Source of the DNA: a virus
Taxonomy: Duplodnaviria > Caudoviricetes
Strand: one strand, 5' to 3'
Length of the DNA: 58,170 nucleotides
IMG/VR virus record: IMGVR_UViG_3300010393_000011
Coordinates: 1 to 58,170 of that record
Within the stretch, counting starts at the first letter, position 1. Every line of letters starts with the position of its first letter. Below are positions 1 to 58,170 of this stretch, piece by piece. The notes under the pieces were generated by a model, which saw only the letters and a list, made by a program, of their open reading frames with translations, ran no database searches and was not told the DNA's origin. Both the position numbers and the translations under genes were made by a program.

Positions 1-74
1 GATGGCCGCCCCCTGGTATCCAAAGAAATGACCTCCGGCAGCAGTTACCGTAGCGGCAATCAACATGTGATAGA

Positions 75-105
75 CCCGGCTCCATTGCAGAGCCGGGCCT
101 TTCTT
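75..105. terminator. Intrinsic terminator-like hairpin after the last late gene
   Basis: CCCGGCTC-N7-GAGCCGGG (75-97) followed by CCTTTCTT on +; may be bidirectional. Confidence 0.55.
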
Positions 106-123
106 AGGTTTAAAGATCGCCAT

Positions 124-648
124 CTATTCTCCAAACTCAATCAGCAAAGAGAGCTTTGGTGTTGTCTGCTGCAATCCGAAATTGTAATCTGTACCCACTG
201 CAAAACCAAGGCAAAAATTCTGGATGCTCCAGGTCTTTGCCAGAGCGATGTATCCGGTCACATAGGTTACAGCAGTCTGCGCGTCTCCGATATAGTCCAA
301 TCGATCAAAACCCGGGCCTCCCTCCACGCCCCAGTCTTTCCAGATATACTGACGGATCACAGTTTTTAAGCTCAGGTTCTGCTCGAGATCAATATTCAGG
401 CCGTCTTCCTTAGTATACTCGGCCTGATAGGCAAACACAGCGACCATAGTGATTGTGCTGGGAGTAACCGCATATTTGAATCCGCCGCCAAAGTCAAACG
501 CAGTTTGTGTCCGATCGGCCGCCCCCTGCATCACTCCCAACCGAAAGAATGCGCCCACAGGTATTCCGGGCGCTTCGTCTGTCTGGGCTATCAAGAATGA
601 AGGTCCCAGAAGGAAGATAAAAACCAGAATAATTAGCACTCGTCTCAT
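124..648 (-). CDS. Secreted protein, putative outer-membrane beta-barrel
   Basis: Signal peptide (MRRVLIILVFIFLLG..LIA), alternating Gly/aromatic beta-strand pattern, Phe near the C-terminus; start overlaps the upstream stop. Confidence 0.55.
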   Translation of the reverse strand: MRRVLIILVFIFLLGPSFLIAQTDEAPGIPVGAFFRLGVMQGAADRTQTAFDFGGGFKYAVTPSTITMVAVFAYQAEYTKEDGLNIDLEQNLSLKTVIRQYIWKDWGVEGGPGFDRLDYIGDAQTAVTYVTGYIALAKTWSIQNFCLGFAVGTDYNFGLQQTTPKLSLLIEFGE

Positions 649-1082
649 GTTGTACCTCCGTTCAACTTTTTTGCTGCCTTGGATAATTCCTCCGATGTGA
701 TCACGCCCTTAAGTGCTTTCCTTGACAGGGCGCCGGAGATTATCCTGGTTGCAATTTGTTTTTTCTCTTCGATCTTCTTTTGCAGTTTGGCTGAGGGAAC
801 AGGTGGAACCCGTTTTGTCGAATAGTCGGGAAAGCCGAGCTTTTCGATAAAGAAGTCGATGTACCCGTCAACTCTGTCGATCCACTCTGAGTCCGGGTAG
901 CTTGCGATCAGATTGTCGGTGATCTCATCAGCCAGTCCCGCGAGCCAATGGAAATATCGCTTCCTGGTGCCGACCTTCAGCCACTCTACCAGAAACTTGC
1001 TAATGAACAATCCCAGTCCGACATATACGATATTATCAATTCCGCCGAACCGTTCGATGACCCACATTACAACATCTTCCAT
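645..1082 (-). CDS. Putative holin / membrane protein
   Basis: Start reassigned to ATG 1082 (AGGAGG upstream); N-terminal hydrophobic segment, basic C-terminus; directly follows the endolysin. Confidence 0.45.
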   Translation of the reverse strand: MEDVVMWVIERFGGIDNIVYVGLGLFISKFLVEWLKVGTRKRYFHWLAGLADEITDNLIASYPDSEWIDRVDGYIDFFIEKLGFPDYSTKRVPPVPSAKLQKKIEEKKQIATRIISGALSRKALKGVITSEELSKAAKKLNGGTT

Positions 1083-1119
1083 GCCTTTACCTCCTGGGGC
1101 TCCCGGCCCCTTTAGAATT

Positions 1120-1626
1120 TTATCTGAAAAGCCTGCGTATCCCCAGAATCCTCGTCTCGAGATAGCCGGCAATGCTGACCTTATTGCCCTGATTACCTCC
1201 CAAGAGATAGATCAGATCCGACCTGCTGTACTCGGCCTCTTCTTTTCGGCCGGCATAGAAACCGACATGACCCGGGGCGTCCGTCACATCGGGTCCCGGC
1301 TGGTTACCGCTTCCCCGCTTGAGAATGACCACATCAAATCCGACTCGGGCCTGCTCGATGTCCACCGACCTTCCAACCTCGAGCCACGACCTGGCCCGCA
1401 AGTCCTTTGACCTGGGGAGTCGCAAAAGCCAGCAGATATAATTAACGAATGCCGAACACCAGGGGACCTCATCATGCTCCGGCCATTTCTGATCAAGCCT
1501 GAGCATCGCCAATATCTGGGGATTATCCTGATTAAGAGGCAGTTCTTCCATTCCCACAAATCTCTGGGCAAGTTCAAAGGCGTTGATGCTGATTTTATTA
1601 TAAATTAACATTCCGGTCCCCCTCAT
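1120..1626 (-). CDS. TIGR02594-family NlpC/P60-like peptidoglycan hydrolase (endolysin)
   Basis: Motifs DEVPWCSAFVN, GHVGFY, LLGGNQGNKVS. Confidence 0.85.
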   Translation of the reverse strand: MRGTGMLIYNKISINAFELAQRFVGMEELPLNQDNPQILAMLRLDQKWPEHDEVPWCSAFVNYICWLLRLPRSKDLRARSWLEVGRSVDIEQARVGFDVVILKRGSGNQPGPDVTDAPGHVGFYAGRKEEAEYSRSDLIYLLGGNQGNKVSIAGYLETRILGIRRLFR

Positions 1627-2024
1627 TCATCACTGGTTGCAGTCAGGTCAATAATTGCCGCCGGGGGCACGTTGTCTGTCGTGGTCACCGTCGCCACATT
1701 GGAAAGCCCCGACCAGTTGCCCGCCTCGTCGGAAGTCTTGACTGCAAAGTGATAAGTCGTATTGGCCTCCAGACCCTCGACCGTGAAGGTCTCGGGACTG
1801 CCTGCCTCTTGCGGTACAGGCTCACCCGTGGCCTCAATGCAGTCATTCCAATTCTGCTCGGTGATCGGGTTGAGCGAGTAGCGCACATCGTACTGGTAGG
1901 CTGTGCCCACATTGCCGTCGTCTCCCGGCGCAGTCCAGTTCAAGGTTACCGATGTCACCTCCTGGCCAAAAAGAGATCCGCAGAGGATCATCGTCCAGAG
2001 AAATATTAACAGCACGCGCTTCAT
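1623..2024 (-). CDS. Secreted single fibronectin type III domain protein
   Basis: Signal peptide, then LNWTAPGDDG..YDVRYS..GLEANTTYHFAVKTSDEAGNWSGLSN. Confidence 0.8.
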   Translation of the reverse strand: MKRVLLIFLWTMILCGSLFGQEVTSVTLNWTAPGDDGNVGTAYQYDVRYSLNPITEQNWNDCIEATGEPVPQEAGSPETFTVEGLEANTTYHFAVKTSDEAGNWSGLSNVATVTTTDNVPPAAIIDLTATSDE

Positions 2025-2037
2025 AGCTCCTCCTTGT

Positions 2038-2847
2038 CTATCCTATGATTACCACCTTGGGTTGAGATGTGCCGCCGCTGGTGCGCAGAACCTCAACCGC
2101 TAATTGTGTCAGCCGCAGTTCGGGCGAGCCCTCTCTCAAGACTTCCACCACCTCCTGGGTGATGCGCCCGGCGGCCTCGGTGGAAGGAATAGCAGGTATG
2201 GCGCTCCCGGCCGTCCCCACACCGAACCAGTCGAAGTAGCTATCATAAGAAGCATAAACACCCACGGCCCCGGAAGCATGGGCTGAATCGGTGGTGTCGA
2301 TCATCCAGGATGCAGGCTCGTCCTCACCGTCGCGCCAGACCTTCGCCCGCAGGGTCGTCCCGCTGACGTATAGTCGCAGCCAGTACCAGAAATCTTCTTC
2401 GATCTTCTTGCGGGGAACAACGTCCTCCGTGTCCAGGTCGAAGTCCTCCAGTACATAGAGGAGTCCGTCTTCTATTTTCCGAAGCGAGAGTATGTTTCCG
2501 TAGACGTCCAGCGCCAGGAAGTAGCCCTGCTTGCCGTTGCTGTCGGTGGAGGCGCGCGCCACCAGCCCGGTGACCCGCTGACCCGCGTAGGTGGGCATCA
2601 CCCTGCCCTTCAGGTCGACATCGGCGGGCGTCCCCACGTCGTCCCAGGTAAGAGCGTGAGCGACCCCGATTACCGAGGCATCGCCTTTGAGCACCATGTC
2701 GCCGAAACTCGAACCACTCACGGGTTCGCCCGAGGCCGCCTCTATGGTCCAGGTGAAGTAGCCTGAATCCCAGGTCTCGCTCCAGTCCGGTGGAGGATTG
2801 CCGTCCGAGTAGCCGCTATCTGAAAAGTCTGTTGAGAATTGCGCCAT
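2038..2847 (-). CDS. Putative tail-associated lectin/concanavalin-like receptor-binding protein
   Basis: Beta-rich, WYWLRLYVSGTTLRAKVW..SGAVGV pattern; distal tail position. Confidence 0.5.
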   Translation of the reverse strand: MAQFSTDFSDSGYSDGNPPPDWSETWDSGYFTWTIEAASGEPVSGSSFGDMVLKGDASVIGVAHALTWDDVGTPADVDLKGRVMPTYAGQRVTGLVARASTDSNGKQGYFLALDVYGNILSLRKIEDGLLYVLEDFDLDTEDVVPRKKIEEDFWYWLRLYVSGTTLRAKVWRDGEDEPASWMIDTTDSAHASGAVGVYASYDSYFDWFGVGTAGSAIPAIPSTEAAGRITQEVVEVLREGSPELRLTQLAVEVLRTSGGTSQPKVVIIG

Positions 2848-2859
2848 GCGTCACCTCCC

Positions 2860-3879
2860 TCAGGTTGTCAGTTTCACGCCATACTCGGCCCCATTGACAT
2901 CGGAATCACTCCATGCGCTGGAGGGGTCGGAGGGCGGGTTCTCAAAAATTTCCTGGCGAGTCTTATAATTGTCGTAGCCGTCCAGCTCGGTGCCGGTGTA
3001 GTCAGTGGAGCTTATTCTTATCAGCGGCGTGAATTTTCGCTGTCCGGCATCATCTTTTCTGAGCGCCAGATTTAAGGCCACAGCCAGGATATTGGCGCCC
3101 GAGATAGGCGTCAAATTGTCGAAAGTATAGCTGTCGATCTCGTTCAAAACGTCGGTCGAATTATAGGTGCTGTCGTCATCCTGATCGTTGGCATCATCGA
3201 CGTTGGCGTAATTGCTGGTTCCCGAGGGGGTCGGAGTCCATTGAGAATAATTGCCGGCACCGTCCGGCCAGAGTGTATCTATCCGACAATCCCCCTGGAA
3301 GTCGTCGTCAGCAATGTAAAGGTCATCCAGACGCAGATACCCGCCTCCGCTGATGCTGCCTCTCAAGTTGAGTGCGTCCACTCCGGAGTCGGTCCCCGCC
3401 TTCGTATCTGCGCCGGAATCAGAAACAACGGTCGACTCGTTGACCCTGACCTCGTAGCTGCCGGATGAGTCATGCACGTAGATCTTGAACTCGAGGTAGA
3501 TCCAGGTGTTGACGGCGATCACGCCCGAGGAGGACTGCCCCAGGATCGTGCCACTGTAGTCACCCCGCCTGACTGTCACGCTCCCGTCGCTTTCGACCTT
3601 CACCGTGCACTGTACCGTCGCGTTCCTGATGAGCCGGAACCCGGAGTGGTTGGCCAGGGAGCTCATGTGGAGGGCGAAGCCGCAGACGACCGTCTCCTTC
3701 ACCGCCAGGAGATAGCTGACTACATTTCCCGGGCTGGCAGCCGGGGTCAGACGGAGGTGCCTGCCGCCGGTTCTGCGCGGTTCGGTAGTCTCGATCGTGG
3801 CAGAGTAAGCGCTGCCCCACTTCCGGTCAATCTCGGCCGTGGCGTAATGATCAAAGCCGTCCATAAAAAGTAATCCCAT
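2860..3879 (-). CDS. Putative tail fibre/virion protein with concanavalin-like domain
   Basis: LLFMDGFDHY start, NTWIYLEFK, LDDLYI; Ser/Thr/Asp-rich; distal tail position. Confidence 0.55.
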   Translation of the reverse strand: MGLLFMDGFDHYATAEIDRKWGSAYSATIETTEPRRTGGRHLRLTPAASPGNVVSYLLAVKETVVCGFALHMSSLANHSGFRLIRNATVQCTVKVESDGSVTVRRGDYSGTILGQSSSGVIAVNTWIYLEFKIYVHDSSGSYEVRVNESTVVSDSGADTKAGTDSGVDALNLRGSISGGGYLRLDDLYIADDDFQGDCRIDTLWPDGAGNYSQWTPTPSGTSNYANVDDANDQDDDSTYNSTDVLNEIDSYTFDNLTPISGANILAVALNLALRKDDAGQRKFTPLIRISSTDYTGTELDGYDNYKTRQEIFENPPSDPSSAWSDSDVNGAEYGVKLTT

Positions 3880-3888
3880 AGCTGCTCC

Positions 3889-4695
3889 TTATGTTTTGGT
3901 TCCCTTCAATAAAAATCCGATATCGGCCAGGGTGGCATCCTGGGATGAGGGAGCTTCTACCGTGAGCACATCCCCGGCCGTAAAGTCCTCATCTGAGGAT
4001 GATGTTGAAAACGTGGCGGTTGTGGCCGAGCCCGCGAAGCTCATGGTGGCAAACTCCACTCCGTTCTTCTTTATTGCGAAATCAGCCTGTGCCGTGGGAG
4101 CCGTTCCGAGCACGCCCTGGGAGCCGGAGAGGTCGTCGGGGAAGTTCACGTCCCTGGTAAAAGGTATGCGCAGAAGCACCTCGGAGGCCGAAGGTTTGCC
4201 GTTGAAGGATGAACCGATGTCGTATGAATTGTCGGTGAATTCAACTCCATCCTCGGCACTCTTGACCCGCAGCAGCTTAGAGCCTTGGCCACTGTAGCTG
4301 GAGGGTGTGTCACCCAGATCGGTGAAGTCAGCGGCCAGTATCGAGCCTTCCGTCTGCCATCCGCTGGAGGCGCTGGCATAGACATAAGCCGTGTCCTCAT
4401 CCTGGACGTAAACGCGCCAGCCCTCCTGCGGTGTCCAGAAGACCCAGCCTGAAGACTTATAGTAGGCCACATCATCGTCATGCCCGTTCCAGTCCCCTGA
4501 ATTCGAATCGGTCGGAGAACCGACAATATACATATCGCCATCGGAGGGACTCCCCGGCGGGGTGGTCAAATCCTTGTCCTTCACAGTCGCCTGCACCAGG
4601 CCGTCCAAGATTCGCAGAGCTTCGTTGTGCGTCAGATATTTGGAGGCCTGCGATTCCGAGATTTCAGGCATAGTTAATTTTGGTGTATCAGCCAT
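3889..4695 (-). CDS. DUF2793-domain tail fibre protein
   Basis: SQASKYLTHNEALRILD, PPGSPSDGDMYIV, W.F.TPQEGW motifs. Confidence 0.8.
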   Translation of the reverse strand: MADTPKLTMPEISESQASKYLTHNEALRILDGLVQATVKDKDLTTPPGSPSDGDMYIVGSPTDSNSGDWNGHDDDVAYYKSSGWVFWTPQEGWRVYVQDEDTAYVYASASSGWQTEGSILAADFTDLGDTPSSYSGQGSKLLRVKSAEDGVEFTDNSYDIGSSFNGKPSASEVLLRIPFTRDVNFPDDLSGSQGVLGTAPTAQADFAIKKNGVEFATMSFAGSATTATFSTSSSDEDFTAGDVLTVEAPSSQDATLADIGFLLKGTKT

Positions 4696-4716
4696 GTTTC
4701 AAACTCCTTATTTTTT

Positions 4717-7700
4717 TTAGACGGTTGCCTCCGCTCCGAAGCCTCGTCCGACCGTGTCCGATATTTGATAGATGGCCAAATCGACCGGGTCGCCAGGCGT
4801 CAGACCATCGGCAGTCTGTTGAGCGGCGGTATATGTCGCCGACTCCGAACTGGCATTGATGGTCCTTACCACCGTCGAACCGCCATAGATATCGAGCTCA
4901 TAGGCTTCGCTGTTTTCTCCCAGGGGCACTCCATACAGATCCCGCCATTCACCGCCGACCCGGGTGCGTCTTATCCAGCTGATGGTCAGGTCATTACTTG
5001 CATCCCGGCTGCCGCTTATATGCTGAGGAGAAAGGGGCATCATGTTGCGCAGTTCGCAAGTGAAGGCCTGAATGTTTCCGGTGTCCATGCTCATGCCGAT
5101 CGAGACAGCCACATAGTGCCTTTCCACATCCATGTCATTAACCGGAAAGTCCTCGAAATTTATTTTGTTGGAGGCCAGCACAACGAAGGTATCTCCGGCG
5201 GCATGGTCGGCGGTAGCCCAATCGGTTCCCCTGCGCCCCCGCAGAAGCCCGCTCAAGGTATAAGTGCCGTCGCTCTCGGCCACAACGGTGGTGTACTGGA
5301 TAATCTCATCCCCCAGGATGGCGGCATTGCTTCCATTTAAGACCTCTTCCTGGGTGGCGCTTGTCAGGCTGTCGGTGGTATCGAGCAAACGGATGTTGAC
5401 CGAATTTCCATCATCCCAGACAAACGGGTCGGCCACATCCCCGAGTACATCCGTGGCCTTGCCGACCGTCGCATCCCTGGCGGAAGCTGAATATTCAGAC
5501 CAGCTGGCGCCGCCGTCCAGGCTCTTGAAAAGCACCGCGCCTCTCCAGGCATTAAGATATCCGAGAGTAGCGAAATAGAGCCCGGGCTTGTTGTGGGTGT
5601 CCAGAAGCATGGGGCAGTCGATCAGCACCAGTCTGGTCGGGCCCTCATAGATGACGTCCTGCTCATGTTCGGGCAGGGGCACTCCACTGGCATCAGAGAT
5701 ATAGGCCTGCGGGTCCTCATTGGCCAGATTCACCTCCAGGAGGCCCGATTTATAGGCCAAATCCTCTATTCTGACCAGGTGGCTCTGGCCTCCTTCCGTG
5801 ACCGTGATGACATCGGCCGGATCGAGGTAATAATATTCTCGCGATATTTCGATGATGTGTTTGGTGCGCATGGTCCATAGATTGGCCAGGTGCTTAACCG
5901 CCGCCTGCTTGGCTTCGTCGGCTGTCATCACGATCGGCAGGCTCAAGCTGAGTTTGTTCTCGCTCCTCGAGATCAATCGTCTTTCAGATTGCAGGCCCGG
6001 ATCGTAGTCGGCGTAAAAGTCGATATATCTGACATCCACCTGAATCGGCAGATCTGTTTCCTGGCTGCGAATGCTCAGCAGTTCCATCGGCCTCTGATCG
6101 CCGCTCTTGTGTGCGGCCAGATCTGATTCCGGTATGGTCAGAGAAGATGAGCCGCCTCGCTTTACAAACTTCAATTTTCCGTCGCTCTCCACTCCATCAA
6201 AAAAGAAGCCGTTCATCAAGGCCTCGATGGCGGCCCGGGCTGACATGCGGTTATTGATTACAAAGCCGCGCACACTGTCGGTCAGGGCGGTGACATCAAT
6301 ATCGGCCGCCCCGAGATCAACCTGTTCGCAGATGTCTGTCACAATTTCCGAAAGCTGTACCGCATTGGGGATGGTGCGGTCCAGCAAAATCTTGCAGGCG
6401 TTATAAGTCTGACCCGAGACCATTTGAAAAACCGAATGAGTTAGAGGGTCATAGAGTGAACCGCCGTTGAAAAGCAGACTGGTTTCCCAATCATTGACAA
6501 CTCGATGGTCGGCGACGTTGATCTCTTTAATCCTGGAGACATAGCTGACAAAGAGAGAACCGTTGACCACCCCCCGCTTCCATTCCGAATAACCATAGGC
6601 CCCCACATACTGGCCGATCATCTTATAGGAGAAGGTCAGAGTATGAATCGGGCCGAGGTCGGTCACATCGAAGAAGGCAATGGCCGGGCCGTTTCCATCA
6701 TCATCGTTGGTTCCGACTATGAGCTGATTTGAATCAGCATCGAAGCAGATATATCTTCCTCCCCTGATATAAGAGCTGATGTTGATGTTTCTCTGAACAT
6801 GGCTGGTTCCGGTGTTATCGAGCCAGGTGACATAGGTGGTGTCGGGCGTCACCAGATCGGAGCAGACCACAAAGGCATCACCGCTGTCATGGTCGACAGC
6901 GATTTGCTTGACCACACCGACCGGCGCAGTGAACTCCTCGGCCGCTCCGGCACCCCAGGCCAGGTCCCCTCGATCGACGGCATAGATTCTGGAGGAGCTG
7001 ATGCCGCTGAAGTATAGCCAGGGATGGTTCGGGTTGCGGCTGACCGCAAAGTTGTCACATCCATAGGTGAAGGTGGAGCTCGACTCTTTCACCGGGAGGA
7101 GCGTATCTCCGTCCAATGTCTGCAACCTCACATCGGAGTTGCTGGCATAGATTGTGCCTGTCTCATCTATGTCATATTTTTGTGTATTAGAGGGGATGCC
7201 CGAATTGAAGGCATAGGCCACCACGTCCCCGGTGATGACTGAGAGCTTGTACCAGTGGCCGGAGGCCTGGGCCATGATATGTATGCCATCGGCATAGGCC
7301 ACCCAGGAATCAGAACCATAGATGGACGCCGCCAGCTCCTCGAGTGGATCGACGGTGATCACACTGGTGGCGTCTGTCACCACTTCAAAATTAAAATTTG
7401 GAATGCGGTTGCCGTAGTCCTCCAGAGGAAAATCCTTGAAGACCATATAGACCAGGCCCCGGAAGGCCGGTACGTTGCCTTCGCCCTCGACCGCTTCTAT
7501 GATCGGGTCAGGTGTCTGCGATTCGTCGCCCAGGTGCTGAACCCATGAGCTCTGATCTATCGACAGACCTCTGCGCCTTCCCGGCCGGACAACCTGGTTG
7601 TTGGCATCGGTAATGTCGTAGATCAATTTTGAATCGGCCCAGATTTTGGTAATCTTATCGACAGGGCCATTGCAGATTCCGATCGCAAAGCTGGCATAAT

Positions 7701-8004
7701 ATTCGTAGCCGGTAATCTCCTGTCCGCCGCCCCCCTTGCCGCCGACCTCGGTGGTGACCTCGACCTCGGTTATTTCGTCGGCCCAGATCAGATTTCCGGC
7801 CAGGCGCGCCGCACCCCAGATCTGGTTTATAGGAACACCATAGGCCGAACTTTGAACTTTCAAATCCTCCAGGCGCGGGCCCTCTACCGCATCAGGCGGA
7901 AACAGCCAGCGCCGGTCTATATAACCGCCTATAAAGGAGCCTATTAAGCCCCCGATCGGGCCAAAAGCATACCACCCGGCTATCCCTAATCCCAGCTGTG
8001 CCAT
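4717..8004 (-). CDS. Tail tip/baseplate protein (RcGTA g15-like)
   Basis: EGPRLEDLKVQSSAYG, PAFRGLVY..L..YGNRIPNFNFEV, LSGLLRGRRGT, ISWIRRTR, PLGE..EAY motifs; 1095 aa with a variable central region. Confidence 0.85.
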   Translation of the reverse strand: MAQLGLGIAGWYAFGPIGGLIGSFIGGYIDRRWLFPPDAVEGPRLEDLKVQSSAYGVPINQIWGAARLAGNLIWADEITEVEVTTEVGGKGGGGQEITGYEYYASFAIGICNGPVDKITKIWADSKLIYDITDANNQVVRPGRRRGLSIDQSSWVQHLGDESQTPDPIIEAVEGEGNVPAFRGLVYMVFKDFPLEDYGNRIPNFNFEVVTDATSVITVDPLEELAASIYGSDSWVAYADGIHIMAQASGHWYKLSVITGDVVAYAFNSGIPSNTQKYDIDETGTIYASNSDVRLQTLDGDTLLPVKESSSTFTYGCDNFAVSRNPNHPWLYFSGISSSRIYAVDRGDLAWGAGAAEEFTAPVGVVKQIAVDHDSGDAFVVCSDLVTPDTTYVTWLDNTGTSHVQRNINISSYIRGGRYICFDADSNQLIVGTNDDDGNGPAIAFFDVTDLGPIHTLTFSYKMIGQYVGAYGYSEWKRGVVNGSLFVSYVSRIKEINVADHRVVNDWETSLLFNGGSLYDPLTHSVFQMVSGQTYNACKILLDRTIPNAVQLSEIVTDICEQVDLGAADIDVTALTDSVRGFVINNRMSARAAIEALMNGFFFDGVESDGKLKFVKRGGSSSLTIPESDLAAHKSGDQRPMELLSIRSQETDLPIQVDVRYIDFYADYDPGLQSERRLISRSENKLSLSLPIVMTADEAKQAAVKHLANLWTMRTKHIIEISREYYYLDPADVITVTEGGQSHLVRIEDLAYKSGLLEVNLANEDPQAYISDASGVPLPEHEQDVIYEGPTRLVLIDCPMLLDTHNKPGLYFATLGYLNAWRGAVLFKSLDGGASWSEYSASARDATVGKATDVLGDVADPFVWDDGNSVNIRLLDTTDSLTSATQEEVLNGSNAAILGDEIIQYTTVVAESDGTYTLSGLLRGRRGTDWATADHAAGDTFVVLASNKINFEDFPVNDMDVERHYVAVSIGMSMDTGNIQAFTCELRNMMPLSPQHISGSRDASNDLTISWIRRTRVGGEWRDLYGVPLGENSEAYELDIYGGSTVVRTINASSESATYTAAQQTADGLTPGDPVDLAIYQISDTVGRGFGAEATV

Positions 8005-8405
8005 CAGCGCACCCCCCGAATCTTATAGTAGGCCACGATGCGTCCCAGAAATAAGGGCTGTTCCACAACCTTCTTCTCGATCGCCGAGGCATTGATGACA
8101 CCTTTGTCGCTCAATATGCCGAAATGAGTGGAGCGTCCCCCATAATTCATCAGCACCAGATCTCCCGGCCTGGCCTGCGAGCCTTCGATGCGATCAGCGT
8201 ATTTATTGATCTGCTCAAAGACCTGGCGGCTGCTGGGATGCCTGGGATAAGCGCCCAGCTCGATCTTATTGCCAAAGACGGCGAGCCCGACCAGCTCCAG
8301 CAGGCCGACACAGTCAAGACCACTTCTCGATCTGCCCCGGTGCTGAAAGGGCACACCCAGGAAGGAGCGGGCCTCCTCAATTATTTGCTCACGTTCACTC
8401 ATCAA
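8004..8405 (-). CDS. Tail NlpC/P60 peptidase (GTA g14-like)
   Basis: GVPFQHRGR..GLDCVGL, PGDLVL, HFGI. Confidence 0.85.
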   Translation of the reverse strand: MMSEREQIIEEARSFLGVPFQHRGRSRSGLDCVGLLELVGLAVFGNKIELGAYPRHPSSRQVFEQINKYADRIEGSQARPGDLVLMNYGGRSTHFGILSDKGVINASAIEKKVVEQPLFLGRIVAYYKIRGVR

Positions 8406-9271
8406 TAATACTCCAGCAGTTTATCCGTGCCCGGGACAAAAGGTTCGCCCCGGAAGTTTTCAACATTATCAAAGACATCGCGGCAGGTGTCGCGGCTCTT
8501 GTCACAGCCATAGGTGACCTCATATTCATCACCGACCGAAATATCATTAGGCATCTTTTCAAACAGGGTGAAGGTCTGGGTCACCGGGTCATATTTTTTG
8601 ACCTCCATGCTGTAACCGGCATTGGCCCCGCCCGTGCTGTCATCCTTGAAGGTCAGTTTTCCGAAACGAAAGACATCCGTCACCTCGACTCTGGATGTGT
8701 CAGTAAACGTGCGACGATCGGCAGCGGATGTCACACTGCCGTCGGCCCAGAAGGTCATGGCCGAATCAGCCAGGTCCACACCGCACTGGCTGTCACCCAG
8801 GTCGGCCCGGCAGTGCGGTGAAAACAGATCACAGACGTTCTGCTGCAGGAGCTGGCCCTTGCCCCTGATCTCTGCAAAAAAATCATTGTCCTCAATTCTG
8901 ACCTCGCCCAGCTTCCAGCCTTTCACCAGATAGAGCTTGCCCTGGGTCAGGTCTGAATAATTCACGAAGAAGATGTCAACATCGGCATAATCAAAAAGCC
9001 CGGCCTCGATGTCGGCCTCTGTAATCTTCTCTGAATCGAGGTATGACATGGCTTCCATGTTGTCAGCCGAAAGATCGCGCTTCTGAGAGAGGGACTTAGG
9101 CAGCATACCCGAGGAAGCCTCATAGGTGTCGCCGTCAATAACCAGGTCGACATCATGGCTGGTGAAGAAAAATTCTTCTCCGTCCTGGCGCAGGATGCGC
9201 CAGCACACCGCCAGGGTGCTGAGGTTTGCCGCCAGGTGATCCTTGAGATTTGTTCCGATGGTTTTGCTCAT
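8402..9271 (-). CDS. DUF2163/BR0599 baseplate hub protein (GTA g13-like)
   Basis: CWRILRQDG..FTSHD, CRADLGDSQC, GCDKS..TC..F.N..NFRGEP. Confidence 0.9.
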   Translation of the reverse strand: MSKTIGTNLKDHLAANLSTLAVCWRILRQDGEEFFFTSHDVDLVIDGDTYEASSGMLPKSLSQKRDLSADNMEAMSYLDSEKITEADIEAGLFDYADVDIFFVNYSDLTQGKLYLVKGWKLGEVRIEDNDFFAEIRGKGQLLQQNVCDLFSPHCRADLGDSQCGVDLADSAMTFWADGSVTSAADRRTFTDTSRVEVTDVFRFGKLTFKDDSTGGANAGYSMEVKKYDPVTQTFTLFEKMPNDISVGDEYEVTYGCDKSRDTCRDVFDNVENFRGEPFVPGTDKLLEYY

Positions 9272-9870
9272 GACTTCAACTCCAGTAGAATTACATCCGC
9301 CGCCCGGGCCTGGTAGGAGGAGAGATTGACCGGGAGATAATCCGATTCAAACCTGACCGGTATATCAAAATCGAAATCGGCCGTGATCACTTCGCCCGAA
9401 GTCGGAGGACTGCTGAAGGTTACAATTCCGGTGGTTGTATCTACCGACCAGCCCGAGGCCTGCTCCACGCTGTCTATGTAAATTGTGACCGTGCCCGAGA
9501 CCGGCTTGGTGATTTTGCGCTCATAGCTCTCCCCTCCGGAGCTGTAAGTCTTTATCAACTGAAATTCGGTCTCGGAGCCATCGCCGGTTCCGAGTTCCTC
9601 GCCTGTGGCCTGGTAGTCATCATGATCTTTAAAGCGGAAGCCGTATGCTCGCCCTTTGCGGGCGTAGAAAAAGGCCCGGAGGGAGTCCAGTTGGCCTTTC
9701 TCCCTCACGCCGTAGCCCACATTCCACCTCTGCCGGGCATAGGTCCAGTTCTGGTTTCGTCTCTCATGCCCGCTCCCGAGCTCGATCACTTCGGTGGAGA
9801 ACTCGGGCCCCCCGCTCGATTCGTAGCTGATGTCGGTCGGGAATTGCACTTCGTGAAAATCGTCAGCCAT
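9268..9870 (-). CDS. DUF2460/TIGR02217 distal tail protein (GTA g12-like)
   Basis: FHEVQFP..GGPEFST..SGHERRN, FF.ARKG...GFRFKD, FDIPVRF. Confidence 0.9.
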   Translation of the reverse strand: MADDFHEVQFPTDISYESSGGPEFSTEVIELGSGHERRNQNWTYARQRWNVGYGVREKGQLDSLRAFFYARKGRAYGFRFKDHDDYQATGEELGTGDGSETEFQLIKTYSSGGESYERKITKPVSGTVTIYIDSVEQASGWSVDTTTGIVTFSSPPTSGEVITADFDFDIPVRFESDYLPVNLSSYQARAADVILLELKS

Positions 9871-12737
9871 TATAGATTACTCCTTGCCCTGACCAAGCCC
9901 AGCGCCGCCCGGGCCATTATCTGTTTCTCGGTAGCCTGGAAGGCCGGTACGTCCGGGGTCTGAATATTGAAGATCTGTTGAATCACCGGCTGTTGTTCTT
10001 CTTTATGGTCTCCCGGTACGAGCCTTTCCCAGAATCTCGGATCTCTTAATTTATTAAGAGGTATGACCGCTTCCGGCACCTCGCCGATCATCGCCAGCTG
10101 AGGCTGGGTGACAATCCCGCCCATTTGAAATTCAGGTATGTTGGTTCCACCCCCAGCGGGAGCAGGGGTTACCGCGGCGGCCTCGGCTCCCCCTCCAGCG
10201 CCGAGCCAGCTGAAAATGCTCCCGCTGTTTTTGTAAATCATCTGCACAATGGTTTCCGAAAGCTGGCGCAAAAAGATATCGGTCAGGCGGCTGATGTAAT
10301 CATAGAAAGATTTGAATTGTCCTTTTAAGCCATCGAATAGGATATCCTCGAAGGTGCGCCGCATTCTCATGGCCAGCTTCTCGCCCCAAGACATGGTCTG
10401 CTGAGAGAGAACCTCCTGCATCTCCTTGATGGCCTTATCAATTTCTGCGATGCGTTTGTCGACTGTGTCGGCCACCACCTCGGCGGCGATTCCCAGAGAA
10501 AGCAGAGCCTGGCGTTCAATTTCAATCTGCTGCAACCTGGCATTTTTATATTTTTCGAAGTATTCTGTCAGCTGCCGCGCAGTGAGTCGTCCCGATTCAA
10601 TCATCTCCCGGTAAAGATCTATCTGAGTGGCAATTATTTCTCGGAGATTGTCAGAGGGCATACCTTCGGTCAGCAAGTCCTTAAAATCATTTTCAATAGA
10701 TGCAATCTGCCCGCTGACCCATGCTGCCACCGAGGATGCAGTCACACCGAGCATCATGAATTGCTCCGCCTCTGCCTCAATCTGCCGCAAGCGGGCCTCT
10801 TTATATGCCTCGAAATAATCCAGCAATTCATCGTTGGTCAGCTGGGTCGTGGATATTATATCTTCATAGACTGATATCTGTGTGGAGGCGGCGGCGGCCG
10901 CCTTGGTCAATCTGGCATAGCTGGCGGCCAGCTCGTCCACTGCTTTGGTCACACCAATGGTCTTGATCTCAACCTTCTTATAACGATCAATGACGTTCCC
11001 TCCCCCCGTGGGTTCCCCATAAATAAACTCCAGCACTTTCTGCTTGGCTTCCTCAATCTGTCGGGCGGCCTCGGCTGCCCAGCGCTCGTTTAGAATCTCG
11101 GTCGGCGATCTGAGATCGATGCCCTCGATCATGTCGTTCCAACTCTTCTGCCAGGCATCAATCATGGCCTGGCCGGTCGCCTGGCTTTCCTTCAAGACAT
11201 CGTAGAGCTCCTTGCCGATTCCCTTAAAATGCTTAAGGGCGCCTCTAAAGTCGAGGCGCACAAGAGCTGCCACCGACGCGCCGAATTTAAACAGCGCTTC
11301 GAAAACATTCTTGATAACATCATTGATCAGCCACCAGGCCATTCCTCCGATGGTCTTCATGACTGCGCCCGACACCGCCTTGATGACAGTCAGGATATTG
11401 CCGCCCCAGGTTTGAAGAGCAGTCATAAATAAGTTCCAGGGTTCGAAGTCGGGTGGTTCAAAGGCCTGCTGCATGGCCTCGGCATCGCTCTCCAGTGAAT
11501 CTCTGGCATCGGCTGAGACTGTCTTGAGATCATCCAGCATGTCATATAGCCCCCCCCACATGGCAGCGATAACAGATCCGACTGTATGTACGACCCTGAT
11601 GATGGTCTTGAAGACCTCGATTATATCCGAGGCGAAGGCGATAATCTTTTCTTTGTTTTCTCTGATCCATTCAGTTGTGGCTTCAACTGCCTTTTTGAGG
11701 TCCTCCCGGAAAGTCTCAAAGACATCGATGCTTAATGATTCGATAACTGACTTGAGCTCCTTAAAGGAACCACCCAGAGTGCTTCTCATCTTATCGGCCA
11801 GGGTGGCCGCTTCTCCGCCGGTATTTGCGAGGGTGTCCTGAAAGTCACGGGTGGTCGGAATCATGTCCTTTAAAATCAAGGCGGCCCGCCCGGCCCTTAT
11901 GCCGAACAGCTGCATGATATCGGCATTAGTTCGGCCCTCTGCCTGCATGGACTCGAGCACGTCCAGAAGATCGGAGGAGGTATAACCAAACTCGGCTGCA
12001 ATATCATTAGCCTTCTGGATTGCCATAGCCAGTTGCGTGCCGGCCATCGAGCCCTGGACGCCAGCGTTGCCGAGTTGGCCGATCATTCCGGCCAGCTCCT
12101 CAATGGAGTAGCCGAAGGCATTGGCAACCGGAGCTCCGTACTTGAAGGCTTCGGCCATCTGCTCCATATTCACGTTCGACCTGGTGATCGTGCCCACGAA
12201 GACATCATTGACGCGGCTCAGCTGCTCGACAGGGAGTTGCATGGCGGTCAGCGCATTGGAGGCGATATCGGCCGCCCGGCCAAGATCGAGTCCGCCCGCG
12301 GTGGCCAGATCGAGTGTTCCGGGTAAGGCTGCGATAGCTTGATCTGCCTGGAAACCGGCCATTCCCAGAAAGCGCAGGGCTTCCCCTGCCTGGGAGGCGG
12401 TCCACTCTGTGGTCTCGCCCATCCGCCTGGCTGCCTCTGTGAGCTGGTCCATCTCCTCTCTGGTGGCCCGCATTACACCAGCCACTGTGGTCATGGTTTG
12501 CTCAAACTCGGCCCCGGTAGTGATTATTTTTTTTAAGGCTCCAATGACGGCAATTCCGCCCCCGATGGTCGCGAGTAGACCTCCCAGCTTGGTTACCGAG
12601 GCGGCTACAGCACCAATGCCCCTGGTGCCCATTACTGAAAACCGGCCTAAAATACCCTGTGCGCGGGCCGCATCCGCTTTCAGGCCCGCGGTATCCATTC
12701 CGATGTGCGCTGTCAGCTTACCAATATTGGCCATCAT
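9870..12737 (-). CDS. Tape measure protein (TP901 family)
   Basis: 955 aa, Ala-rich helical; FEQTM..V, LGMAGF, G.QGSMAGT.L core; C-terminal GGIV..P..AMIGE.PEAVIPL. Confidence 0.92.
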   Translation of the reverse strand: MMANIGKLTAHIGMDTAGLKADAARAQGILGRFSVMGTRGIGAVAASVTKLGGLLATIGGGIAVIGALKKIITTGAEFEQTMTTVAGVMRATREEMDQLTEAARRMGETTEWTASQAGEALRFLGMAGFQADQAIAALPGTLDLATAGGLDLGRAADIASNALTAMQLPVEQLSRVNDVFVGTITRSNVNMEQMAEAFKYGAPVANAFGYSIEELAGMIGQLGNAGVQGSMAGTQLAMAIQKANDIAAEFGYTSSDLLDVLESMQAEGRTNADIMQLFGIRAGRAALILKDMIPTTRDFQDTLANTGGEAATLADKMRSTLGGSFKELKSVIESLSIDVFETFREDLKKAVEATTEWIRENKEKIIAFASDIIEVFKTIIRVVHTVGSVIAAMWGGLYDMLDDLKTVSADARDSLESDAEAMQQAFEPPDFEPWNLFMTALQTWGGNILTVIKAVSGAVMKTIGGMAWWLINDVIKNVFEALFKFGASVAALVRLDFRGALKHFKGIGKELYDVLKESQATGQAMIDAWQKSWNDMIEGIDLRSPTEILNERWAAEAARQIEEAKQKVLEFIYGEPTGGGNVIDRYKKVEIKTIGVTKAVDELAASYARLTKAAAAASTQISVYEDIISTTQLTNDELLDYFEAYKEARLRQIEAEAEQFMMLGVTASSVAAWVSGQIASIENDFKDLLTEGMPSDNLREIIATQIDLYREMIESGRLTARQLTEYFEKYKNARLQQIEIERQALLSLGIAAEVVADTVDKRIAEIDKAIKEMQEVLSQQTMSWGEKLAMRMRRTFEDILFDGLKGQFKSFYDYISRLTDIFLRQLSETIVQMIYKNSGSIFSWLGAGGGAEAAAVTPAPAGGGTNIPEFQMGGIVTQPQLAMIGEVPEAVIPLNKLRDPRFWERLVPGDHKEEQQPVIQQIFNIQTPDVPAFQATEKQIMARAALGLVRARSNL

Positions 12738-13093
12738 TCATCCTTCTTCTTTGCCAGGCCTTTCCGCTTGGCCCAGGCATATATGCTTTTCAGGATGGCC
12801 GCTTGCTCTGCGACCGTCTGCTTCGGTTTTTCATCTTGTTCTCGCGGCATAAAATCCTCCGGCTTATAGGCCCTGGAATTTTTCTTGCGGTGGATGTTTG
12901 CAATCAAAGCGGCCAGAATTCCGTTTCGCATATCTGCCGGATACTCTCCCCAGGGTTCGATGCTGTAATAGGCCATCCATTCCGAGAGCTGCCGGCTGTT
13001 CAGTTTTTCCAGCAGATGATCCGGATGCGCATAACCCAGGGCCAGGGCTAAGCGGAACTGGAATTTTCGCCCTGGCCGCTGTTTGAGTTTTTT
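12734..13093 (-). CDS. Tail assembly chaperone, T (-1 frameshift) portion
   Basis: The -1 frame is open from the slippery site: KLKQRPGRKFQFRLALALGYAHPDHLLEKLNSRQLSEWMAYYSIEPWG; includes ORF 12734..12976. Confidence 0.8.
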   Translation of the reverse strand, partial: KKLKQRPGRKFQFRLALALGYAHPDHLLEKLNSRQLSEWMAYYSIEPWGEYPADMRNGILAALIANIHRKKNSRAYKPEDFMPREQDEKPKQTVAEQAAILKSIYAWAKRKGLAKKKDE

Positions 13094-13434
13094 GCCAGAT
13101 CCTCGATGTCCTCTTTGGTTAGGCCGTTAATCCTCTGCGCGACTGCAAAGAGCCTGTCCAAGGCCCTGGCCGACTTCTTTCCCAGGAGTTCGGCGTCTTT
13201 ATACTGGAAGAGCTTTCTGCCCTCCTTGTCAACGACTGTCAGCGCAACCAGCTTGGCCCTCAGGTTCGCCATTTCGACCTTGCCTCCGCGGTAGACGTCG
13301 GCTTCGAAAATGTCACGTTCCTTGGCTGTCATGGTAGAGACATAAACCGCGCCGCCCCATTCCGGCACTTCCACGAATTCGGACTTCGAATCATCTGCTT
13401 TTAGAATTTCATCTTTGGTTAAGATTTTAGACAC
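13048..13434 (-). CDS. Tail assembly chaperone G
   Basis: VEVPEWGG.V motif; between tail tube and tape measure; ends shortly after ...LAKN. Confidence 0.85.
   Translation of the reverse strand: MSKILTKDEILKADDSKSEFVEVPEWGGAVYVSTMTAKERDIFEADVYRGGKVEMANLRAKLVALTVVDKEGRKLFQYKDAELLGKKSARALDRLFAVAQRINGLTKEDIEDLAKNSNSGQGENSSSA
13087..13093 (-). other. Programmed -1 ribosomal frameshift heptamer A AAA AAC
   Basis: GCA AAA AAC in the G frame; -1 frame runs into the T ORF. Confidence 0.85.
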
Positions 13435-13449
13435 AATTCCTCCTATTGG

Positions 13450-13884
13450 TTAGGATGTAAGGCTGACAGCTCCCGTCAGCTTGATAGTCACGTTGAGCTT
13501 GATGGCATCCGCCGGGTCGATGTCCAAGGGCAGATCCATGACGAACCCGGCAAAATCCAGAACCGATGCTTCCGTGTTGGGCAGCACGATCTGATAGTTG
13601 ACCGAATCATCTGACAGGAAATCGGTCAGCATCTCGGAATACCCGTCGAGGGTGAAGTTCATCTCCAAGGTCAGCTCTCCACCGTCCCTGAATCCGGCGA
13701 TGAACTCGCGCCACCCCCCCGTAGAATCGAGCGAGGTGACATCGATCAACTCTCTGGTCTGCCCGGGTCCGCCGATACGCGTGATCTCAGCTATGGCCGT
13801 GAAGGTCTCGGAGCTCGCTCCGTCTCCACGTTTGAACTGAGTTCCCACACCTGCTACAGCGTTACTCATAGTAACCTCCTTCAT
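13450..13884 (-). CDS. Major tail tube protein
   Basis: IDVTSLDSTGGWREFIAGFRDGGELT; likely start at MSNAVAG (13869, GGAGG upstream). Confidence 0.85.
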   Translation of the reverse strand: MKEVTMSNAVAGVGTQFKRGDGASSETFTAIAEITRIGGPGQTRELIDVTSLDSTGGWREFIAGFRDGGELTLEMNFTLDGYSEMLTDFLSDDSVNYQIVLPNTEASVLDFAGFVMDLPLDIDPADAIKLNVTIKLTGAVSLTS

Positions 13885-14276
13885 GCATTTGTTCTATGCA
13901 TCCTGAAATTGACCGTCAAAAGTGGTCTGTGATTGTCATCATATCCGAGGAACAGGATGTCTCCCTGTGCCCAGATTGCTATGTATCGAGTCGAATTGAT
14001 TGTGTAATTCGCCACGACATGCAGACTGTCCTGGATGTCCTTGGCCAGCGCATATGCATCCCGGTATTTTCCTTTGGCGCCGCGGATTCTGACCTGAATG
14101 GTGGGCCGCTTGTAAACGAAATTCTCTTCCGGATCCGAGCCTCCGGTGTCATAGATGGCCACACATTCATCCGGACTGGCCGGCATCTCCGAAACAAACA
14201 GGTTCGTCCTGAATACCAGTCCCAGACTGGAATCAGCACCCAGAATGTCTTTTATGTCATGGCTTGGTGCGTTCAT
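13881..14276 (-). CDS. Tail terminator / minor capsid-3-like protein
   Basis: YDTGG..P, PTIQVRIRG, LGYDDNHRP...NF; position before the tail tube. Confidence 0.7.
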   Translation of the reverse strand: MNAPSHDIKDILGADSSLGLVFRTNLFVSEMPASPDECVAIYDTGGSDPEENFVYKRPTIQVRIRGAKGKYRDAYALAKDIQDSLHVVANYTINSTRYIAIWAQGDILFLGYDDNHRPLLTVNFRMHRTNA

Positions 14277-14287
14277 ATGCTCACCTC

Positions 14288-14332
14288 AAAACAAAAAGGC
14301 CGGATCCGGGAGTATGCCCGGCATCCGGCCTT
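14288..14332 (-). terminator. Strong intrinsic terminator abutting the RBS of the first tail gene
   Basis: AAGGCCGGAT/ATCCGGCCTT plus inner CCGGG/CCCGG stem, then TTTTTGTTTT, then GAGGTGA. Confidence 0.7.
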
Positions 14333-14379
14333 CTGTTCTCCAGAACTTCCGACCTTTGGACTTCAAACAACTATAATTC

Positions 14380-14541
14380 TTATGCCAATTTGATCGGTAC
14401 CGATATCTCCTTTTTGCATTTATCGCATTTGGTCAGCGCTATACCGTTTATTATTCTGACCTTGCGCACTCTAATTATGGTCACACTATTGGAGGCGGTC
14501 TCGATTATCTTTCTGCCGCAATGCTCGCAACGATAAAGCAT
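14380..14541 (-). CDS. 53-aa zinc-ribbon protein, Mu Com-like (not in ORF track)
   Basis: Translated by hand: MLYRCEHCGRKIIE...TKCDKCKKEISVPIKLA, two CxxC pairs; starts just after the upstream stop. Confidence 0.75.
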   Translation of the reverse strand: MLYRCEHCGRKIIETASNSVTIIRVRKVRIINGIALTKCDKCKKEISVPIKLA

Positions 14542-14542
14542 A

Positions 14543-14908
14543 TCAGACCTTGACCTTGCTTCTTATGGCTTCCAGCACCTCGCCCTGTTTATCCTTCAAT
14601 GCGGTTTCCAGGAACTTCCATTGGCCAATATTGTGGAAGCGGTCTATCTCATGAACAAAAGGCGCATAGGAAGCTGTATATCCGATCTCGGCGCCCGGGC
14701 CTTTCGGCAGATCGATCATCGTATGGTATGCCGAGGCCCTGAGGTTGCCGGTCTTGACCGGAGTCAGCTCCATGGATCTCCGCTGAACAATCAGGGCTGC
14801 CTTTTGCATCCCTGCCCGGGTGCGTCCCCTGATGCCCGATATCTCCCGGTTTAGATTTGCCAGGACCCTGTTAAGGCCCGTGAATGTTACCCGGCTTTTT
14901 ACAGCCAT
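14543..14908 (-). CDS. HK97 gp10-like neck/tail completion protein
   Basis: PVKTGNLRAS, YA.FVHE, QWKFLE motifs. Confidence 0.75.
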   Translation of the reverse strand: MAVKSRVTFTGLNRVLANLNREISGIRGRTRAGMQKAALIVQRRSMELTPVKTGNLRASAYHTMIDLPKGPGAEIGYTASYAPFVHEIDRFHNIGQWKFLETALKDKQGEVLEAIRSKVKV

Positions 14909-15258
14909 ACCTTCCTCACATATATGTCTGTCTTCAAATTAGGGACCGACTCCTTCGAGCGAATCTCAAAAGCTGAATCACACACCAGAGGATCGGCCCG
15001 TTCTTCTGCCGTCAAATCGGATAGCTCGCCCAGGAAGAGGTAACCGCCCATATCCAAATCCTGGCCCACATAGACAACCGCCTGCGATCTGACCTCCCTC
15101 CCCTGAGAATCGACAAATATATCCTGGCGCTCCTCCCATCTGCAATCGATCTCGGCTGCTACATCATAGGATCTTCCGCCGAATCCATCAGGTTGCGGAT
15201 TGGCCCAATAAACGGCCGTCTGCTTAAGCAGACTGGTTATCAATTTGGATCTGCTCAT
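14899..15258 (-). CDS. Head closure protein
   Basis: QTAVYW..DGFG, CRWEE, G.EV.S.A.VY; neck position. Confidence 0.65.
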   Translation of the reverse strand: MSRSKLITSLLKQTAVYWANPQPDGFGGRSYDVAAEIDCRWEERQDIFVDSQGREVRSQAVVYVGQDLDMGGYLFLGELSDLTAEERADPLVCDSAFEIRSKESVPNLKTDIYVRKVWL

Positions 15259-15617
15259 GTTATGGTCTTCGCCTCCGCCGGGCCCTTGCTTTGACCAAGC
15301 TCTGCCAGGATGCCCTTATACTCGAGCACCTTAACCTGCTGGCCATAGCGCGTAAAATCCAGTCCCATACCGGTCTTGCCCTCATAGGTTGCATCCGCAT
15401 CTCCGAGCTTCTCCCTTGAGGTCTGAGGATCCAGCATGGCCGCAAGGTGAGCGGCAAGCCAGCGTTCGATCTCTGCCAGAAGGTCTGTTCTATATTCGCC
15501 GGTCAGTTTATCGGTCACCACCAGGTTGGCAGCCTGCAGAAATGGAGTGATCTGTGCCTGGGTCAAAGCCGTATCCATGATCTCCAGGACCTCATTTTCT
15601 TGAATTCTAAATGCCAT
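15255..15617 (-). CDS. Head-tail adaptor protein
   Basis: IERWLAAH, GL..TRYGQQV..L. Confidence 0.7.
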   Translation of the reverse strand: MAFRIQENEVLEIMDTALTQAQITPFLQAANLVVTDKLTGEYRTDLLAEIERWLAAHLAAMLDPQTSREKLGDADATYEGKTGMGLDFTRYGQQVKVLEYKGILAELGQSKGPAEAKTIT

Positions 15618-15631
15618 AATGGCCTCCGCTG

Positions 15632-16297
15632 TTATTTCTTGACCTCAAATACGCCCCCCTTCCACAGTACCGGCGCCAGAAAGTCCTCCACGTCGGCAAT
15701 ATCCCATCTCAGTCCCAGCGCCAGAATAAGATCTTTTAGTTCCGACAGATCACCGGTCATCAGCTTATGCGGCCAGATCGTCCATGTGCTCGCGTTCGCA
15801 CTTACGATCTCCGGGAAACGTCTTTTGTGCCAGTCGACCCATTCCTGCCAGCCATATTTATTCTTATACCCGTTCATATATCCGGTCCTTATGCAAGCCG
15901 AGACGATATCCTGATCCTCACGTCGTACTATGATCCAGCGCGCGCGAGGAAATGCCTGAGTCCAGATCGGCCAGATAAGGCAGCTGAGCGGGCTGGCATA
16001 ATATATCTGGCCCTCTTTACCCGCTACGGTTCGCTCTATATTTCTTCTCCAGGGCAGGGCGACAATTTTAGATACTTTCAGACATTGGCTGATTGAAGGC
16101 AATGGATTCTGCCCGCTACAATCCGCCCGCAGGCCCCTCAATATGGGTTTGACCATGGTTTCCCTGATTTCATCGCGGTCGGAGACGGCATTATGCGCTC
16201 CGCAGAGCTGCAGGACATCCCCGATCAGGGAGATTCCGGAGCGTGCCGCCCCGGTTATGAGAATCAGTTCATGCATTTTTCCGTTTATCTTTCTCAA
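15632..16297 (-). CDS. Sulfotransferase-like protein
   Basis: ILITGAARSGIS resembles the PAPS-binding loop; FP.ARWIIVRR...IV.AC; start may be 16276. Confidence 0.6.
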   Translation of the reverse strand: MRKINGKMHELILITGAARSGISLIGDVLQLCGAHNAVSDRDEIRETMVKPILRGLRADCSGQNPLPSISQCLKVSKIVALPWRRNIERTVAGKEGQIYYASPLSCLIWPIWTQAFPRARWIIVRREDQDIVSACIRTGYMNGYKNKYGWQEWVDWHKRRFPEIVSANASTWTIWPHKLMTGDLSELKDLILALGLRWDIADVEDFLAPVLWKGGVFEVKK

Positions 16298-16991
16298 ACA
16301 GGCCCCGGTTTCGCCTCAATTTCTGCATATACACATTCCGCGGAATGACTTCTGTCAATTTCTCATGCTTCTGGTGATACACCAACAGCTCATCCGATAC
16401 CAGGATCTTGAGACCGGCTTTGGTTACCCTATCCAGGAAGGAATTGTCGTCGTACCCGATTCCTTCCGCGTAGCGCTCATCAAAGCCGCCGATCTTCCTG
16501 TAGTTCTCACGGCTCAACGCTGTACAGAAGTGATAGCGCACATCGCGATGTTTGGTGTGCTGATACCACATGTGCACCTGCGGTTTCAGATCGTCGAAGG
16601 TCTTCAGCCGAACAGCTGTATCGGCCAGGCTCAAACAGGCGCATACCACATAATCTGCCCGACTCAACAATTTGTCCATTCCGCCCAGTATATCCGACTT
16701 GTGGAAGCATTCCGGGTTGGTGATCACCAGATATTTACCCCGGGCCCTGGCGGCTCCGGCATTAAAGAGCCGTGAGGGATTATATTCCCCCTGAGCTCCT
16801 GCCTTGATAGCCAAAATATTCATTTCCGGGAATTCTGAAATGGTACCCTGCAGGTCGTCCTCGCTCTTAATATCTTCAATCAGTATTACCTCATAGTCAT
16901 TTCGGTCTTCATAGTGGTAATCAAACGATAGCAGCGTATTGTAGAGTTGAATTGCTCGATTGTGATAGGGCATTATGATGCTGTATTTCAT
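16269..16991 (-). CDS. GT2-family glycosyltransferase
   Basis: Start reassigned (ATGA overlap); YSIIMPYHNR, EVILIED, FN.GA..ARG, IGGFDERY..G.GYDD. Confidence 0.88.
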   Translation of the reverse strand: MKYSIIMPYHNRAIQLYNTLLSFDYHYEDRNDYEVILIEDIKSEDDLQGTISEFPEMNILAIKAGAQGEYNPSRLFNAGAARARGKYLVITNPECFHKSDILGGMDKLLSRADYVVCACLSLADTAVRLKTFDDLKPQVHMWYQHTKHRDVRYHFCTALSRENYRKIGGFDERYAEGIGYDDNSFLDRVTKAGLKILVSDELLVYHQKHEKLTEVIPRNVYMQKLRRNRGLFEKDKRKNA

Positions 16992-17833
16992 GAAATCCTC
17001 CTGAGCACATCGATCATTAAATCGGTGATATTGGACCTTATCTCTTTTATATTTTTCTCTGTTATCATGTCCTGCCAGTGACCGAAAGCAGGACAGCCAC
17101 CAAACCAATGCACTCCGATCGTATGCGGCAGGATGAGAATGTCATTTTGGCCATAGAGCAGACCGGCCCTTCCCGGAGGGACCGGATAGACCGAATGAAA
17201 GGGAATATTTGATATCACGCAGTCCTCAACTTCACGCTTTCCCGGCCAATAGAATCTATCCAGCACCCTGCGGCCGGCGCTCTGATAATCCGCGGGATCG
17301 AAATGAGAGAGTGCCAGTTTGAAGACATCGGAAAAGAAGCTCCAGCCGTCTTCAATTGCTGAGAAGAGAAAGCCGATGCTGTGGTAGCGCTCGCGCCGAG
17401 GGGTGGTATGGCAGCAGACCCCCACATCGGCACCTGGACGGACATACAGGGCCGTCATCGGCCGAATATATAGGATATCGAAGTCTGACCATATCCCGCC
17501 TTCTTTGCCGAGAATATACCAGCGCAGGAAATCTGACTTGAATACTTCCGCGATTTTATCATCGACACCGATCTCAGTGAAATTGAATTGCCTGATTGAA
17601 ATCCGGGGCAGCTGTACCAGGTCCGGGAAATAGTCCCTTATTTCACGTGACCTCGAGAACTTATGCTCTTTGGTTGTCCAGGTGATTGCAGATGATGATT
17701 TTTCCGGATAATGTACGATCACATCATAATCCGGGTTAAAATGGACAAACGACCGCACCGTCAGGTAGCGCATGAAAGTCAAGGGCACATTCTTTCCCCA
17801 GTAGAGGTGCAATATTTTTGGAATCTTATGCAT
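16988..17833 (-). CDS. GT32-like DXD glycosyltransferase
   Basis: IPKILHLYW, KSDFLRWYIL..EGGIWSDFD. Confidence 0.85.
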   Translation of the reverse strand: MHKIPKILHLYWGKNVPLTFMRYLTVRSFVHFNPDYDVIVHYPEKSSSAITWTTKEHKFSRSREIRDYFPDLVQLPRISIRQFNFTEIGVDDKIAEVFKSDFLRWYILGKEGGIWSDFDILYIRPMTALYVRPGADVGVCCHTTPRRERYHSIGFLFSAIEDGWSFFSDVFKLALSHFDPADYQSAGRRVLDRFYWPGKREVEDCVISNIPFHSVYPVPPGRAGLLYGQNDILILPHTIGVHWFGGCPAFGHWQDMITEKNIKEIRSNITDLMIDVLRRIS

Positions 17834-19404
17834 TATCTTGTTCCGATCTGTTTTATGTCCCTAACTCTGGCGACCTGGGCGCCATTCCACAGATTGTCAT
17901 CAGTTGCTTTGCCCTTCTCGAAACTTCGCGTCTTGCTCTTCGAGATAACCCGGCCGCCGGCCAGATCAACCAGGCGCTCGAAATGCTCGGGTGTCCTTTG
18001 CACAGTGCCCATTCTCTGTCTCTCCAGTGTTTCGTCGTATTCCCGATTGCCATTGGGCGGGGAGGCGTATTGAATGGCCAGGGGAGCGTTATCCTTCAGG
18101 CTTCGCAACACATTCTGCATGAGCACGATTAGATCAATATCGCTGGCATGCTGAGCCACCAGGTTACATATGGCCAGGTCATACTGCCTGCTCGGTAGCT
18201 GGCGGGGGTCCGTGAAGCCTCTATCTATGTAATCCAGACAATTCTCAATGGCATTCCGGGATATATCCAGGCCGTCGACTATTATGTCCCGAGCATTCAG
18301 CTCCTTCGAGCACCGCCCGGTACCCAGGCCTATATTGAGAATCCGCATTCCCGGCCTCAGGAAATCTGCAAAGCCCAGGAAATTCGCCACATTGCTAATG
18401 CTGCTGCCGGTCAAAAACCTGATCTCATGCTTCTGGTGGTTATTCTCCCAGAATGACTTTATGCCATCCCTATAGGCCGCCTGCCAGCTGCTGTCAATAT
18501 GATCACCCCGCCGCCATCCTGCGGCCTTCACTTGATAATAATTCCACCAGAAATCGCATCTCAGACAAAGGCTCGAGGGCCTTCTCCAGAGCTTTTTGAA
18601 ATTGGCCTCGATCGTCTCCCAGTCATCTTTGAGGATATTGGCGAAATTGGTCTCGCCCCGGATCACGTCGTAGGCGCAGAAGCAGCAATCCCCGTTCGGT
18701 TTTATCTGCATGGCGCCCTTGTAGCCGTCGCAAGTCCAGGAGTGATACATAATCGAGCGGTCAATTACTCCGGTGATGATTTTGCCGCCCCATTTGATCT
18801 CGGCATCCTTGGCCCATTCCACGCGATAGCCGGCAAAAGCTTTCCTGACCGAGGCTTCATCAGCGCCGGTCACCTCATTGCAACCGATCTCAACCTTAAA
18901 TCCAGGCTTATTTTTATCACGATATCGTATGAATTCGATGGCATTTTTATAGCAGCGCTCCCACTTCAATCCGGTCAACCGTTCAAACTCGCTGCCCACA
19001 TTGGGGAAGGAGAGTGTAATATTCGAGCATGCCTGAAATATTTTATCGAAGACCTCCGGCCGCAGCAGGCTCGCATTCGTGTTAAGTCCGAGATAATTCG
19101 TCATGACTCCAATCTGACGCCCATACTCGATCTTGTTAAACAGATCCCGATCGGCCAGGGGCTCACCGAAGCAGAACATGGCCCCGATCTTCAGGCCGCG
19201 CTCCTTGACCTTATGGGCAATTTCAACAAAGTCTGCCGGCCGCAAGAATTTTATCGGGCGCTCCATGCGCTCATACAGACAGAACTTGCAACGGGCATTG
19301 CAAAAGTTGGTCGTCTCCACATAGACAAGACTGGGATAAGGACGGCCGTCCCAATGGTGCCTCATCATCTCCGTGCTTTCTTTTAGAATCGGGATCTTAG
19401 CCAT
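17833..19404 (-). CDS. Radical SAM/SPASM enzyme fused to a class I SAM methyltransferase
   Basis: CNARCKFC, FGEPL, Cys-rich SPASM-like region, then RILNIGLGTG..GLDIS. Confidence 0.85.
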   Translation of the reverse strand: MAKIPILKESTEMMRHHWDGRPYPSLVYVETTNFCNARCKFCLYERMERPIKFLRPADFVEIAHKVKERGLKIGAMFCFGEPLADRDLFNKIEYGRQIGVMTNYLGLNTNASLLRPEVFDKIFQACSNITLSFPNVGSEFERLTGLKWERCYKNAIEFIRYRDKNKPGFKVEIGCNEVTGADEASVRKAFAGYRVEWAKDAEIKWGGKIITGVIDRSIMYHSWTCDGYKGAMQIKPNGDCCFCAYDVIRGETNFANILKDDWETIEANFKKLWRRPSSLCLRCDFWWNYYQVKAAGWRRGDHIDSSWQAAYRDGIKSFWENNHQKHEIRFLTGSSISNVANFLGFADFLRPGMRILNIGLGTGRCSKELNARDIIVDGLDISRNAIENCLDYIDRGFTDPRQLPSRQYDLAICNLVAQHASDIDLIVLMQNVLRSLKDNAPLAIQYASPPNGNREYDETLERQRMGTVQRTPEHFERLVDLAGGRVISKSKTRSFEKGKATDDNLWNGAQVARVRDIKQIGTR

Positions 19405-20486
19405 TCATACGCTTCCTTTATTCTGTTCGGGTCCTTGGATGTGAGAGCCGAATTGATTATCTCCTCAAATTTCGGGCTCAAAATGTCATAGGAATAATGC
19501 AGCAGCTTCAGATAAGCTCCAATATGTCTGCTCCCGATTTCAGCTATTGGCATAACTCCGGATTTATCGAAGAGTAATTCTGAGCCTTGAAAGAAATTGA
19601 TGGTCCCGGGATCGATATCTATATATCCCAGCAGGGACAAATATATTTGATGGAGGCAGTGCCTTTTGAACAGCCGCTCCTGATTTTCTTTATATTTGAA
19701 TGGTTTTGCTGAACATCTTTTTTCATACCAGCCGTCCTCTCCAAAGGCGACCAGGCCGTTGCTCACGGGCGAGCTGGCAGCTATAGAGATGTCGACCTGG
19801 TTGTTATCGACATAGTCATCGTGCTTAAATCTTTTAAATATCAATCCGTTTTCTCGGAGACCCAGGCGGCCAGCTTCCCTCCGCTTCCAGAGAATAAGAT
19901 ATCTCTCCGGAGTATATCTGGTGGTGGAATGTATGCCCAAAAGGTCAAAATGAGATTTCATGCGGAGTATGAATGAATCATAATTCCGGAGATATTTGTC
20001 CGGCTGAGCCTGGAGGTCGGGGCACTGGATGTTTATGGGGCCCTCGGTCAGCACCAGGTCGCTTGAGAGGGCGGCCAATTTATTAATCCAGGCATTGCTC
20101 CCGATTTCCCTGTATAGATGATGCGGTCCGTTGCCTATAAATATTCTGTCGAAGCTGATAGAGTCATGAAAATCTCGGAAACTCACATTTTTGAAGTCAT
20201 AATTGCCGGGGTAGCACCGGGCCACCTTGCTGCATAAATCGATCGCCAGCCAGTCTGAATCTATCCCGGTTATCTGTTCGAAGTCCTTTCTGTGGGCGAA
20301 ACAAAAGTATCCTTTTGAGCAACCGATATCCAGGAACCTCTTACCCTTGAAAAAGGCGGGGAAATGTCTGCCCATTATACCTGTGCGTTCCGCCAACACC
20401 TCCGTGGCCCTGGGCTCCGGCTCGAGGCTGTAGGTATGAGTGGGCGGATAGCTCCGGTTTATATGTTCCTGCAGATCCAGCGTCAT
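19383..20486 (-). CDS. Class I SAM methyltransferase with an additional C-terminal domain
   Basis: FLDIGCSKGYF, ITGID; C-terminal half possibly kinase-like. Confidence 0.75.
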   Translation of the reverse strand: MTLDLQEHINRSYPPTHTYSLEPEPRATEVLAERTGIMGRHFPAFFKGKRFLDIGCSKGYFCFAHRKDFEQITGIDSDWLAIDLCSKVARCYPGNYDFKNVSFRDFHDSISFDRIFIGNGPHHLYREIGSNAWINKLAALSSDLVLTEGPINIQCPDLQAQPDKYLRNYDSFILRMKSHFDLLGIHSTTRYTPERYLILWKRREAGRLGLRENGLIFKRFKHDDYVDNNQVDISIAASSPVSNGLVAFGEDGWYEKRCSAKPFKYKENQERLFKRHCLHQIYLSLLGYIDIDPGTINFFQGSELLFDKSGVMPIAEIGSRHIGAYLKLLHYSYDILSPKFEEIINSALTSKDPNRIKEAYEWLRSRF

Positions 20487-21577
20487 TATAAAAAATTCCC
20501 ATGCATAATTTTTGATGACTCAATCAGTTTATTCATGTTCCTGTTTTTGTCGTTGAACTGACAGCGAGGACATTCCCTGGCATCAAAGGCCTCCAGGTAG
20601 TCCTTTCTTTTTTCGCCCCACCACAATTCACTGAAGCTCTGATCCTTTAAGGAGCCGATCAAGCCCCGCCGGGTATAAGCCAGTACACAGCAGCAGTATA
20701 GATTGAGGTCGGCACCTATGTACGGCACAAAATGCTGATGCGGACAGCGACTGTATTCAGGATGTCCCTGCACTAATTCGCCCATGCGATCCGAGAAATT
20801 ATTGATTACCTTGAATTCGCCAGTAGAAAGCCACTCGGCTTCTTTGCACAGGGCTGCAGCCTGGTAATGAAAGCCCACAAAATAAGCCGCATTCTCGGGC
20901 TGGAATACAGCGGACAGGCGTATATTATCGACGCCCAAAGATCTGGCCAGCTTCACTCCCGGGATGATTTCCTGCCAGTTGTCTTTATTGACGACATAGC
21001 CTATGCCGATTGTCAGATCTGAACCGCTTTTATCCCGCGCATCGACCAGGGCGCGGATATTTTCCAGGACCTCATGAAATGCCCTTTCGGGAGCTCTTCT
21101 CATTTGATGATATGATTCCGGAGAAGCGCAATCGAGCGAGATTCGGATCCAGGTGGAACCCAGGATTGCAGACCTTATCTCCTTATTCAATTTCCACCCA
21201 TTAGTGACCAAAGCGGTATCCAATTTAAGCTGATGAGCTCTGTTAATGAATTCAGCGCAATCCGGGTGAAGTGTCGGCTCTCCGCCTCCGGTAAATTGTA
21301 CTGCTTTGACTCCTGCGCTTTTCAATTCTTCCAGGATCCTGATCACCGTATCATAATTAATCATTCGATTGGGATTTCGAACGAGTTTGCCGCTGCCGTT
21401 GCGAATAGCAAAGAACTCGGTATATCCATCTATTCTATAAGCGCAAAAAGAACAATTCTGATTGCAGAGATCCGATATAATCAGGTGCGTGTGAATCGGG
21501 GCTGGCAATTTGCCATCCCGCAGTTCCAATAATCTGTCCATATGCAGAAGGGCTTTGTTGTACGAATAAGGATTCAA
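20486..21577 (-). CDS. Radical SAM/SPASM enzyme
   Basis: CNQNCSFC, FTGGGEPTLHP, LVTNG, RISLD, YCCC..IGSL..F.ELW, C..C. Confidence 0.9.
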   Translation of the reverse strand: MNPYSYNKALLHMDRLLELRDGKLPAPIHTHLIISDLCNQNCSFCAYRIDGYTEFFAIRNGSGKLVRNPNRMINYDTVIRILEELKSAGVKAVQFTGGGEPTLHPDCAEFINRAHQLKLDTALVTNGWKLNKEIRSAILGSTWIRISLDCASPESYHQMRRAPERAFHEVLENIRALVDARDKSGSDLTIGIGYVVNKDNWQEIIPGVKLARSLGVDNIRLSAVFQPENAAYFVGFHYQAAALCKEAEWLSTGEFKVINNFSDRMGELVQGHPEYSRCPHQHFVPYIGADLNLYCCCVLAYTRRGLIGSLKDQSFSELWWGEKRKDYLEAFDARECPRCQFNDKNRNMNKLIESSKIMHGNFL

Positions 21578-22269
21578 GTTCTGGCTCCTTTCATCCAGGC
21601 AGGAACAGGCTTTATTTCATGAGGGCGAGGTCTTCCGTGAAAACAGACAATCCTGCAATCATGCGGCAGCCTGCCGGCTTTTAGAACATGGACTTTGTAG
21701 CTGCAAATGCCGGAAAAAATATCCTGCGCCATTATGATCTCGGGATCCCCTCTGTTTTTCAACAGGTCGCGCAGCCATTCCTGGTCGCCCCTGAAACTGC
21801 GTCTCTTATTGTTCAGAAAAAGCGCCCTCGGGGTATGCTTGAAGTGGCCGTCTGAAGCGAATTCCCTGAAGGTTTCATAAATCCAGAGCAATGAGCCATT
21901 CCAACCCATGATTCCGGAGCATATATCCTTGCGATAAAAGCCCCGCAGCATCATCAGGGCATTATGTGACTCACTTATCCAGGAGCCCAGAGGATTAATG
22001 TCTCCGACTATCACGGTATCAAGGTCGAGGTATAGGGCCGGTCCCATCAGTGCAAACATCTCTATTTTTGACCACCATCCCGGCCAATCATAATGGAGGG
22101 GAACGATCTCATCCAGAACAAGACGACGAAGTTTATATGGATCTTCATCAGTCAGGCAGACGAATTTATGCGGGAGAGTCAAATGCTTCATAACGCCCAG
22201 CGCCAGCCTGCGGACATATTCGATGCTGTAATCACCACCGGTTCTATACACGCACACCACCTTGATCAT
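21574..22269 (-). CDS. GT-A fold DXD glycosyltransferase
   Basis: FVCLTD, GWWSKIEMF, LYLDLDTVI, GDQEW, IVCFHGRPRP. Confidence 0.8.
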   Translation of the reverse strand: MIKVVCVYRTGGDYSIEYVRRLALGVMKHLTLPHKFVCLTDEDPYKLRRLVLDEIVPLHYDWPGWWSKIEMFALMGPALYLDLDTVIVGDINPLGSWISESHNALMMLRGFYRKDICSGIMGWNGSLLWIYETFREFASDGHFKHTPRALFLNNKRRSFRGDQEWLRDLLKNRGDPEIIMAQDIFSGICSYKVHVLKAGRLPHDCRIVCFHGRPRPHEIKPVPAWMKGART

Positions 22270-22889
22270 ATGAGATCCTCCAAAGCCACCTTGGGAAAGA
22301 CATCGAGCGCGCTGTCAAGACAGGCATTGAAGCACTCAATGTTTTTCTGTTTAAGAGAATGGGCGATATCCGGAAATGGTCTCAAAAACCTCGGATATGG
22401 ATTCTTCCCTTTCGGGTTTGCAGGAGGATCATAATCATCATGATAATTATATCTGCCCTCCACCACTCTCATATCGAAGCCCAGAAGGATTATCCGCTTC
22501 ACTCCGAAATGATAGGCCAGGCCGATAGCGCAGGCTCCCGAGCTGAGATTCCAGGCCAGAATTGAGGGGGAGGTTGATAGTCCCCGAATCTTATTCTGCC
22601 TTTTGACCACCTTGATGCCGGGCTTATCCAGATGCTGTTCGCAGGTGGTGACCTTCAGGCCGGCAAAGCTCAGGAGCTGCTTGGCGTGCATGTTGTACCA
22701 TCGGCAGTCTCCAAAAAAAAGGCAGTCGATCCAGTCGGCCATCCGGTAGGCGTTATTAACGGCAATGATCCGTTTGCCACGCAACCGTTTGATATCGAAA
22801 CCGCGCAGGCTGGGACCGCCTCCTATGATAAAGCATTCCCCCTCCGGCCAGAGCCTGGGGACTGTCCAGTAACCCGAAGGGCCCTTCAT
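22266..22889 (-). CDS. DUF115/MptE/Maf-like transferase
   Basis: CFIIGGGPSL, IAVNNAY, SSG..AI.LA, KRIILLGFDM. Confidence 0.7.
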   Translation of the reverse strand: MKGPSGYWTVPRLWPEGECFIIGGGPSLRGFDIKRLRGKRIIAVNNAYRMADWIDCLFFGDCRWYNMHAKQLLSFAGLKVTTCEQHLDKPGIKVVKRQNKIRGLSTSPSILAWNLSSGACAIGLAYHFGVKRIILLGFDMRVVEGRYNYHDDYDPPANPKGKNPYPRFLRPFPDIAHSLKQKNIECFNACLDSALDVFPKVALEDLI

Positions 22890-23071
22890 TGCTGCCTCCT
22901 GTTTCGCCTTCTGGAATCGCGTGCCATCCCGTTTTTGATCTTGCGCTTTCTTTTCAATCTGTCCAGGAGACGCTGATTTTCCTCGTCCAGGTACTGGGAC
23001 CAGCGCCGGGAATTCGCCGCCTTAGCCACGCTTTTTTCCGCCCTTCTTCTTGGATGATTTGGATTTATCAT
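22886..23071 (-). CDS. Small basic hypothetical protein
   Basis: Fills the gap and overlaps the next start codon; true start uncertain. Confidence 0.35.
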   Translation of the reverse strand: MINPNHPRRRAEKSVAKAANSRRWSQYLDEENQRLLDRLKRKRKIKNGMARDSRRRNRRQQ

Positions 23072-23480
23072 TCGTCGCCGGTTCTTTTTCCGGCTCAGCC
23101 TCTGGTTCCGGTTCCACCTCAGTTTCGGTCACGGGCTCCGGCTCGTTTTCGGGCGGGGGAGTTTCCGCAAACGGGTCCTCAATCTTCTCGCCTGTCAAAT
23201 CTTCCGCTTCCGCCTTGCTGAGAGGCTGGTCATTTATTTTTTGACCACTGCCCTGATTGACCACATCATAAAGATCATCCTCCCGGCGCCAGGCTTTGAG
23301 CTTATAGTCAGGCTCAGGAGGAGGCGGTTCGGGATCGAGTCTTTCGAATTTGAACATCAGCCCCCGGCCTATCTCATAAGGCTCACATTCGATTTGATCC
23401 CCTGGCCGCACAACTGTCCATGCACCCTTCAGGCGCATCCTGTGCGTTCCTGTCTTTGGCTTCATTCTAAATAATGCCAT
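23022..23480 (-). CDS. Hypothetical protein with Pro/Glu/Thr-rich linker and Lys-rich tail
   Basis: RBS GAGG; directly downstream of the capsid gene. Confidence 0.65.
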   Translation of the reverse strand: MALFRMKPKTGTHRMRLKGAWTVVRPGDQIECEPYEIGRGLMFKFERLDPEPPPPEPDYKLKAWRREDDLYDVVNQGSGQKINDQPLSKAEAEDLTGEKIEDPFAETPPPENEPEPVTETEVEPEPEAEPEKEPATNDKSKSSKKKGGKKRG

Positions 23481-23535
23481 TCATTGCCTCGATTCTATTT
23501 TTGGGTTTAAAGGGTGTGGTTACCCTGTGGTTAAA

Positions 23536-24543
23536 TTAAGCTGATAAGAGAACGATGCCGCTGTTGCCATCCTTGTCTGACCGGATCTGCGGAACCATGA
23601 TGGCCATCACCTTGAAGTGAGTGATCATGCCGCCTTCGGTTTCCCACTCGACGGTTGTGGGCTGAAGCCCGATGACCATACGGACAGTCTCCGGAGTCAT
23701 CTCGACCATAACGACCTTATCGTCAGTCAGGTAATCGGCAACCCTTACATCGAGGATGCCATTGACCTGCTTGATACGGTCGCGGATGGTGACGTTGGGA
23801 TAGCTGGTGGAATAATCGTTGTCGAGCGCCGTCTCGTAGTTCGTGGGCACATAGAGCATCCAGGGCCCATAGTGCTTGGCATCGATAGAAGCCTGTTTCA
23901 TGGCCCGGACGTCGTCAAGGATATCTGAACCGGAAGTTCCGCTGGCATCCCACTCATCCTCGAGAGTCACGCTATTACTGCTGAAATCCGTGTATCCATA
24001 TATAGTGCCGCCCCCGAAGGTATAAGAGCTGGCGCCAGTGAAGAGGATCTCCTCGATCTTTTCGGAGACCTTGGTGGCTGCCATGGCCGCGGTCGCCGTA
24101 TCCAGCGGCATGCCCAGCTTGCGCGAGGCTTCCAGGGCCCGGATCGAGATCTGGAAGTCCTTGTGCACAATCGGCAAAGGCAGATAGCCGATGTCATAGG
24201 TTATGCGGTCGCCCGCTCCCCTGGTGGCCGCATCCATGTTCATCTGGGCCTCGGAGATGTCGGATTCCTTCTCATACTCGAGAACGGTTGTACCCAGACC
24301 GTTGCCCAGGTTATAGACCAGGCCCCGGCCGATCAGGTCCTGCACGCCGACCAAGCGCTGGCGCGAAATCTTTATTACCGTTTCGTCCAGCTCTTTCCAT
24401 TCGTCCTTGCGCAGGGTGTCGTTGGTCCGGAGGGCATTGGCTTTCATGCCGGTGGCCAGAAGCCGCTGGGCTACGTTTCCATAGACCTTTCCGCCCGGTA
24501 ATATCCCGTCAAGCCGCGCCGGAGATATGATTGATTTTCCCAT
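23536..24543 (-). CDS. Major capsid protein (HK97 fold, Linocin M18/encapsulin-like)
   Basis: L.KDEWKELD..V....RQRLVG..DL, PLPIVHKDF....R.L, YG.T; 335 aa; position. Confidence 0.85.
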   Translation of the reverse strand: MGKSIISPARLDGILPGGKVYGNVAQRLLATGMKANALRTNDTLRKDEWKELDETVIKISRQRLVGVQDLIGRGLVYNLGNGLGTTVLEYEKESDISEAQMNMDAATRGAGDRITYDIGYLPLPIVHKDFQISIRALEASRKLGMPLDTATAAMAATKVSEKIEEILFTGASSYTFGGGTIYGYTDFSSNSVTLEDEWDASGTSGSDILDDVRAMKQASIDAKHYGPWMLYVPTNYETALDNDYSTSYPNVTIRDRIKQVNGILDVRVADYLTDDKVVMVEMTPETVRMVIGLQPTTVEWETEGGMITHFKVMAIMVPQIRSDKDGNSGIVLLSA

Positions 24544-24607
24544 TATTTCCTCCTGTCAATCAGTTTGACATTTGATGTTTTCTTTCAATAACTGATGGTC
24601 GCCGATC

Positions 24608-25066
24608 CTATATCACCAGAATGCGGATACGCTGACTGGAAGGATCAGCTCCGGACGAGCCGGACATGTCAAGCGCCTCGAGGGCAATGCCGACTACCGA
24701 CTGCACGCCGATATCACCCGCCGAAGCGTCGGTGTCCACAACCCGGAGATAACCGTTTCCGTTGGATTCGAGCTTCGAGCCGATCGCAGCGTTCTCTCCG
24801 TCTGCCAGAAGAGCATAGGCCTCTTCGCCGGGTCGGAATATGGCCGCCAGCACCTCATTGCTGGTCGAATAGGCGTCGGATATCTCCTTGCCCTGGTTCT
24901 CATCTTCAAGCGCGAAGATGGTTGCAGCCGATCCCCCCGCGGTTGAATGGGCCTGGAACTTATCAGCTGAAGTCAGCTCGATAAGAAAGCCTGGCGTGAT
25001 TGCCGCGGCTGCAGCCCGTTCAATGCGTACTGGATCGCCTTTGATAGTGATTGTATTGTAACTCAT
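24608..25066 (-). CDS. Capsid decoration/cement protein
   Basis: A...ITPG.L, G..L.S.G.G.L, V..ALEA; between protease and capsid genes. Confidence 0.7.
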   Translation of the reverse strand: MSYNTITIKGDPVRIERAAAAAITPGFLIELTSADKFQAHSTAGGSAATIFALEDENQGKEISDAYSTSNEVLAAIFRPGEEAYALLADGENAAIGSKLESNGNGYLRVVDTDASAGDIGVQSVVGIALEALDMSGSSGADPSSQRIRILVI

Positions 25067-25126
25067 TACTTATCCTCCAATTATAGATTCCAGGATTTCA
25101 ACAGACTCTTCTCAAACAGGCTGCCC

Positions 25127-27046
25127 TCAGGCAGATTTTTCCGAAAGATCAAAGACCGGCGGCATGTCCGGAATCGAGTCGGTATCTTCATTGACTCCAG
25201 GCCCGCCGCCCTGCAGTGAATAATTGACCTCGATCCTCCCCAGCTCGGTGAGGTTCTCGAGGTCCTCGATCTCCATGGCGCGGAGCTGCTTTTCCGAGAA
25301 TTTATTGCGCTCATTGGCCAGGAGAGCCGTGACCAGATCGTTCTTGCGGGCCTGGTCATTAGCGACTGCCCGACGCAGCGTGCCGCGAATTTCAGCCGGG
25401 GCATTGGTAATGAATTCCTCCAATGTCACCTGCCTGGCGTTACCGGTCGGCTTTTCCTCGGGCTTCGGCTCTGCCGGGGGTGTCTCCTCTGCCGGTTTAG
25501 TTTCAGGCTCCGCCGGCGGTGTCTCGCCTTCTTTCTGGCCTTCCTTTTCCTCCGGCTTCTCGGTTGGCTGCTCCTCTTCGTTAATGGCCACCTTGGCAAG
25601 CTGGTCCTCCGACAGGCTCTTAAGCCACTGCTCGTCCTTCTCAGTCAGGCCGTTGCATTCGCAGGCTATAAGCGCCTTGATCAGTTCATCCTTTTTCTTC
25701 ATCTCCATTTCCTCCTGATTGGGAGTTTGTGTATTAGCCGCCGGTGCGTTTGACACCGGGACATACTTTCTTTCCTCTCTCACTTCCTGTGCATCTTCCG
25801 CCAGGCTGACCTTGCCCTGGTCGTCAACCAAGTAGCCCCGGCTATAGAGCTTGGCAACATGCGCTTCGCCAATCTCATTGGGATTGTTGCCGCGGGCCTC
25901 GTAGATCACAAAATCATCATAGACTTCCCTGACGAAATGGATCCAGCCCTCATTGTCGAGCGCATCGACAGCTGTCTGCAGCTGCGAACGCAGGTCCTCA
26001 TGGCTGGCTTCCTGAACCGTAAGGCCGATGTTGGCCGCTAACTTGCGGAAGAATGCTTTCACGGGTTCGAGAGCATCTTTCTTGTTCATAGATGCCTCCA
26101 CTTCAAGTTCTGCATCGAAATATCTATTTAAAAGACGGCGGGCCTTGTTCTGAGCGGAACGCTTGGCCGCCGCCGGTATCTGTGCCTGGGATCCTCGCCC
26201 GCCGATCACAGCGCGCAGAGCTCCCTCGTTGAGCTTGCCGGTCCCGGGATTAACCACCGGGAAAAAAATCAGGTCGCGTTCGTTGTCGGCTGAGCCTTCA
26301 CCCAGCAGGGTCTTGGAAGCGATCCAGTTCTTCAGGGGAGCGGGCGCATCCTGAACCCGGGAGGGAACCTCGTCCGGTGGGCCCCCATGGCTGCGGTAAT
26401 AGGCGTCACGGTAAGCAGAGAATGAGGTGGTCACATTGGCCCAGGAAGTTGTCTCGGTACCACCAAACGAAGGTGTTCTGGCCGAGCTGCGGACATTGGC
26501 CCGGATCCCGCAACCGTCGGCCCAGGAGCAGGCCCCTTCGGCTCCGGGCAAAAGGGCCAGGTGATCAGGGCGGTAATTTACAACCGTGGCAATATATTCC
26601 TCGCCGTTCCAGCTCCCCGGGATGCCGTCGTCGTCTGTGAATAGAGCCGAGGAAACCTCCAGATTTCCGCCCGATTCAATCGCCTCCAGCACCTGTGAAG
26701 CGATCTTTTTGGATTTGCCAATCTCTATCCAGACCTCGCCTACCAGGCCGTTTTTAGCCGAATCATAGCGCACATTGAAAAGCCGGCCAACAGAGCGCTC
26801 CTCAATCAACCTGGGGGTGTTGGCGGATACATTCTTCCCGCTTTCCTCCGGATGGAATACAGGCAGGGGCACGCCGTTCCATGAGTCGGGGTATTTTGCC
26901 AGTTCCTCGGCGGGATAGAAAAGCTCATTGTGCACGCCTTCAACCAAAAGCACGACCGGCGCCACCAGATGTTCCCTGCCCTCGAAGAGCTCGTGCCTGA
27001 TCGGCAGTCCCGGCTGAAGCGTGATTATATTTTTCTGTAAACTCAT
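25127..27046 (-). CDS. DUF2213-like prohead protease/scaffold
   Basis: WNG.P....HP, EVS, PDHLALLP...GACS..DGCG; acidic C-terminal scaffold. Confidence 0.8.
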   Translation of the reverse strand: MSLQKNIITLQPGLPIRHELFEGREHLVAPVVLLVEGVHNELFYPAEELAKYPDSWNGVPLPVFHPEESGKNVSANTPRLIEERSVGRLFNVRYDSAKNGLVGEVWIEIGKSKKIASQVLEAIESGGNLEVSSALFTDDDGIPGSWNGEEYIATVVNYRPDHLALLPGAEGACSWADGCGIRANVRSSARTPSFGGTETTSWANVTTSFSAYRDAYYRSHGGPPDEVPSRVQDAPAPLKNWIASKTLLGEGSADNERDLIFFPVVNPGTGKLNEGALRAVIGGRGSQAQIPAAAKRSAQNKARRLLNRYFDAELEVEASMNKKDALEPVKAFFRKLAANIGLTVQEASHEDLRSQLQTAVDALDNEGWIHFVREVYDDFVIYEARGNNPNEIGEAHVAKLYSRGYLVDDQGKVSLAEDAQEVREERKYVPVSNAPAANTQTPNQEEMEMKKKDELIKALIACECNGLTEKDEQWLKSLSEDQLAKVAINEEEQPTEKPEEKEGQKEGETPPAEPETKPAEETPPAEPKPEEKPTGNARQVTLEEFITNAPAEIRGTLRRAVANDQARKNDLVTALLANERNKFSEKQLRAMEIEDLENLTELGRIEVNYSLQGGGPGVNEDTDSIPDMPPVFDLSEKSA

Positions 27047-27058
27047 ATGCTACCTCCG

Positions 27059-28021
27059 TTATTTCCTGGTCTTGCCTGCATCTACCGGCGCATGGGCACA
27101 AACACAGTTGGGATGCGCCGGCAGCTGTCCCATGGCCTGGGTAGTGGTATATGGGCCGCCCGCCTCCAGATCGACGCAGATCGGGCAGGGATTCGGGCCT
27201 AAAACGACATCAAGCATCACTGGCTCCCCGAGCTCCTGCTCGGCCTGGATATATTCGGCCATCTGAGCCTCATGGTGCGCGTTCAAAACTTCGGTCCTGG
27301 CGATGGTGCGGGCCCGGACCTTGCCGATTTTGTCAACCCGATCGGCGGTGTTCTTATATAGCTCCCTGGCGATCGTTAAAGGACTTTTGCCCTCCGCTAA
27401 ACCTCTGGCCAGACCAGTAGTCAGACCGTCGGAGATCCGCCGCCGGATTTCGGCATTCATGAATTGAGTGACAGACTTCAGATCCTCGTAAGTGCGGGAA
27501 TATATGACACCGATCCTGTCAGCGTGAAAACGCCTTCCCATCACGGCCTGTATGCCGCCTGGAACCTCATCAAACAGGGACAGCTGGTATCCCGCAGCCC
27601 TGAGACGCGAGCGGCCGTTGCGCAGCCCTCTCTGATACGCGGAATCAATATAAACGTCCGTCCAGGCTTCCTCGATGCCGATATGTACACCAGGTCGCCT
27701 GCTGACATGAAGAATGCCCTGGCGTTCCTGCTCCTCCAACCAGGCCATAAAGGCCTGCACCTTATCGGCGGAACGTTCAAACGCAAATTCCTTATACCTG
27801 GCTGGAGACAGCCTCCTGAGCGCATTCGGCTGGATATCAAAACAGTCTCTATCGACAATCGATATGCGGATATCCCGCTTGAGCTCATTGAGGCGCTTAT
27901 TGATCTCCCGGATGAAGCGCAGCCTGATCATGGTTGTCCGGGAGGGGTCCACCCGGGAGCTGGCATTCAAGCGCAGCCGGCCAGAAGGTGGCCTGTGGCA
28001 GGTATGTATATCGACGCTCAT
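27059..28021 (-). CDS. MuF/SPP1 gp7-like head morphogenesis protein
   Basis: RARTIARTE, CPIC, P.HPNC.C. Confidence 0.85.
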   Translation of the reverse strand: MSVDIHTCHRPPSGRLRLNASSRVDPSRTTMIRLRFIREINKRLNELKRDIRISIVDRDCFDIQPNALRRLSPARYKEFAFERSADKVQAFMAWLEEQERQGILHVSRRPGVHIGIEEAWTDVYIDSAYQRGLRNGRSRLRAAGYQLSLFDEVPGGIQAVMGRRFHADRIGVIYSRTYEDLKSVTQFMNAEIRRRISDGLTTGLARGLAEGKSPLTIARELYKNTADRVDKIGKVRARTIARTEVLNAHHEAQMAEYIQAEQELGEPVMLDVVLGPNPCPICVDLEAGGPYTTTQAMGQLPAHPNCVCAHAPVDAGKTRK

Positions 28022-29424
28022 ATGTCCTCCACTCCCGTCACTTCGATTTCAGGCTCCAGCTCGGGTTCTGACTCCTGCAGTTCCCTGTCTATGCTCTCCA
28101 GAATCATCTGGATCTGGTCGATTTCCTCTTTGCTGAATCCCATCACTTTCTCATAGAAGATTTCAGGCGGCAGGATTGAGTCCGCGCCGCTTTCCATATA
28201 ATCCTTGACTGCCTTTGATCTCGAGGCACCGACCTCAGCAACCTCCTTGTCGCTCGGTGTCATAAGGTCAGGCCACTCCACCGAATAACCTTCCGAAGGT
28301 TCCGGAAGAATCTGAGCTTTTATGAGTCGATCTATCAAGGGCCTTAGAATCGTTGGCTCGCAATGCTGCTTTCTGCGAGAATCAACAGTGTCCATCCAGT
28401 TCTTCTCATCCTGGGAAGATGCCAGTTCGCCCCGCTCCGAACCCAGCAGTATGCGTTTGGGAATACCGGTGGCGCAGGAGATCAGATCAATTATGATATT
28501 TGCATGGCCGGTTGGGTCGGCAACCTGCATGGCCAGGTCCTCCACGCTCATGCCACGCAGACGGATATATCTTTTAAGTCCATGCATATATTCCTCAATC
28601 TCATCCTGCAGGTCCTCGAGGTCCTGCGGACCGATGGTGTGACCTTCGTCGACCTTGAATCCATATCCTGGAAATGCCCCGCGCCAGAACATCTCAGCCG
28701 ATCCCCCTACTATAAGCTCCAAATCCTGCAAGCGATTCAGTACGCATCTCAACCTGGGAGTCCCTTCGACATTATCCTCCAGAAGATCCTCGGCCACATG
28801 TATCACCCGCGAGTGATGAACCTTGACGCTGCGGCTGGAGCTGCCGGTTCCGATCCTGACGTTGATGCTGTATTCTTTGGGCAGTCCGAATCGTTCGCTG
28901 TTCGTATCTGTCTCATAGGCTGAAATCGATGCATTCTGAGACGTGTATGGGGTCAAATATAAGAGCCGCTTGGCTGAGCTGAGCTCCTGATCAAATTCGA
29001 GGCCGTCATCTGCTCCAATCAAGAGGACAGCGTAGGTTCCAATAGAGGCCAGTTTATCCACGCGGATCAGTTTGTGATAGATATGCCGCGATTCTACCAG
29101 CTCCACCCATTTCTTCTCGAACTCGGTTTCCTCTTCATCAGATTCCGTAATTGTGGGCGGCATCCTCCAACAGTGTTCGACCGGCTTATTTATGACCGCC
29201 TTGGCAATGTCCTGCCTGTGATATCGCGCCATGTAGTCATTGAAACTCGGGGATTTGGTGTATCCCAGGGCCGCATAGATATCGCGGTCGTCAGAAAAAG
29301 ATTTTCCGAGACGATTGGCGATCGAGGCCCTGACGGCGATGGCCGATAATGCCCGCAGGTAATCATCAGCCTGGTTAGCAGTCAGTTTTTTCTCGGGTGC
29401 GGCTTTCTTCTTTCTTGCCGGCAT
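28018..29424 (-). CDS. Portal protein (DUF1073-like)
   Basis: VHHSRVIH, GG.AE.FW, TGIPKRILLGSERGELASSQD, W.DL; follows the terminase. Confidence 0.85.
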   Translation of the reverse strand: MPARKKKAAPEKKLTANQADDYLRALSAIAVRASIANRLGKSFSDDRDIYAALGYTKSPSFNDYMARYHRQDIAKAVINKPVEHCWRMPPTITESDEEETEFEKKWVELVESRHIYHKLIRVDKLASIGTYAVLLIGADDGLEFDQELSSAKRLLYLTPYTSQNASISAYETDTNSERFGLPKEYSINVRIGTGSSSRSVKVHHSRVIHVAEDLLEDNVEGTPRLRCVLNRLQDLELIVGGSAEMFWRGAFPGYGFKVDEGHTIGPQDLEDLQDEIEEYMHGLKRYIRLRGMSVEDLAMQVADPTGHANIIIDLISCATGIPKRILLGSERGELASSQDEKNWMDTVDSRRKQHCEPTILRPLIDRLIKAQILPEPSEGYSVEWPDLMTPSDKEVAEVGASRSKAVKDYMESGADSILPPEIFYEKVMGFSKEEIDQIQMILESIDRELQESEPELEPEIEVTGVEDI

Positions 29425-29425
29425 G

Positions 29426-29791
29426 TCAATCTCCCTGATTTAAAATCTTTTCGGCCTCTATGAGGCTCAGGCCTTCCTTCTTGATCAGCATCCAGCGGGC
29501 AAAATTCTGCAGTCCGGTGGTAGCTTTGGCGTGCTTCTCTGCCTGCTTCTTTATCTGTTTGACCTCCTCGGTCATGTCCTCATGCCTTTCCATGCACTCC
29601 TCCCTGGGCACAAATATCGAACGCCCGCTATTCTGACCATGTATCGATGCCAGTCGGCTATAGATCTCGACAATATCCCGGGTATTGTTCTTGACTTGAT
29701 TTCGCAGGGCTCCCCAGCCTACACCGACGCCTACCAATCCCGATAAGAAGCTAATCAAAAGTTGCAAAAATCCCACATGTTCCATCTGCAC
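29426..29791 (-). CDS. Hypothetical membrane protein
   Basis: N-terminal TM segment then coiled coil; GGAGG RBS. Confidence 0.6.
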   Translation of the reverse strand: MQMEHVGFLQLLISFLSGLVGVGVGWGALRNQVKNNTRDIVEIYSRLASIHGQNSGRSIFVPREECMERHEDMTEEVKQIKKQAEKHAKATTGLQNFARWMLIKKEGLSLIEAEKILNQGD

Positions 29792-29803
29792 GCCCTCCCA
29801 TCT

Positions 29804-31228
29804 CTACCGGCCCCAGACGCCAGCCTGCTTAATGTTTGTCAATAGGTGAAATGCTCCCGACGATGCATCGGTCTGGTCTGACACACAGCCCTCTGAGCCG
29901 TCAAAGTTCTCGAGTTCATTTAGATAGGCATCATTCCAGCCCGCTCTCACGAGCTTAATATTGCCGGCTTCGGCCTGGGCCGACAATGGCCGGGCCCGGA
30001 TGCCCTTGGCCTCGCGTACCGGATTTAAAACCACGCTGTAGCCGGCCAGAAGCCTGGCGTAGCCGAGAGCCTCTGCCTTACCGGCCTGCCCAGGATCCTG
30101 CTCGATCCCGACCTTGACCTTATGGCCATCCTGGGAAGCTACGTTTTTGATAGTCTCCTCGACTTTCATGGGGCTCCCCTGGAAGCGGCAAATATCGGTC
30201 ACGTAGAAAATTCCCCTGCTGTCCCTGCCAATCCTCACGCCCGCGGTCCAGGAAGCCTTTTTCTCCTGGCCTGGCTTGGTCTCGGTCGCAGCTCTGTCCC
30301 AGTAGCGTATTTCCTCCTCCAGGGCGGGGGCCGCATTCACAATTTCAAACCAGGGCCGCTGGAAAAAATTGCCGGCTGTCTCCCGTATGTTCCAGTTGCC
30401 ACGGAGCAGACGTTCGCGATCAACCTTCTGAAGGGCCTGCAGGTTGGCTATATATCCGGGATTCCGTTTGAGCAGTATTTTGTTGTCGTAGACTGAAGAG
30501 GGTATAAAGGTGCAGGATTTGGGATCACAATCTGACCCGAATTTCTTTTTAAGCTCCTCGGGACTGTCACCCCAGTGGATCTCATTGCTCACGTTGACCA
30601 TGTAGCGGATTTTACCCGACCGCTTTTCAATGGCGAAGCCCGTATCATCATCGATCCACCAGCGCAGAAACTCCCGCAGCCAGCAGTCCGGGTCCGGATT
30701 GCAGGTCATGCGCATATAGGGGCTGACACGGCAGGTCGAGCGGTTTCGGCTGAACATATAAGCGATCTGGCTCCAGCTGAAGGACTCAGCCTGGTCAAAT
30801 CCAATCAGCGTTATCTGTGAACCGTCCCAGTTATGTTTATCGTTTTCATGCTGCATGTGGGCAAAGCGGATCTTCGACCTGGCCGGGAAGCGCCAGTCCA
30901 GATAACCTTCTCTGGCCACCCCGCGCCAGTGCGGATACATGCTCAAAGATTCATCCCACAGGCCCCCCTCTGCCCTGATCTGAGTATATTCCCGCCTGAA
31001 TATAACCGCACCATAGTTCGAAACTTCGACCCAGCGGAGCGCTTCATACAAAAGAGCCCAGGTCTTGCCACCGCCGGCAGCCCCACCATAAATGGCTATG
31101 TCCGCAGGTGTTTTCAAAAACTCTTCCTGCGGTCCCGGCTGTGGGGAATATCGGATGACCTCCCGTTGGTCAGCCATGGCGGCTCCGAGGATCATGAATA
31201 TGGCAGTCAAAATCAGGCATTTTTTCAT
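29804..31228 (-). CDS. terL: Terminase large subunit
   Basis: YGGAAGGGKT, IGFDQ, TCNPD, WDRA, EQDPG..GK, DQTDA; likely start 31177. Confidence 0.93.
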   Translation of the reverse strand: MKKCLILTAIFMILGAAMADQREVIRYSPQPGPQEEFLKTPADIAIYGGAAGGGKTWALLYEALRWVEVSNYGAVIFRREYTQIRAEGGLWDESLSMYPHWRGVAREGYLDWRFPARSKIRFAHMQHENDKHNWDGSQITLIGFDQAESFSWSQIAYMFSRNRSTCRVSPYMRMTCNPDPDCWLREFLRWWIDDDTGFAIEKRSGKIRYMVNVSNEIHWGDSPEELKKKFGSDCDPKSCTFIPSSVYDNKILLKRNPGYIANLQALQKVDRERLLRGNWNIRETAGNFFQRPWFEIVNAAPALEEEIRYWDRAATETKPGQEKKASWTAGVRIGRDSRGIFYVTDICRFQGSPMKVEETIKNVASQDGHKVKVGIEQDPGQAGKAEALGYARLLAGYSVVLNPVREAKGIRARPLSAQAEAGNIKLVRAGWNDAYLNELENFDGSEGCVSDQTDASSGAFHLLTNIKQAGVWGR

Positions 31229-31722
31229 CGTACATCGCTCTCCTCAGGCAGCAGCTCGCGTCCGTTGGGAGGCATATAAGCGTGTATCACGGGGGGATTT
31301 AAAGGGGTTCCGTCCGGTCCAGAATGCTCAAGGGCATGGCGATCATGCCAATCCTGGGACTTACGGTTCTTGAGATAGAAAATGATGGCTGTTACATCCG
31401 GCGCGATCTGCTTCTTGATGCGCTTGGTCCGGGTGCCTGTGATTTCGCCTTCTTTGTTTTTGGTGACAGATTCTTCGACTTCCTCATACCTGTATCCCAT
31501 AGCCCGTTTAAAAAGGGCATTCTCGACTAAGGCATCGGCGTCGGACTTGCCGGTTTTTAATGCTGACCAAAGTGTCCTGTGATCTTTCATGTAGCGCCGG
31601 AAGGTGGTGTAGCCAATGCCGAGGTTCTCGGCGATTTCCTTGTCGGTTAAGCCGCTGCGCTTCCAGGCTCGGATGGTGTCGATACGATCCTTGACGTGAG
31701 ATTCCCATTTTCCGTTAGGCAT
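31225..31722 (-). CDS. terS: Terminase small subunit
   Basis: HTH GLTDKEIA..LGI, VENALFKRA.G, PDVTA.IF.LKNR. Confidence 0.85.
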   Translation of the reverse strand: MPNGKWESHVKDRIDTIRAWKRSGLTDKEIAENLGIGYTTFRRYMKDHRTLWSALKTGKSDADALVENALFKRAMGYRYEEVEESVTKNKEGEITGTRTKRIKKQIAPDVTAIIFYLKNRKSQDWHDRHALEHSGPDGTPLNPPVIHAYMPPNGRELLPEESDVR

Positions 31723-31768
31723 AGCTCGAACTTCCTCTTGCCGCCATCATCTTCCTCTGAATCTTAAT

Positions 31769-31918
31769 CCGGTGTGCGGGTTTTAAGTTTTTCCCACACA
31801 CCGGCAACCTTTTCACAAGGAGGAACCTATGATATGCGCAGGTAAGAAGCTCTATTGTTTGGAGAGTTACAATGACCCGTTACCATTGATGACATCATTT
31901 GTTGTCATTAATGACATC
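31769..31918 (-). promoter_or_regulatory. Putative activator-dependent late promoter and 5' hairpin
   Basis: -10-like TATCAT (31834-31829) without a -35; palindrome TGTCATTAATGACA (31903-31916); ATGACATC direct repeats; 12-bp hairpin 31769-31804. Confidence 0.4.
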
Positions 31919-32118
31919 GCAGAAGAATCAAATATTGAAACAAGAATGCAACGCCAAGTATCCGTAATTGCATGGATGATAACAACTTGCTGTCAACCGA
32001 AACAATTTAAGGAAAAATGTGTTTAAATAATCGGAAGGAATCTAAATGAACTAACGGAAAAGTTCTTGACATTCATGAGCCAAGAGCCGATATAAACCTA
32101 CAGACGGGATTGGGGACG

Positions 32119-32373
32119 ATGAACGATATAAGGAACAGTCTGACATTTCGATTATTTGCTTTGCCGTCTTTCACAGAGGGAATGGCAAGAATTTTCGATT
32201 TTAATGGATTCTTGCAGGTTTATAATGTAAGCAGGACTCCCGAAGATGCAGATTTCGAAGCCATTTCGAATGATTGGCGAGTGACAGGGTGGGATATAAA
32301 GCAGGCAATGGATGAATATGGGCAAAAGGAAAAGGAAGAGCAAGAAGACAAAGAGAGCGCAAAAACAAAATAA
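32119..32373 (+). CDS. Moron hypothetical protein, partner of DUF2335
   Basis: PSF..G.AR..D, D.EAI..DW...G.DI..AM; ATG 32119. Confidence 0.65.
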   Translation: MNDIRNSLTFRLFALPSFTEGMARIFDFNGFLQVYNVSRTPEDADFEAISNDWRVTGWDIKQAMDEYGQKEKEEQEDKESAKTK

Positions 32374-32803
32374 TGGCCAAATTCAGAGCTATGGGCCAGA
32401 CTCCCCAAATATTTCTCCCCCCCTTATAGGTACTGCCGGATTTAGAGCGGAAAGTTTCAGCGGCCCAATACCACATCCAAAGATCCTGGAACAATATGAT
32501 AACATAGTTCCCGGCTCTGCAGATCGAATAATAGAAATGGCTGAGACCCAAGCTGCCCATCGCCAAGACCTTGAGCGCAGAGTAGTTAAATCTGATATTT
32601 TCAATTCCCGTTTGGGACTGATCTTCGGATTTGTTATCGCTCTATGCTTCATTTGTGGTTCAGCCTATCTACTTTACAATGATAAGACTACCGAGGGGTT
32701 TCTTATGGGAGGAGTGACGCTCTTCTCGCTCGTTGGAGTATTTGTTTATGGATCTCAGCAACGGCGCAAAGAGAGAGAAACCAAGGCATCCATGGAACCA
32801 TAA
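32312..32803 (+). CDS. DUF2335 membrane protein
   Basis: FSGPIPHP..L..Y..IVPG.ADRII.MAE....HR, two TM helices. Confidence 0.85.
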   Translation: MNMGKRKRKSKKTKRAQKQNNGQIQSYGPDSPNISPPLIGTAGFRAESFSGPIPHPKILEQYDNIVPGSADRIIEMAETQAAHRQDLERRVVKSDIFNSRLGLIFGFVIALCFICGSAYLLYNDKTTEGFLMGGVTLFSLVGVFVYGSQQRRKERETKASMEP

Positions 32804-32870
32804 GATAAGAGAAATATTTATAAAGAACCAGGTGAAATCTGCCGAGCGCTTCTCTTTTCGGATGGGCCTA

Positions 32871-33044
32871 TCAGCAGTCATAAATAATACCCAGTATTCG
32901 CCTCTCACTCAAGTCGTATTTCTTGGCGAGGTCTCGGGCAATCTTTCTCACCGGCTGGTCCGGATTTTTTCTGATCTTTCCCTCAAATTCGGCCACAATT
33001 TTGTCATTTCTGAGTTGAATTTCCTTGCTCGGCTTGCCTGCCAT
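32871..33044 (-). CDS. 57-aa Mor/C-like HTH protein (not in ORF track)
   Basis: Translated by hand: MAGKPSKEIQLRNDKIVAEF...RDLAKKYDLSERRILGIIYDC; GAGGT RBS. Confidence 0.65.
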   Translation of the reverse strand: MAGKPSKEIQLRNDKIVAEFEGKIRKNPDQPVRKIARDLAKKYDLSERRILGIIYDC

Positions 33045-33124
33045 GAACATACCTCTTATTGTTTGGATTATCCAATAAACGGTTTTTTAACTTTGCCTTA
33101 CCCAGCTTCATTCTACTTGGCATT

Positions 33125-33532
33125 TCAGATTTCCTCTACCCTTATCAACGCCCCCGGTTCCTGCCCAGGAAGACAATAGGTCTTGAACGATCCTCCATCG
33201 GCAACGATAAAACGGTCGTCTTTCCACAGAAGCCCATTCAATGCATCAGCAGTGGCCTTGATCAGGTTATCCAGATCGCCGTCGGTCGGTGTGCATGGAA
33301 ACCGCCACTTCGGTTTTCTTGGCCTCGGGAAATAAAACATGAAGGCCACGCGTAGAAATATTCCTGCCGGTAGCGGTGCCTTTTTCCAGGTATTTTGTGC
33401 GTACCGCCGGCAATATTCTTTCCAGGCCGCGGCCCCGGGGTGATAATTCGAAGCCCATGTTGACTTGAATTTGCGGGGCCTCTGCTGCGGTCGGGGCCAG
33501 CCTTCTATTTTGAAAGTCAAGAGTTCCGTCAA
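33125..33532 (-). CDS. rusA: RusA-family Holliday junction resolvase
   Basis: P.PQQRPR, DLDNLIKA..DALNG..WKDD. Confidence 0.9.
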   Translation of the reverse strand: MTELLTFKIEGWPRPQQRPRKFKSTWASNYHPGAAAWKEYCRRYAQNTWKKAPLPAGIFLRVAFMFYFPRPRKPKWRFPCTPTDGDLDNLIKATADALNGLLWKDDRFIVADGGSFKTYCLPGQEPGALIRVEEI

Positions 33533-33732
33533 ATCGGCTGACCCGCATCTTCATCGTAACTGAACGTGCACCGGGCTTTCTCAAATTCTTTCCAGACAAA
33601 GTTTCTTAAATGCTTCATGGCGTCCTCCGGCTCCTCATCTTCGCCGACGGCCGCCCGAGCTCCAATTCTTCGATGTTGGTAGTCTCCTAAATTTTTCAGT
33701 TCCGAATATTCGATCTCAATTACCTTCACCAT
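33529..33732 (-). CDS. Hypothetical protein
   Basis: RBS AAAGGA, NLGDYQ motif, coupled to rusA. Confidence 0.65.
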   Translation of the reverse strand: MVKVIEIEYSELKNLGDYQHRRIGARAAVGEDEEPEDAMKHLRNFVWKEFEKARCTFSYDEDAGQPI

Positions 33733-33932
33733 CTCATCCTTTCATCGGGCAGCCGGCGTTTATACCGACCGCCCTTGGACGTTTTTTGGTTGTTTTTGCA
33801 CTCACATCCGACGTGCTAATAAAACAAATATGGATTCAGAAAATATGCCTTTTTCAGACCATGGCATCACCTCCTTCAGACTTTGCATTATGATCTGGCC
33901 AGATCTCTCCCTCTCTGGCTGATTCAGGGTTC

Positions 33933-33966
33933 GTTTCAATCCACGCCCTCGCGAGGGGGGGGCAAC
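33933..33966 (-). CRISPR. Solitary type I-C-like CRISPR repeat (SRU1)
   Basis: GTTGCCCCCCCCTCGCGAGGGCGTGGATTGAAAC; no neighbouring repeat and no cas genes. Confidence 0.8.
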
Positions 33967-34078
33967 AAGACAACCGCAAATACCTTTTCTCGAGCCAGAA
34001 AGCGGCCGCCATTGGCCGATCGATCTTTAGGGCGGTGTTAGGGGACATACATTGTCTTCCCAAGCCCTTCAGATCGTC

Positions 34079-35455
34079 TTAAAACATGTTTTCAACTTCA
34101 ACATCTCCTCGCGAATATTCCTGATATTTTTCTTCCGGCTTATAGTCCAGGAAACGTGTATATTCCTTCTGAAATGTCATCTTGATCCTCCCCGTGGATC
34201 CTCCCCGCGCCTTGGCGATATTGATAACAGCCAAATTGTGTGTAGCTACTGCATCATCACCAAAATGATAATATGGAATATTATGAAATTCAGGCCGGTA
34301 AATAAATATGACCCTGTCAGCGTCTTGCTCTATCGCACCCGAGTCTCTCAGATTATTTAATTGCGGTTCTGCCGAGCCGATCCTACTCAGCTGACTCAAG
34401 ACTATGACCGGAACATTAACTGCTTTCGCTAACTGCTTCAGCGCCCTTGTGGTCCCGGCAACTCGCAAGTTCTGATTCTCGGCCCAGGCGTGAGTAATAA
34501 ATTGCAGGTAATCAACTATTAGCAGTCTCAATCCATGTTGATTTTTATATCTCAAGGCCAGTGCATATAGGTTCGAGATTGTCAATTTATCGGGATCATG
34601 TATAGCCAAAGGCATATTGGCAAATTCAGCGCCGGCTTTAATAATACTATCCTCGTCAGCCTTGGACAGGGAACCCCCGTAAATATCCTCAGAATTTATC
34701 AGGGCTTTCGAACACAAGATCCGGATTGCAAGTTCGGTCTGCGTCATCTCGAGCGATTCAAATAAAACCTGATGTCCTTGTTGGGCCACGTTATCGGCAA
34801 TATTCAGGGCCAGCGTAGATTTGCCCTGGGAAGTTCCGGCTGCCAGGATAATGAGCTGTCCGGGCTGTAAATATCCGAGCTTTCTATCCAGGTCAATATA
34901 GCCAGTCTTAACACCGACAACGTTTTCGTCTTTGTTCTTGTAGCTTTGGATCGCGTTCTCGGTCGGCTCCAATAACTCCGAGAACATCTTTGGATCCCGG
35001 GAACCATTATTGCCTACCAGGCCCAGTACATCAGTCGCAAATCTATTGGCCACATCAACCGCAGGATCGCCGGAAATACAGGCATCCTGCAGTTTCTTGC
35101 CAGCCATATAGAGTTCCCGAAGTTGATGGAAATTTGCCACCGTCTCAGCGTGATGCCTGATATTGGCAGCCGAGGCCACATGATCTGTGAGGGCGGATAA
35201 ATAGGCTCTCCCTCCGGCTTTTTCAAGATCTCCCCTTTTGCTTAATTGATCGATGAGCGCGGTCAGGTCTATTCGGGTGTCATCCATCATCAGGTCAATA
35301 GCTGCTTCGTATATCAGGCGGTGTTTCCGGTCATAAAATTCGCTGCCTTCCAGAAGATCGCAGACACCGTACACGGCATCTTTGAAATAAATCAAAGAAG
35401 ACAAAATCGCCTTCTCGGTATCAAGACTGAATAGCTGTTTGTACTGCCTGGCCAT
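34079..35455 (-). CDS. dnaB: Replicative DNA helicase
   Basis: AAGTSQGKS, SLEM, IVDYLQ, LSQLSR, LRDSGAIEQDAD. Confidence 0.95.
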   Translation of the reverse strand: MARQYKQLFSLDTEKAILSSLIYFKDAVYGVCDLLEGSEFYDRKHRLIYEAAIDLMMDDTRIDLTALIDQLSKRGDLEKAGGRAYLSALTDHVASAANIRHHAETVANFHQLRELYMAGKKLQDACISGDPAVDVANRFATDVLGLVGNNGSRDPKMFSELLEPTENAIQSYKNKDENVVGVKTGYIDLDRKLGYLQPGQLIILAAGTSQGKSTLALNIADNVAQQGHQVLFESLEMTQTELAIRILCSKALINSEDIYGGSLSKADEDSIIKAGAEFANMPLAIHDPDKLTISNLYALALRYKNQHGLRLLIVDYLQFITHAWAENQNLRVAGTTRALKQLAKAVNVPVIVLSQLSRIGSAEPQLNNLRDSGAIEQDADRVIFIYRPEFHNIPYYHFGDDAVATHNLAVINIAKARGGSTGRIKMTFQKEYTRFLDYKPEEKYQEYSRGDVEVENMF

Positions 35456-35461
35456 GAATTT

Positions 35462-35950
35462 TTAATCCCCGCATGGTATCCACTGACCAATATTTTCATA
35501 CCAGACCCAATTGCCATGCTCCGGTTTTGGTGGTCTGTCAGTGAAGCATTTTTCCCCAACTCCGTTCCTATCTACTCTTTCTACTCTACTCTGGTGTGAA
35601 TTTTGTACATCGGGGTTGGGAAATTTGCTCGTCCTTGAGGATTTTCCCCCGCCTTTAAGTCCTTGCCATTTCTGATAATTCTTGATTGTAATGACAAAAT
35701 TGTCGCCCTTCTGTTTGAGCAAAATTGCATTCTTGTTTCTGGCAATCGATAGCATTTTTGTAAGCGATCGACGGTCTGAGCCGACAACCTGAGACAAAAA
35801 TGTCATGCTCTTGACAAAAATGTCACCCGTGTCACCAGACAATTTTGCATAGACAATTAGCTGTAACCAGATTCCTCGTTGGGTACAATTAAGCGATTGA
35901 AACCAGTCATCATTGAAAATGTCAGTCCAGATTTTTGCAAAGATCGCCAT
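35462..35950 (-). CDS. Putative replication initiator/helicase loader
   Basis: N-terminal wHTH-like region ending ITIKNYQKWQ; directly upstream of dnaB. Confidence 0.6.
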   Translation of the reverse strand: MAIFAKIWTDIFNDDWFQSLNCTQRGIWLQLIVYAKLSGDTGDIFVKSMTFLSQVVGSDRRSLTKMLSIARNKNAILLKQKGDNFVITIKNYQKWQGLKGGGKSSRTSKFPNPDVQNSHQSRVERVDRNGVGEKCFTDRPPKPEHGNWVWYENIGQWIPCGD

Positions 35951-36119
35951 GCTGTTCCTCCTCTATAATTGATCTAATTTTCTCTATCATTTCTTCCTGT
36001 CCTGCCCTCACTCCCTGGCCCCATGCCCTTGCAGGTGATTTTGGTAATCGATCCAGCTTTGCAATCCGGCTGATTCTAAGCTCCTGCTCATTGAGATATT
36101 TCTGGATTTTGTCGATCAA
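35922..36119 (-). CDS. Hypothetical protein
   Basis: Coupled ORF in the early operon. Confidence 0.5.
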   Translation of the reverse strand: MIDKIQKYLNEQELRISRIAKLDRLPKSPARAWGQGVRAGQEEMIEKIRSIIEEEQHGDLCKNLD

Positions 36120-36388
36120 AATTTACCCTCCAGGCCTCCGATGCCGGCCGCCAGGGCCTGATCAAAGGCCATCCTTTCATGATCTGCCGCGAGCCTTACC
36201 TCCACATCACTTGGACAGTCTATGCCCTCTTCTCTTAACAAGCGCTTTAACTTGTTAATAGCCAGGATCTCGGATAATCCGGTTTCGACCACAGCTCGCC
36301 TTTCCCCTACCGGCCGGGCCACAGCCACCCATTCACCAAGCCTCTCGGACCTGAAATATTTGATCTCCCTTATGAATCTCTCCGCCAT
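36116..36388 (-). CDS. Hypothetical protein
   Basis: GAGGAGG RBS. Confidence 0.6.
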   Translation of the reverse strand: MAERFIREIKYFRSERLGEWVAVARPVGERRAVVETGLSEILAINKLKRLLREEGIDCPSDVEVRLAADHERMAFDQALAAGIGGLEGKF

Positions 36389-36397
36389 TTATCCTCC

Positions 36398-36655
36398 TCA
36401 TTCGAACATGTCCTGTTGATTTGGATCTGAAAAGTACTTATTCCAGAAATCCCTTACTACAGGGAGGCACCTTTCCTTGAATTCCCATTCATGGCTTTCC
36501 TCATCGTAGCTTCGATCCTCTATCTCGATATTGGCCTTAATTTCTTTTATGAATGCCTTACAGCTCTCCCAGTCGCGCTTCTCCCAGGTCAAACATATCT
36601 TGAAGTACCCGGCGGTCGGTCTGAATAAGGGCATTAAATATTCTCCGAATTCCAT
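36398..36655 (-). CDS. Hypothetical protein
   Basis: Coupled ORF; R.YD....W motif. Confidence 0.55.
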   Translation of the reverse strand: MEFGEYLMPLFRPTAGYFKICLTWEKRDWESCKAFIKEIKANIEIEDRSYDEESHEWEFKERCLPVVRDFWNKYFSDPNQQDMFE

Positions 36656-37020
36656 TTCTTCAATTCATCCATCCTGTAAAAGGCCGGGATCCCCAGCTCC
36701 CGAGCTTTCTCCAGTTCCTCGGCCAGCCCCTTCGAGTCAATATTTGCGGGATTGTCGACAACCTTTACGGCGGCCGATACCTCCATCCATGCTATCGAGT
36801 ATTTGCGAATGGTCTCGAGGTCGATATTGCACCCAGGGTGCAGAAAGAATTGATAGTCCAGCCAGGGACAAAACGGTGCCATGCCGGCCTTGAGAATCTC
36901 GGTAGACTCCGCTATTCCGATTTGCATATTGCGAAAAATCTGCAAGATGTTGCTGCCTGAGTAGGCTCCAGCCATGTATATCCGCGTCATATTCTCAGCT
37001 GTCGAATTCACGGCTGCCAC
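36634..37020 (-). CDS. DUF4406/nucleoside deoxyribosyltransferase-like protein
   Basis: RIYMAGAYS, G..PFCP, SKG...E...A..LGIP. Confidence 0.65.
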   Translation of the reverse strand: MAAVNSTAENMTRIYMAGAYSGSNILQIFRNMQIGIAESTEILKAGMAPFCPWLDYQFFLHPGCNIDLETIRKYSIAWMEVSAAVKVVDNPANIDSKGLAEELEKARELGIPAFYRMDELKKWNSENI

Positions 37021-37222
37021 CTTGCCTCCCCGCGCTCCTTATTTGCTTTCCCATCTTCATGCCCGCCCGATTGCAGATATCCGATGCGGATAGGCTGAAC
37101 CGTTTTGCGATAATATTAAGGATGTTGATGTCCGTAAGAACATCCCCCAATGTTCGAGCTTCCCTTCTGGTTAGCTTCAACCTCAAATGTCCTGCCATTT
37201 GCCTCCCTGCATAGAATTCCAA
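36995..37222 (-). CDS. Hypothetical protein
   Basis: GGGAGG RBS before MAGHL. Confidence 0.45.
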   Translation of the reverse strand: MEFYAGRQMAGHLRLKLTRREARTLGDVLTDINILNIIAKRFSLSASDICNRAGMKMGKQIRSAGRQGGSREFDS

Positions 37223-37233
37223 TTTTCTTTTAT

Positions 37234-37356
37234 TTACCTCTTACTTAATTGCTTACACACGCCAATTATGACCAGCATAGGCAGTGCCAGCACCGCATAA
37301 ATGCCGGCGATAACGAGCCACACCGCTGCAGCGACGATGCGGACCAGGGTGGTCAT
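37234..37356 (-). CDS. Small hydrophobic peptide (~40 aa, not in ORF track)
   Basis: ATGA overlap with the upstream stop; MTTLVRIVAAAVWLV...AVLALPMLVIIGVCKQLSKR. Confidence 0.4.
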   Translation of the reverse strand: MTTLVRIVAAAVWLVIAGIYAVLALPMLVIIGVCKQLSKR

Positions 37357-38105
37357 TCCGGCAATTCCCTTCTCTTGATTGATTCTGGCCATTCGTTCAT
37401 GTTATGACTGATCTTCCCGTTGATTTCGACCTGCTTTACAAAGCATGGGGTCCAGCCCCACCGGCATTGATCGAGGATTTTATCAATCCATTCAGGATCG
37501 CATCCCCGGCGCCTTGGACCTGATTCGCAACCCACAAGTACCCAATCCAAATCTCGAACAATCGGAATTAAATCAATCTCTCCCAGCATTGGCTCTATAC
37601 TGACGAACTTCTTGGCAGCAGGAATCTGCATTAATATCGGAATGCGCTTATCGGCCTGTTCCTGATTCTCAGTGGTCACTCCCAGCCATATGTGATTAAG
37701 CCGGTCCGGAAAGCGATAGCGCATTCTGGGAAATATCTCCGCCATTCGTTCAGGCCTCTTTGTCAGGATTTGAAATACTGACTTCGAATTGTGGCCGATC
37801 TCCCTAAAGATATCTGTCAGCCATTCCTCGGGAACATTCTCATGAAAGATATCTCCCATGCTTCCAATGAAGATCATCTTGCCGACAGGAGCTTTTCGTA
37901 TCTGCTCAAGTGCCGGTTTATGGAAAGCAGTCTGGCCGGTCCAACCGCGATCATCAACCACGGTTTGATATTGTGGCCTCCCCATCGCCTTCAATCGTTT
38001 TGCCATCTTCTCTGCATAGCAGTTCTGACAACCCGGGCTCACCTTGGTGCAGCCAACAATGGGATTTATGGTTATATCAGTCCATTCGATTTTGCTCTTT
38101 GCCAC
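37353..38105 (-). CDS. Phage Gp37/Gp68 (DUF5131) radical-SAM-like protein
   Basis: SKIEWTD, GCTKVSPGCQNCYAE, QILTKRP, SIEPML, VGCESG, FVKQ. Confidence 0.92.
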   Translation of the reverse strand: MAKSKIEWTDITINPIVGCTKVSPGCQNCYAEKMAKRLKAMGRPQYQTVVDDRGWTGQTAFHKPALEQIRKAPVGKMIFIGSMGDIFHENVPEEWLTDIFREIGHNSKSVFQILTKRPERMAEIFPRMRYRFPDRLNHIWLGVTTENQEQADKRIPILMQIPAAKKFVSIEPMLGEIDLIPIVRDLDWVLVGCESGPRRRGCDPEWIDKILDQCRWGWTPCFVKQVEINGKISHNMNEWPESIKRRELPE

Positions 38106-38565
38106 CGCATGACCTTTCTGCCTCGAACTTTAATTCAGCTCCAATTTTCCTGATTTCATGGTCCGGGAATGCGAGCAGGTTGTCATAACCTATTGATAGA
38201 AATGGCCGACCAATATTCAGCTTGTAACGGCCATTTTTATCAGACACAATCAGGTCCGGTTTACTTGGATATATCTTATATTTGTCCGGGAATGCGTCGC
38301 GGCCCATTTCCTTCTTAAGATTGTACATATACCTGGCCTGACAATCTCCGCAATCAAACTGTTCTTTCCTCACCCATCCACTGGCATCTTCAAAAGCCCA
38401 ATGTGATGTGACCACGGATTGATAAGCCAGCTTTGTCAAATACGAAAAACTCTTTGGGGTCAGATAGACATCTCGATTCAAGAAACGAACGTGATACCGA
38501 ACGCTTTTGCCACTGCCTTTGCCAACATATTTGGGTTTTCCGATGACAAGTAAGACTTCACTCAC
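38077..38565 (-). CDS. Hypothetical protein
   Basis: Coupled ORF, 162 aa. Confidence 0.55.
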   Translation of the reverse strand: MSEVLLVIGKPKYVGKGSGKSVRYHVRFLNRDVYLTPKSFSYLTKLAYQSVVTSHWAFEDASGWVRKEQFDCGDCQARYMYNLKKEMGRDAFPDKYKIYPSKPDLIVSDKNGRYKLNIGRPFLSIGYDNLLAFPDHEIRKIGAELKFEAERSCGGKEQNRMD

Positions 38566-40373
38566 GCCAATCCCTCCGGAAACAATACTTCTTGTTTGGC
38601 CCGAACTTGCCGCCCGGGCAGATAGTCGATTACTTCGAATGTATTGTGCAGCCGCCCCATGTAGTTGTTGAAAGCCCCGCCGCCTTCTGTGTATCCAAGA
38701 TTTTTGGCCAGATCCTCCCTGCTTATGCTCTCCGGATAGATTTGAATCAGATACTCGAGGATCTTCTGCAGGGGGCCTTGCTTTATGATCTTAAGCCACC
38801 CCTGATGCAGCTCCTCAACTCCGGCAATCGCTTCGACCTCTCCCGCGACTCCTCTTCCTGACTCGGTCAGCTCTACTTTACCGGCTTCCGGATAATCAAT
38901 ATGGCCATTCGACCGGAGCCTGCCGAGAAGATTATTGAATGCCCCGCCCTTGGGGCTGTATTGAGCTTTTGCCGCAACCATTTCCTTGCTGGGCTTATCT
39001 ATTCCGAGCGCCTCGAATGAGGCTATAGCCTCGAGGATTCGCCGTTGAGGATTAGATAGATCAGAACCTTGTGTCATAGCTGAGTTCCTGATGGGCCTCG
39101 GAAATGCTCGTTTCTCAGTTCTCGGTTTGGCGCCACAATCCGCTGTCTCGCACTGCATGATATGGTGCATTTCATTCCCGCGACCGGATGTGAGATTTTC
39201 TATATGCTCAAAAAGCTCTGCAGGCCTTAGAGATAATCCGGTCAGCTTTTCAATATCTTTGAGGATATTGCAGCTTAATAGATGTATCCCCTGCAACTGA
39301 CCTTCAAGTTTTTTAGCTGCACTATCCAGTTCTTCCTGTAGATGCCTGATTTGGCTTTTCTGAGCCTGAATAATCGGCTCATGATTACATGGCACTGGTA
39401 CCTCTTTTTTAAGCAGCGTATTCTCGCGTTTAAGCGAAGCCAGTTCCTTCTTCAGCTCAATCATATCTTTGGCACGCTTCTCTGCCTGATGAGGGATATC
39501 CGCAAGCTTCTCAATCAGTTGCTTGATCTTGCCAGTAGCCTCTGGATGCGTTTCAACATGCTGCGTGCCGATCCTCGGGTGGGATGATTCAACATCACCG
39601 ACTTTAACCAGGACAATATCGTTGACGGGAACATATCCCTGTGAACCCTCATGTATACGGAAGGCCGGACCATATAAGTGAAATTCTCCGGGCTGTAGCT
39701 TCCGGAGCGCCAGGCTCTCTTCCCTTGAAACAAATCCCAGCTCATCAACCGCCCTTTTGCGATCGATATCCTGAATTGTTCGGCCGATCATCTTATTGCC
39801 AAGTTCCGCAGCTGCGTCTTTGTTGAGCTTGGCCAGTCTCTGTGTGGCCATTATTGTACAAATTCCCCGCTTTCGCCCTCGAGTTGCCAGATCTATCACC
39901 GCGGAAGCTGATTCGGCTTTACCCTTTTCAGGACAGATTAAATGTGCCTCATCCAACACAACCAAAACCGGATGCCGGTATCTCCGAGGAGCGCTTATTA
40001 GGGCCTCAGAAAATGCTTTTACATACGCGATTCGCTCATGCTTCTTGAGTTCGTACAGATCAAATATGCAGGATGCATTGAACTCGAGGAGCTTCAATGC
40101 CAGAAGTTTAACTGATTTTAGTTCGGCGGGAATATCTCCACCCTTGCCCGCAATGATATAATCGAATTTCTCCCTGAGTGTATGAAACTCACCTTCCAGA
40201 TCGATTACCAGCTGCTGGATCCTGCCATATGATTGTTCCAGGATCCTCCGAACGAGCCAGGACTTCCCTGCCCCACTCATCGCCTGAATCATAAGCCGGG
40301 TTTCGGTTAATGTTGCCAGATCCAGGGTAACGGTTTTATTATCATGCAATCCGAGATTTATCATCTTTGCCAA
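38562..40373 (-). CDS. HerA/FtsK-like (DUF87) ATPase with coiled coil and C-terminal wHTH-like repeats
   Basis: AMSGAGKS, IDLEGEF, VVLDEAH, RGRKRG, ATQR; two GGAFNN..GRL repeats. Confidence 0.85.
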   Translation of the reverse strand: MAKMINLGLHDNKTVTLDLATLTETRLMIQAMSGAGKSWLVRRILEQSYGRIQQLVIDLEGEFHTLREKFDYIIAGKGGDIPAELKSVKLLALKLLEFNASCIFDLYELKKHERIAYVKAFSEALISAPRRYRHPVLVVLDEAHLICPEKGKAESASAVIDLATRGRKRGICTIMATQRLAKLNKDAAAELGNKMIGRTIQDIDRKRAVDELGFVSREESLALRKLQPGEFHLYGPAFRIHEGSQGYVPVNDIVLVKVGDVESSHPRIGTQHVETHPEATGKIKQLIEKLADIPHQAEKRAKDMIELKKELASLKRENTLLKKEVPVPCNHEPIIQAQKSQIRHLQEELDSAAKKLEGQLQGIHLLSCNILKDIEKLTGLSLRPAELFEHIENLTSGRGNEMHHIMQCETADCGAKPRTEKRAFPRPIRNSAMTQGSDLSNPQRRILEAIASFEALGIDKPSKEMVAAKAQYSPKGGAFNNLLGRLRSNGHIDYPEAGKVELTESGRGVAGEVEAIAGVEELHQGWLKIIKQGPLQKILEYLIQIYPESISREDLAKNLGYTEGGGAFNNYMGRLHNTFEVIDYLPGRQVRAKQEVLFPEGLA

Positions 40374-40395
40374 TTGTTAGATTGTTAAATTTAAC

Positions 40396-40456
40396 CAGCT
40401 CCCCGGGATGGGGTGACGATATGTGAAAGGGGGCCATACCGCGAACCGGGGAGCTG
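40396..40456. repeat. 11-bp intergenic inverted repeat with 39-nt loop
   Basis: CAGCTCCCCGG / CCGGGGAGCTG. Confidence 0.7.
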
Positions 40457-40467
40457 CAGAATTCTAT

Positions 40468-41085
40468 TTAACTCGGTAATCCCATACTGGCCTGGGACTG
40501 GCCCTCCGAGTGCTTCAAAATAATCTGATCAATTTTGTCAAGCCTGGCTTTGAGCTGCTTCTCGGTAAGCCGCTTCTTTTTATCCTCGGCTTCAATTTTG
40601 TGCATGGCTTTCTGGGCTTCTGATATTTTGTTCACTTCCTCCGAGAAGGCCAGCTCCTCCAGTCTCCGGCGCTGGTCCGATTTGTCACTGGGTGTCAAAG
40701 GCGGATATAAAAGCTTATCGATTTCATCCACCCTGGCGCTGAATGCCGCGGCAGTGAGCTTCTCCTTGGAATCATCTTCCTTGAGCTTTTTGATCAACTC
40801 CTGGACCTTCTTGTTTTTCCTGGCGGCTTTGTCCTGTTCGAAATCAATCAGCCTGACTTCGGCGGCAGTACGTTTAAACAGATCCCTCTGCTCTTTATCC
40901 AGAGGTTTGATTTCCACCGAGCAGTTGACTTCCTCGGCCAGATCGATAAGCCCGTTGGCGTCCAGATGGCGGTTCTCGCTCCGCAAGAACTCGAATTCGA
41001 AGCACCCGACCATTCTCTCTTTGTCGCCGATCTTCTTGAGTTTGAATTTCGGCGGGCTGATACTGCCTTTCAATTTGAATGACAT
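40468..41085 (-). CDS. Hypothetical charged helical protein
   Basis: GGAGG RBS; internal repeat LT....ARxD.ID. Confidence 0.65.
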   Translation of the reverse strand: MSFKLKGSISPPKFKLKKIGDKERMVGCFEFEFLRSENRHLDANGLIDLAEEVNCSVEIKPLDKEQRDLFKRTAAEVRLIDFEQDKAARKNKKVQELIKKLKEDDSKEKLTAAAFSARVDEIDKLLYPPLTPSDKSDQRRRLEELAFSEEVNKISEAQKAMHKIEAEDKKKRLTEKQLKARLDKIDQIILKHSEGQSQASMGLPS

Positions 41086-41179
41086 TTGTCCTCCATGATT
41101 TTGGTTTATTTATAATAAAAAAATTCCTTTTAATATCTTCGCTGCCAGAAGCAGAACCAGCAAGATTCCCGCCACCAGG

Positions 41180-41437
41180 CTACGGCTCATTCGGAACCGG
41201 TTCCTTCTTATTGTTCTCAATCCGGGTCCTCCGCTTTTCGCGCTCATTGAAAAAGTTGACCATTGCTATCGTGTTATCAATAGAGTTGAGATCGGTCACC
41301 CGCTCATTATGCACCCGGTTGACCTGGGGCGGTATCAGGTTCTGGGTGAGAATTTCATCTTCATAATAGTGACGGCGCTTGATCTTGAGTTCCGCCAGGT
41401 ACACCATCACTTCCTCTCCGGAAATATTAACTGTCAT
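41180..41437 (-). CDS. Hypothetical protein
   Basis: Coupled ORF. Confidence 0.5.
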   Translation of the reverse strand: MTVNISGEEVMVYLAELKIKRRHYYEDEILTQNLIPPQVNRVHNERVTDLNSIDNTIAMVNFFNEREKRRTRIENNKKEPVPNEP

Positions 41438-41697
41438 ACTTGCACTCCTACGCCATCAAGTATTAAATGTGAGACCGGCAGCCAGAAGACATATCTGTCT
41501 TTGCGACAGAGCGCTTTCCCGGTGGTTTCATCCAGTCCCACAATTTCGGCTTCGCAATCTATCAATGGGCGTTTGACTGAATCGCATGCGCTGCTGAGCA
41601 GCTCGAATTCGTCCATTGAATCAATCAGAACACGATCGCCCACTATAGGAAGTGCTGCATATTCTTCCTGCTTTTCCGATACATATTTCCATTTCAT
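41434..41697 (-). CDS. Hypothetical protein
   Basis: Coupled ORF. Confidence 0.5.
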   Translation of the reverse strand: MKWKYVSEKQEEYAALPIVGDRVLIDSMDEFELLSSACDSVKRPLIDCEAEIVGLDETTGKALCRKDRYVFWLPVSHLILDGVGVQV

Positions 41698-41851
41698 TCA
41701 TATCCACCTTTCCGGCCTTCTTTGTTGTGGCCTTTTTTGCAATCATAGGCGAGAAGCAGAGATCGCATGTTGGCATGCCTTCATGGGCATGGGTTAGAAT
41801 CTTCTCATGTCCGCAGTTTATGCATTTAACGGTTAATCCAAATTTCACCAT
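41621..41851 (-). CDS. Small zinc-ribbon protein
   Basis: CINC and CDLC pairs. Confidence 0.5.
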   Translation of the reverse strand: MVKFGLTVKCINCGHEKILTHAHEGMPTCDLCFSPMIAKKATTKKAGKVDMNEMEICIGKAGRICSTSYSGRSCSD

Positions 41852-41866
41852 ATCGATAAACCTCTC

Positions 41867-42085
41867 TCAATCTATAATTTCACCGCTGCTCTTTCGCGCC
41901 GCAGCTTTGGCTTCCTCTATACTCTTGGCGATACCTGAATGCAGCCTGCCCTTATGGTCGCGATAATCCCACTGCACCCTTAGCTCATAGTTGAAAAGTG
42001 CGGAGCGGAATTCCTCATAGGCGAACTGGCCCCGCTCATGCGTGGTTGTGCAGCCGTTTTTATTCAACTTGCTTTGACTCATCAA
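41867..42085 (-). CDS. Hypothetical protein
   Basis: GGAGG RBS; QWDYRD..G.L.SG.A motif. Confidence 0.6.
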   Translation of the reverse strand: MMSQSKLNKNGCTTTHERGQFAYEEFRSALFNYELRVQWDYRDHKGRLHSGIAKSIEEAKAAARKSSGEIID

Positions 42086-45000
42086 TAGACCTCCTTCAAA
42101 TTTCCGCTTGCGGTATCATAGATGATTTTCTGCTCGCACTGGTCGGCCAGTTCTTTGCGATGGGTGACCAGCAGGAGCTTATCCAGGCGGCCCAGCTGCA
42201 TGCGTTTCTGAAGCATGTTAAATAGTGCCGAGGCTCGGAAGTCCCGCAGGGCTCCATCGCATTCATCCACCATGGCGAACTTGGGCTCAAAGCCCGACTG
42301 CTGAGCGCGATAGATTGAGACGGCGGCCTGCATGGCCACAATAAAGGGCACCTTCTGACCGCCCGAGAGGAGCCTGATTGGTCGCTCCCCCTGCTCATCG
42401 ATCACAATGATATCAAGCGTCTCAATCTGGCCTTTTCCGGAGGCCTTATCCTTGACCGTGTCAAAACGAATTTGCCAGGATGACCCGAACTCGGAGAGCA
42501 GATCGTTGGCCAGGGATGATATCTGCGGCAGTGCATTTTCCAGAAGCAGGGCAGGAATACCGTTGCGACTGAAAGCAGTCTGCAGCAAAACATAATCGGA
42601 ATAGTCGGCCTTCTTGGAAGCGTGCTTCTTCTCAGTTTCCTTAATTCGCTCCTCCAGCTCGAGCAGTTCCTTTATCTTTGCTTCTGCCGCGGCTTTGGCC
42701 TTCTCAGCCTCCAGAATCCGGGTCTCCTGGGATTCAATACGAGACTTTATTATTCTGATATCATGATTGCATTCACGAATTTCCTCCGCGAGATGGATGT
42801 CGATCTGTTTCTCGAGCTCATCACGTTTTGCTCTTAGCCCGCTCATCTGCTGGGAGAATTCCGGAATGAGCTTATCATACTCTCCCTGCTGGTACGCCAG
42901 AGATTCTCGGGCTTCCTTGAGTTGATCGGCCAGCTGTTCGGCTCGGGCCAGGGCTATGTCCAGACTCGATTTGGCAGGGCCCCAATCAGTTTTCCGGGCC
43001 TTCTCTGGAAAGCCTTCATAATCCAGGCGCAGTACCTCTGTTTCCTCTTCCAGCTTACTCAAAGACTTGCGCAGTGAATCGAGTTTATCCTCGTGCTCAC
43101 CCTCCAGGCTCTGTTTCTCTTTGGCCAGGTCCTTCAGATTATCTACCAGGGGCTTTAGGCTTTTGGAAGCATCAACCGCCGAGGAAATGAGCGGGCACTT
43201 GGAGCAGAGGTCGATGACCTCGGCGATCAGTTCATCTGTGAAGGATCTCCATTCCTGGACATCACCGCTGTAGAACTCTTTTGCGTTAAATTGCTGGCAG
43301 GGCACGTTCTCGAGCCTTTCGGCCAGCTCCTCATTCTGTTTGATCTCGGCTTCAGTGCGCTGAATCTGGTCCTCAATGTTTTTCAGATTCGATGCTTGCA
43401 GGCTCTCAACCTGGCGCAGGTCGCGCCGGGCGGCAGAGATTTCAGCTTCCTTCTTTTCGATCCGTGCCTTTAATTCCTGAGCCTCCTTCGAAAGCTTCAC
43501 CATTTCCTCGATCTTATCCCGGCGCTCGATTAAGTCCTTGTCCTTCTGGATGTCAGCATAGAGTCTCCCGATTTTCATCTCCTGCTTGGCCTTCCAGGCC
43601 TGGAATTTGTTTTGAGTTCTGATCTTCCTGGTGGACAGTTCCTCCAGCTGCTGATCGAGGTCGGCAATCTGCTTTTTAACAGATTCCTGAGTTGCGGCCT
43701 TTTTCTCGCGCTCCTTCAATTTAAACTCGAGCTCCTCCAGTTCCGATGTTGCCAGGAACTTATTAGCCTTATGCTCGGCGATAGCCTTCTGCTGTTTCTC
43801 AAGCTCAGCATCAAACTCCGGTATGAACTCCAGGGCCCGCCGATCTTCCGAAAGCTTCGCTTCCGTTAAGCTGATTTCATTCTGGAGGGCCTGGGCGGAC
43901 TCCTTGGCCTTTTCAGCAATCGCCTGATACTCCGTGAAACCCAAAAAGTCGTAGAACATGTCTTTCAGCTCAGCATTGGTCTTGTTAATCAGACCGTTCG
44001 TACCCTGAACCTGGTAGACGCCTTGCTGAAATAATTCGGGCGAGCCGAAGAGCTCCAGCACGACCCGCTTATAGGAAGGTTTTTTGCCATCATTCAAGGT
44101 GGTCCAGTCTTCGCCGTCCAATCGATAAGCGTAATATTCAGCTTTGCCGCGGACCCCATCCACTACCAGAAGGAACATATAATCAATTCCGTCTATGCTG
44201 ACCACCAGCTCGCGGCAGGAATCCTCCAGCCTGAAGTGGTCGGAGAGCTTGGCGTTCCAGTTCAGGCCGTCATAGTAAAAGCTGAAGGGATAGGGATGCA
44301 GGTTGTCAAAAGTGGTTGATTTTCCGGCTCCGTTATCTCCGTCGAAGAGAATCATGTCGCTGTTGAATTTTTCAAAGTCGATCTTGATCTCATCAGTCCA
44401 GGTGATCCCTTTGGAACCGCGCAGCCTGAGTGATTTGAGACGGATGGTGCCCCGGGCGGTAAGCCCGGCGTCATCCTCCAGCACCAGCTCGCTCTGTAGC
44501 TTGTGGAGCTTGGCCGGTATGTCTTCCGCCAGATCTGTTTCGGTCGTCTCTGCCCAGGCCTTCAGGCGCTCCAGATTCGTTATCGCTTCGTTGATGACCT
44601 CGCACCTCTGGCGGCTCTGAGGTTTGATGATCTTCTCGAATTTGACCGAATTGGGGTGCAGGTCGTTCCAGCTCAGCCATTTCTTGATATGATCTTCATT
44701 GACCAGGTCCTTGGCTTCCGGGGGCATGTGCAAGCGGATCCTGGTGTCGGCCTGATTGCAGCCATGGGGATTGAAGTCTGGAAAGCCGGCCGGGCCGCCG
44801 GTCTTTTTGTCCAGAAATCTAAAAGGCTGGTCGTCGCTGTCTTCGGGGTAATAAATGAGATCAAAATCGACCATGGCCGGGAACGGTGTCGGAATCCGCT
44901 CCAGCTGCAGAATCTCATGCCGATTGACTTCGGCATAGAGCACGGATTTCTGCTCCTTCTCACCCCAGTTATGAGGGAAGGGACTGCCCGAATAAAAGAT

Positions 45001-45723
45001 GTTCTCCCCGATCTGCTGCGGCTTATGAATGTGACCGAGGCAGTTTATGACTGCCCCGGCCTCTCGGATGTCGGTGGTAGATATAACAATATCACCACCA
45101 GTCATAACCTGGCCGGTCGGTGTTTCACTGCCATAGACAGTAAAGTGGCCGAGAAGTAAAGGGATGAATTCGGGATGGCGAGTCGCGAACCGTGCCATTT
45201 CGGCTCGGAATCCCAGAAACAGTTCTCGCACCAAACCGGCCGCTTCAACATCAGCCCGATCCGGAGAAAGATCAAGACCTCTGGACTTCGCCCAGGTCAT
45301 AAGCCCGGACTTGGTCACTCCAGGAATAGGAAATACTGCAAGATTTCCCCGCTCTTTCCTTTTTATATCGATGCACATCGAAAAAAGCTCCGGCCTGTCC
45401 AAAACAAATATCTGCCTCTCGGTATGCAGGCTCTTGAAGATATTCAATGAACCCGGCCGATCATGGGAAGGTGTGCCAGGTATCATGTAAACGTCCTGGA
45501 GCATTGCCAGGCGCCGAATATATCTGATCACCATATACAAGGGGCTGTTTTCATTAACCGCAACTTCCCCGTCCCAGATATCGCCGGGAATAACTACAAT
45601 GTCCGGCTCCTTATCTTCTGCGACCTGCAGGGCAAACTCAAAGAACTTTTCGACCTTATCCAGATTATCGCGGCGGGCATGCAGATCGGCAAAGTGGATC
45701 AGCTTCAATTTATTTTCTGCCAT
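42082..45723 (-). CDS. Single-chain SbcD(Mre11)-SbcC(Rad50) nuclease-ATPase fusion
   Basis: ADLH, GDIWD, GTPSHD, GHF, LGHIH; then GDNGAGKST, coiled coil, LSGGQ, VDECDGAL, LVTH. Confidence 0.9.
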   Translation of the reverse strand: MAENKLKLIHFADLHARRDNLDKVEKFFEFALQVAEDKEPDIVVIPGDIWDGEVAVNENSPLYMVIRYIRRLAMLQDVYMIPGTPSHDRPGSLNIFKSLHTERQIFVLDRPELFSMCIDIKRKERGNLAVFPIPGVTKSGLMTWAKSRGLDLSPDRADVEAAGLVRELFLGFRAEMARFATRHPEFIPLLLGHFTVYGSETPTGQVMTGGDIVISTTDIREAGAVINCLGHIHKPQQIGENIFYSGSPFPHNWGEKEQKSVLYAEVNRHEILQLERIPTPFPAMVDFDLIYYPEDSDDQPFRFLDKKTGGPAGFPDFNPHGCNQADTRIRLHMPPEAKDLVNEDHIKKWLSWNDLHPNSVKFEKIIKPQSRQRCEVINEAITNLERLKAWAETTETDLAEDIPAKLHKLQSELVLEDDAGLTARGTIRLKSLRLRGSKGITWTDEIKIDFEKFNSDMILFDGDNGAGKSTTFDNLHPYPFSFYYDGLNWNAKLSDHFRLEDSCRELVVSIDGIDYMFLLVVDGVRGKAEYYAYRLDGEDWTTLNDGKKPSYKRVVLELFGSPELFQQGVYQVQGTNGLINKTNAELKDMFYDFLGFTEYQAIAEKAKESAQALQNEISLTEAKLSEDRRALEFIPEFDAELEKQQKAIAEHKANKFLATSELEELEFKLKEREKKAATQESVKKQIADLDQQLEELSTRKIRTQNKFQAWKAKQEMKIGRLYADIQKDKDLIERRDKIEEMVKLSKEAQELKARIEKKEAEISAARRDLRQVESLQASNLKNIEDQIQRTEAEIKQNEELAERLENVPCQQFNAKEFYSGDVQEWRSFTDELIAEVIDLCSKCPLISSAVDASKSLKPLVDNLKDLAKEKQSLEGEHEDKLDSLRKSLSKLEEETEVLRLDYEGFPEKARKTDWGPAKSSLDIALARAEQLADQLKEARESLAYQQGEYDKLIPEFSQQMSGLRAKRDELEKQIDIHLAEEIRECNHDIRIIKSRIESQETRILEAEKAKAAAEAKIKELLELEERIKETEKKHASKKADYSDYVLLQTAFSRNGIPALLLENALPQISSLANDLLSEFGSSWQIRFDTVKDKASGKGQIETLDIIVIDEQGERPIRLLSGGQKVPFIVAMQAAVSIYRAQQSGFEPKFAMVDECDGALRDFRASALFNMLQKRMQLGRLDKLLLVTHRKELADQCEQKIIYDTASGNLKEVY

Positions 45724-46654
45724 GCTCGGCCTCCTGGTTGAGAAGGTACTGGTAGAAGCCCCGCAGGTTCGGTTCGGTCATATCGTCCAGGGGCTGAGGA
45801 GGTTTCTTGCCGAGCTGTTGGCAGAGCCTTTTGATTTCGGCCTTGACCTCGAGAAGATCGGCTCTCTGTGATTTGGGTTTGGGAGAGGCCTTTTGGGGCT
45901 TTGTCTCGGACCCGGCAGGCTCCTCCTCTGACCTTCTCAAGACCGTGCTCTCAGTTATTTCCGGCTCCTCCGTGCGCCCTTTGCCATACAGGCGGTCGGC
46001 CGCATGCTGGCCCCGCTCCATCAACAGTTTGGCGTGCAGGGGGTTGTTCATATCCCATTCCGGCATCAGCCTTCCGGCCACAAAAGGCCGGCCCAGCTCC
46101 TTCGGCAAAAAGGAGCTGGGAATGCCGAACTCTTTCTTGACCGCCCGGGCCATCGCGCCGGAGATACAGCGCTCCACTGCAAATTCAATCCGTTTGGCAA
46201 TATCCGCCTTGGAAAGGCCTGTGGCCTCCAGGCTTTTGCGGTCGATGGATTTACTGTTGGTGACGATCTTCAGGTCGCCGGTCATGTCTATGTACTGCCC
46301 CCAGACAGTGGCCCTGACCGCCAGAAGCTCATAGCTCTCGGGCTGGCGCTCTTTGGTGATGTGCGTCTTAAACCAGTTGATTCCGGCGGCGTTACCGATC
46401 TTGATTAAAGCCTGGGAGCTGGGAGAGATTCGGCCGCTCTGTTTAGGGGTAGGATAAAAGTCGCCCTTTTTCTCATCCTCCACGTTGAGCTTGATCGTAC
46501 TTAAGACGATCTTGTGCCCTGGTGGAAGGTATTGAATCACCCGGGCGGGCATGGCCAGATTGAACTGGTCCTCCGGGAATTCTTTCAGTAATTGAACCGG
46601 CCCCTCGTCCAGAGTTCGCTCACTGATTACGGTTGGATAATTTTTGGTTGACAT
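45710..46654 (-). CDS. Hypothetical protein, possible recombination/strand-annealing function
   Basis: Adjacent to SbcCD; ERC.SGA.ARA pattern, disordered C-terminus. Confidence 0.45.
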   Translation of the reverse strand: MSTKNYPTVISERTLDEGPVQLLKEFPEDQFNLAMPARVIQYLPPGHKIVLSTIKLNVEDEKKGDFYPTPKQSGRISPSSQALIKIGNAAGINWFKTHITKERQPESYELLAVRATVWGQYIDMTGDLKIVTNSKSIDRKSLEATGLSKADIAKRIEFAVERCISGAMARAVKKEFGIPSSFLPKELGRPFVAGRLMPEWDMNNPLHAKLLMERGQHAADRLYGKGRTEEPEITESTVLRRSEEEPAGSETKPQKASPKPKSQRADLLEVKAEIKRLCQQLGKKPPQPLDDMTEPNLRGFYQYLLNQEAEHGRK

Positions 46655-46699
46655 CCGAGTTCTCCTTAATTAATCTGAAAGTGCATCGTAGATCACATT

Positions 46700-46988
46700 T
46701 CACTCTTGATGTTTTGTCTCGTGGTCTCTCAGCGATGTTAGATTGCTGCCCGACCGCCCGGTCGGGCAGCTTGTGATCTCATGTTTCTTTTTGTCCCGGT
46801 AGGGTGGAAGATCCAAGACCGGGATTTTTCTGTCTGCAATCATTCCGGCCAGATGCCTGTTTAATTCGTCATTATTCCTGATGAGCTCTTTAATAATTGG
46901 CCGAAGCTGATCGCTTTTATCTCTGCGTCCCTGCTGATACGCTTCTTCCCTAATCTCTTCAAGATGCTTTTTGCTGCAAAGTCTCATA
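46700..46988 (-). CDS. Hypothetical protein
   Basis: GAAAGGA RBS before MRLCSK; start approximate. Confidence 0.55.
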
Positions 46989-47007
46989 TCGATCCTTTCT
47001 AAATCAC

Positions 47008-47189
47008 GAGGCCCCGCCGGCACACCTGCTGATCAGACAGACGCATTGCAATTCGGGGCCTCTTTTCCATCACATAGGGTTTATTCTGTTTCAATCCACA
47101 ATCCGGCGAGGGAGGCAACCAAAAAAAGAGGCCCCGACAAATTAGATTCCGGAGTATCAGGTAGTATGTTGACACCCATCCGGGGCCTC
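47008..47189. repeat. Four alternating GAGGCCCCG/CGGGGCCTC boxes
   Basis: 47008-47016, 47054-47062, 47128-47136, 47181-47189. Confidence 0.85.
47088..47119 (-). CRISPR. Solitary type I-C-like CRISPR repeat (SRU2), degenerate stem
   Basis: GTTGCCTCCCTCGCCGGATTGTGGATTGAAAC, 32 nt. Confidence 0.75.
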
Positions 47190-47222
47190 TTCCTACAACA
47201 AAGGAGGGGGTGAACTGCTGAT

Positions 47223-47712
47223 TCATATTCCGGCCTCCCCATTTATCCCCGCGTCAAACAGATTGCCGTTTATAGTCCGGGGAGGTTTTTGAAATTTATC
47301 TCGATTGGCTTCATAAAGCCGATCCTGATCTCTTATGCGTTTAAGGCAGGCCGCCGTTACCCACTCGCTCTTGGCCCTCGATTCCAGGTGATCGATCGTG
47401 ATCTGGATGTCCTCCCTGCTGACGTAATAACCCTTGGATCCGGAGCAGACATAAAAGCCCATCCTTCTCAGGGCGTTCACGCAGGCTCTGATCATGGCCC
47501 CGTTCAGCCCGAGGATCTCCGACATCCTGGTCTGCTTGATTGCATTGTCTCTGCTGCGGTGCTTCTTCAGCAGGGCCCAGACCCGGCGGGCATTCAACTG
47601 AGTACCGCCGGATTCTTCAATGATGTCCCGGTAAATTTCGAAAGGGTCATCCCGGGGCATAAGCTCCGAGGCCTTGAAGACTTCCGGTATTTCGACCTGA
47701 ATCTTCAATATG
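47223..47712 (-). CDS. Winged-HTH protein
   Basis: IR..V..LR..G..VCS...GY; start probably near the xis stop rather than 47846. Confidence 0.6.
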
Positions 47713-47914
47713 CATCTCTCCCGTGAATCGGATCCTCCGGGACATAGCATCCATCTATGAATGACTGAATGTCCCGGGCGCGCCACCTGACCGGTCCACC
47801 CTTGCCGGAGAGCCGAATCACCGGCAGCTTTCCGATCGAGGTCCACTTACGAAGGGTATTCAATTTGATGCCCAGAATCTCGCAGACTTCTTTTGATGTT
47901 AAGAGCTTATCCAT
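47705..47914 (-). CDS. Excisionase-like HTH_17 protein
   Basis: LLT.KEV.E.LGI...TL.KW...GKLP..R, VRW...DI..FI. Confidence 0.85.
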   Translation of the reverse strand: MDKLLTSKEVCEILGIKLNTLRKWTSIGKLPVIRLSGKGGPVRWRARDIQSFIDGCYVPEDPIHGRDAY

Positions 47915-48142
47915 CTACCATATTCCTTGACAAATAGGAGTCTTGATATATTTTTAAGAAGGAGCCCGGAGAGGCCATTCTCCGGACTCCGCTTCCTCAA
48001 CCTTCCCCCCTCAAGAAATCACTTCTTATGTGTAAGGATTGGGTATGCTTGTTCATGTTCTTAAATCCAGGTCCGGCTTAGAAGGGCTGGGTCGCATTTC
48101 CCGCCGATAAATTATCCGGAGTTCTTTTATGCGTAAATTCCA

Positions 48143-48385
48143 TCATGCTCTAAGTTCGTTATTCTCCTGCTTAGCGCTATTACCTGATGATCGCTTGATC
48201 TCGCTGTCAGAGGCCTTCGGTGTCATGTCATTCTCGCTTATGACGAGATCGCCATCCGAGTTAATAGTCATTTTTAACCTATTATCTCCTGGCTCGATTC
48301 CTTTTGCTTCAAGCCACCATTTTGGCACATACGCAGCCGTAGGCTGGCTTCCGGCCGAGACATTTATTAATTTTGTCCAATTCAT
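48143..48385 (-). CDS. AbrB/MazE/SpoVT-like protein in the Cro position
   Basis: YVPK......GIEPGD..L.....DG.LVI; start reassigned to ATG 48385. Confidence 0.6.
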   Translation of the reverse strand: MNWTKLINVSAGSQPTAAYVPKWWLEAKGIEPGDNRLKMTINSDGDLVISENDMTPKASDSEIKRSSGNSAKQENNELRA

Positions 48386-48537
48386 ATATTCTCTTTCAAT
48401 CAATAATATATTATTCAAATCATCAGCTACACCCCGATATATAATAATATATTCGGCATTGTCAAGGGCAAATTCCGTTTTTTTTATGGATTTTCTTATT
48501 CTATTTGACAACAACAAGTTAATAGGTCAAATATATT
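48386..48537. promoter_or_regulatory. Divergent immunity promoter/operator region
   Basis: AT-rich; TTGACA on - (48465-48460) and on + (48505-48510); inverted TATTTGAC/GTCAAATA at 48502-48533. Confidence 0.6.
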
Positions 48538-48990
48538 ATGCAAATGGCAGAAAATATTAGAAAGCAGTTTCTAAAGGGATTCGGAGCCCGTCTTTTAAAA
48601 CTCTATTCAGAGTCAAATTTTCGATCTTATGCTCACTTTGCAGATAAATTGCGAGAGACCGGCTTTGAAGTAACGAATGATACTGTTTCCAAATGGATGA
48701 GTAAGGAGCCCAGCGAACCAAGAGCATCGGCTATCGTGGCATTATCCAAAGTGTTGAATGTCTCAGCAGATTATCTATTGACTGGAAAAGAACCAGAGTC
48801 CAAAGATGAGAATTTAGCGAAGTTATTGAAGTATTTAAATGATATAAAAAACCAAGCAAACGATTTATCCGATCCCCGGTTACAGCAGTACGCCAGGAGA
48901 TTTGCGGCTCTTCCTGATAATCTGAGGGAAGCAGCGGAGCAGCTTCTTAGGGCTATGGAGGAGGTAGCCAAGAAAAAGCTGGAAGAATAG
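48538..48990 (+). CDS. XRE-family CI-like repressor without a peptidase domain
   Basis: FG.RL..L, TVSKW....EP, L.VS.DYLLTG; divergent from the early operon. Confidence 0.85.
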   Translation: MQMAENIRKQFLKGFGARLLKLYSESNFRSYAHFADKLRETGFEVTNDTVSKWMSKEPSEPRASAIVALSKVLNVSADYLLTGKEPESKDENLAKLLKYLNDIKNQANDLSDPRLQQYARRFAALPDNLREAAEQLLRAMEEVAKKKLEE

Positions 48991-49173
48991 ATGACCCAAC
49001 CATAGAACCACGATCGGGGATCATTATGTCGAACAAGTCCAATGTGCGGACACGGAAGGACTGCGTTTTAGGGTATGTTTTGTCATTGGCAGTATGTCAT
49101 GCAAATCTTAAAAAAAATCTAAAAACAAGAGTCATTTTGTAATCAAATGAAGATCACTTTAGGGGAGGTTTAG

Positions 49174-49830
49174 ATGAAAAGAATGTCATTTTTTGCAGTT
49201 CTAACCTTGTTTTTAGCTGTGCCCGTTTGTGGCCAGGATTACGCCGCGGAAGACCATCACTATGGTTTCCATTTTGGAGCGGCTTACTCGAATTTCCAGG
49301 ATGACAAGCTGGAAATTGAAATAATAGAACCTGACGATATAATCACTTTCTATCTGGGAGGCAGTTTATTCTTTTACGAAATATTTGCATTGGAGGTATC
49401 AGTCAGCTATGCCAAAGAATCTGTCTACGAGGTCGCTTCCGGAGCAGCTGTCAATTACGGCGACTTTACTCAATTTCCGATTTCAGTATCGGCAAAATTG
49501 TATAATAACCCGGAGGGAGGGAAAGTCCGGGCTTTCCTGGCGGCTGGCATGAGCTATTATTTTCTGGACTTCGACCAAAGTCAGTATCTCACAAATATAT
49601 ATTCTGATGTCTACGGGGTGACCGGAAAAGTAAAAGTTGAAAACGAACTGTCACCTTTTTTTGCAATAGGCATCGATATATTCATCTCCCACAATGCGGC
49701 AATAAGCTCCCAGATCAAATACACTTGGTTAAATCCGAGAGTTACGCTCCCGATCCCAATGATCTGGGATGAGCATCTAAAGGTTAACCCCTTCACTATC
49801 TCCCTGGGATTTTCTCTTTATGGCGGATAA
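49174..49830 (+). CDS. OmpW-like outer-membrane beta-barrel (moron)
   Basis: Signal peptide, amphipathic strands, C-terminal VNP....LG.S.Y. Confidence 0.75.
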   Translation: MKRMSFFAVLTLFLAVPVCGQDYAAEDHHYGFHFGAAYSNFQDDKLEIEIIEPDDIITFYLGGSLFFYEIFALEVSVSYAKESVYEVASGAAVNYGDFTQFPISVSAKLYNNPEGGKVRAFLAAGMSYYFLDFDQSQYLTNIYSDVYGVTGKVKVENELSPFFAIGIDIFISHNAAISSQIKYTWLNPRVTLPIPMIWDEHLKVNPFTISLGFSLYGG

Positions 49831-49891
49831 AACAAGGTGTAATTTGCGAGAACAAATGAGCCAACACAAAACTCTTCAGAAAGGAGTGAAT

Positions 49892-50128
49892 ATGGCAGAT
49901 TTCGAAGTTCGGATCCTTAATCACGACCTGGAACCGATTCAAGGCGTCAGAGTCAGACTGGAATTCACACCACTCACAAGAGGTATGACCGGCGAAGAGT
50001 ACACTGACTCAGACGGGGTGGCAATGTTCTCCGGTTTTGATGAAGGTGAAGTCAATGTCTATGTGGATCACAGCGATTACGGCAGCTATCGATACGAAGA
50101 CGGAGGCAGCATAACAATCACAAAATGA
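49892..50128 (+). CDS. Small beta-sandwich protein (carboxypeptidase-regulatory-like)
   Basis: AAAGGAG RBS; PI.GV.V, YTDSDG.A.F. Confidence 0.6.
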   Translation: MADFEVRILNHDLEPIQGVRVRLEFTPLTRGMTGEEYTDSDGVAMFSGFDEGEVNVYVDHSDYGSYRYEDGGSITITK

Positions 50129-50284
50129 GCAATTCTCTGCTTCCCCGCAGCGGAGACCTGAGGACCGATAAAGGGAGGGAGGCTTTTGCAGGCCTCCCTG
50201 CCGAAGATAGGCAGAAATAATGGATGGAGATTACAAAAGAAGACCGCAAGAAACAGCAATTTCATTTATGTGACGGTGGTAGTT

Positions 50285-50317
50285 TTGACTTGCATTCCCG
50301 CACGAAACTGATAAATT
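50285..50317 (+). promoter_or_regulatory. Possible sigma70 promoter of the five-gene cassette
   Basis: TTGCAT-N16-TAAATT with extended TGn. Confidence 0.35.
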
Positions 50318-50403
50318 GATAACGTGGTGCTGCTGGCTTCAGAGGGAAATAAGAGCCGACTTCTTTTGGTCATCCTGATATTTTTAGAGCTTAGGCATAG
50401 ATT

Positions 50404-51507
50404 ATGAAAAGACTAATTTACATTCTTAGAGACAATAATATTGAATGTCTTCCTAATGAGCGCTTCACACTCGATGTAGAAATGTTTCCAGAATACAGTG
50501 AGGAACCCGTGTTCCCCAAGCAGGTATTATTCGAATCTCCCAAATTGAAAGCCGGAAAGAAATCAGTTCCTGAAGGCGTGCATTCTATGTTTCGATACTT
50601 TCTTGATGGTTCCCAGCGCTCACACCGCGTCATTGATGCCAGTTTCGGGAGTCATTATCTTCCAATATGTGCCGGCCAAATCGGAGTGGCCGTTCTCGAG
50701 AGATTGGATTCTGGCCGCATGGTCCCCCGGAAGGATCTAACCCGAGTCGAAAACATACTTGCAGTTCCCAATGTGATCGGGCAGGATAACGCAAAGGACC
50801 TTGAGCAGAAAATCAACAAGGAAATGTCGAAAAATGATCACTTCCGCATAGTGCGTTATGATTACCAAACGAAAGATGATAAAGATCCCGCAGACCTCGG
50901 AAGAGCGATGATCATCCATGAAATGCAGATGCTCGAATTGCGCACCATTAGGGACATGATCACTAATCAGGCAATCCAAGAGGATAAGATGTTGGCAAAG
51001 GACGGAGGCCTTCAATATCGCGACACTAAAATCAAAGATCTGAATCTCTCAAAAGATGACCTCGTCCAATTGAGAAATGTGATCGGCTTAGCGAAGACAT
51101 TTAAGCCTAACATGACGGTCGGTCAGGGGCGGGGTCGCCAAGATCTTGGCAATTTGACCAAAGGTCTTGATTGGAAAGAACGAACGACTGTCATAAGTCC
51201 AAATAAAGATGAGATAACAGCTCATGGCTGGTGGTACCTTCGCCTTCGACCGCGTGAGAAAGTCTATAGTCCGCTCCAGGGAATCGCCAAAATAGAAGTA
51301 TTTGCCTCTGATGAAGAAAAAGAGAATGATGGGATTGCTGAAGCACGAGCCGATACCATTTCTTCATACGTCTTGCGAGAGCGCAATGTCACTGCTTATA
51401 ATGCTGATAAACGCTGGGCGAGTCATATTTATCCGATATTTTTAGCCGAGACATATTTGCGTTCTTCTTTTCTCAGTCATGAAAGATTTAAAGCAATGAT
51501 TATTTGA
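50404..51507 (+). CDS. NurA-like RNase H-fold nuclease
   Basis: YFLDGSQR, EMQ.LE, AKDGGL, IG.AKTF, WYLRLR, YPI..AE.Y; upstream of HerA. Confidence 0.75.
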   Translation: MKRLIYILRDNNIECLPNERFTLDVEMFPEYSEEPVFPKQVLFESPKLKAGKKSVPEGVHSMFRYFLDGSQRSHRVIDASFGSHYLPICAGQIGVAVLERLDSGRMVPRKDLTRVENILAVPNVIGQDNAKDLEQKINKEMSKNDHFRIVRYDYQTKDDKDPADLGRAMIIHEMQMLELRTIRDMITNQAIQEDKMLAKDGGLQYRDTKIKDLNLSKDDLVQLRNVIGLAKTFKPNMTVGQGRGRQDLGNLTKGLDWKERTTVISPNKDEITAHGWWYLRLRPREKVYSPLQGIAKIEVFASDEEKENDGIAEARADTISSYVLRERNVTAYNADKRWASHIYPIFLAETYLRSSFLSHERFKAMII

Positions 51508-51520
51508 AAGGGGAAATCCC

Positions 51521-53209
51521 ATGCCCGAAAAAGAATGTATCGGAAAGGTCACCGCGACCGAAAGCAAACCAACCACCTGTACCAGCGTTTACTTCTGGCT
51601 AAGTCCGGATGTTATCATTCGCCCCTTTGACCTCGTGAGGATTGGACACATCTCCGGAGATGGAAACAAAAAAAGCTACTCATATGCAATAGTTCGGGAA
51701 CTCAGCTACATCACAGATAGCGTAGGCCACCTGGCAAATTACGTCTCTTCCGATTTCGGTGATATTAATGCGCATCCGATCAATGAACGGCTTGGAACCA
51801 CGATTGCTGAGGCGGATGTTCTCGGGAACAGCCAGAATATCGAGATGCCGATTCGAGACGGTGCGCGTGTAGAATGGGCGGGACCTGAGGAAATTAGAAG
51901 CGCCCTGGGAGTCGAAAATCTTATAAAGCCTATTCCTGGAGGCTATATTCGTACTTCGAACAAAGAGGAAATCCGCATTGATTTCGAGGCCCGATATCTC
52001 GTTGGCCCCGAGGCAGCTCACATAAACATTTCTGGAATCTCTGGTTTGGCAAGCAAAACATCTTACGCAATGTTTCTTTTAAGCGCATTACAGCAACGTA
52101 TGCAAGACGAAGTAAGCATCATTCTATTCAATGTCAAAGGCCCTGATTTGCTGGCCGTTGATCAGCCGAATGCCTCGATGAGTGAGACACACCAGCAGGA
52201 CTGGAGAAAATGCGGTCTTGAACCGCGGCCACTTGAAAACGTCACCTATCTCTATCCCTATGCCAAGCGTCCGGACCGCTTCTTTACTTCAAGCCATGCC
52301 CCCAATGACGTTATTCAATTTCAAATTGAGCAAAACCAGGCTTTCAATTATTACTACGACGTAGAAACATTTAAGGGTGGTGAAGAAGGCAGTGAGACTG
52401 ATGTTGGACGCGATAAGATGTCGCTTCTCTTTTCTGACATTGATGATCCACAATCTACCATGGAAAGCTGTATTCATGAACTCGGAGAGATTCAAGCGGA
52501 GACGTGGGAGAAACTGAGAGAAGAAATCCATGCCAAAACTGAGAAAGGGCAAACCGGACGAAAAGAGATCTCGGTTCAATCCTGGCGCAAATTCAGTCGG
52601 CTAATTCGAACACGAACCACCCATGACATTTTCTCGTCCAATTATTATGGTGAGGACCGGCGCCAAAAGCTCATTGTGGATGCAATTAAGGATTTGAGGC
52701 CCGGAGGAATTCTTGTTGTGGATATCGCTCCCTTACCTGATTATCTTCAATGCTTGGTTTTTGGAGATGTAATCCGAACCGTTTTTGATGCAAAACTCGA
52801 TCTATACGAGAACATTAAAAAAGAAGATTTGGGAAGAGTTGTCATCTTTGCAGATGAATTAAATAAATACGCACCTTCCACATCCGGATCCCGGGATAGG
52901 ACTCTCACCCGCTGGCTTCTGGAAATAACTGAACGAGGACGTTCGCTCGGAGTAGTCCTATTTGGTGCAGAGCAGTTCAGAAGTGCTATTCATTCCCGGG
53001 TGCTCGGAAATTGCAGCACGGACGTATTCGGTAGAACAAATCCTGTTGAGCTCTCGAAGGCCCCAGACTACAGGCTATTCTCGCAATCCAATAAAGCTAC
53101 TGTTACAAGACTCAACCAGGGTCAAATGCTGCTTCAGCATTCTGTATTTAATACTGCATTAATAAAGGTTCGTTTCCCATATCCAGCTTATCGGCAGCTG
53201 CAGAGGTAA
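51521..53209 (+). CDS. herA: HerA-family ATPase
   Basis: N-terminal HAS-barrel-like region, HINISGISGLASKT, FNVKG, FADELNKY, ERGRSLG, GAEQ. Confidence 0.85.
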   Translation: MPEKECIGKVTATESKPTTCTSVYFWLSPDVIIRPFDLVRIGHISGDGNKKSYSYAIVRELSYITDSVGHLANYVSSDFGDINAHPINERLGTTIAEADVLGNSQNIEMPIRDGARVEWAGPEEIRSALGVENLIKPIPGGYIRTSNKEEIRIDFEARYLVGPEAAHINISGISGLASKTSYAMFLLSALQQRMQDEVSIILFNVKGPDLLAVDQPNASMSETHQQDWRKCGLEPRPLENVTYLYPYAKRPDRFFTSSHAPNDVIQFQIEQNQAFNYYYDVETFKGGEEGSETDVGRDKMSLLFSDIDDPQSTMESCIHELGEIQAETWEKLREEIHAKTEKGQTGRKEISVQSWRKFSRLIRTRTTHDIFSSNYYGEDRRQKLIVDAIKDLRPGGILVVDIAPLPDYLQCLVFGDVIRTVFDAKLDLYENIKKEDLGRVVIFADELNKYAPSTSGSRDRTLTRWLLEITERGRSLGVVLFGAEQFRSAIHSRVLGNCSTDVFGRTNPVELSKAPDYRLFSQSNKATVTRLNQGQMLLQHSVFNTALIKVRFPYPAYRQLQR

Positions 53210-53211
53210 AT

Positions 53212-54780
53212 ATGATGTCCTCAAATTCTGAAAAAATGCCAAAGATAGGGGCATTCGTTCTTGAGACCCTAACCACCGGGATGTACACTAATTCTCTTGA
53301 TACGCTTAGGGAATATATACAGAATTCGTTCGATTCGATCCGCGAATCCGAACGAAGCAACAAATTGACATATGGAGCTGGTCGAATAGATCTCACAATA
53401 GATGAAAAGAGCCGAATTCTCAAATTGCGTGATAACGGATTGGGCATTCCTAAAAATGAGGTGAAATCCCGGCTTGTTAATATTGGAATGTCTTCAAAGA
53501 CTATCCAGCATTATGCAGGCTTTCGCGGAATAGGGCGACTTGCTGGAATTGCATATTGCGACAGGCTTATTTTCACAACCCAGGCAAAAGATGAAAACGA
53601 ATTTTCGCGAGTGGTATTTAACTGCCGAGAACTGCGCAACGCTATGTCTCCAAAATTAAAGCAAATTAGCGAATTGGCTGAGGTGATAAATGAGCATGCA
53701 TCTGTCACTAACGAGAAGACACGCAATAGAGGACATTTCTTTGAAGTTTTAATGGAGGGGATCAATGAGGCCGGACAGTCATTTCTGGACTGGAAGATTA
53801 TCGAAAATTACCTCAGCCAGATAGCTCCGGTCGGTCTTGATACACAATCCTTCTATCACGCAGGTGAAATCATTCAATGGCTGAAAAAGCGAAATATCGA
53901 CGTTCCGACGGTGAGCATAACAATCAATGCAGGATTAATGAAGCGCCAGGTTTTTAAACCGTATCGCAAGCTGACATATACGACCGCACAGGAGAAACAC
54001 AAAATACATTTGAAGAAGATACGTTTTTTCCCCGATGACGCTGGACCTGATTCTCCCTTCTGGGGTTGGTATGCTGAAACCAATTGCCCCGGCACAATTG
54101 GAGACGAGAGGGTTGCAGGAATTCGATTGCGAAAAGATAATATCGGCATTGGTATGGCGGAAAATATGACAAAGATCTTTGCTGAAGCTTCTGAAAGCTA
54201 CGCTCGACTCAATAAGTACTTCATGGGTGAGATCCATATTCAGGACCCGAATATTATACCAAATGCAAGGCGGGATGGATTTGAGGAGGGTCCGGAATGG
54301 TTGAAAGTTCGCCAATCGTTGGTTGAGTTCGCGAAGGAAAGAAGCCGAGAAGCATACCATTTATCACAAGCACGTAATTTGGACATTGAGAGGCTGCTTG
54401 GGGCTGCCAAGAGAGAGAAGGAATCTGCTCAAAAGAGAAAAAAGACTGGGTTGGCCTCCAAGGAGGAAAAAGAAAAGGTTCTTGGCAAGCTCGATAGGCA
54501 AATAGCGAAGCTCGAGGCTGCAAAAAAGTCTGATCGAGATGAGAATGAGCGGAAGCAGATAGATCGCACTTATAAAGAACTTCAAAATACCAGGCAGGCA
54601 ATCGAAAACGAAACCCATTATGTGGCTCAGAATCTGAATTCAGCTCTGGATAAAAAGCAGAGGAAAATTATATCTGAAATAATCGGAATTCTTTATGATG
54701 TGTTGGACGATGGATCATTCGAGAAGGCCCGTGCTGCGATCCTGGCAAAATATCAAATCCCAAACAAGAAGAGAGAGTAA
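53212..54780 (+). CDS. GHKL (HATPase_c_3/MORC-like) ATPase with coiled-coil tail
   Basis: LREYIQNSFD, DNGLGI, IG.S.K, GFRGIGRL, GEIH...PN.RRD.F. Confidence 0.88.
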   Translation: MMSSNSEKMPKIGAFVLETLTTGMYTNSLDTLREYIQNSFDSIRESERSNKLTYGAGRIDLTIDEKSRILKLRDNGLGIPKNEVKSRLVNIGMSSKTIQHYAGFRGIGRLAGIAYCDRLIFTTQAKDENEFSRVVFNCRELRNAMSPKLKQISELAEVINEHASVTNEKTRNRGHFFEVLMEGINEAGQSFLDWKIIENYLSQIAPVGLDTQSFYHAGEIIQWLKKRNIDVPTVSITINAGLMKRQVFKPYRKLTYTTAQEKHKIHLKKIRFFPDDAGPDSPFWGWYAETNCPGTIGDERVAGIRLRKDNIGIGMAENMTKIFAEASESYARLNKYFMGEIHIQDPNIIPNARRDGFEEGPEWLKVRQSLVEFAKERSREAYHLSQARNLDIERLLGAAKREKESAQKRKKTGLASKEEKEKVLGKLDRQIAKLEAAKKSDRDENERKQIDRTYKELQNTRQAIENETHYVAQNLNSALDKKQRKIISEIIGILYDVLDDGSFEKARAAILAKYQIPNKKRE

Positions 54781-56195
54781 TGCGAAATATACTCCTTGCG
54801 GAACCCGACTATAGATCGAAATTTCCACCTCTTGGGTTGATGAGATTATCCACGTATCATAAGAGTGAGGGAGATAATGTTACCTTTGTCCGCGGAAGAA
54901 ATCCGGATTTGCGGTCGGTAAATTGGCACCGCATTTATATCTCATCGCTTTACACATGGGAATTGCCGCGCACATTGAAGACGATCAAGTACTATGGCAC
55001 TGCCGTAAATAATCCGAAGGATATCATCGTGGGCGGGACAGCTGTGACTCTTCTTCCACAATACATTCGAAGCAAGACAAATGTAACAGTTATTGAGGGC
55101 CTGCTGGATAGACCAAACATGCTTGGTATAGGATCAAAGGCCATCGCTAAACTCATTCCCGATTATTCTATCATAGAGGCAGTGCCGGATTATGAATATT
55201 TCCCAGCAGATGCTTATTTTACCAAGATCACCAAAGGCTGTATACGCTCCTGTAAATTTTGCGCTGTGCCCATATTGGAAAGAAAATTCGGGTTCTTAAA
55301 GGATCTAAGAAGACAAATTGAAGATGTCAATGAAAGGCATGGGGAGAAGCAGAATCTTGTCGTGATGGATAATAATATTCTTGGTATTGACAGAATCCAA
55401 TCAATCTTCGATGATATAGCAAAGGTCGGCTTTGCCGCAGGTGCAATGAAAAACGGTAAAAAGCGGTCAGTCGACTTTAATCAGGGATTGGACGCGCGCC
55501 TGATTAATAAGGATCCGTCGCTTGCTGAAGGATTAGCCAGTATATGCACTTCTCCCGTCCGACTGGCGTTCGATTTTGTTGGCATGGAACGGCCATATCG
55601 GCGTGCGATTAAGATTCTCAGGCAGAACGGGTTCAATGAATTCACAAATTATATGCTCTTCAACTTCAAAGATGCCCCAGAAGATCTGTACAGACGAATT
55701 TGGATAAATGCGGAACTGAATTCCGAATTGGGAATCAGGATCACCGGATTCCCGATGAGATTCATACCCATGGATGATATAAAGAGAAACCATATAGCTA
55801 AAAAATGGAAATGGAGATATTTAAGAGGCATCCAGTGTGTTCTCTTAGCAACCCGGGGGCTTATAAGTCCAAATCGCGAATTCACCCGGGCTGCTTTCGG
55901 GAGTTCTTTCAATGAATTTCTTGAGATTCTTTCCATGCCGGATAGATACATTATTTACAGGGAGGACTATAGGAATAATGGCGCTGATCAATGGCGCCGG
56001 CTCTTCCGGAGGCTCCGCCCACATAAGAGGGAGGAATTTCTGAATCTTCTCGAAGAGTTAAACAAGAGCTATCGCGATAGAAAAAAACGGATTGCAAAAT
56101 TCAATGGGCTATTTGGAAAGCTGCTGGAGCATTACTATCCAAATGGCGAAACGCCCCAGCGAAAGCCTAAACAAGACAGCCATTTCCAAGTTTGA
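54780..56195 (+). CDS. Radical SAM protein with B12-binding-like N-terminal domain
   Basis: ILL.EP....FPPLGLM.LS, GG...TL, TKGCIRSCKFC, MDNN, DFNQGLDAR. Confidence 0.88.
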   Translation: MRNILLAEPDYRSKFPPLGLMRLSTYHKSEGDNVTFVRGRNPDLRSVNWHRIYISSLYTWELPRTLKTIKYYGTAVNNPKDIIVGGTAVTLLPQYIRSKTNVTVIEGLLDRPNMLGIGSKAIAKLIPDYSIIEAVPDYEYFPADAYFTKITKGCIRSCKFCAVPILERKFGFLKDLRRQIEDVNERHGEKQNLVVMDNNILGIDRIQSIFDDIAKVGFAAGAMKNGKKRSVDFNQGLDARLINKDPSLAEGLASICTSPVRLAFDFVGMERPYRRAIKILRQNGFNEFTNYMLFNFKDAPEDLYRRIWINAELNSELGIRITGFPMRFIPMDDIKRNHIAKKWKWRYLRGIQCVLLATRGLISPNREFTRAAFGSSFNEFLEILSMPDRYIIYREDYRNNGADQWRRLFRRLRPHKREEFLNLLEELNKSYRDRKKRIAKFNGLFGKLLEHYYPNGETPQRKPKQDSHFQV

Positions 56196-56199
56196 TCAG

Positions 56200-56853
56200 A
56201 TGCTCTATATTTTTTTGGATGAAAGTGGAAACTTCGATTTTTCAGGGAGAGAGGGTCGGCAGTATTTTATCATTACGGGCCTGTCTGTTTTCCGCCCGTT
56301 TCCCTGCTTTGAGGAGCTTCTTGAATATCGACATGACTTGTGGGAGTCCGGTCAAGAAATAGAATACTTTCATGCAAATAATGATCAGCCTCACGTTAGA
56401 AAAAAAGTGTTTGAAATTATATGCAAACAATTAGGTAAACTCCAGGCGGACTCAATAATCTTAGAAAAACGAAAAACATACCCGCAGCTCCAGAAGGATC
56501 GCGAGAGATTCTATAAAACATTTCTCGGCATTCTGCTCAAATATATCCTTAAGGGTCATACCTGGCATAATATAAAGGATATAGTAATGATACACGATCG
56601 ACTTGCACCAGAAAAGAGAAAGAGGCTCTCGGACGCGATAAAGGATGCCCTCTTTTTTTGGGCGGACGACGTCGACGGCAATTATTATATAAATTTCATC
56701 CAGTCCAAAGCCAGCTTTCTTTTGCAGATTGTGGATTATATAAACTGGGCTATAGCCCGAAAATGGGAATATGGCGATCAGAGTTTTTATGACCTAATCC
56801 AGCCGTGTATTAAGAGTGAACGTGATATCTTCAACTGGTGGAAGTACAAATAA
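56200..56853 (+). CDS. DUF3800 family RNase H-like protein
   Basis: YIFLDESG, YFHA, LQIVDY..WA; start reassigned to ATG 56200. Confidence 0.85.
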   Translation: MLYIFLDESGNFDFSGREGRQYFIITGLSVFRPFPCFEELLEYRHDLWESGQEIEYFHANNDQPHVRKKVFEIICKQLGKLQADSIILEKRKTYPQLQKDRERFYKTFLGILLKYILKGHTWHNIKDIVMIHDRLAPEKRKRLSDAIKDALFFWADDVDGNYYINFIQSKASFLLQIVDYINWAIARKWEYGDQSFYDLIQPCIKSERDIFNWWKYK

Positions 56854-56856
56854 AAT

Positions 56857-56905
56857 GGCCCTGACTACCTTTCGGGTGCCACAAAGGGCAAACATCATCA
56901 GGGCC
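56857..56905 (+). ncRNA. Candidate DUF3800-associated structured RNA
   Basis: GGCCCTGA/TCAGGGCC outer stem enclosing two small hairpins, 3 nt after the stop, no U-tract. Confidence 0.5.
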
Positions 56906-57048
56906 GGAACAATAACTTTTCAATCAGTACGACGTCGTCTATATATAATAACGGAAATAAATCCAAATGTTCAAGTATTTTTTAGTAATTTTTTATGAAA
57001 TTTTTATGGAAAATGCAAGTCTTTGAAAGAAAGCAGGTTGACTGATAC

Positions 57049-58170
57049 ATGGCCCGGCCATACAAACGCGGAAATAAGTGGTATATATACGTCACCCATA
57101 AGGGTCAGCGCGTCCGAAAGTCTATCGGTACCTCCAAGGCCCTCGCCCAGAAATATCAGAGCATGATTGAAACAGATCTGATGCGGGGAGAATTGAAGCT
57201 GGATGTATCCGATTGCTCAATCGAAAGGCTTTTCACCGATTACCTGGAGTACTCTGCCATCAATCATCGGCCCTCCACCACCAGGCGCTATGAGGGGGCA
57301 ATCAGATATTTCCATATATTCCTCGGTCACTTTTATCCCCGGGTAAAACGGGTTGGCCAGCTCAGCCTGAATGTCTTCGAAAAATATAAGCATTTCAGAC
57401 GCACCACCGATCCAAAGTCAATCAATGCTCAGCTCTCCGGGGACATGAGATATCCAGCCAACTGCACCGTCGCGAAAACCAAAACCGTCAATTATGAAAT
57501 CAAAACCCTGAAGTCAGTTTTTGAATTTGGAATCAGGAGAGGCCTGTGCAGCGTAAATCCGGCCAGGGGGGTTTCGCTTCTCAGGATTGACGATGCTAAG
57601 CAGCCGCGTTTTTTGTCCGGAGATGAATGTCAGATTTTACTGGAGAATGCCGGTAGTGAATACCCCATTTATTTCACCTTATTAAATACGGGGCTTCGCC
57701 TGGGGGAGCTTCTGAACTTGCAGTGGAGCGATATCAATTTCTCACGGAAGGTGCTTATGGTGCGGGGCAAGAGCGACTGGAAACCCAAGGCCGGAGAAAG
57801 AGAGATACCACTCAATCAAGGGGTCTTGAATTTGCTTAGAGATATCAAGCCCAAACGGGCCCGGAAGTCCGATTATGTCTTTCAATTCAAGCGCCGGGAC
57901 ACGGCCGCTCGGATATTGAGAAAGCGCCTGGCACGCCTCTGCAGAGAGCATGGTCTTGAGGCTTTTAGCCTGCATGATCTCAGGCATACTTTTGCCAGTC
58001 AGCTGGTGATGAACGGGGTCGATCTGGCAACTGTTCAGCAGCTGCTCGGGCATCGGGATATCCAGACCACCATGATCTATGCCCACCTGGCGCCCGACCA
58101 TTTGGCCGGGGCGGTCAGAAAACTCGATTCCATTCTGCCACAAATCTGCCACAAACGGGGTAAGACCTAA
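57049..58170 (+). CDS. int: Tyrosine integrase
   Basis: N-terminal arm-binding region, TGLRLGEL, HDLRHTFAS, LGH, TMIYAH. Confidence 0.96.
   Translation: MARPYKRGNKWYIYVTHKGQRVRKSIGTSKALAQKYQSMIETDLMRGELKLDVSDCSIERLFTDYLEYSAINHRPSTTRRYEGAIRYFHIFLGHFYPRVKRVGQLSLNVFEKYKHFRRTTDPKSINAQLSGDMRYPANCTVAKTKTVNYEIKTLKSVFEFGIRRGLCSVNPARGVSLLRIDDAKQPRFLSGDECQILLENAGSEYPIYFTLLNTGLRLGELLNLQWSDINFSRKVLMVRGKSDWKPKAGEREIPLNQGVLNLLRDIKPKRARKSDYVFQFKRRDTAARILRKRLARLCREHGLEAFSLHDLRHTFASQLVMNGVDLATVQQLLGHRDIQTTMIYAHLAPDHLAGAVRKLDSILPQICHKRGKT
58134..58155 (+). repeat. Tandem 11-bp repeat, putative integrase arm-type sites
   Basis: TCTGCCACAAA x2 at the 3' end of int. Confidence 0.55.

Follow-up and report, generated by a model that had tools for sequence, protein, structure and literature searches.

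Two solitary repeat units (SRU1 and SRU2) were found in the window, by which the whole analysed stretch of 58,170 nucleotides is meant, and both were found to be genuine and to derive from the I-C type of CRISPR repeat carried in the host genus. Most likely they are candidates for RNA anti-CRISPRs of the Racr type, although this assignment is a tentative one. The window was found to be a temperate phage integrated at tRNA-Met, with terminase, integrase and att sites present, and no tRNA was found within it. The host assembly (G000) is an Ignavibacteria MAG of 3.58 Mb in 55 contigs (94.65% complete), and the organism field of the source runs reads hot springs metagenome. The coordinates of the features are given in Table 1.

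Table 1. Coordinates of the two repeat units and of the neighbouring features in the window
Feature	Position	Strand	Remarks
67-aa ORF and RusA-like resolvase gene	33125..33732	minus	downstream of SRU1
Weak ORF	33854-34063		overlaps SRU1; no Pfam match
SRU1	33966..33933	minus	34 nt; solitary type I-C CRISPR repeat unit
DnaB-like replicative helicase gene	34079..35455	minus	Pfam DnaB_C 1.4e-71; phrog_19
Orphan 97-aa ORF	46700..46993	minus	directly downstream of hairpin B
Weak ORF	46999-47226		overlaps SRU2; no Pfam or PHROG match
Hairpin B	47008..47062	minus	9-bp arms GAGGCCCCG / CGGGGCCTC; 25 nt downstream of SRU2
SRU2	47119..47088	minus	32 nt; solitary type I-C CRISPR repeat unit
Hairpin A	47127..47190	minus	10-bp arms AGAGGCCCCG / CGGGGCCTCT
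~145-aa gene	47223-47660	minus	phrog_2113; second gene of leftward operon; upstream of SRU2
HTH_17 (excisionase/Cro-like) gene	47705-47914	minus	first gene of leftward operon; upstream of SRU2
Cargo island	49174..56853	plus	between repressor and integrase
Tyrosine integrase	57049..58170	plus	cut by window end; tRNA-Met (= attR) next in contig

Read on the minus strand, SRU1 and SRU2 were both found to contain a GTTGCC start, an internal CCCTCGC and a GTGGATTGAAAC end. An earlier note on this DNA had described two isolated elements with these motifs; its positions were exact, and the two elements were the sole full-length matches in the assembly. The 12-mer (at most one mismatch) matched the window twice, and shuffled sequences gave a mean of 0.25 matches, with at least two matches in 3 of 100 shuffles; taken alone, this count is only suggestive. 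The decisive evidence that both are genuine I-C repeats was provided by a full-length Hamming scan, in which the 32-nt repeat of G003, a genome of the same genus, was compared, ungapped, with both strands of the 55 contigs. Only SRU1 and SRU2 were found at nine or fewer mismatches in the whole assembly, with five mismatches each, followed by sites with 10 mismatches, which is about the chance level; the next-best site on the same strand of the window had 13. Contigs of two further public runs, which may not be independent samples, were found to span both units with zero differences, and the units are therefore not an assembly artefact. Nothing was found by Rfam at its gathering thresholds across the window; SRU1 scored 18.7 bits (E 0.17) against CRISPR-DR9, which is under the gathering score of 45, and the match of SRU2 was confined to the 3′ tail.

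In gapped alignment with the G003 repeat, SRU1 contained 31 matches, one mismatch and two gap columns (31/34), and SRU2 was identical at 27 of 32 nucleotides. The G003 repeat was nearer to both units than the repeats of G004, G034 or G080. The GTTGCC start belongs to the genus-specific I-C repeat, and a GTCGC start was found in the two arrays examined from other families of the class and in an array fragment of G008. SRU1 was found to be a G003-type repeat with two additional C nucleotides, both in the 5′ arm of the stem, and a single G>A change, its 11-nt 5′-handle part being intact, and SRU2 was found to retain the first 6 and the last 12 nucleotides with the stem destroyed. The folding energies of the canonical repeat, SRU1 and SRU2 were −13.5, −7.5 and −2.0 kcal/mol, respectively; the base of the stem was kept in SRU1 at about half the canonical stability and the repeat hairpin was lost in SRU2. 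An extended structure was not indicated for SRU1 within 156 nt of its context (z = 0.5). Four of the five changes in SRU2 could stem from one templated event duplicating GGATTG, so that their clustering in the stem is weak evidence of selection. SRU1 and SRU2 shared 26 of 34 positions, and each was nearer to the canonical repeat than to its partner, which suggests two separate acquisitions.

The weakened hairpin of SRU1 and the lost hairpin of SRU2 are consistent with functionless relics, that is, with single repeats derived from past recombination with an I-C array (for example that of a CRISPR-bearing ancestor or sibling) and now decaying. The same reading is favoured by the array of the same repeat family held by a sibling phage in the same-genus genome G004, which puts the raw material at hand, by the lack of an own promoter at either unit, by the occurrence of the units in one phage only and by the nature of SRU2 as a small indel within an otherwise conserved leader. 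However, the last 12 and the first 6 nucleotides were found to be perfect in both units, whereas array-terminal repeats decay at the 3′ end, as was found in the degenerate terminal repeat of the G004 array. Both units were also sense-oriented and placed between genes, 13 kb apart and away from the cargo site of the sibling's array, and two separate acquisitions are suggested. Relics are considered somewhat unlikely, and RNA anti-CRISPR candidates are preferred.

The earlier note had reported no array and no cas genes in the window, and this was found to be true of the whole assembly, in which neither Cas1 nor Cas5d matches nor periodic repeats were found. The flanks were scanned from 160 nt before the start of each unit to as much as 180 nt after it, and the best second 'repeat' had 17-18 mismatches of 32, which is background. 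The SRU definition of PMC10651486 (a repeat match with no partnering repeats, partial ones included, or cas genes) covers both units, as does its intergenic placement in a provirus. It also asks for likeness to the cognate repeat in sequence and predicted secondary structure, of which the sequence likeness was found in both units and the structure, in weakened form, in SRU1 only, and for a host CRISPR-Cas system of the matching subtype, which was found in the same genus but not in G000. A CRISPR mini-array, with at least two repeats flanking a spacer, was also considered and rejected, no second repeat being found near either unit.

Type I-C arrays were found in two of the five same-genus genomes searched (G000 included). 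In G003, the cas3-cas5c-cas8c-cas7c-cas4-cas1-cas2 genes were found to adjoin 38 repeats, and in G004 the same cas set was found to adjoin 25. The comparison with host-lineage repeats that the earlier note had proposed thus returned near-identical I-C repeat arrays, so that the absence of a similar system from the lineage, named there as evidence against its reading, is not what was found. The 12-mer was matched in 42 of 101 related genomes, nine of which contained arrays of at least nine copies. Among 16 loci inspected from genomes with one or two 12-mer matches, 14 were chance matches, one was a piece of an array lying at the end of a contig (L110) and one was a half repeat (L014). A total of 103 spacers (all from G003 and G004, part of those from G034 and G080) was searched against the whole of G000 and against the prophage of G004. 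Matches to G000 did not exceed 17 nt when identical, 18 nt with one mismatch and 22 nt with two, and no match was found in G004 outside its own array; the G003 and G004 spacers therefore gave no direct sign of I-C targeting of this phage family.

Both units were found between convincing genes and in the same orientation as the replication and recombination genes that flank them, and the intergenic, sense-oriented placement described in the earlier note was thus confirmed. The stop codon of dnaB was found 112 nt upstream of SRU1. SRU2 was found between hairpins A and B, and a run of seven T nucleotides (47127-47121), directly upstream of SRU2, was found to begin at the last T of the 3′ arm of hairpin A, so that hairpin A followed by the T-run resembles a terminator. 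In G004, hairpin A was conserved with one arm change that keeps a G.U pair, the T-run was absent, and hairpin B was kept with a compensatory G-C to A-T change. In place of SRU2, 22 unrelated nt were found between hairpins A and B in G004, the leader being otherwise conserved and SRU2 a small indel within it. In the 250 nt upstream of each unit, the minus strand was found to contain no sigma-70-like promoter; the tRNA genes of the same genome were found to carry clear classic sigma-70 promoters (CTTGACA-17-TATAAT). The orphan 97-aa ORF had no relatives among 5.8 billion proteins other than itself, and no acr assignment is therefore possible for it.

The weak ORF overlapping SRU2 might be a 75-aa protein-coding gene whose start overlaps the upstream stop (ATGA), and its frame was found to be open in the window phage; an indel of 18 nt leaves it open in G004 as well. 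Against the homologous region of G004, the differences by codon position were 23/64, 19/63 and 18/64, with no excess at the third position. The lack of a Pfam or PHROG match, the presence in the region of hairpin arms with compensatory change and the unrelated upstream part of the G004 'ORF' also argue against a gene, which is hardly probable at all.

For the RNA anti-CRISPR reading, the leftward operon transcript would read through both units, and in an I-C host cell Cas5c would bind the repeat mimic and, at SRU1, would cut 11 nt from the 3′ end to give an RNA with its 5′ end at UGGAUUGAAAC. The products, with a 3′ hairpin or a 5′ handle and no proper guide, would draw Cas5c, Cas7c and Cas8c into non-targeting complexes, followed by the loading of fewer effector complexes with phage-targeting crRNAs. 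The opposing I-C systems could be chromosomal, as in G003, or, as in G004, borne by a rival sibling prophage. Of the two units, SRU1 is the credible active one, and SRU2 may be a decaying copy or a handle-only decoy. Cas5c cleavage needs the repeat hairpin, and cleavage at SRU2, which has no hairpin, is therefore doubtful.

The points counted against this reading were the lack of a nearby promoter, the terminator-like hairpin A with the T-run before SRU2 and the stem loss of SRU2, followed by the weakened SRU1 hairpin, a resident host that is without an I-C system as assembled, the lack of a spacer match to the phage and the finding of the units in no other phage. A promoter within 250 bp was a selection criterion for the tested Racr candidates according to the available text of PMC10651486. 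The same text describes RacrIC1, an I-C SRU from a prophage of Bifidobacterium pseudocatenulatum, as a validated inhibitor of I-C interference, found 11 nt after an AcrIC5 homologue and co-transcribed with the upstream gene, for which no own promoter is needed. Since RacrIC1 is itself co-transcribed, a missing own promoter does not exclude function of SRU1 and SRU2. The decoy proposal of the earlier note thus stands in part: the SRUs are real and have a validated precedent, but neither has a promoter of the kind sought and one has lost its hairpin.

The earlier note had also proposed that host Cas5c might be used to cut the phage mRNA at the units and so to sense the CRISPR status of the host. 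In a wider form of this idea, Cas5c of the host or of a sibling phage would cut the polycistronic mRNA, for regulation or for sensing. The position of both units on the sense strand between genes, and of SRU2 in the leader after the first two operon genes, would agree with such processing sites. However, SRU2 lacks the hairpin, and the resident host is without Cas5c, so that the phage gets by in its absence. The available parts of the Racr and crlRNA literature offered no precedent, and processing sites are considered highly unlikely.

The perfect 5′ handle of both units would also fit a guide-like RNA (a viral crlRNA, 'Cracr' or one-repeat guide), in which the handle and the downstream sequence steer Cascade to a rival phage or to the promoter of a cas or defence gene, and the available text of 10.1101/2024.10.29.618823 describes the silencing of I-C, I-E, I-F and V-A loci by viral crlRNAs. 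The genomes G001-G005 were searched for a TTC PAM with 15 nt of each downstream sequence at three or fewer mismatches. The matches were at chance level only, with none below two mismatches and none inside cas operons, and the suggestion of the earlier note that the ~35 nt downstream might match cas promoters next to a TTC PAM was not borne out. SRU1 matches were somewhat commoner than with the reversed-pattern control, and one PAM-less match with three mismatches was found in the cargo of the prophage, roughly 2.5 kb upstream of cas3 (G004:C4:60387-60404). The cas loci of G003 and G004 contained no PAM-proximal seeds of 8-10 nt with TTC and no CreA/CreR-like degenerate repeat to mimic, and the stretch that follows SRU2 belongs to the conserved backbone of the phage and is present in G004 too, without the unit. 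Guide-like RNAs are given a slim probability only. Membership of the Cracr class was also considered, which asks for a spacer-like part that pairs at nine or more PAM-proximal positions with the promoter of a cas or toxin gene, or with a host CreA/CreR; no such match was found in the two I-C loci of the genus or in the five genomes covered.

The G004 sibling prophage was found to have the same att site at tRNA-Met as the window phage, together with its replication/lysogeny module and its integrase (85% aa), and its cargo is the complete I-C cas operon with the 25-repeat array, placed where the window phage carries its cargo island. No SRU was found in this prophage at 11 or fewer mismatches. 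The exchange of a CRISPR locus for another island at this site, and the integration of SRUs into arrays suggested in the available text of PMC10651486, could point to a DNA-level role, with the units as short homologies for recombination with arrays, cargo exchange or integration into arrays. However, the phage integrates at tRNA-Met by a tyrosine integrase, the units do not flank the cargo site, lying at distances of 2 kb and 15 kb from it, and units of 32-34 nt with at least five differences are poor substrates for homologous recombination, which makes this role exceedingly improbable.

It may also be proposed, though as an unlikely extension of the anti-CRISPR reading, that two sibling temperate phages compete for the tRNA-Met site within one genus, one excluding rivals with a complete I-C locus as cargo and the other disarming that locus and chromosomal I-C systems with repeat mimics placed in its regulatory and replication region, SRU2 acting as a hairpin-less, handle-only decoy without Cas5c cleavage. 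Such a decoy mode is not described for Racrs in the available text of PMC10651486.

Like units were also sought in other phages. No match was found by megablast of window positions 33000-48000 against 50,697 phage records, and a DnaB-based search of viral contigs gave no relative, five pattern matches having failed tblastn. With the SbcCD-fusion query, only the G004 contig was found in genome contigs, none of 589 pattern matches was confirmed in metagenome contigs, and four distant loci with 21-26% identity were found in viral contigs. The 32-nt repeat frame gave no match in viral contigs, and the variable-gap frame gave 59 single matches, about the number estimated by chance, none being I-C-like apart from L094. 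The latter is a 29-nt unit with a 7-bp stem and belongs to another repeat family. The SRU2-type pattern gave nine matches in metagenome contigs, none of them related. In all, 2,103 viral SRUs are reported in PMC10651486, and SRU1 and SRU2 may already figure among the GTDB-provirus SRUs tabulated there.

RNA decoys against CRISPR immunity are a trick already known from other phages. If active, SRU1 and SRU2 would be I-C Racrs in Ignavibacteria, a lineage that is not among the hosts named in the available Racr literature, and the occurrence of two in one phage would provide a natural contrast between a kept and a lost hairpin, which could show the part of the I-C repeat that inhibition needs. 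The sibling prophage, with a matching CRISPR-Cas system at the same cargo site, makes a ready pair for the study of CRISPR-based exclusion and evasion, and if the two phages do compete in this way, an arms race of CRISPR against RNA anti-CRISPR between siblings would be seen. If inactive, the units would be an example of repeat fragments spreading through phage genomes and a caution against calling every SRU an anti-CRISPR.

Phage-borne CRISPR mini-arrays and phage-encoded CRISPR-Cas systems are known from Vibrio phage ICP1 and from huge phages. The full I-C locus with its array on the sibling prophage resembles these, whereas the window phage contains no cas gene and no repeat-spacer-repeat unit. 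With the viral crlRNAs and Cracrs, the units share their nature as phage-borne, repeat-derived sequences whose RNAs would act against CRISPR-Cas, I-C included; Cracrs, as described in the available text of 10.1101/2024.10.29.618823, contain a spacer-like part that matches the promoter of a cas or toxin gene at nine or more PAM-proximal positions and are often grouped in small arrays, whereas no PAM-proximal match or second repeat was found for SRU1 or SRU2. RacrIF1 (type I-F), from a Pectobacterium prophage, has its own strong promoter and a stem-loop bound by Cas6f, the stem-loop being essential and the 5′ handle dispensable (PMC10651486, available text). The units are like it in being repeat mimics proposed to compete with crRNAs for Cas proteins, and SRU2 has the opposite pattern, with the handle kept and the stem lost. 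They differ from RacrIC1, as described in the same text, in that dnaB and the ~145-aa gene are found upstream in place of a recognisable acr gene, and in that two units, one with its hairpin lost, are candidates by sequence in one phage of an Ignavibacteria MAG without cas genes. In common with RacrIC1, they are solitary mimics of an I-C repeat, carried by a prophage in sense orientation and shortly after a protein gene.

The window was found to contain two solitary type I-C CRISPR repeat units, SRU1 and SRU2, and both, read on the minus strand, contained GTTGCC at the start, CCCTCGC in common and GTGGATTGAAAC at the end, as the earlier note had described. The shared 12-mer was found twice in the window against a shuffle mean of 0.25 (3 of 100 shuffles reached 2), a count only mildly unexpected when taken alone, and the repeat identity was settled by full-length comparison rather than by the 12-mer itself. 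The arrays of two genomes of the same genus, G003 (38 copies) and G004 (25 copies), contained the 32-nt repeat GTTGCCCCCCT[C/T]GCGGGGGCGTGGATTGAAAC. When the G003 repeat was compared with both strands of the entire 3.58-Mb assembly (G000), SRU1 and SRU2 were the sole sites at 9 or fewer mismatches, followed by next-best sites at 10 mismatches, approximately the level of chance. The earlier note had proposed a comparison with the repeats of the host's arrays, and the I-C repeat of G003 was found to match SRU1 in 31 of 34 gapped columns (1 mismatch and 2 gap columns; two added C, one G>A) and SRU2 in 27 of 32 positions. Both units were closer to this repeat than to the repeats of G004, G034 or G080, and they matched each other in just 26 of 34 columns. 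The 5′ GTTGCC was common to the G003 and G004 arrays, whereas GTCGC stood at the start of both arrays inspected from further families of the class, and likewise of an array fragment in G008. Contigs from two further runs, which were possibly not independent, spanned SRU1 and SRU2 with zero differences; the units are thus not assembly artefacts, and the observation of two solitary I-C repeat units is confirmed.

The G003 array was found to adjoin cas3, cas5c, cas8c, cas7c, cas4, cas1c and cas2 (NCBIfam), and the same I-C cas set was adjacent to the G004 array. No Cas1 or Cas5d match and no periodic repeats were found in the G000 genome (94.65% complete), so that the absence of an array and of cas genes noted for the window holds for the whole assembly. 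From 160 nt upstream to at most 180 nt downstream of each SRU start, the best second repeat contained 17-18 mismatches in 32 positions, which is background, and SRU1 and SRU2 are therefore not mini-arrays. A lone half repeat, its 3′ 20 nt identical to the I-C repeat, was found in G026, a genome of another family in which the repeat tail did not recur; this half repeat is possibly a further solitary unit or a remnant of an array.

Coordinates of the repeat units and of the surrounding and compared features
Feature	Sequence	Position	Strand	Remark
SRU1	window	33966..33933	minus	34 nt
SRU2	window	47119..47088	minus	32 nt
Leader hairpins	window	47008-47190	minus	arms GAGGCCCCG / CGGGGCCTC, nearly alike in both hairpins
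Leader hairpins	L030 (G004 prophage)	16137-16345	minus	arms as in window row
Terminase	window	29804-31228	minus	
RusA	window	33125-33532	minus	
Terminator-like site	window	33745-33800	plus	G+C-rich hairpin, then T-run
DnaB	window	34079-35455	minus	
DUF5131	window		minus	
HerA-like ATPase	window		minus	
SbcD-like phosphoesterase + SbcC-like ATPase	window	42082-45723	minus	one fused 1213-aa protein
HTH_17 gene	window	47705-47914	minus	head of minus-strand genes
HTH_3 repressor-like gene	window		plus	
Cargo island	window	49174-56853	plus	between repressor-like gene and integrase
Tyrosine integrase	window	57049 to window end	plus	
tRNA-Met	C20 (G000)	58197-58272		
attL	C10 (G000)	110498-110530		
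Window prophage	C10 and C20	C10 110498 to end + C20 1-58224		
G004 prophage	C4 (G004)	~7431 to ~73900		~66.5 kb
I-C operon and array	L016 (G004 prophage)	1969-11700		
Elements flanking G003 I-C locus	L015 (G003)	1795-2017, 12969-13147		G003:C11 35795-36017 and 46969-47147
Lone half repeat	L014 (G026:C15)	~1502-1533	minus	

The minus strand is the direction of the window genes from 1 to 47914. SRU1 was found 112 nt past the dnaB stop and SRU2 in the leader behind the first two genes, and the sole overlap of each unit was one weak ORF; the ORF over SRU2 differed from G004 at 23/64, 19/63 and 18/64 sites by codon position, with no coding signature. The earlier placement of both elements in an early operon was borne out for the sense orientation and for the location between convincing genes; that the operon is an early one is suggested by its gene content. 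The SbcD-SbcC fusion and the corresponding protein of the G004 prophage were about 61-62% identical (61% by tblastn, 62% in alignment), and elsewhere viral contigs matched the fusion at 21-26% identity only. The terminator-like site in the table, about 135 nt downstream of SRU1, faces against the phage gene direction.

The leader of about 210 nt was found to contain two long hairpins conserved in the window phage and the G004 prophage, the sequences of their loops being likewise conserved. The arm changes between the two included one compensatory G-C to A-T change and one change to G.U, and all four arms were also able to pair crosswise; the leader is possibly a regulatory RNA or an operator region. 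Between the hairpins, G000 contained a T-run and SRU2 (40 nt) and G004 contained 22 unrelated nucleotides. SRU2 is thus a short indel within an otherwise conserved backbone, and what lies downstream of the unit is not an acquired spacer. SRU2 was directly preceded by a hairpin and a run of 7 T, terminator-like in look.

The tRNA-Met gene just past the window end, where the contig continues after the integrase, is the attachment site of the prophage, and its 3′ 31-33 nt were found repeated as attL on another contig and in G004. Since attL lies on a different contig, the prophage spans a contig break. G001, G003 and G005 contained the tRNA and no integrase, with the full downstream flank also kept in G001 and G003, so that their att sites are empty. 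The G004 prophage contained the same att repeat at both ends, and its amino acid identity with the window was 85% for the integrase, 50% for the repressor and 80% for the HTH_17 gene. The replication and recombination module was mostly common to both prophages (30-82%), whereas the structural genes were different. The interval between repressor and integrase, occupied in the window by the cargo island, contained in G004 a complete I-C operon together with an array, made up of 25 repeats and a 3′-truncated terminal one; lying there, inside the att bounds, the locus identifies this element as a temperate phage with CRISPR-Cas as cargo. Spacers 2 and 3 of the array were identical in sequence and two more pairs gave identical BLAST hits, so some spacers appear duplicated. 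A homologue of the window gene 49820-50128 was found just upstream of G004 cas3. The window cargo island contained OmpW-like, 562-aa (weak HerA/mad8 matches), HATPase_c_3, radical-SAM/B12-like and DUF3800 proteins, and is possibly a defence island exchanged for the sibling's CRISPR locus. In G003, the chromosomal I-C locus was flanked on either side by an element of about 200 nt, each matching about 20 places in G000 at 67-90% identity; a small repeated or mobile element may thus frame the cas genes there.

No SRU was found in the G004 sibling prophage at 11 or fewer mismatches. A strong rival reading, though less probable than not, is that SRU1 and SRU2 are functionless relics, for which the array of the sibling offers ready raw material. 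In the 250 nt upstream of SRU1 and of SRU2, the minus strand contained no sigma-70-like promoter, and the tRNA genes of G000 contained textbook CTTGACA-17-TATAAT promoters. SRU1 folded at -7.5 kcal/mol against -13.5 for the reference repeat hairpin, followed by SRU2 at -2.0 kcal/mol with the repeat hairpin gone. All five SRU2 changes were found in the stem region, and this clustering was not counted as a sign of selection because a single GGATTG-duplicating event could give four of them. The resident host as assembled contained no I-C system, no G003 or G004 spacer matched the window phage family, and no related phage conserving the SRUs was found among phage records and viral, genome and metagenome contigs.

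The units were also considered as viral guide RNAs (Cracr), the earlier note having proposed a search of the downstream ~35 nt against host cas promoters with a TTC PAM. The test gave no support: in five genomes, TTC followed by 15 nt from downstream of SRU1 or of SRU2 matched at chance level only, and neither PAM-flanked seeds nor a CreA/CreR-like element was found in the G003 and G004 cas loci. Roles as mRNA-processing sites or a CRISPR sensor, and in DNA recombination, are conceivable but found no support. The first interpretation was partly supported overall, its decoy-RNA reading being favoured by the solitary I-C repeats, the sense orientation and the matching I-C systems in the genus, and disfavoured by the lack of an own promoter, the terminator-like site ahead of SRU2, the weakened SRU1 and lost SRU2 hairpins, the missing I-C system of the resident host as assembled, and the failure to find spacer matches or relatives that conserve the units.

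It is quite possible, and proposed here tentatively, that at least SRU1 acts as an RNA anti-CRISPR (Racr). Transcription, processing and inhibition would then, we infer, proceed as follows: the operon transcript would carry the repeat mimics, Cas5c of an I-C host would bind them and cut SRU1 11 nt from its end, with a 5′ end predicted at UGGAUUGAAAC, and the products would occupy Cas5c, Cas7c and Cas8c. SRU1 and SRU2 are I-C SRUs and Racr candidates, a kind already known; of interest are that a single phage holds both units, SRU2 lacking its hairpin, and that a sibling using this att site carries the matching CRISPR-Cas locus. The closest known likeness is to the Racrs of PMC10651486, phage-borne mimics of a single repeat, which vie with crRNAs for the Cas proteins. 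There, RacrIC1, an I-C unit co-transcribed with the preceding gene, rescued a targeted phage, and the stem-loop of RacrIF1 was essential and its handle was not, whereas the hairpin is weakened in SRU1 and lost in SRU2.

Follow-up and report, generated by a model that had tools for sequence, protein, structure and literature searches.

The window analysed here is a 58,170-nt stretch of a tailed virus of the Caudoviricetes (IMG/VR record IMGVR_UViG_3300010393_000011), for which PHROGs matches were obtained to a tail protein, a tape measure, a large terminase, a portal, a head protein and DnaB, and which also encodes an SbcCD-like protein. A tyrosine integrase (57049-58170, plus strand; Phage_integrase, 7e-35) marks the prophage end; on the full contig of 82,399 bp it has its whole length of 373 aa, with tRNA-Met 26 nt beyond. 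The virus is a tailed prophage integrated at tRNA-Met. Between the integrase and a cI-like HTH gene (48538-48990), i.e., in the cargo slot between repressor and integrase, lie five co-oriented open reading frames, here called A to E, with gaps of 13, 2, -1 and 4 nt, the -1 being a 1-nt overlap between the stop of C and the start of D. This arrangement agrees with the preliminary description of the locus, as does its AT-richness, the GC content being 0.41-0.46 over 48-57 kb compared with 0.47-0.59 (mostly at least 0.50) over 1-31 kb; the region from 32 to 42 kb is likewise low, at 0.43-0.50. The same description had given the genes a promoter-like site of their own, which was not borne out: a consensus scan of 48900-57200 returned 16 sites against 15.4 +/- 3.9 in shuffled sequences, and no sigma-70 consensus site was found in the 275-nt intergenic region 5' of gene A (50129-50403, plus strand), which we presume to be the promoter region. 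The A-D cassette was present in no RNA run searched. Upstream, the OmpW-like and Ig-like genes appear to be unrelated cargo.

The first two genes encode a putative nuclease and its ATPase. Gene B (51521-53209, plus strand, 562 aa) is assigned to the HerA/FtsK-type hexameric ATPases, with a match to the HerA chain 7f6d_B in the PDB (E 3.6e-36), a Walker A motif at residues 172-181 (GISGLASKTS) and a Walker B pair, D445/E446, all invariant in 13 homologues; in PADLOC it gives weak matches to mad8 (3e-6) and to HerA models (3.9e-4 to 5.8e-3). Gene A (50404-51507, plus strand, 367 aa), a probable NurA-like nuclease of the bacterial HerA-NurA type, returned no match in searches of Pfam, PADLOC, NCBIfam and PHROG, and a profile built from 13 homologues had a single match in the PDB, the NurA chain 7f6d_H (E 1.6e-4), which covers positions 171-302 only. 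Among the residues invariant in the homologue alignment are D68, E178, D200 and H341, which may be catalytic, and gene A adjoins a HerA gene in every locus where it was found (18 + 14). NurA-HerA is a DNA end-resection machine of archaea and Deinococcus, and the pair in the window resembles the HerA-NurA of Deinococcus radiodurans (PDB 7f6d) in that B is similar to its HerA, the profile of A to the NurA of the same entry, and the two genes are adjacent. It differs in being mobile, patchy in distribution and tied to a GHKL-rSAM pair, in a gene A too diverged for the Pfam NurA model, and in its role, which is presumed to be immunity instead of chromosomal repair. The Sir2-HerA and DUF4297-HerA systems (Gao Her) were also considered and set aside, the partner of HerA in the window being NurA-like, with no Sir2 or DUF4297 match.

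Gene C (53212-54780, plus strand, 522 aa) is predicted to be an Hsp90-like GHKL ATPase with N-terminal and middle domains and a long C-terminal helical region. Its nearest relatives by both sequence and fold are Hsp90/HtpG: Pfam reports HATPase_c_3 (9.2e-9), a profile search of the PDB reports HtpG (4.1e-17), and the predicted structure (pLDDT 84.2, with a helical C-terminus) retrieves Hsp90, TRAP1 and GRP94 in Foldseek (9e-17, TM about 0.46-0.49). The Bergerat residues N38, D41, D74, G76, G78 and G103-G108 are invariant and the GHKL motifs are intact. Gene C has no match in PADLOC, Tiamat included. In Tiamat, one protein joins an Hsp90-like ATPase to DUF3684 and to a PD-(D/E)xK (DUF3883) nuclease; no DUF3684 or DUF3883 match, by Pfam or PADLOC, was found in the window, and the C-terminus of gene C is helical. 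What gene C has in common with the prokaryotic MORC/paraMORC proteins, Tiamat and the Hsp90-like defence ATPases is the setting of a GHKL ATPase beside helicase, nuclease and modification genes, as far as the accessible parts of the two sources describe it (PMC2292703; Tiamat preprint). Its closest relatives are Hsp90/HtpG, and it has no fused nuclease. The word "radical" is absent from the accessible part of the 2008 MORC paper (PMC2292703).

Gene D (54780-56195, plus strand, 471 aa) belongs to the radical SAM (rSAM) superfamily, as judged from its CxxxCxxC motif (C154/C158/C161), invariant in 29 homologues, and from the matches of its predicted fold. The Pfam scores for Radical_SAM (22 bits, cut-off 29.5) and B12-binding (20 bits, cut-off 32.1) fall below threshold, and the protein matches phrog_9298 (6.7e-39). 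The predicted structure (pLDDT 81.8) consists of an N-terminal B12-binding-like Rossmann domain, the catalytic region and a basic helical C-terminal domain; the protein is strongly basic overall, with a net charge of +26, and holds only five cysteines (154, 158, 161, 256 and 353), none of them in the N-terminal domain. The best Foldseek matches are MgmA (4.6e-9), TsrM, AprD4, CysS, OxsB and TokK, then MiaB/RimO; these fold matches reach TM 0.40-0.50 only, and the substrates of the matched enzymes are proteins, small molecules or RNA, in no case DNA. A weak match to spore photoproduct lyase, a DNA-repair rSAM, was also recorded (4fhf, E 4.4e-3). With the class B (B12-domain) enzymes MgmA, TsrM, CysS, TokK and OxsB, and also with AprD4, gene D shares an N-terminal Rossmann-like domain and a CxxxCxxC barrel (Foldseek 4.6e-9 to 1e-5), but at 10-14% identity and TM 0.40-0.50, with a distinct, basic C-terminal domain and with an N-terminal domain that forms the GHKL-binding face in the complex model described below. 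To our knowledge, AprD4 is not B12-dependent. An assignment to MiaB/RimO was rejected, as gene D has neither the N-terminal cysteine trio nor a TRAM match and scores 18-20 bits against NCBIfam cut-offs above 250, and so was a viperin-like rSAM, none being among the listed Foldseek or PDB-sequence matches and PADLOC giving no match. The family is large: among 8,000 candidates, at least 3,786 clusters at 90% identity score E <= 1e-5.

Structure prediction supports binding of the GHKL ATPase to the rSAM enzyme, in figures that express the model's own confidence: the C-D complex reached an ipSAE of 0.68 (0.71, 0.62 and 0.68 in separate runs), the best of three controls 0.00, with a partner pLDDT of at least 86 and runs that agree in 100% of contacts. 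In calibration, 58 of 80 solved complexes and 2 of 110 mismatched pairs attained this ipSAE mark, counts that are only rough because own alignments were used. The predicted interface joins residues 194-253 of the GHKL protein to residues 1-3, 33-50, 77 and 131-135 of the rSAM.

Genes A to D occur all together in 27 distinct loci, namely the window, the MAG contigs L003, L004, L005 and L008, locus L234 (G543), seven metagenome contigs and 14 IMG/VR contigs, and the order A-B-C-D is kept in 25 of them. Their flanks differ, and they come from at least two bacterial phyla (that of the window and that of L003-L008) in addition to the viral and metagenome contigs. Searches from the other genes recover the same set: among 18 IMG/VR loci seeded with HerA, 14 carry A-B-C-D, two are cut after B, one is a fragment and one has a methylase instead, and in 26 of 30 loci seeded with the GHKL gene the rSAM gene is adjacent. 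The preliminary description had proposed a multi-component system, as opposed to independently stacked morons; the conservation of such a unit holds for A to D and fails for gene E. Another of its proposals, that the GHKL protein senses and degrades together with HerA-NurA, is not supported, the GHKL ATPase grouping instead with the rSAM by adjacency and predicted binding. The cassette is rare and patchy, being found in a single genome among 285 of its own phylum and in six among 401 of another, and is absent from the four other genomes of the genus searched; it also stands away from phage genes, beside aspartyl-tRNA synthetase in L004 and SelB in L234. A to D are a real four-gene unit, in our reading a horizontally mobile one that the window carries as prophage cargo. 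Elsewhere in these surroundings, L005 has a PHP-SMC-type ATPase and a Schlafen/AlbA_2 protein as neighbours, L078 a second rSAM system nearby and L048 a DUF1156 methylase nearby.

Three further loci, L192, L235 (G560) and L236 (G356), form an unnamed sister clade in which an N6_N4 DNA methylase of 411-436 aa follows HerA, in the place that C and D take in the window. The methylase scores are 1.2e-8 and 7.1e-8 in L235 and L236, and the L192 protein is 42-44% identical to both. The NurA-like and HerA-like families and the gene order are those of the window, identities among these loci being 23-50% for A and 31-55% for B, and HMM scores 200-580; they differ in that the methylase replaces GHKL and rSAM, and in a large protein before NurA with a weak Eco57I assignment. 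In L023, an Eco57I/N6_Mtase protein stands between B and C.

The rSAM gene itself is found with other partners. Homologues 29-62% identical to that of the window lie in operons with DrmA (5.8e-172) and DrmB (3.1e-58), with PbeA (3.6e-221) and the DndD-like PbeC (9.9e-173), and with a DGQHR protein of the DndB/DpdB-like type (2.3e-47), and members of the family also stand with SNF2 helicases; at least six partner sets have it in common, usually with a GHKL gene adjacent, and in the rSAM tree the partners are interleaved, with 38 label changes on 82 rows. The rSAM gene is therefore a portable, swappable module. A DNA methylase was found in the retrieved flanks of only 5 of 103 loci by a motif scan and Pfam, the motif filter being able to miss methylases, and the motif test gave none among the open reading frames of the window. 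In several of the partner sets, namely SNF2 with f2/f4 and GHKL with f9, no nuclease can be recognised, and an atlas lead, no more, hints that f9 is a methyltransferase-like protein; a division in which the rSAM modifies and the partner restricts may therefore be too simple. Sets of the DrmA/DrmB type without a methylase may also exist as such, according to the ARMADA abstract, so that the rSAM need not be the modifier just because a methylase is missing.

The preliminary description had not recognised the combination as a named system, and no named system was matched here: PADLOC (2023) gave nothing for A, C and D and the weak mad8/HerA matches for B, and the open-access literature searched gave no name for A-D. 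The window has none of the partner genes that stand beside the rSAM homologues in DISARM-, Dnd-Pbe- and Dpd-like sets, and these systems rely on methylases, phosphorothioation or 7-deazaguanine, not on an rSAM of this family. DISARM itself was rejected, with no Drm match among the window proteins in PADLOC and Drm genes beside rSAM homologues in other loci only. A precedent in logic is MADS, a methylation-based system that, in the part of the paper available, tells self from non-self by a DNA mark and has an ATPase-nuclease module, MAD7-MAD8 (PMC13662399), gene B giving a weak match to the mad8 model. However, the window has four genes instead of eight (mad1-mad8), no methyltransferase, kinase or OLD-like MAD3/MAD4, and an rSAM and an Hsp90-like ATPase in place of the m6A methylase; none of A, C, D and E matches a mad model in PADLOC.

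These comparisons lead us to propose, tentatively and at somewhat less than an even chance, that A to D form a defence of the restriction-modification kind. The HerA-like hexamer and the NurA-like nuclease would be the arm that translocates and degrades DNA, and the GHKL ATPase, bound to the N-terminal domain of the rSAM, would form with it the discriminating arm, in the operon slot of the DNA methyltransferase of the sister clade. The rSAM would tag resident DNA, of chromosome and prophage alike, with a covalent mark of a non-canonical kind, the GHKL ATPase would load or position the enzyme on DNA, and NurA-HerA would degrade incoming DNA that lacks the mark. The analysis shows the gene content, its conserved order, the co-occurrence, the swapping of partners, the folds assigned and a predicted C-D interface; that the cassette defends, acts on DNA, writes a mark and tells self from non-self is what we infer. 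That the rSAM would modify DNA as a self mark, as first suggested, stands as the reading best supported by gene context; it does so because the sister clade has a methyltransferase in the corresponding slot and because the rSAM occurs in DISARM-, Pbe/DndD- and DGQHR-type sets. The setting is also defence-like, in the prophage cargo slot, the rare and patchy spread and the neighbours in L005, L078 and L048, and the basic rSAM and the MADS precedent were likewise counted toward this reading.

A defence in which the rSAM is instead the effector or signal maker is a markedly less likely alternative. On infection, the GHKL ATPase would sense a phage cue and activate the rSAM, which would convert a nucleotide or damage phage nucleic acid in the manner of viperin or Ophion, and NurA-HerA would clear the DNA. 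In defence systems a module common to varied NTPase partners is often the effector, and the rSAM is common to at least six partner sets. Viperins and, in the accessible part of the report, Ophion OpnA (bioRxiv 10.1101/2025.09.30.679545) are rSAM defence enzymes that act as effectors, and Hsp90-like defence ATPases are discussed as sensors (Tiamat preprint, available text). Yet the fold of gene D is of the B12-domain class B or MiaB type, with no viperin among the listed Foldseek matches, the slot in the sister clade is filled by a DNA methylase and not by an effector, the DGQHR (DndB/DpdB-like) and DndD-like partners belong to DNA-modification machineries, and NurA-HerA is already a nuclease effector.

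That the cassette is a tool of phage DNA metabolism, for end resection, recombination, repair or processing related to packaging, and not of immunity, is improbable. The end-resection role of NurA-HerA, with 7f6d as closest solved relative, the SbcCD-like protein of the phage, the 14 IMG/VR contigs with the cassette and the weak match to spore photoproduct lyase would agree with this, but the site is the lysogeny and cargo region and not a replication module, L004 and L234 carry the cassette outside phage genes, the four other genomes of the genus searched lack it, and the rSAM is exchanged between sets of the DISARM, Pbe, DGQHR and SNF2 types.

Still less probable is the five-component system of the preliminary description, which counted in the DUF3800 protein of gene E (56200-56853, plus strand, 217 aa; Pfam 1.5e-11), whose start is an ATG inside a TTG-started frame at 56092-56853. 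It follows gene D by only 4 nt in the same orientation, no terminator-like site intervening, and PADLOC has a model for it (DUF3800_VII, 3.4e-9). This label presumably denotes retron type VII with its DUF3800 effector, a candidate that was rejected, gene E being flanked by the rSAM gene and the integrase, with no reverse transcriptase match among the scanned proteins. Against a part in the system, DUF3800 occurs in 0 of 179 rSAM-seeded and 0 of 47 HerA- or GHKL-seeded loci, the downstream neighbour of gene D varies between loci, and the sole IMG/VR homologue of gene E (L226, 32% identity) is followed after 302 nt by an integrase, with no A-D genes there. Gene E stands outside the cassette, as a gene of its own beside the integrase. 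That A to D are themselves independently acquired neighbours with no joint function is already contradicted by the co-occurrence counts, for although prophage cargo slots gather unrelated genes, and E and the OmpW-like and Ig-like genes seem to be such, the four recur in 27 loci with differing flanks, in at least two phyla and on viral and metagenome contigs, with tight or overlapping gene boundaries and the same set recovered in reverse searches.

A wider proposal, possible but doubtful at present, is that this rSAM family and its Hsp90-like clamp write a new radical-chemistry DNA modification (e.g., C-methylation or another C-H functionalisation of base or sugar), which would serve as the self mark for NurA-HerA, DISARM-like, Pbe/DndD-like, DGQHR and SNF2 machineries, a third route of self-marking beside SAM-methyltransferases and Dnd/Ssp plus Dpd, with phages carrying short counter-homologues. 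Should the rSAM prove to be an effector, A to D would still make a well-defined, clonable candidate system. If the restriction-modification-like reading is true, restriction-type immunity can use an rSAM instead of a methyltransferase, and an rSAM in the place of the methyltransferase would imply an undiscovered DNA modification. It would account for the DISARM-like and Pbe-like loci that have no modification gene, assign to the Hsp90-like defence ATPases a definite partner and task, and add enzymes for DNA-modification chemistry; and since the large rSAM family goes with several defence chassis, thousands of "hypothetical" genes could be annotated from a single biochemical result.

Five co-oriented genes follow one another near the end of the window, namely gene A, NurA-like (50404–51507, 367 aa), gene B, a HerA-like ATPase (51521–53209, 562 aa), gene C, a GHKL (Hsp90-like) ATPase (53212–54780, 522 aa), gene D, a radical SAM (rSAM) enzyme (54780–56195, 471 aa), and gene E, a DUF3800 protein (56200–56853, 217 aa). 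The term cassette will be used for genes A to D. The ORF map reproduces the gaps of 13, 2, −1, and 4 nt reported in the preliminary description, and the region is indeed AT-richer, with a GC content of 0.41–0.46 at 48–57 kb vs mostly 0.50–0.59 in the structural region at 1–31 kb. The promoter that had been attributed to the cassette is not confirmed: consensus sites number 16 against 15.4 ± 3.9, i.e., the chance level, and the consensus scan returns none in the 275-nt gap 5′ of gene A. A terminator scan of the cassette region is also at chance level.

Regarding the first two genes, gene A as a single sequence has no match in Pfam, PADLOC, NCBIfam, PHROGs, or PDB, and its family assignment rests on a profile search in which 13 homologues retrieve a single PDB sequence, which is the NurA chain in the 7f6d HerA–NurA complex (E 1.6e-4). 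Residues D68, E178, D200, and H341 are invariant. Its family counts 916 representatives among 1.84 billion at E ≤ 1e-3, 571 at 1e-10, and 223 at 1e-30; in the phylum of locus L008, 6 of the 401 genomes sampled carry it. Gene B is a HerA-type ATPase (PDB 7f6d_B, E 3.6e-36) with invariant Walker A and B motifs, K179 being the Walker lysine, and weak matches to the PADLOC models HerA (3.9e-4) and mad8 (3e-6).

Gene C encodes a GHKL ATPase in which the Bergerat site, with N38 and D74, is intact. It is nearest by profile to HtpG/Hsp90 N-domains (4.1e-17) and by fold to the N and middle domains of Hsp90, TRAP1, and GRP94 (9e-17, TM ∼0.46–0.49, model pLDDT 84.2), after which the model places a helical region (residues 361–514). 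Gene D is an rSAM enzyme whose C154, C158, and C161 are invariant in 29 sequences, and which is very basic (net +26). By fold comparison, its N-terminal Rossmann domain and barrel are most like class B (B12-domain) enzymes, the top matches being MgmA (4.6e-9), TsrM, AprD4, CysS, OxsB, and TokK, followed by MiaB/RimO, at a TM of just 0.40–0.50 and 10–14% identity. A MiaB-type enzyme with a second cluster was considered and is ruled out, because gene D has only five cysteines, none of them in the N-terminal domain.

Genes C and D overlap by 1 nt in the window and are neighbors in most loci. When their complex was predicted with both alignments, the ipSAE was 0.68 (runs 0.71, 0.62, and 0.68), compared with 0.00 for the best of three controls, with partner pLDDT of at least 86 and contacts agreeing 100% between runs. 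Of 80 solved complexes, 58 attain this ipSAE mark, as do 2 of 110 mismatched pairs, counts that apply only roughly here because C–D was run with its own alignments. The predicted interface joins GHKL residues 194–253, in the middle domain, to rSAM residues 1–3, 33–50, 77, and 131–135, in the B12-like domain, with GHKL 242–246 facing rSAM 33–37. The models support binding of the GHKL and rSAM proteins to each other, and, if the interface is right, the “B12” domain may be, at least partly, a docking domain.

What such a pair might do is suggested by a more distant NurA–HerA branch that lacks both GHKL and rSAM. In the three loci where it was found (L192, viral, and L235 and L236, from genomes G560 and G356), an N6_N4 DNA methyltransferase of 411–436 aa stands immediately 3′ of HerA; the L235 and L236 proteins match Pfam at 1.2e-8 and 7.1e-8, and that of L192 is 42–44% identical to both. 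All three carry a large protein before NurA, with an Eco57I match that is weak (24 bits, below the cutoff). In L235 an SNF2 helicase is also present, beside the large protein, NurA-like, HerA-like, and N6_N4 methylase genes. This set of three or four genes, which has no name, looks like a restriction-modification-like system of its own. Moreover, one cassette locus (L023) has an Eco57I/N6_Mtase protein inserted between HerA and GHKL. That either a methylase or the GHKL–rSAM pair fills one slot beside the same nuclease–motor pair is the strongest argument for GHKL–rSAM being the modification arm, which marks self. Canonical DNA methylases were found in 5 of 103 rSAM-family loci (L023, L048, L106, L060, and L010) by a heuristic one-motif filter followed by Pfam, which can miss some but replaced a two-motif filter that missed Pfam-confirmed methylases; by the motif test, the motif is absent from all ORFs of the window.

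In addition, relatives of gene D (29–62% identity) close at least five further gene sets: GHKL with a ∼300-aa PP_RS20740-family protein; two 340-aa paralogs, a protein of 140 aa, and an SNF2 helicase, where GHKL often follows the rSAM; a UvrD-like helicase, DrmA (5.8e-172), DrmB (3.1e-58), and a NERD-helicase, followed by rSAM and GHKL; PbeA (3.6e-221) and PbeC/DndD-like (9.9e-173); and a DGQHR DndB/DpdB-like protein (2.3e-47). In a FastTree phylogeny built from 82 rSAMs the partner types intermingle, with 38 label changes (minimum possible 7, shuffle mean 52.8), and even in the window’s own 60%-identity clade the NurA–HerA, SNF2, and GHKL–PP_RS20740 contexts alternate, which indicates that the rSAM, usually with GHKL, is a portable module across DNA-translocase/nuclease chassis. 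Several of these chassis are known to belong to systems that tell self by DNA modification. A further argument, a restriction-modification-like asymmetry expected to show as “orphan” GHKL–rSAM pairs, was dropped since nearly all pairs lie near a helicase or nuclease partner set.

Two observations concern the wider family, which counts roughly 3,800 or more rSAM homologues. The PP_RS20740-family protein (L001:4123–5019 and relatives, ∼300 aa), identified by a weak NF047698 match and an atlas score of 0.97, is flanked by GHKL and rSAM in the three-gene variant; a relationship to methyltransferases (Methyltransf_35, rank 11) is possible, as a lead only. Some 62 viral IMG/VR loci (L126–L179) carry short rSAM relatives (∼270–330 aa, 25–32% identity to gene D) of the type of phrog_9298, the PHROG matched by gene D, without GHKL, and a few adjoin SNF2-like helicases (L127, L130, L135, L149, and L163); these may be phage self-protection or counter-defense enzymes.

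The preliminary description had cast the rSAM as the maker of a self mark or signal, and GHKL with HerA–NurA as sensing and degrading; the exchange with a methylase, along with the modification-system partners, makes the marking role of the rSAM the favored reading, as a proposal. GHKL–rSAM would mark the resident DNA, and NurA–HerA would destroy DNA that is unmarked. A precedent for combining marking with an ATPase–nuclease module is MADS, for which the portion of PMC13662399 consulted describes m6A distinguishing self from phage DNA and the module MAD7–MAD8, the mad8 model being the one that gene B weakly matches. We advance the full model tentatively, however, as no DNA-acting enzyme is among the rSAM’s solved relatives, an obvious nuclease is missing from some rSAM partner sets, and DrmAB-type arrays may exist as such without any methylase. 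Casting the rSAM instead as an effector or a signal maker is rather unlikely, given the slot that it shares with a methylase.

With the marking model goes the broader claim that the cassette is an anti-phage or anti-plasmid system, which we consider probable from its prophage cargo slot, patchy mobile distribution, defense-type neighbors, partner exchange, and nuclease–motor pair. The window is a tailed prophage by its PHROGs matches (tail protein, tape measure, large terminase, portal, head protein, DnaB-like helicase, and SbcCD-like protein), and the cargo slot described earlier is borne out, with a cI-like HTH protein (48538–48990) on one side and a tyrosine integrase on the other. The full contig, of 82,399 bp, contains the whole integrase (373 aa) and, 26 nt beyond it, a tRNA-Met, which places the cassette just inside the right prophage end. 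DNA contigs of four sequencing runs have the same sequence throughout, with no variants and no joints, and no RNA run is listed among those that contain the cassette. The distribution is rare and patchy, a close rSAM being found in 1 of 285 genomes of the window’s phylum and in none of four other genomes of its genus. The source of the window appears to be thermophilic; L003 and L234 are examples of mesophilic homologues. That the cassette serves the phage’s own DNA processing or repair is improbable beside these features.

Other genes of the prophage deserve mention. Between the cI-like gene and the cassette lie an OmpW-family outer-membrane β-barrel gene (49174–49830, 2.6e-8) and, directly before gene A, a small Ig-like/CarboxypepD_reg-like gene (49820–50128), both likely lysogenic-conversion cargo. 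In the stretch from the early-region genes to the cI-like gene, two opposite-strand ORFs, both candidate genes, overlap almost fully (48129–48560, plus strand; 48143–48517, minus strand). A 1213-aa protein (42082–45723, minus strand) matches SbcD-like phage families in its N-terminal part and SbcC-like ones in its C-terminal part, and from its sequence appears to be an SbcD–SbcC-type fusion. Large-terminase families are matched strongly at 29804–31228 (minus strand, 5.3e-154) and, in the N-terminal third only, at 38562–40373 (8.2e-21).

A five-gene system including DUF3800, as first proposed, would fit the 4-nt spacing after gene D but is very improbable: DUF3800 homologues are absent from the 179 + 47 related loci, the gene 3′ of D changes between loci, and the sole IMG/VR homologue (L226) lies 302 nt 5′ of an integrase with no A–D genes nearby. 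Gene E is thus a separate, integrase-proximal gene. The proposal of one cassette survives for genes A to D, which recur jointly in 27 distinct loci (the window; L003, L004, L005, and L008; L234; seven metagenome contigs; and 14 viral contigs), keeping the order A-B-C-D in 25, the exceptions being L047 (D-A-B-C) and L023, with its extra genes. Their flanks vary, examples being aspartyl-tRNA synthetase in L004, SelB in L234, and, in L005, both a Schlafen-like protein and a PHP-SMC ATPase. With the rSAM as seed, the searches returned 12 loci from genomes, 80 from metagenomes, and 80 from viruses. Once 8 duplicates are removed, 97 of them have a relative scored as long (200 bits or more); GHKL lies within two genes of the rSAM in 41 of these, and NurA and HerA within five genes in 16–17, many loci being cut by contig ends. 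The reverse tests are sharper. Among 18 HerA-seeded IMG/VR loci, 14 read A-B-C-D, two stop after B, one is a fragment, and one has a methylase instead, and the rSAM adjoins in 26 of 30 GHKL-seeded loci; the remaining four are the far ends of two DISARM-like rSAM operons, one cut locus, and one fragment. A single-sequence GHKL scan of IMG/VR gave no matches, but the alignment-based search did. With this recurrence, genes A to D very likely form a functional unit, and an assembly of unrelated neighbors is hardly credible.

Some loci depart from the usual layout. In L025 the GHKL gene is in two ORFs (184 and 362 aa) of an otherwise intact A-B-C-D locus, which may reflect a frameshift, a pseudogene, or an assembly error. 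Two rSAM systems stand together in L078 (D-C-B-A on one strand, a DGQHR-like gene and rSAM on the other) and in L031 (A-B-C-D, then a convergent pair of GHKL and PP_RS20740-family genes).

PADLOC-DB v2 (2023) has no model for genes A, C, or D, and neither the gene set A–D nor the GHKL–rSAM pairing was found described in the open full-text literature, supplementary tables and subscription journals aside. The gene set does not appear in the portions consulted of PMC10853773, PMC3226654, PMC4158269, PMC10250203, PMC2292703, PMC13662399, bioRxiv 10.1101/2025.09.30.679545, 10.64898/2026.09.30.754977, and 10.1101/2023.03.30.534895, and the word “radical” is missing from the available part of the 2008 MORC/paraMORC paper (PMC2292703). 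Identity with Ophion was rejected, as the rSAM system of that name is viperin-related and, according to the part of its report consulted (bioRxiv 10.1101/2025.09.30.679545), has PHP and PRTase as partners. By PADLOC-DB v2 and open full text, the cassette is provisionally unnamed, and we rate it as a candidate modification-dependent, multigene, restriction-like defense. If GHKL–rSAM marks DNA, the mark could realistically involve a chemistry that is categorically new.
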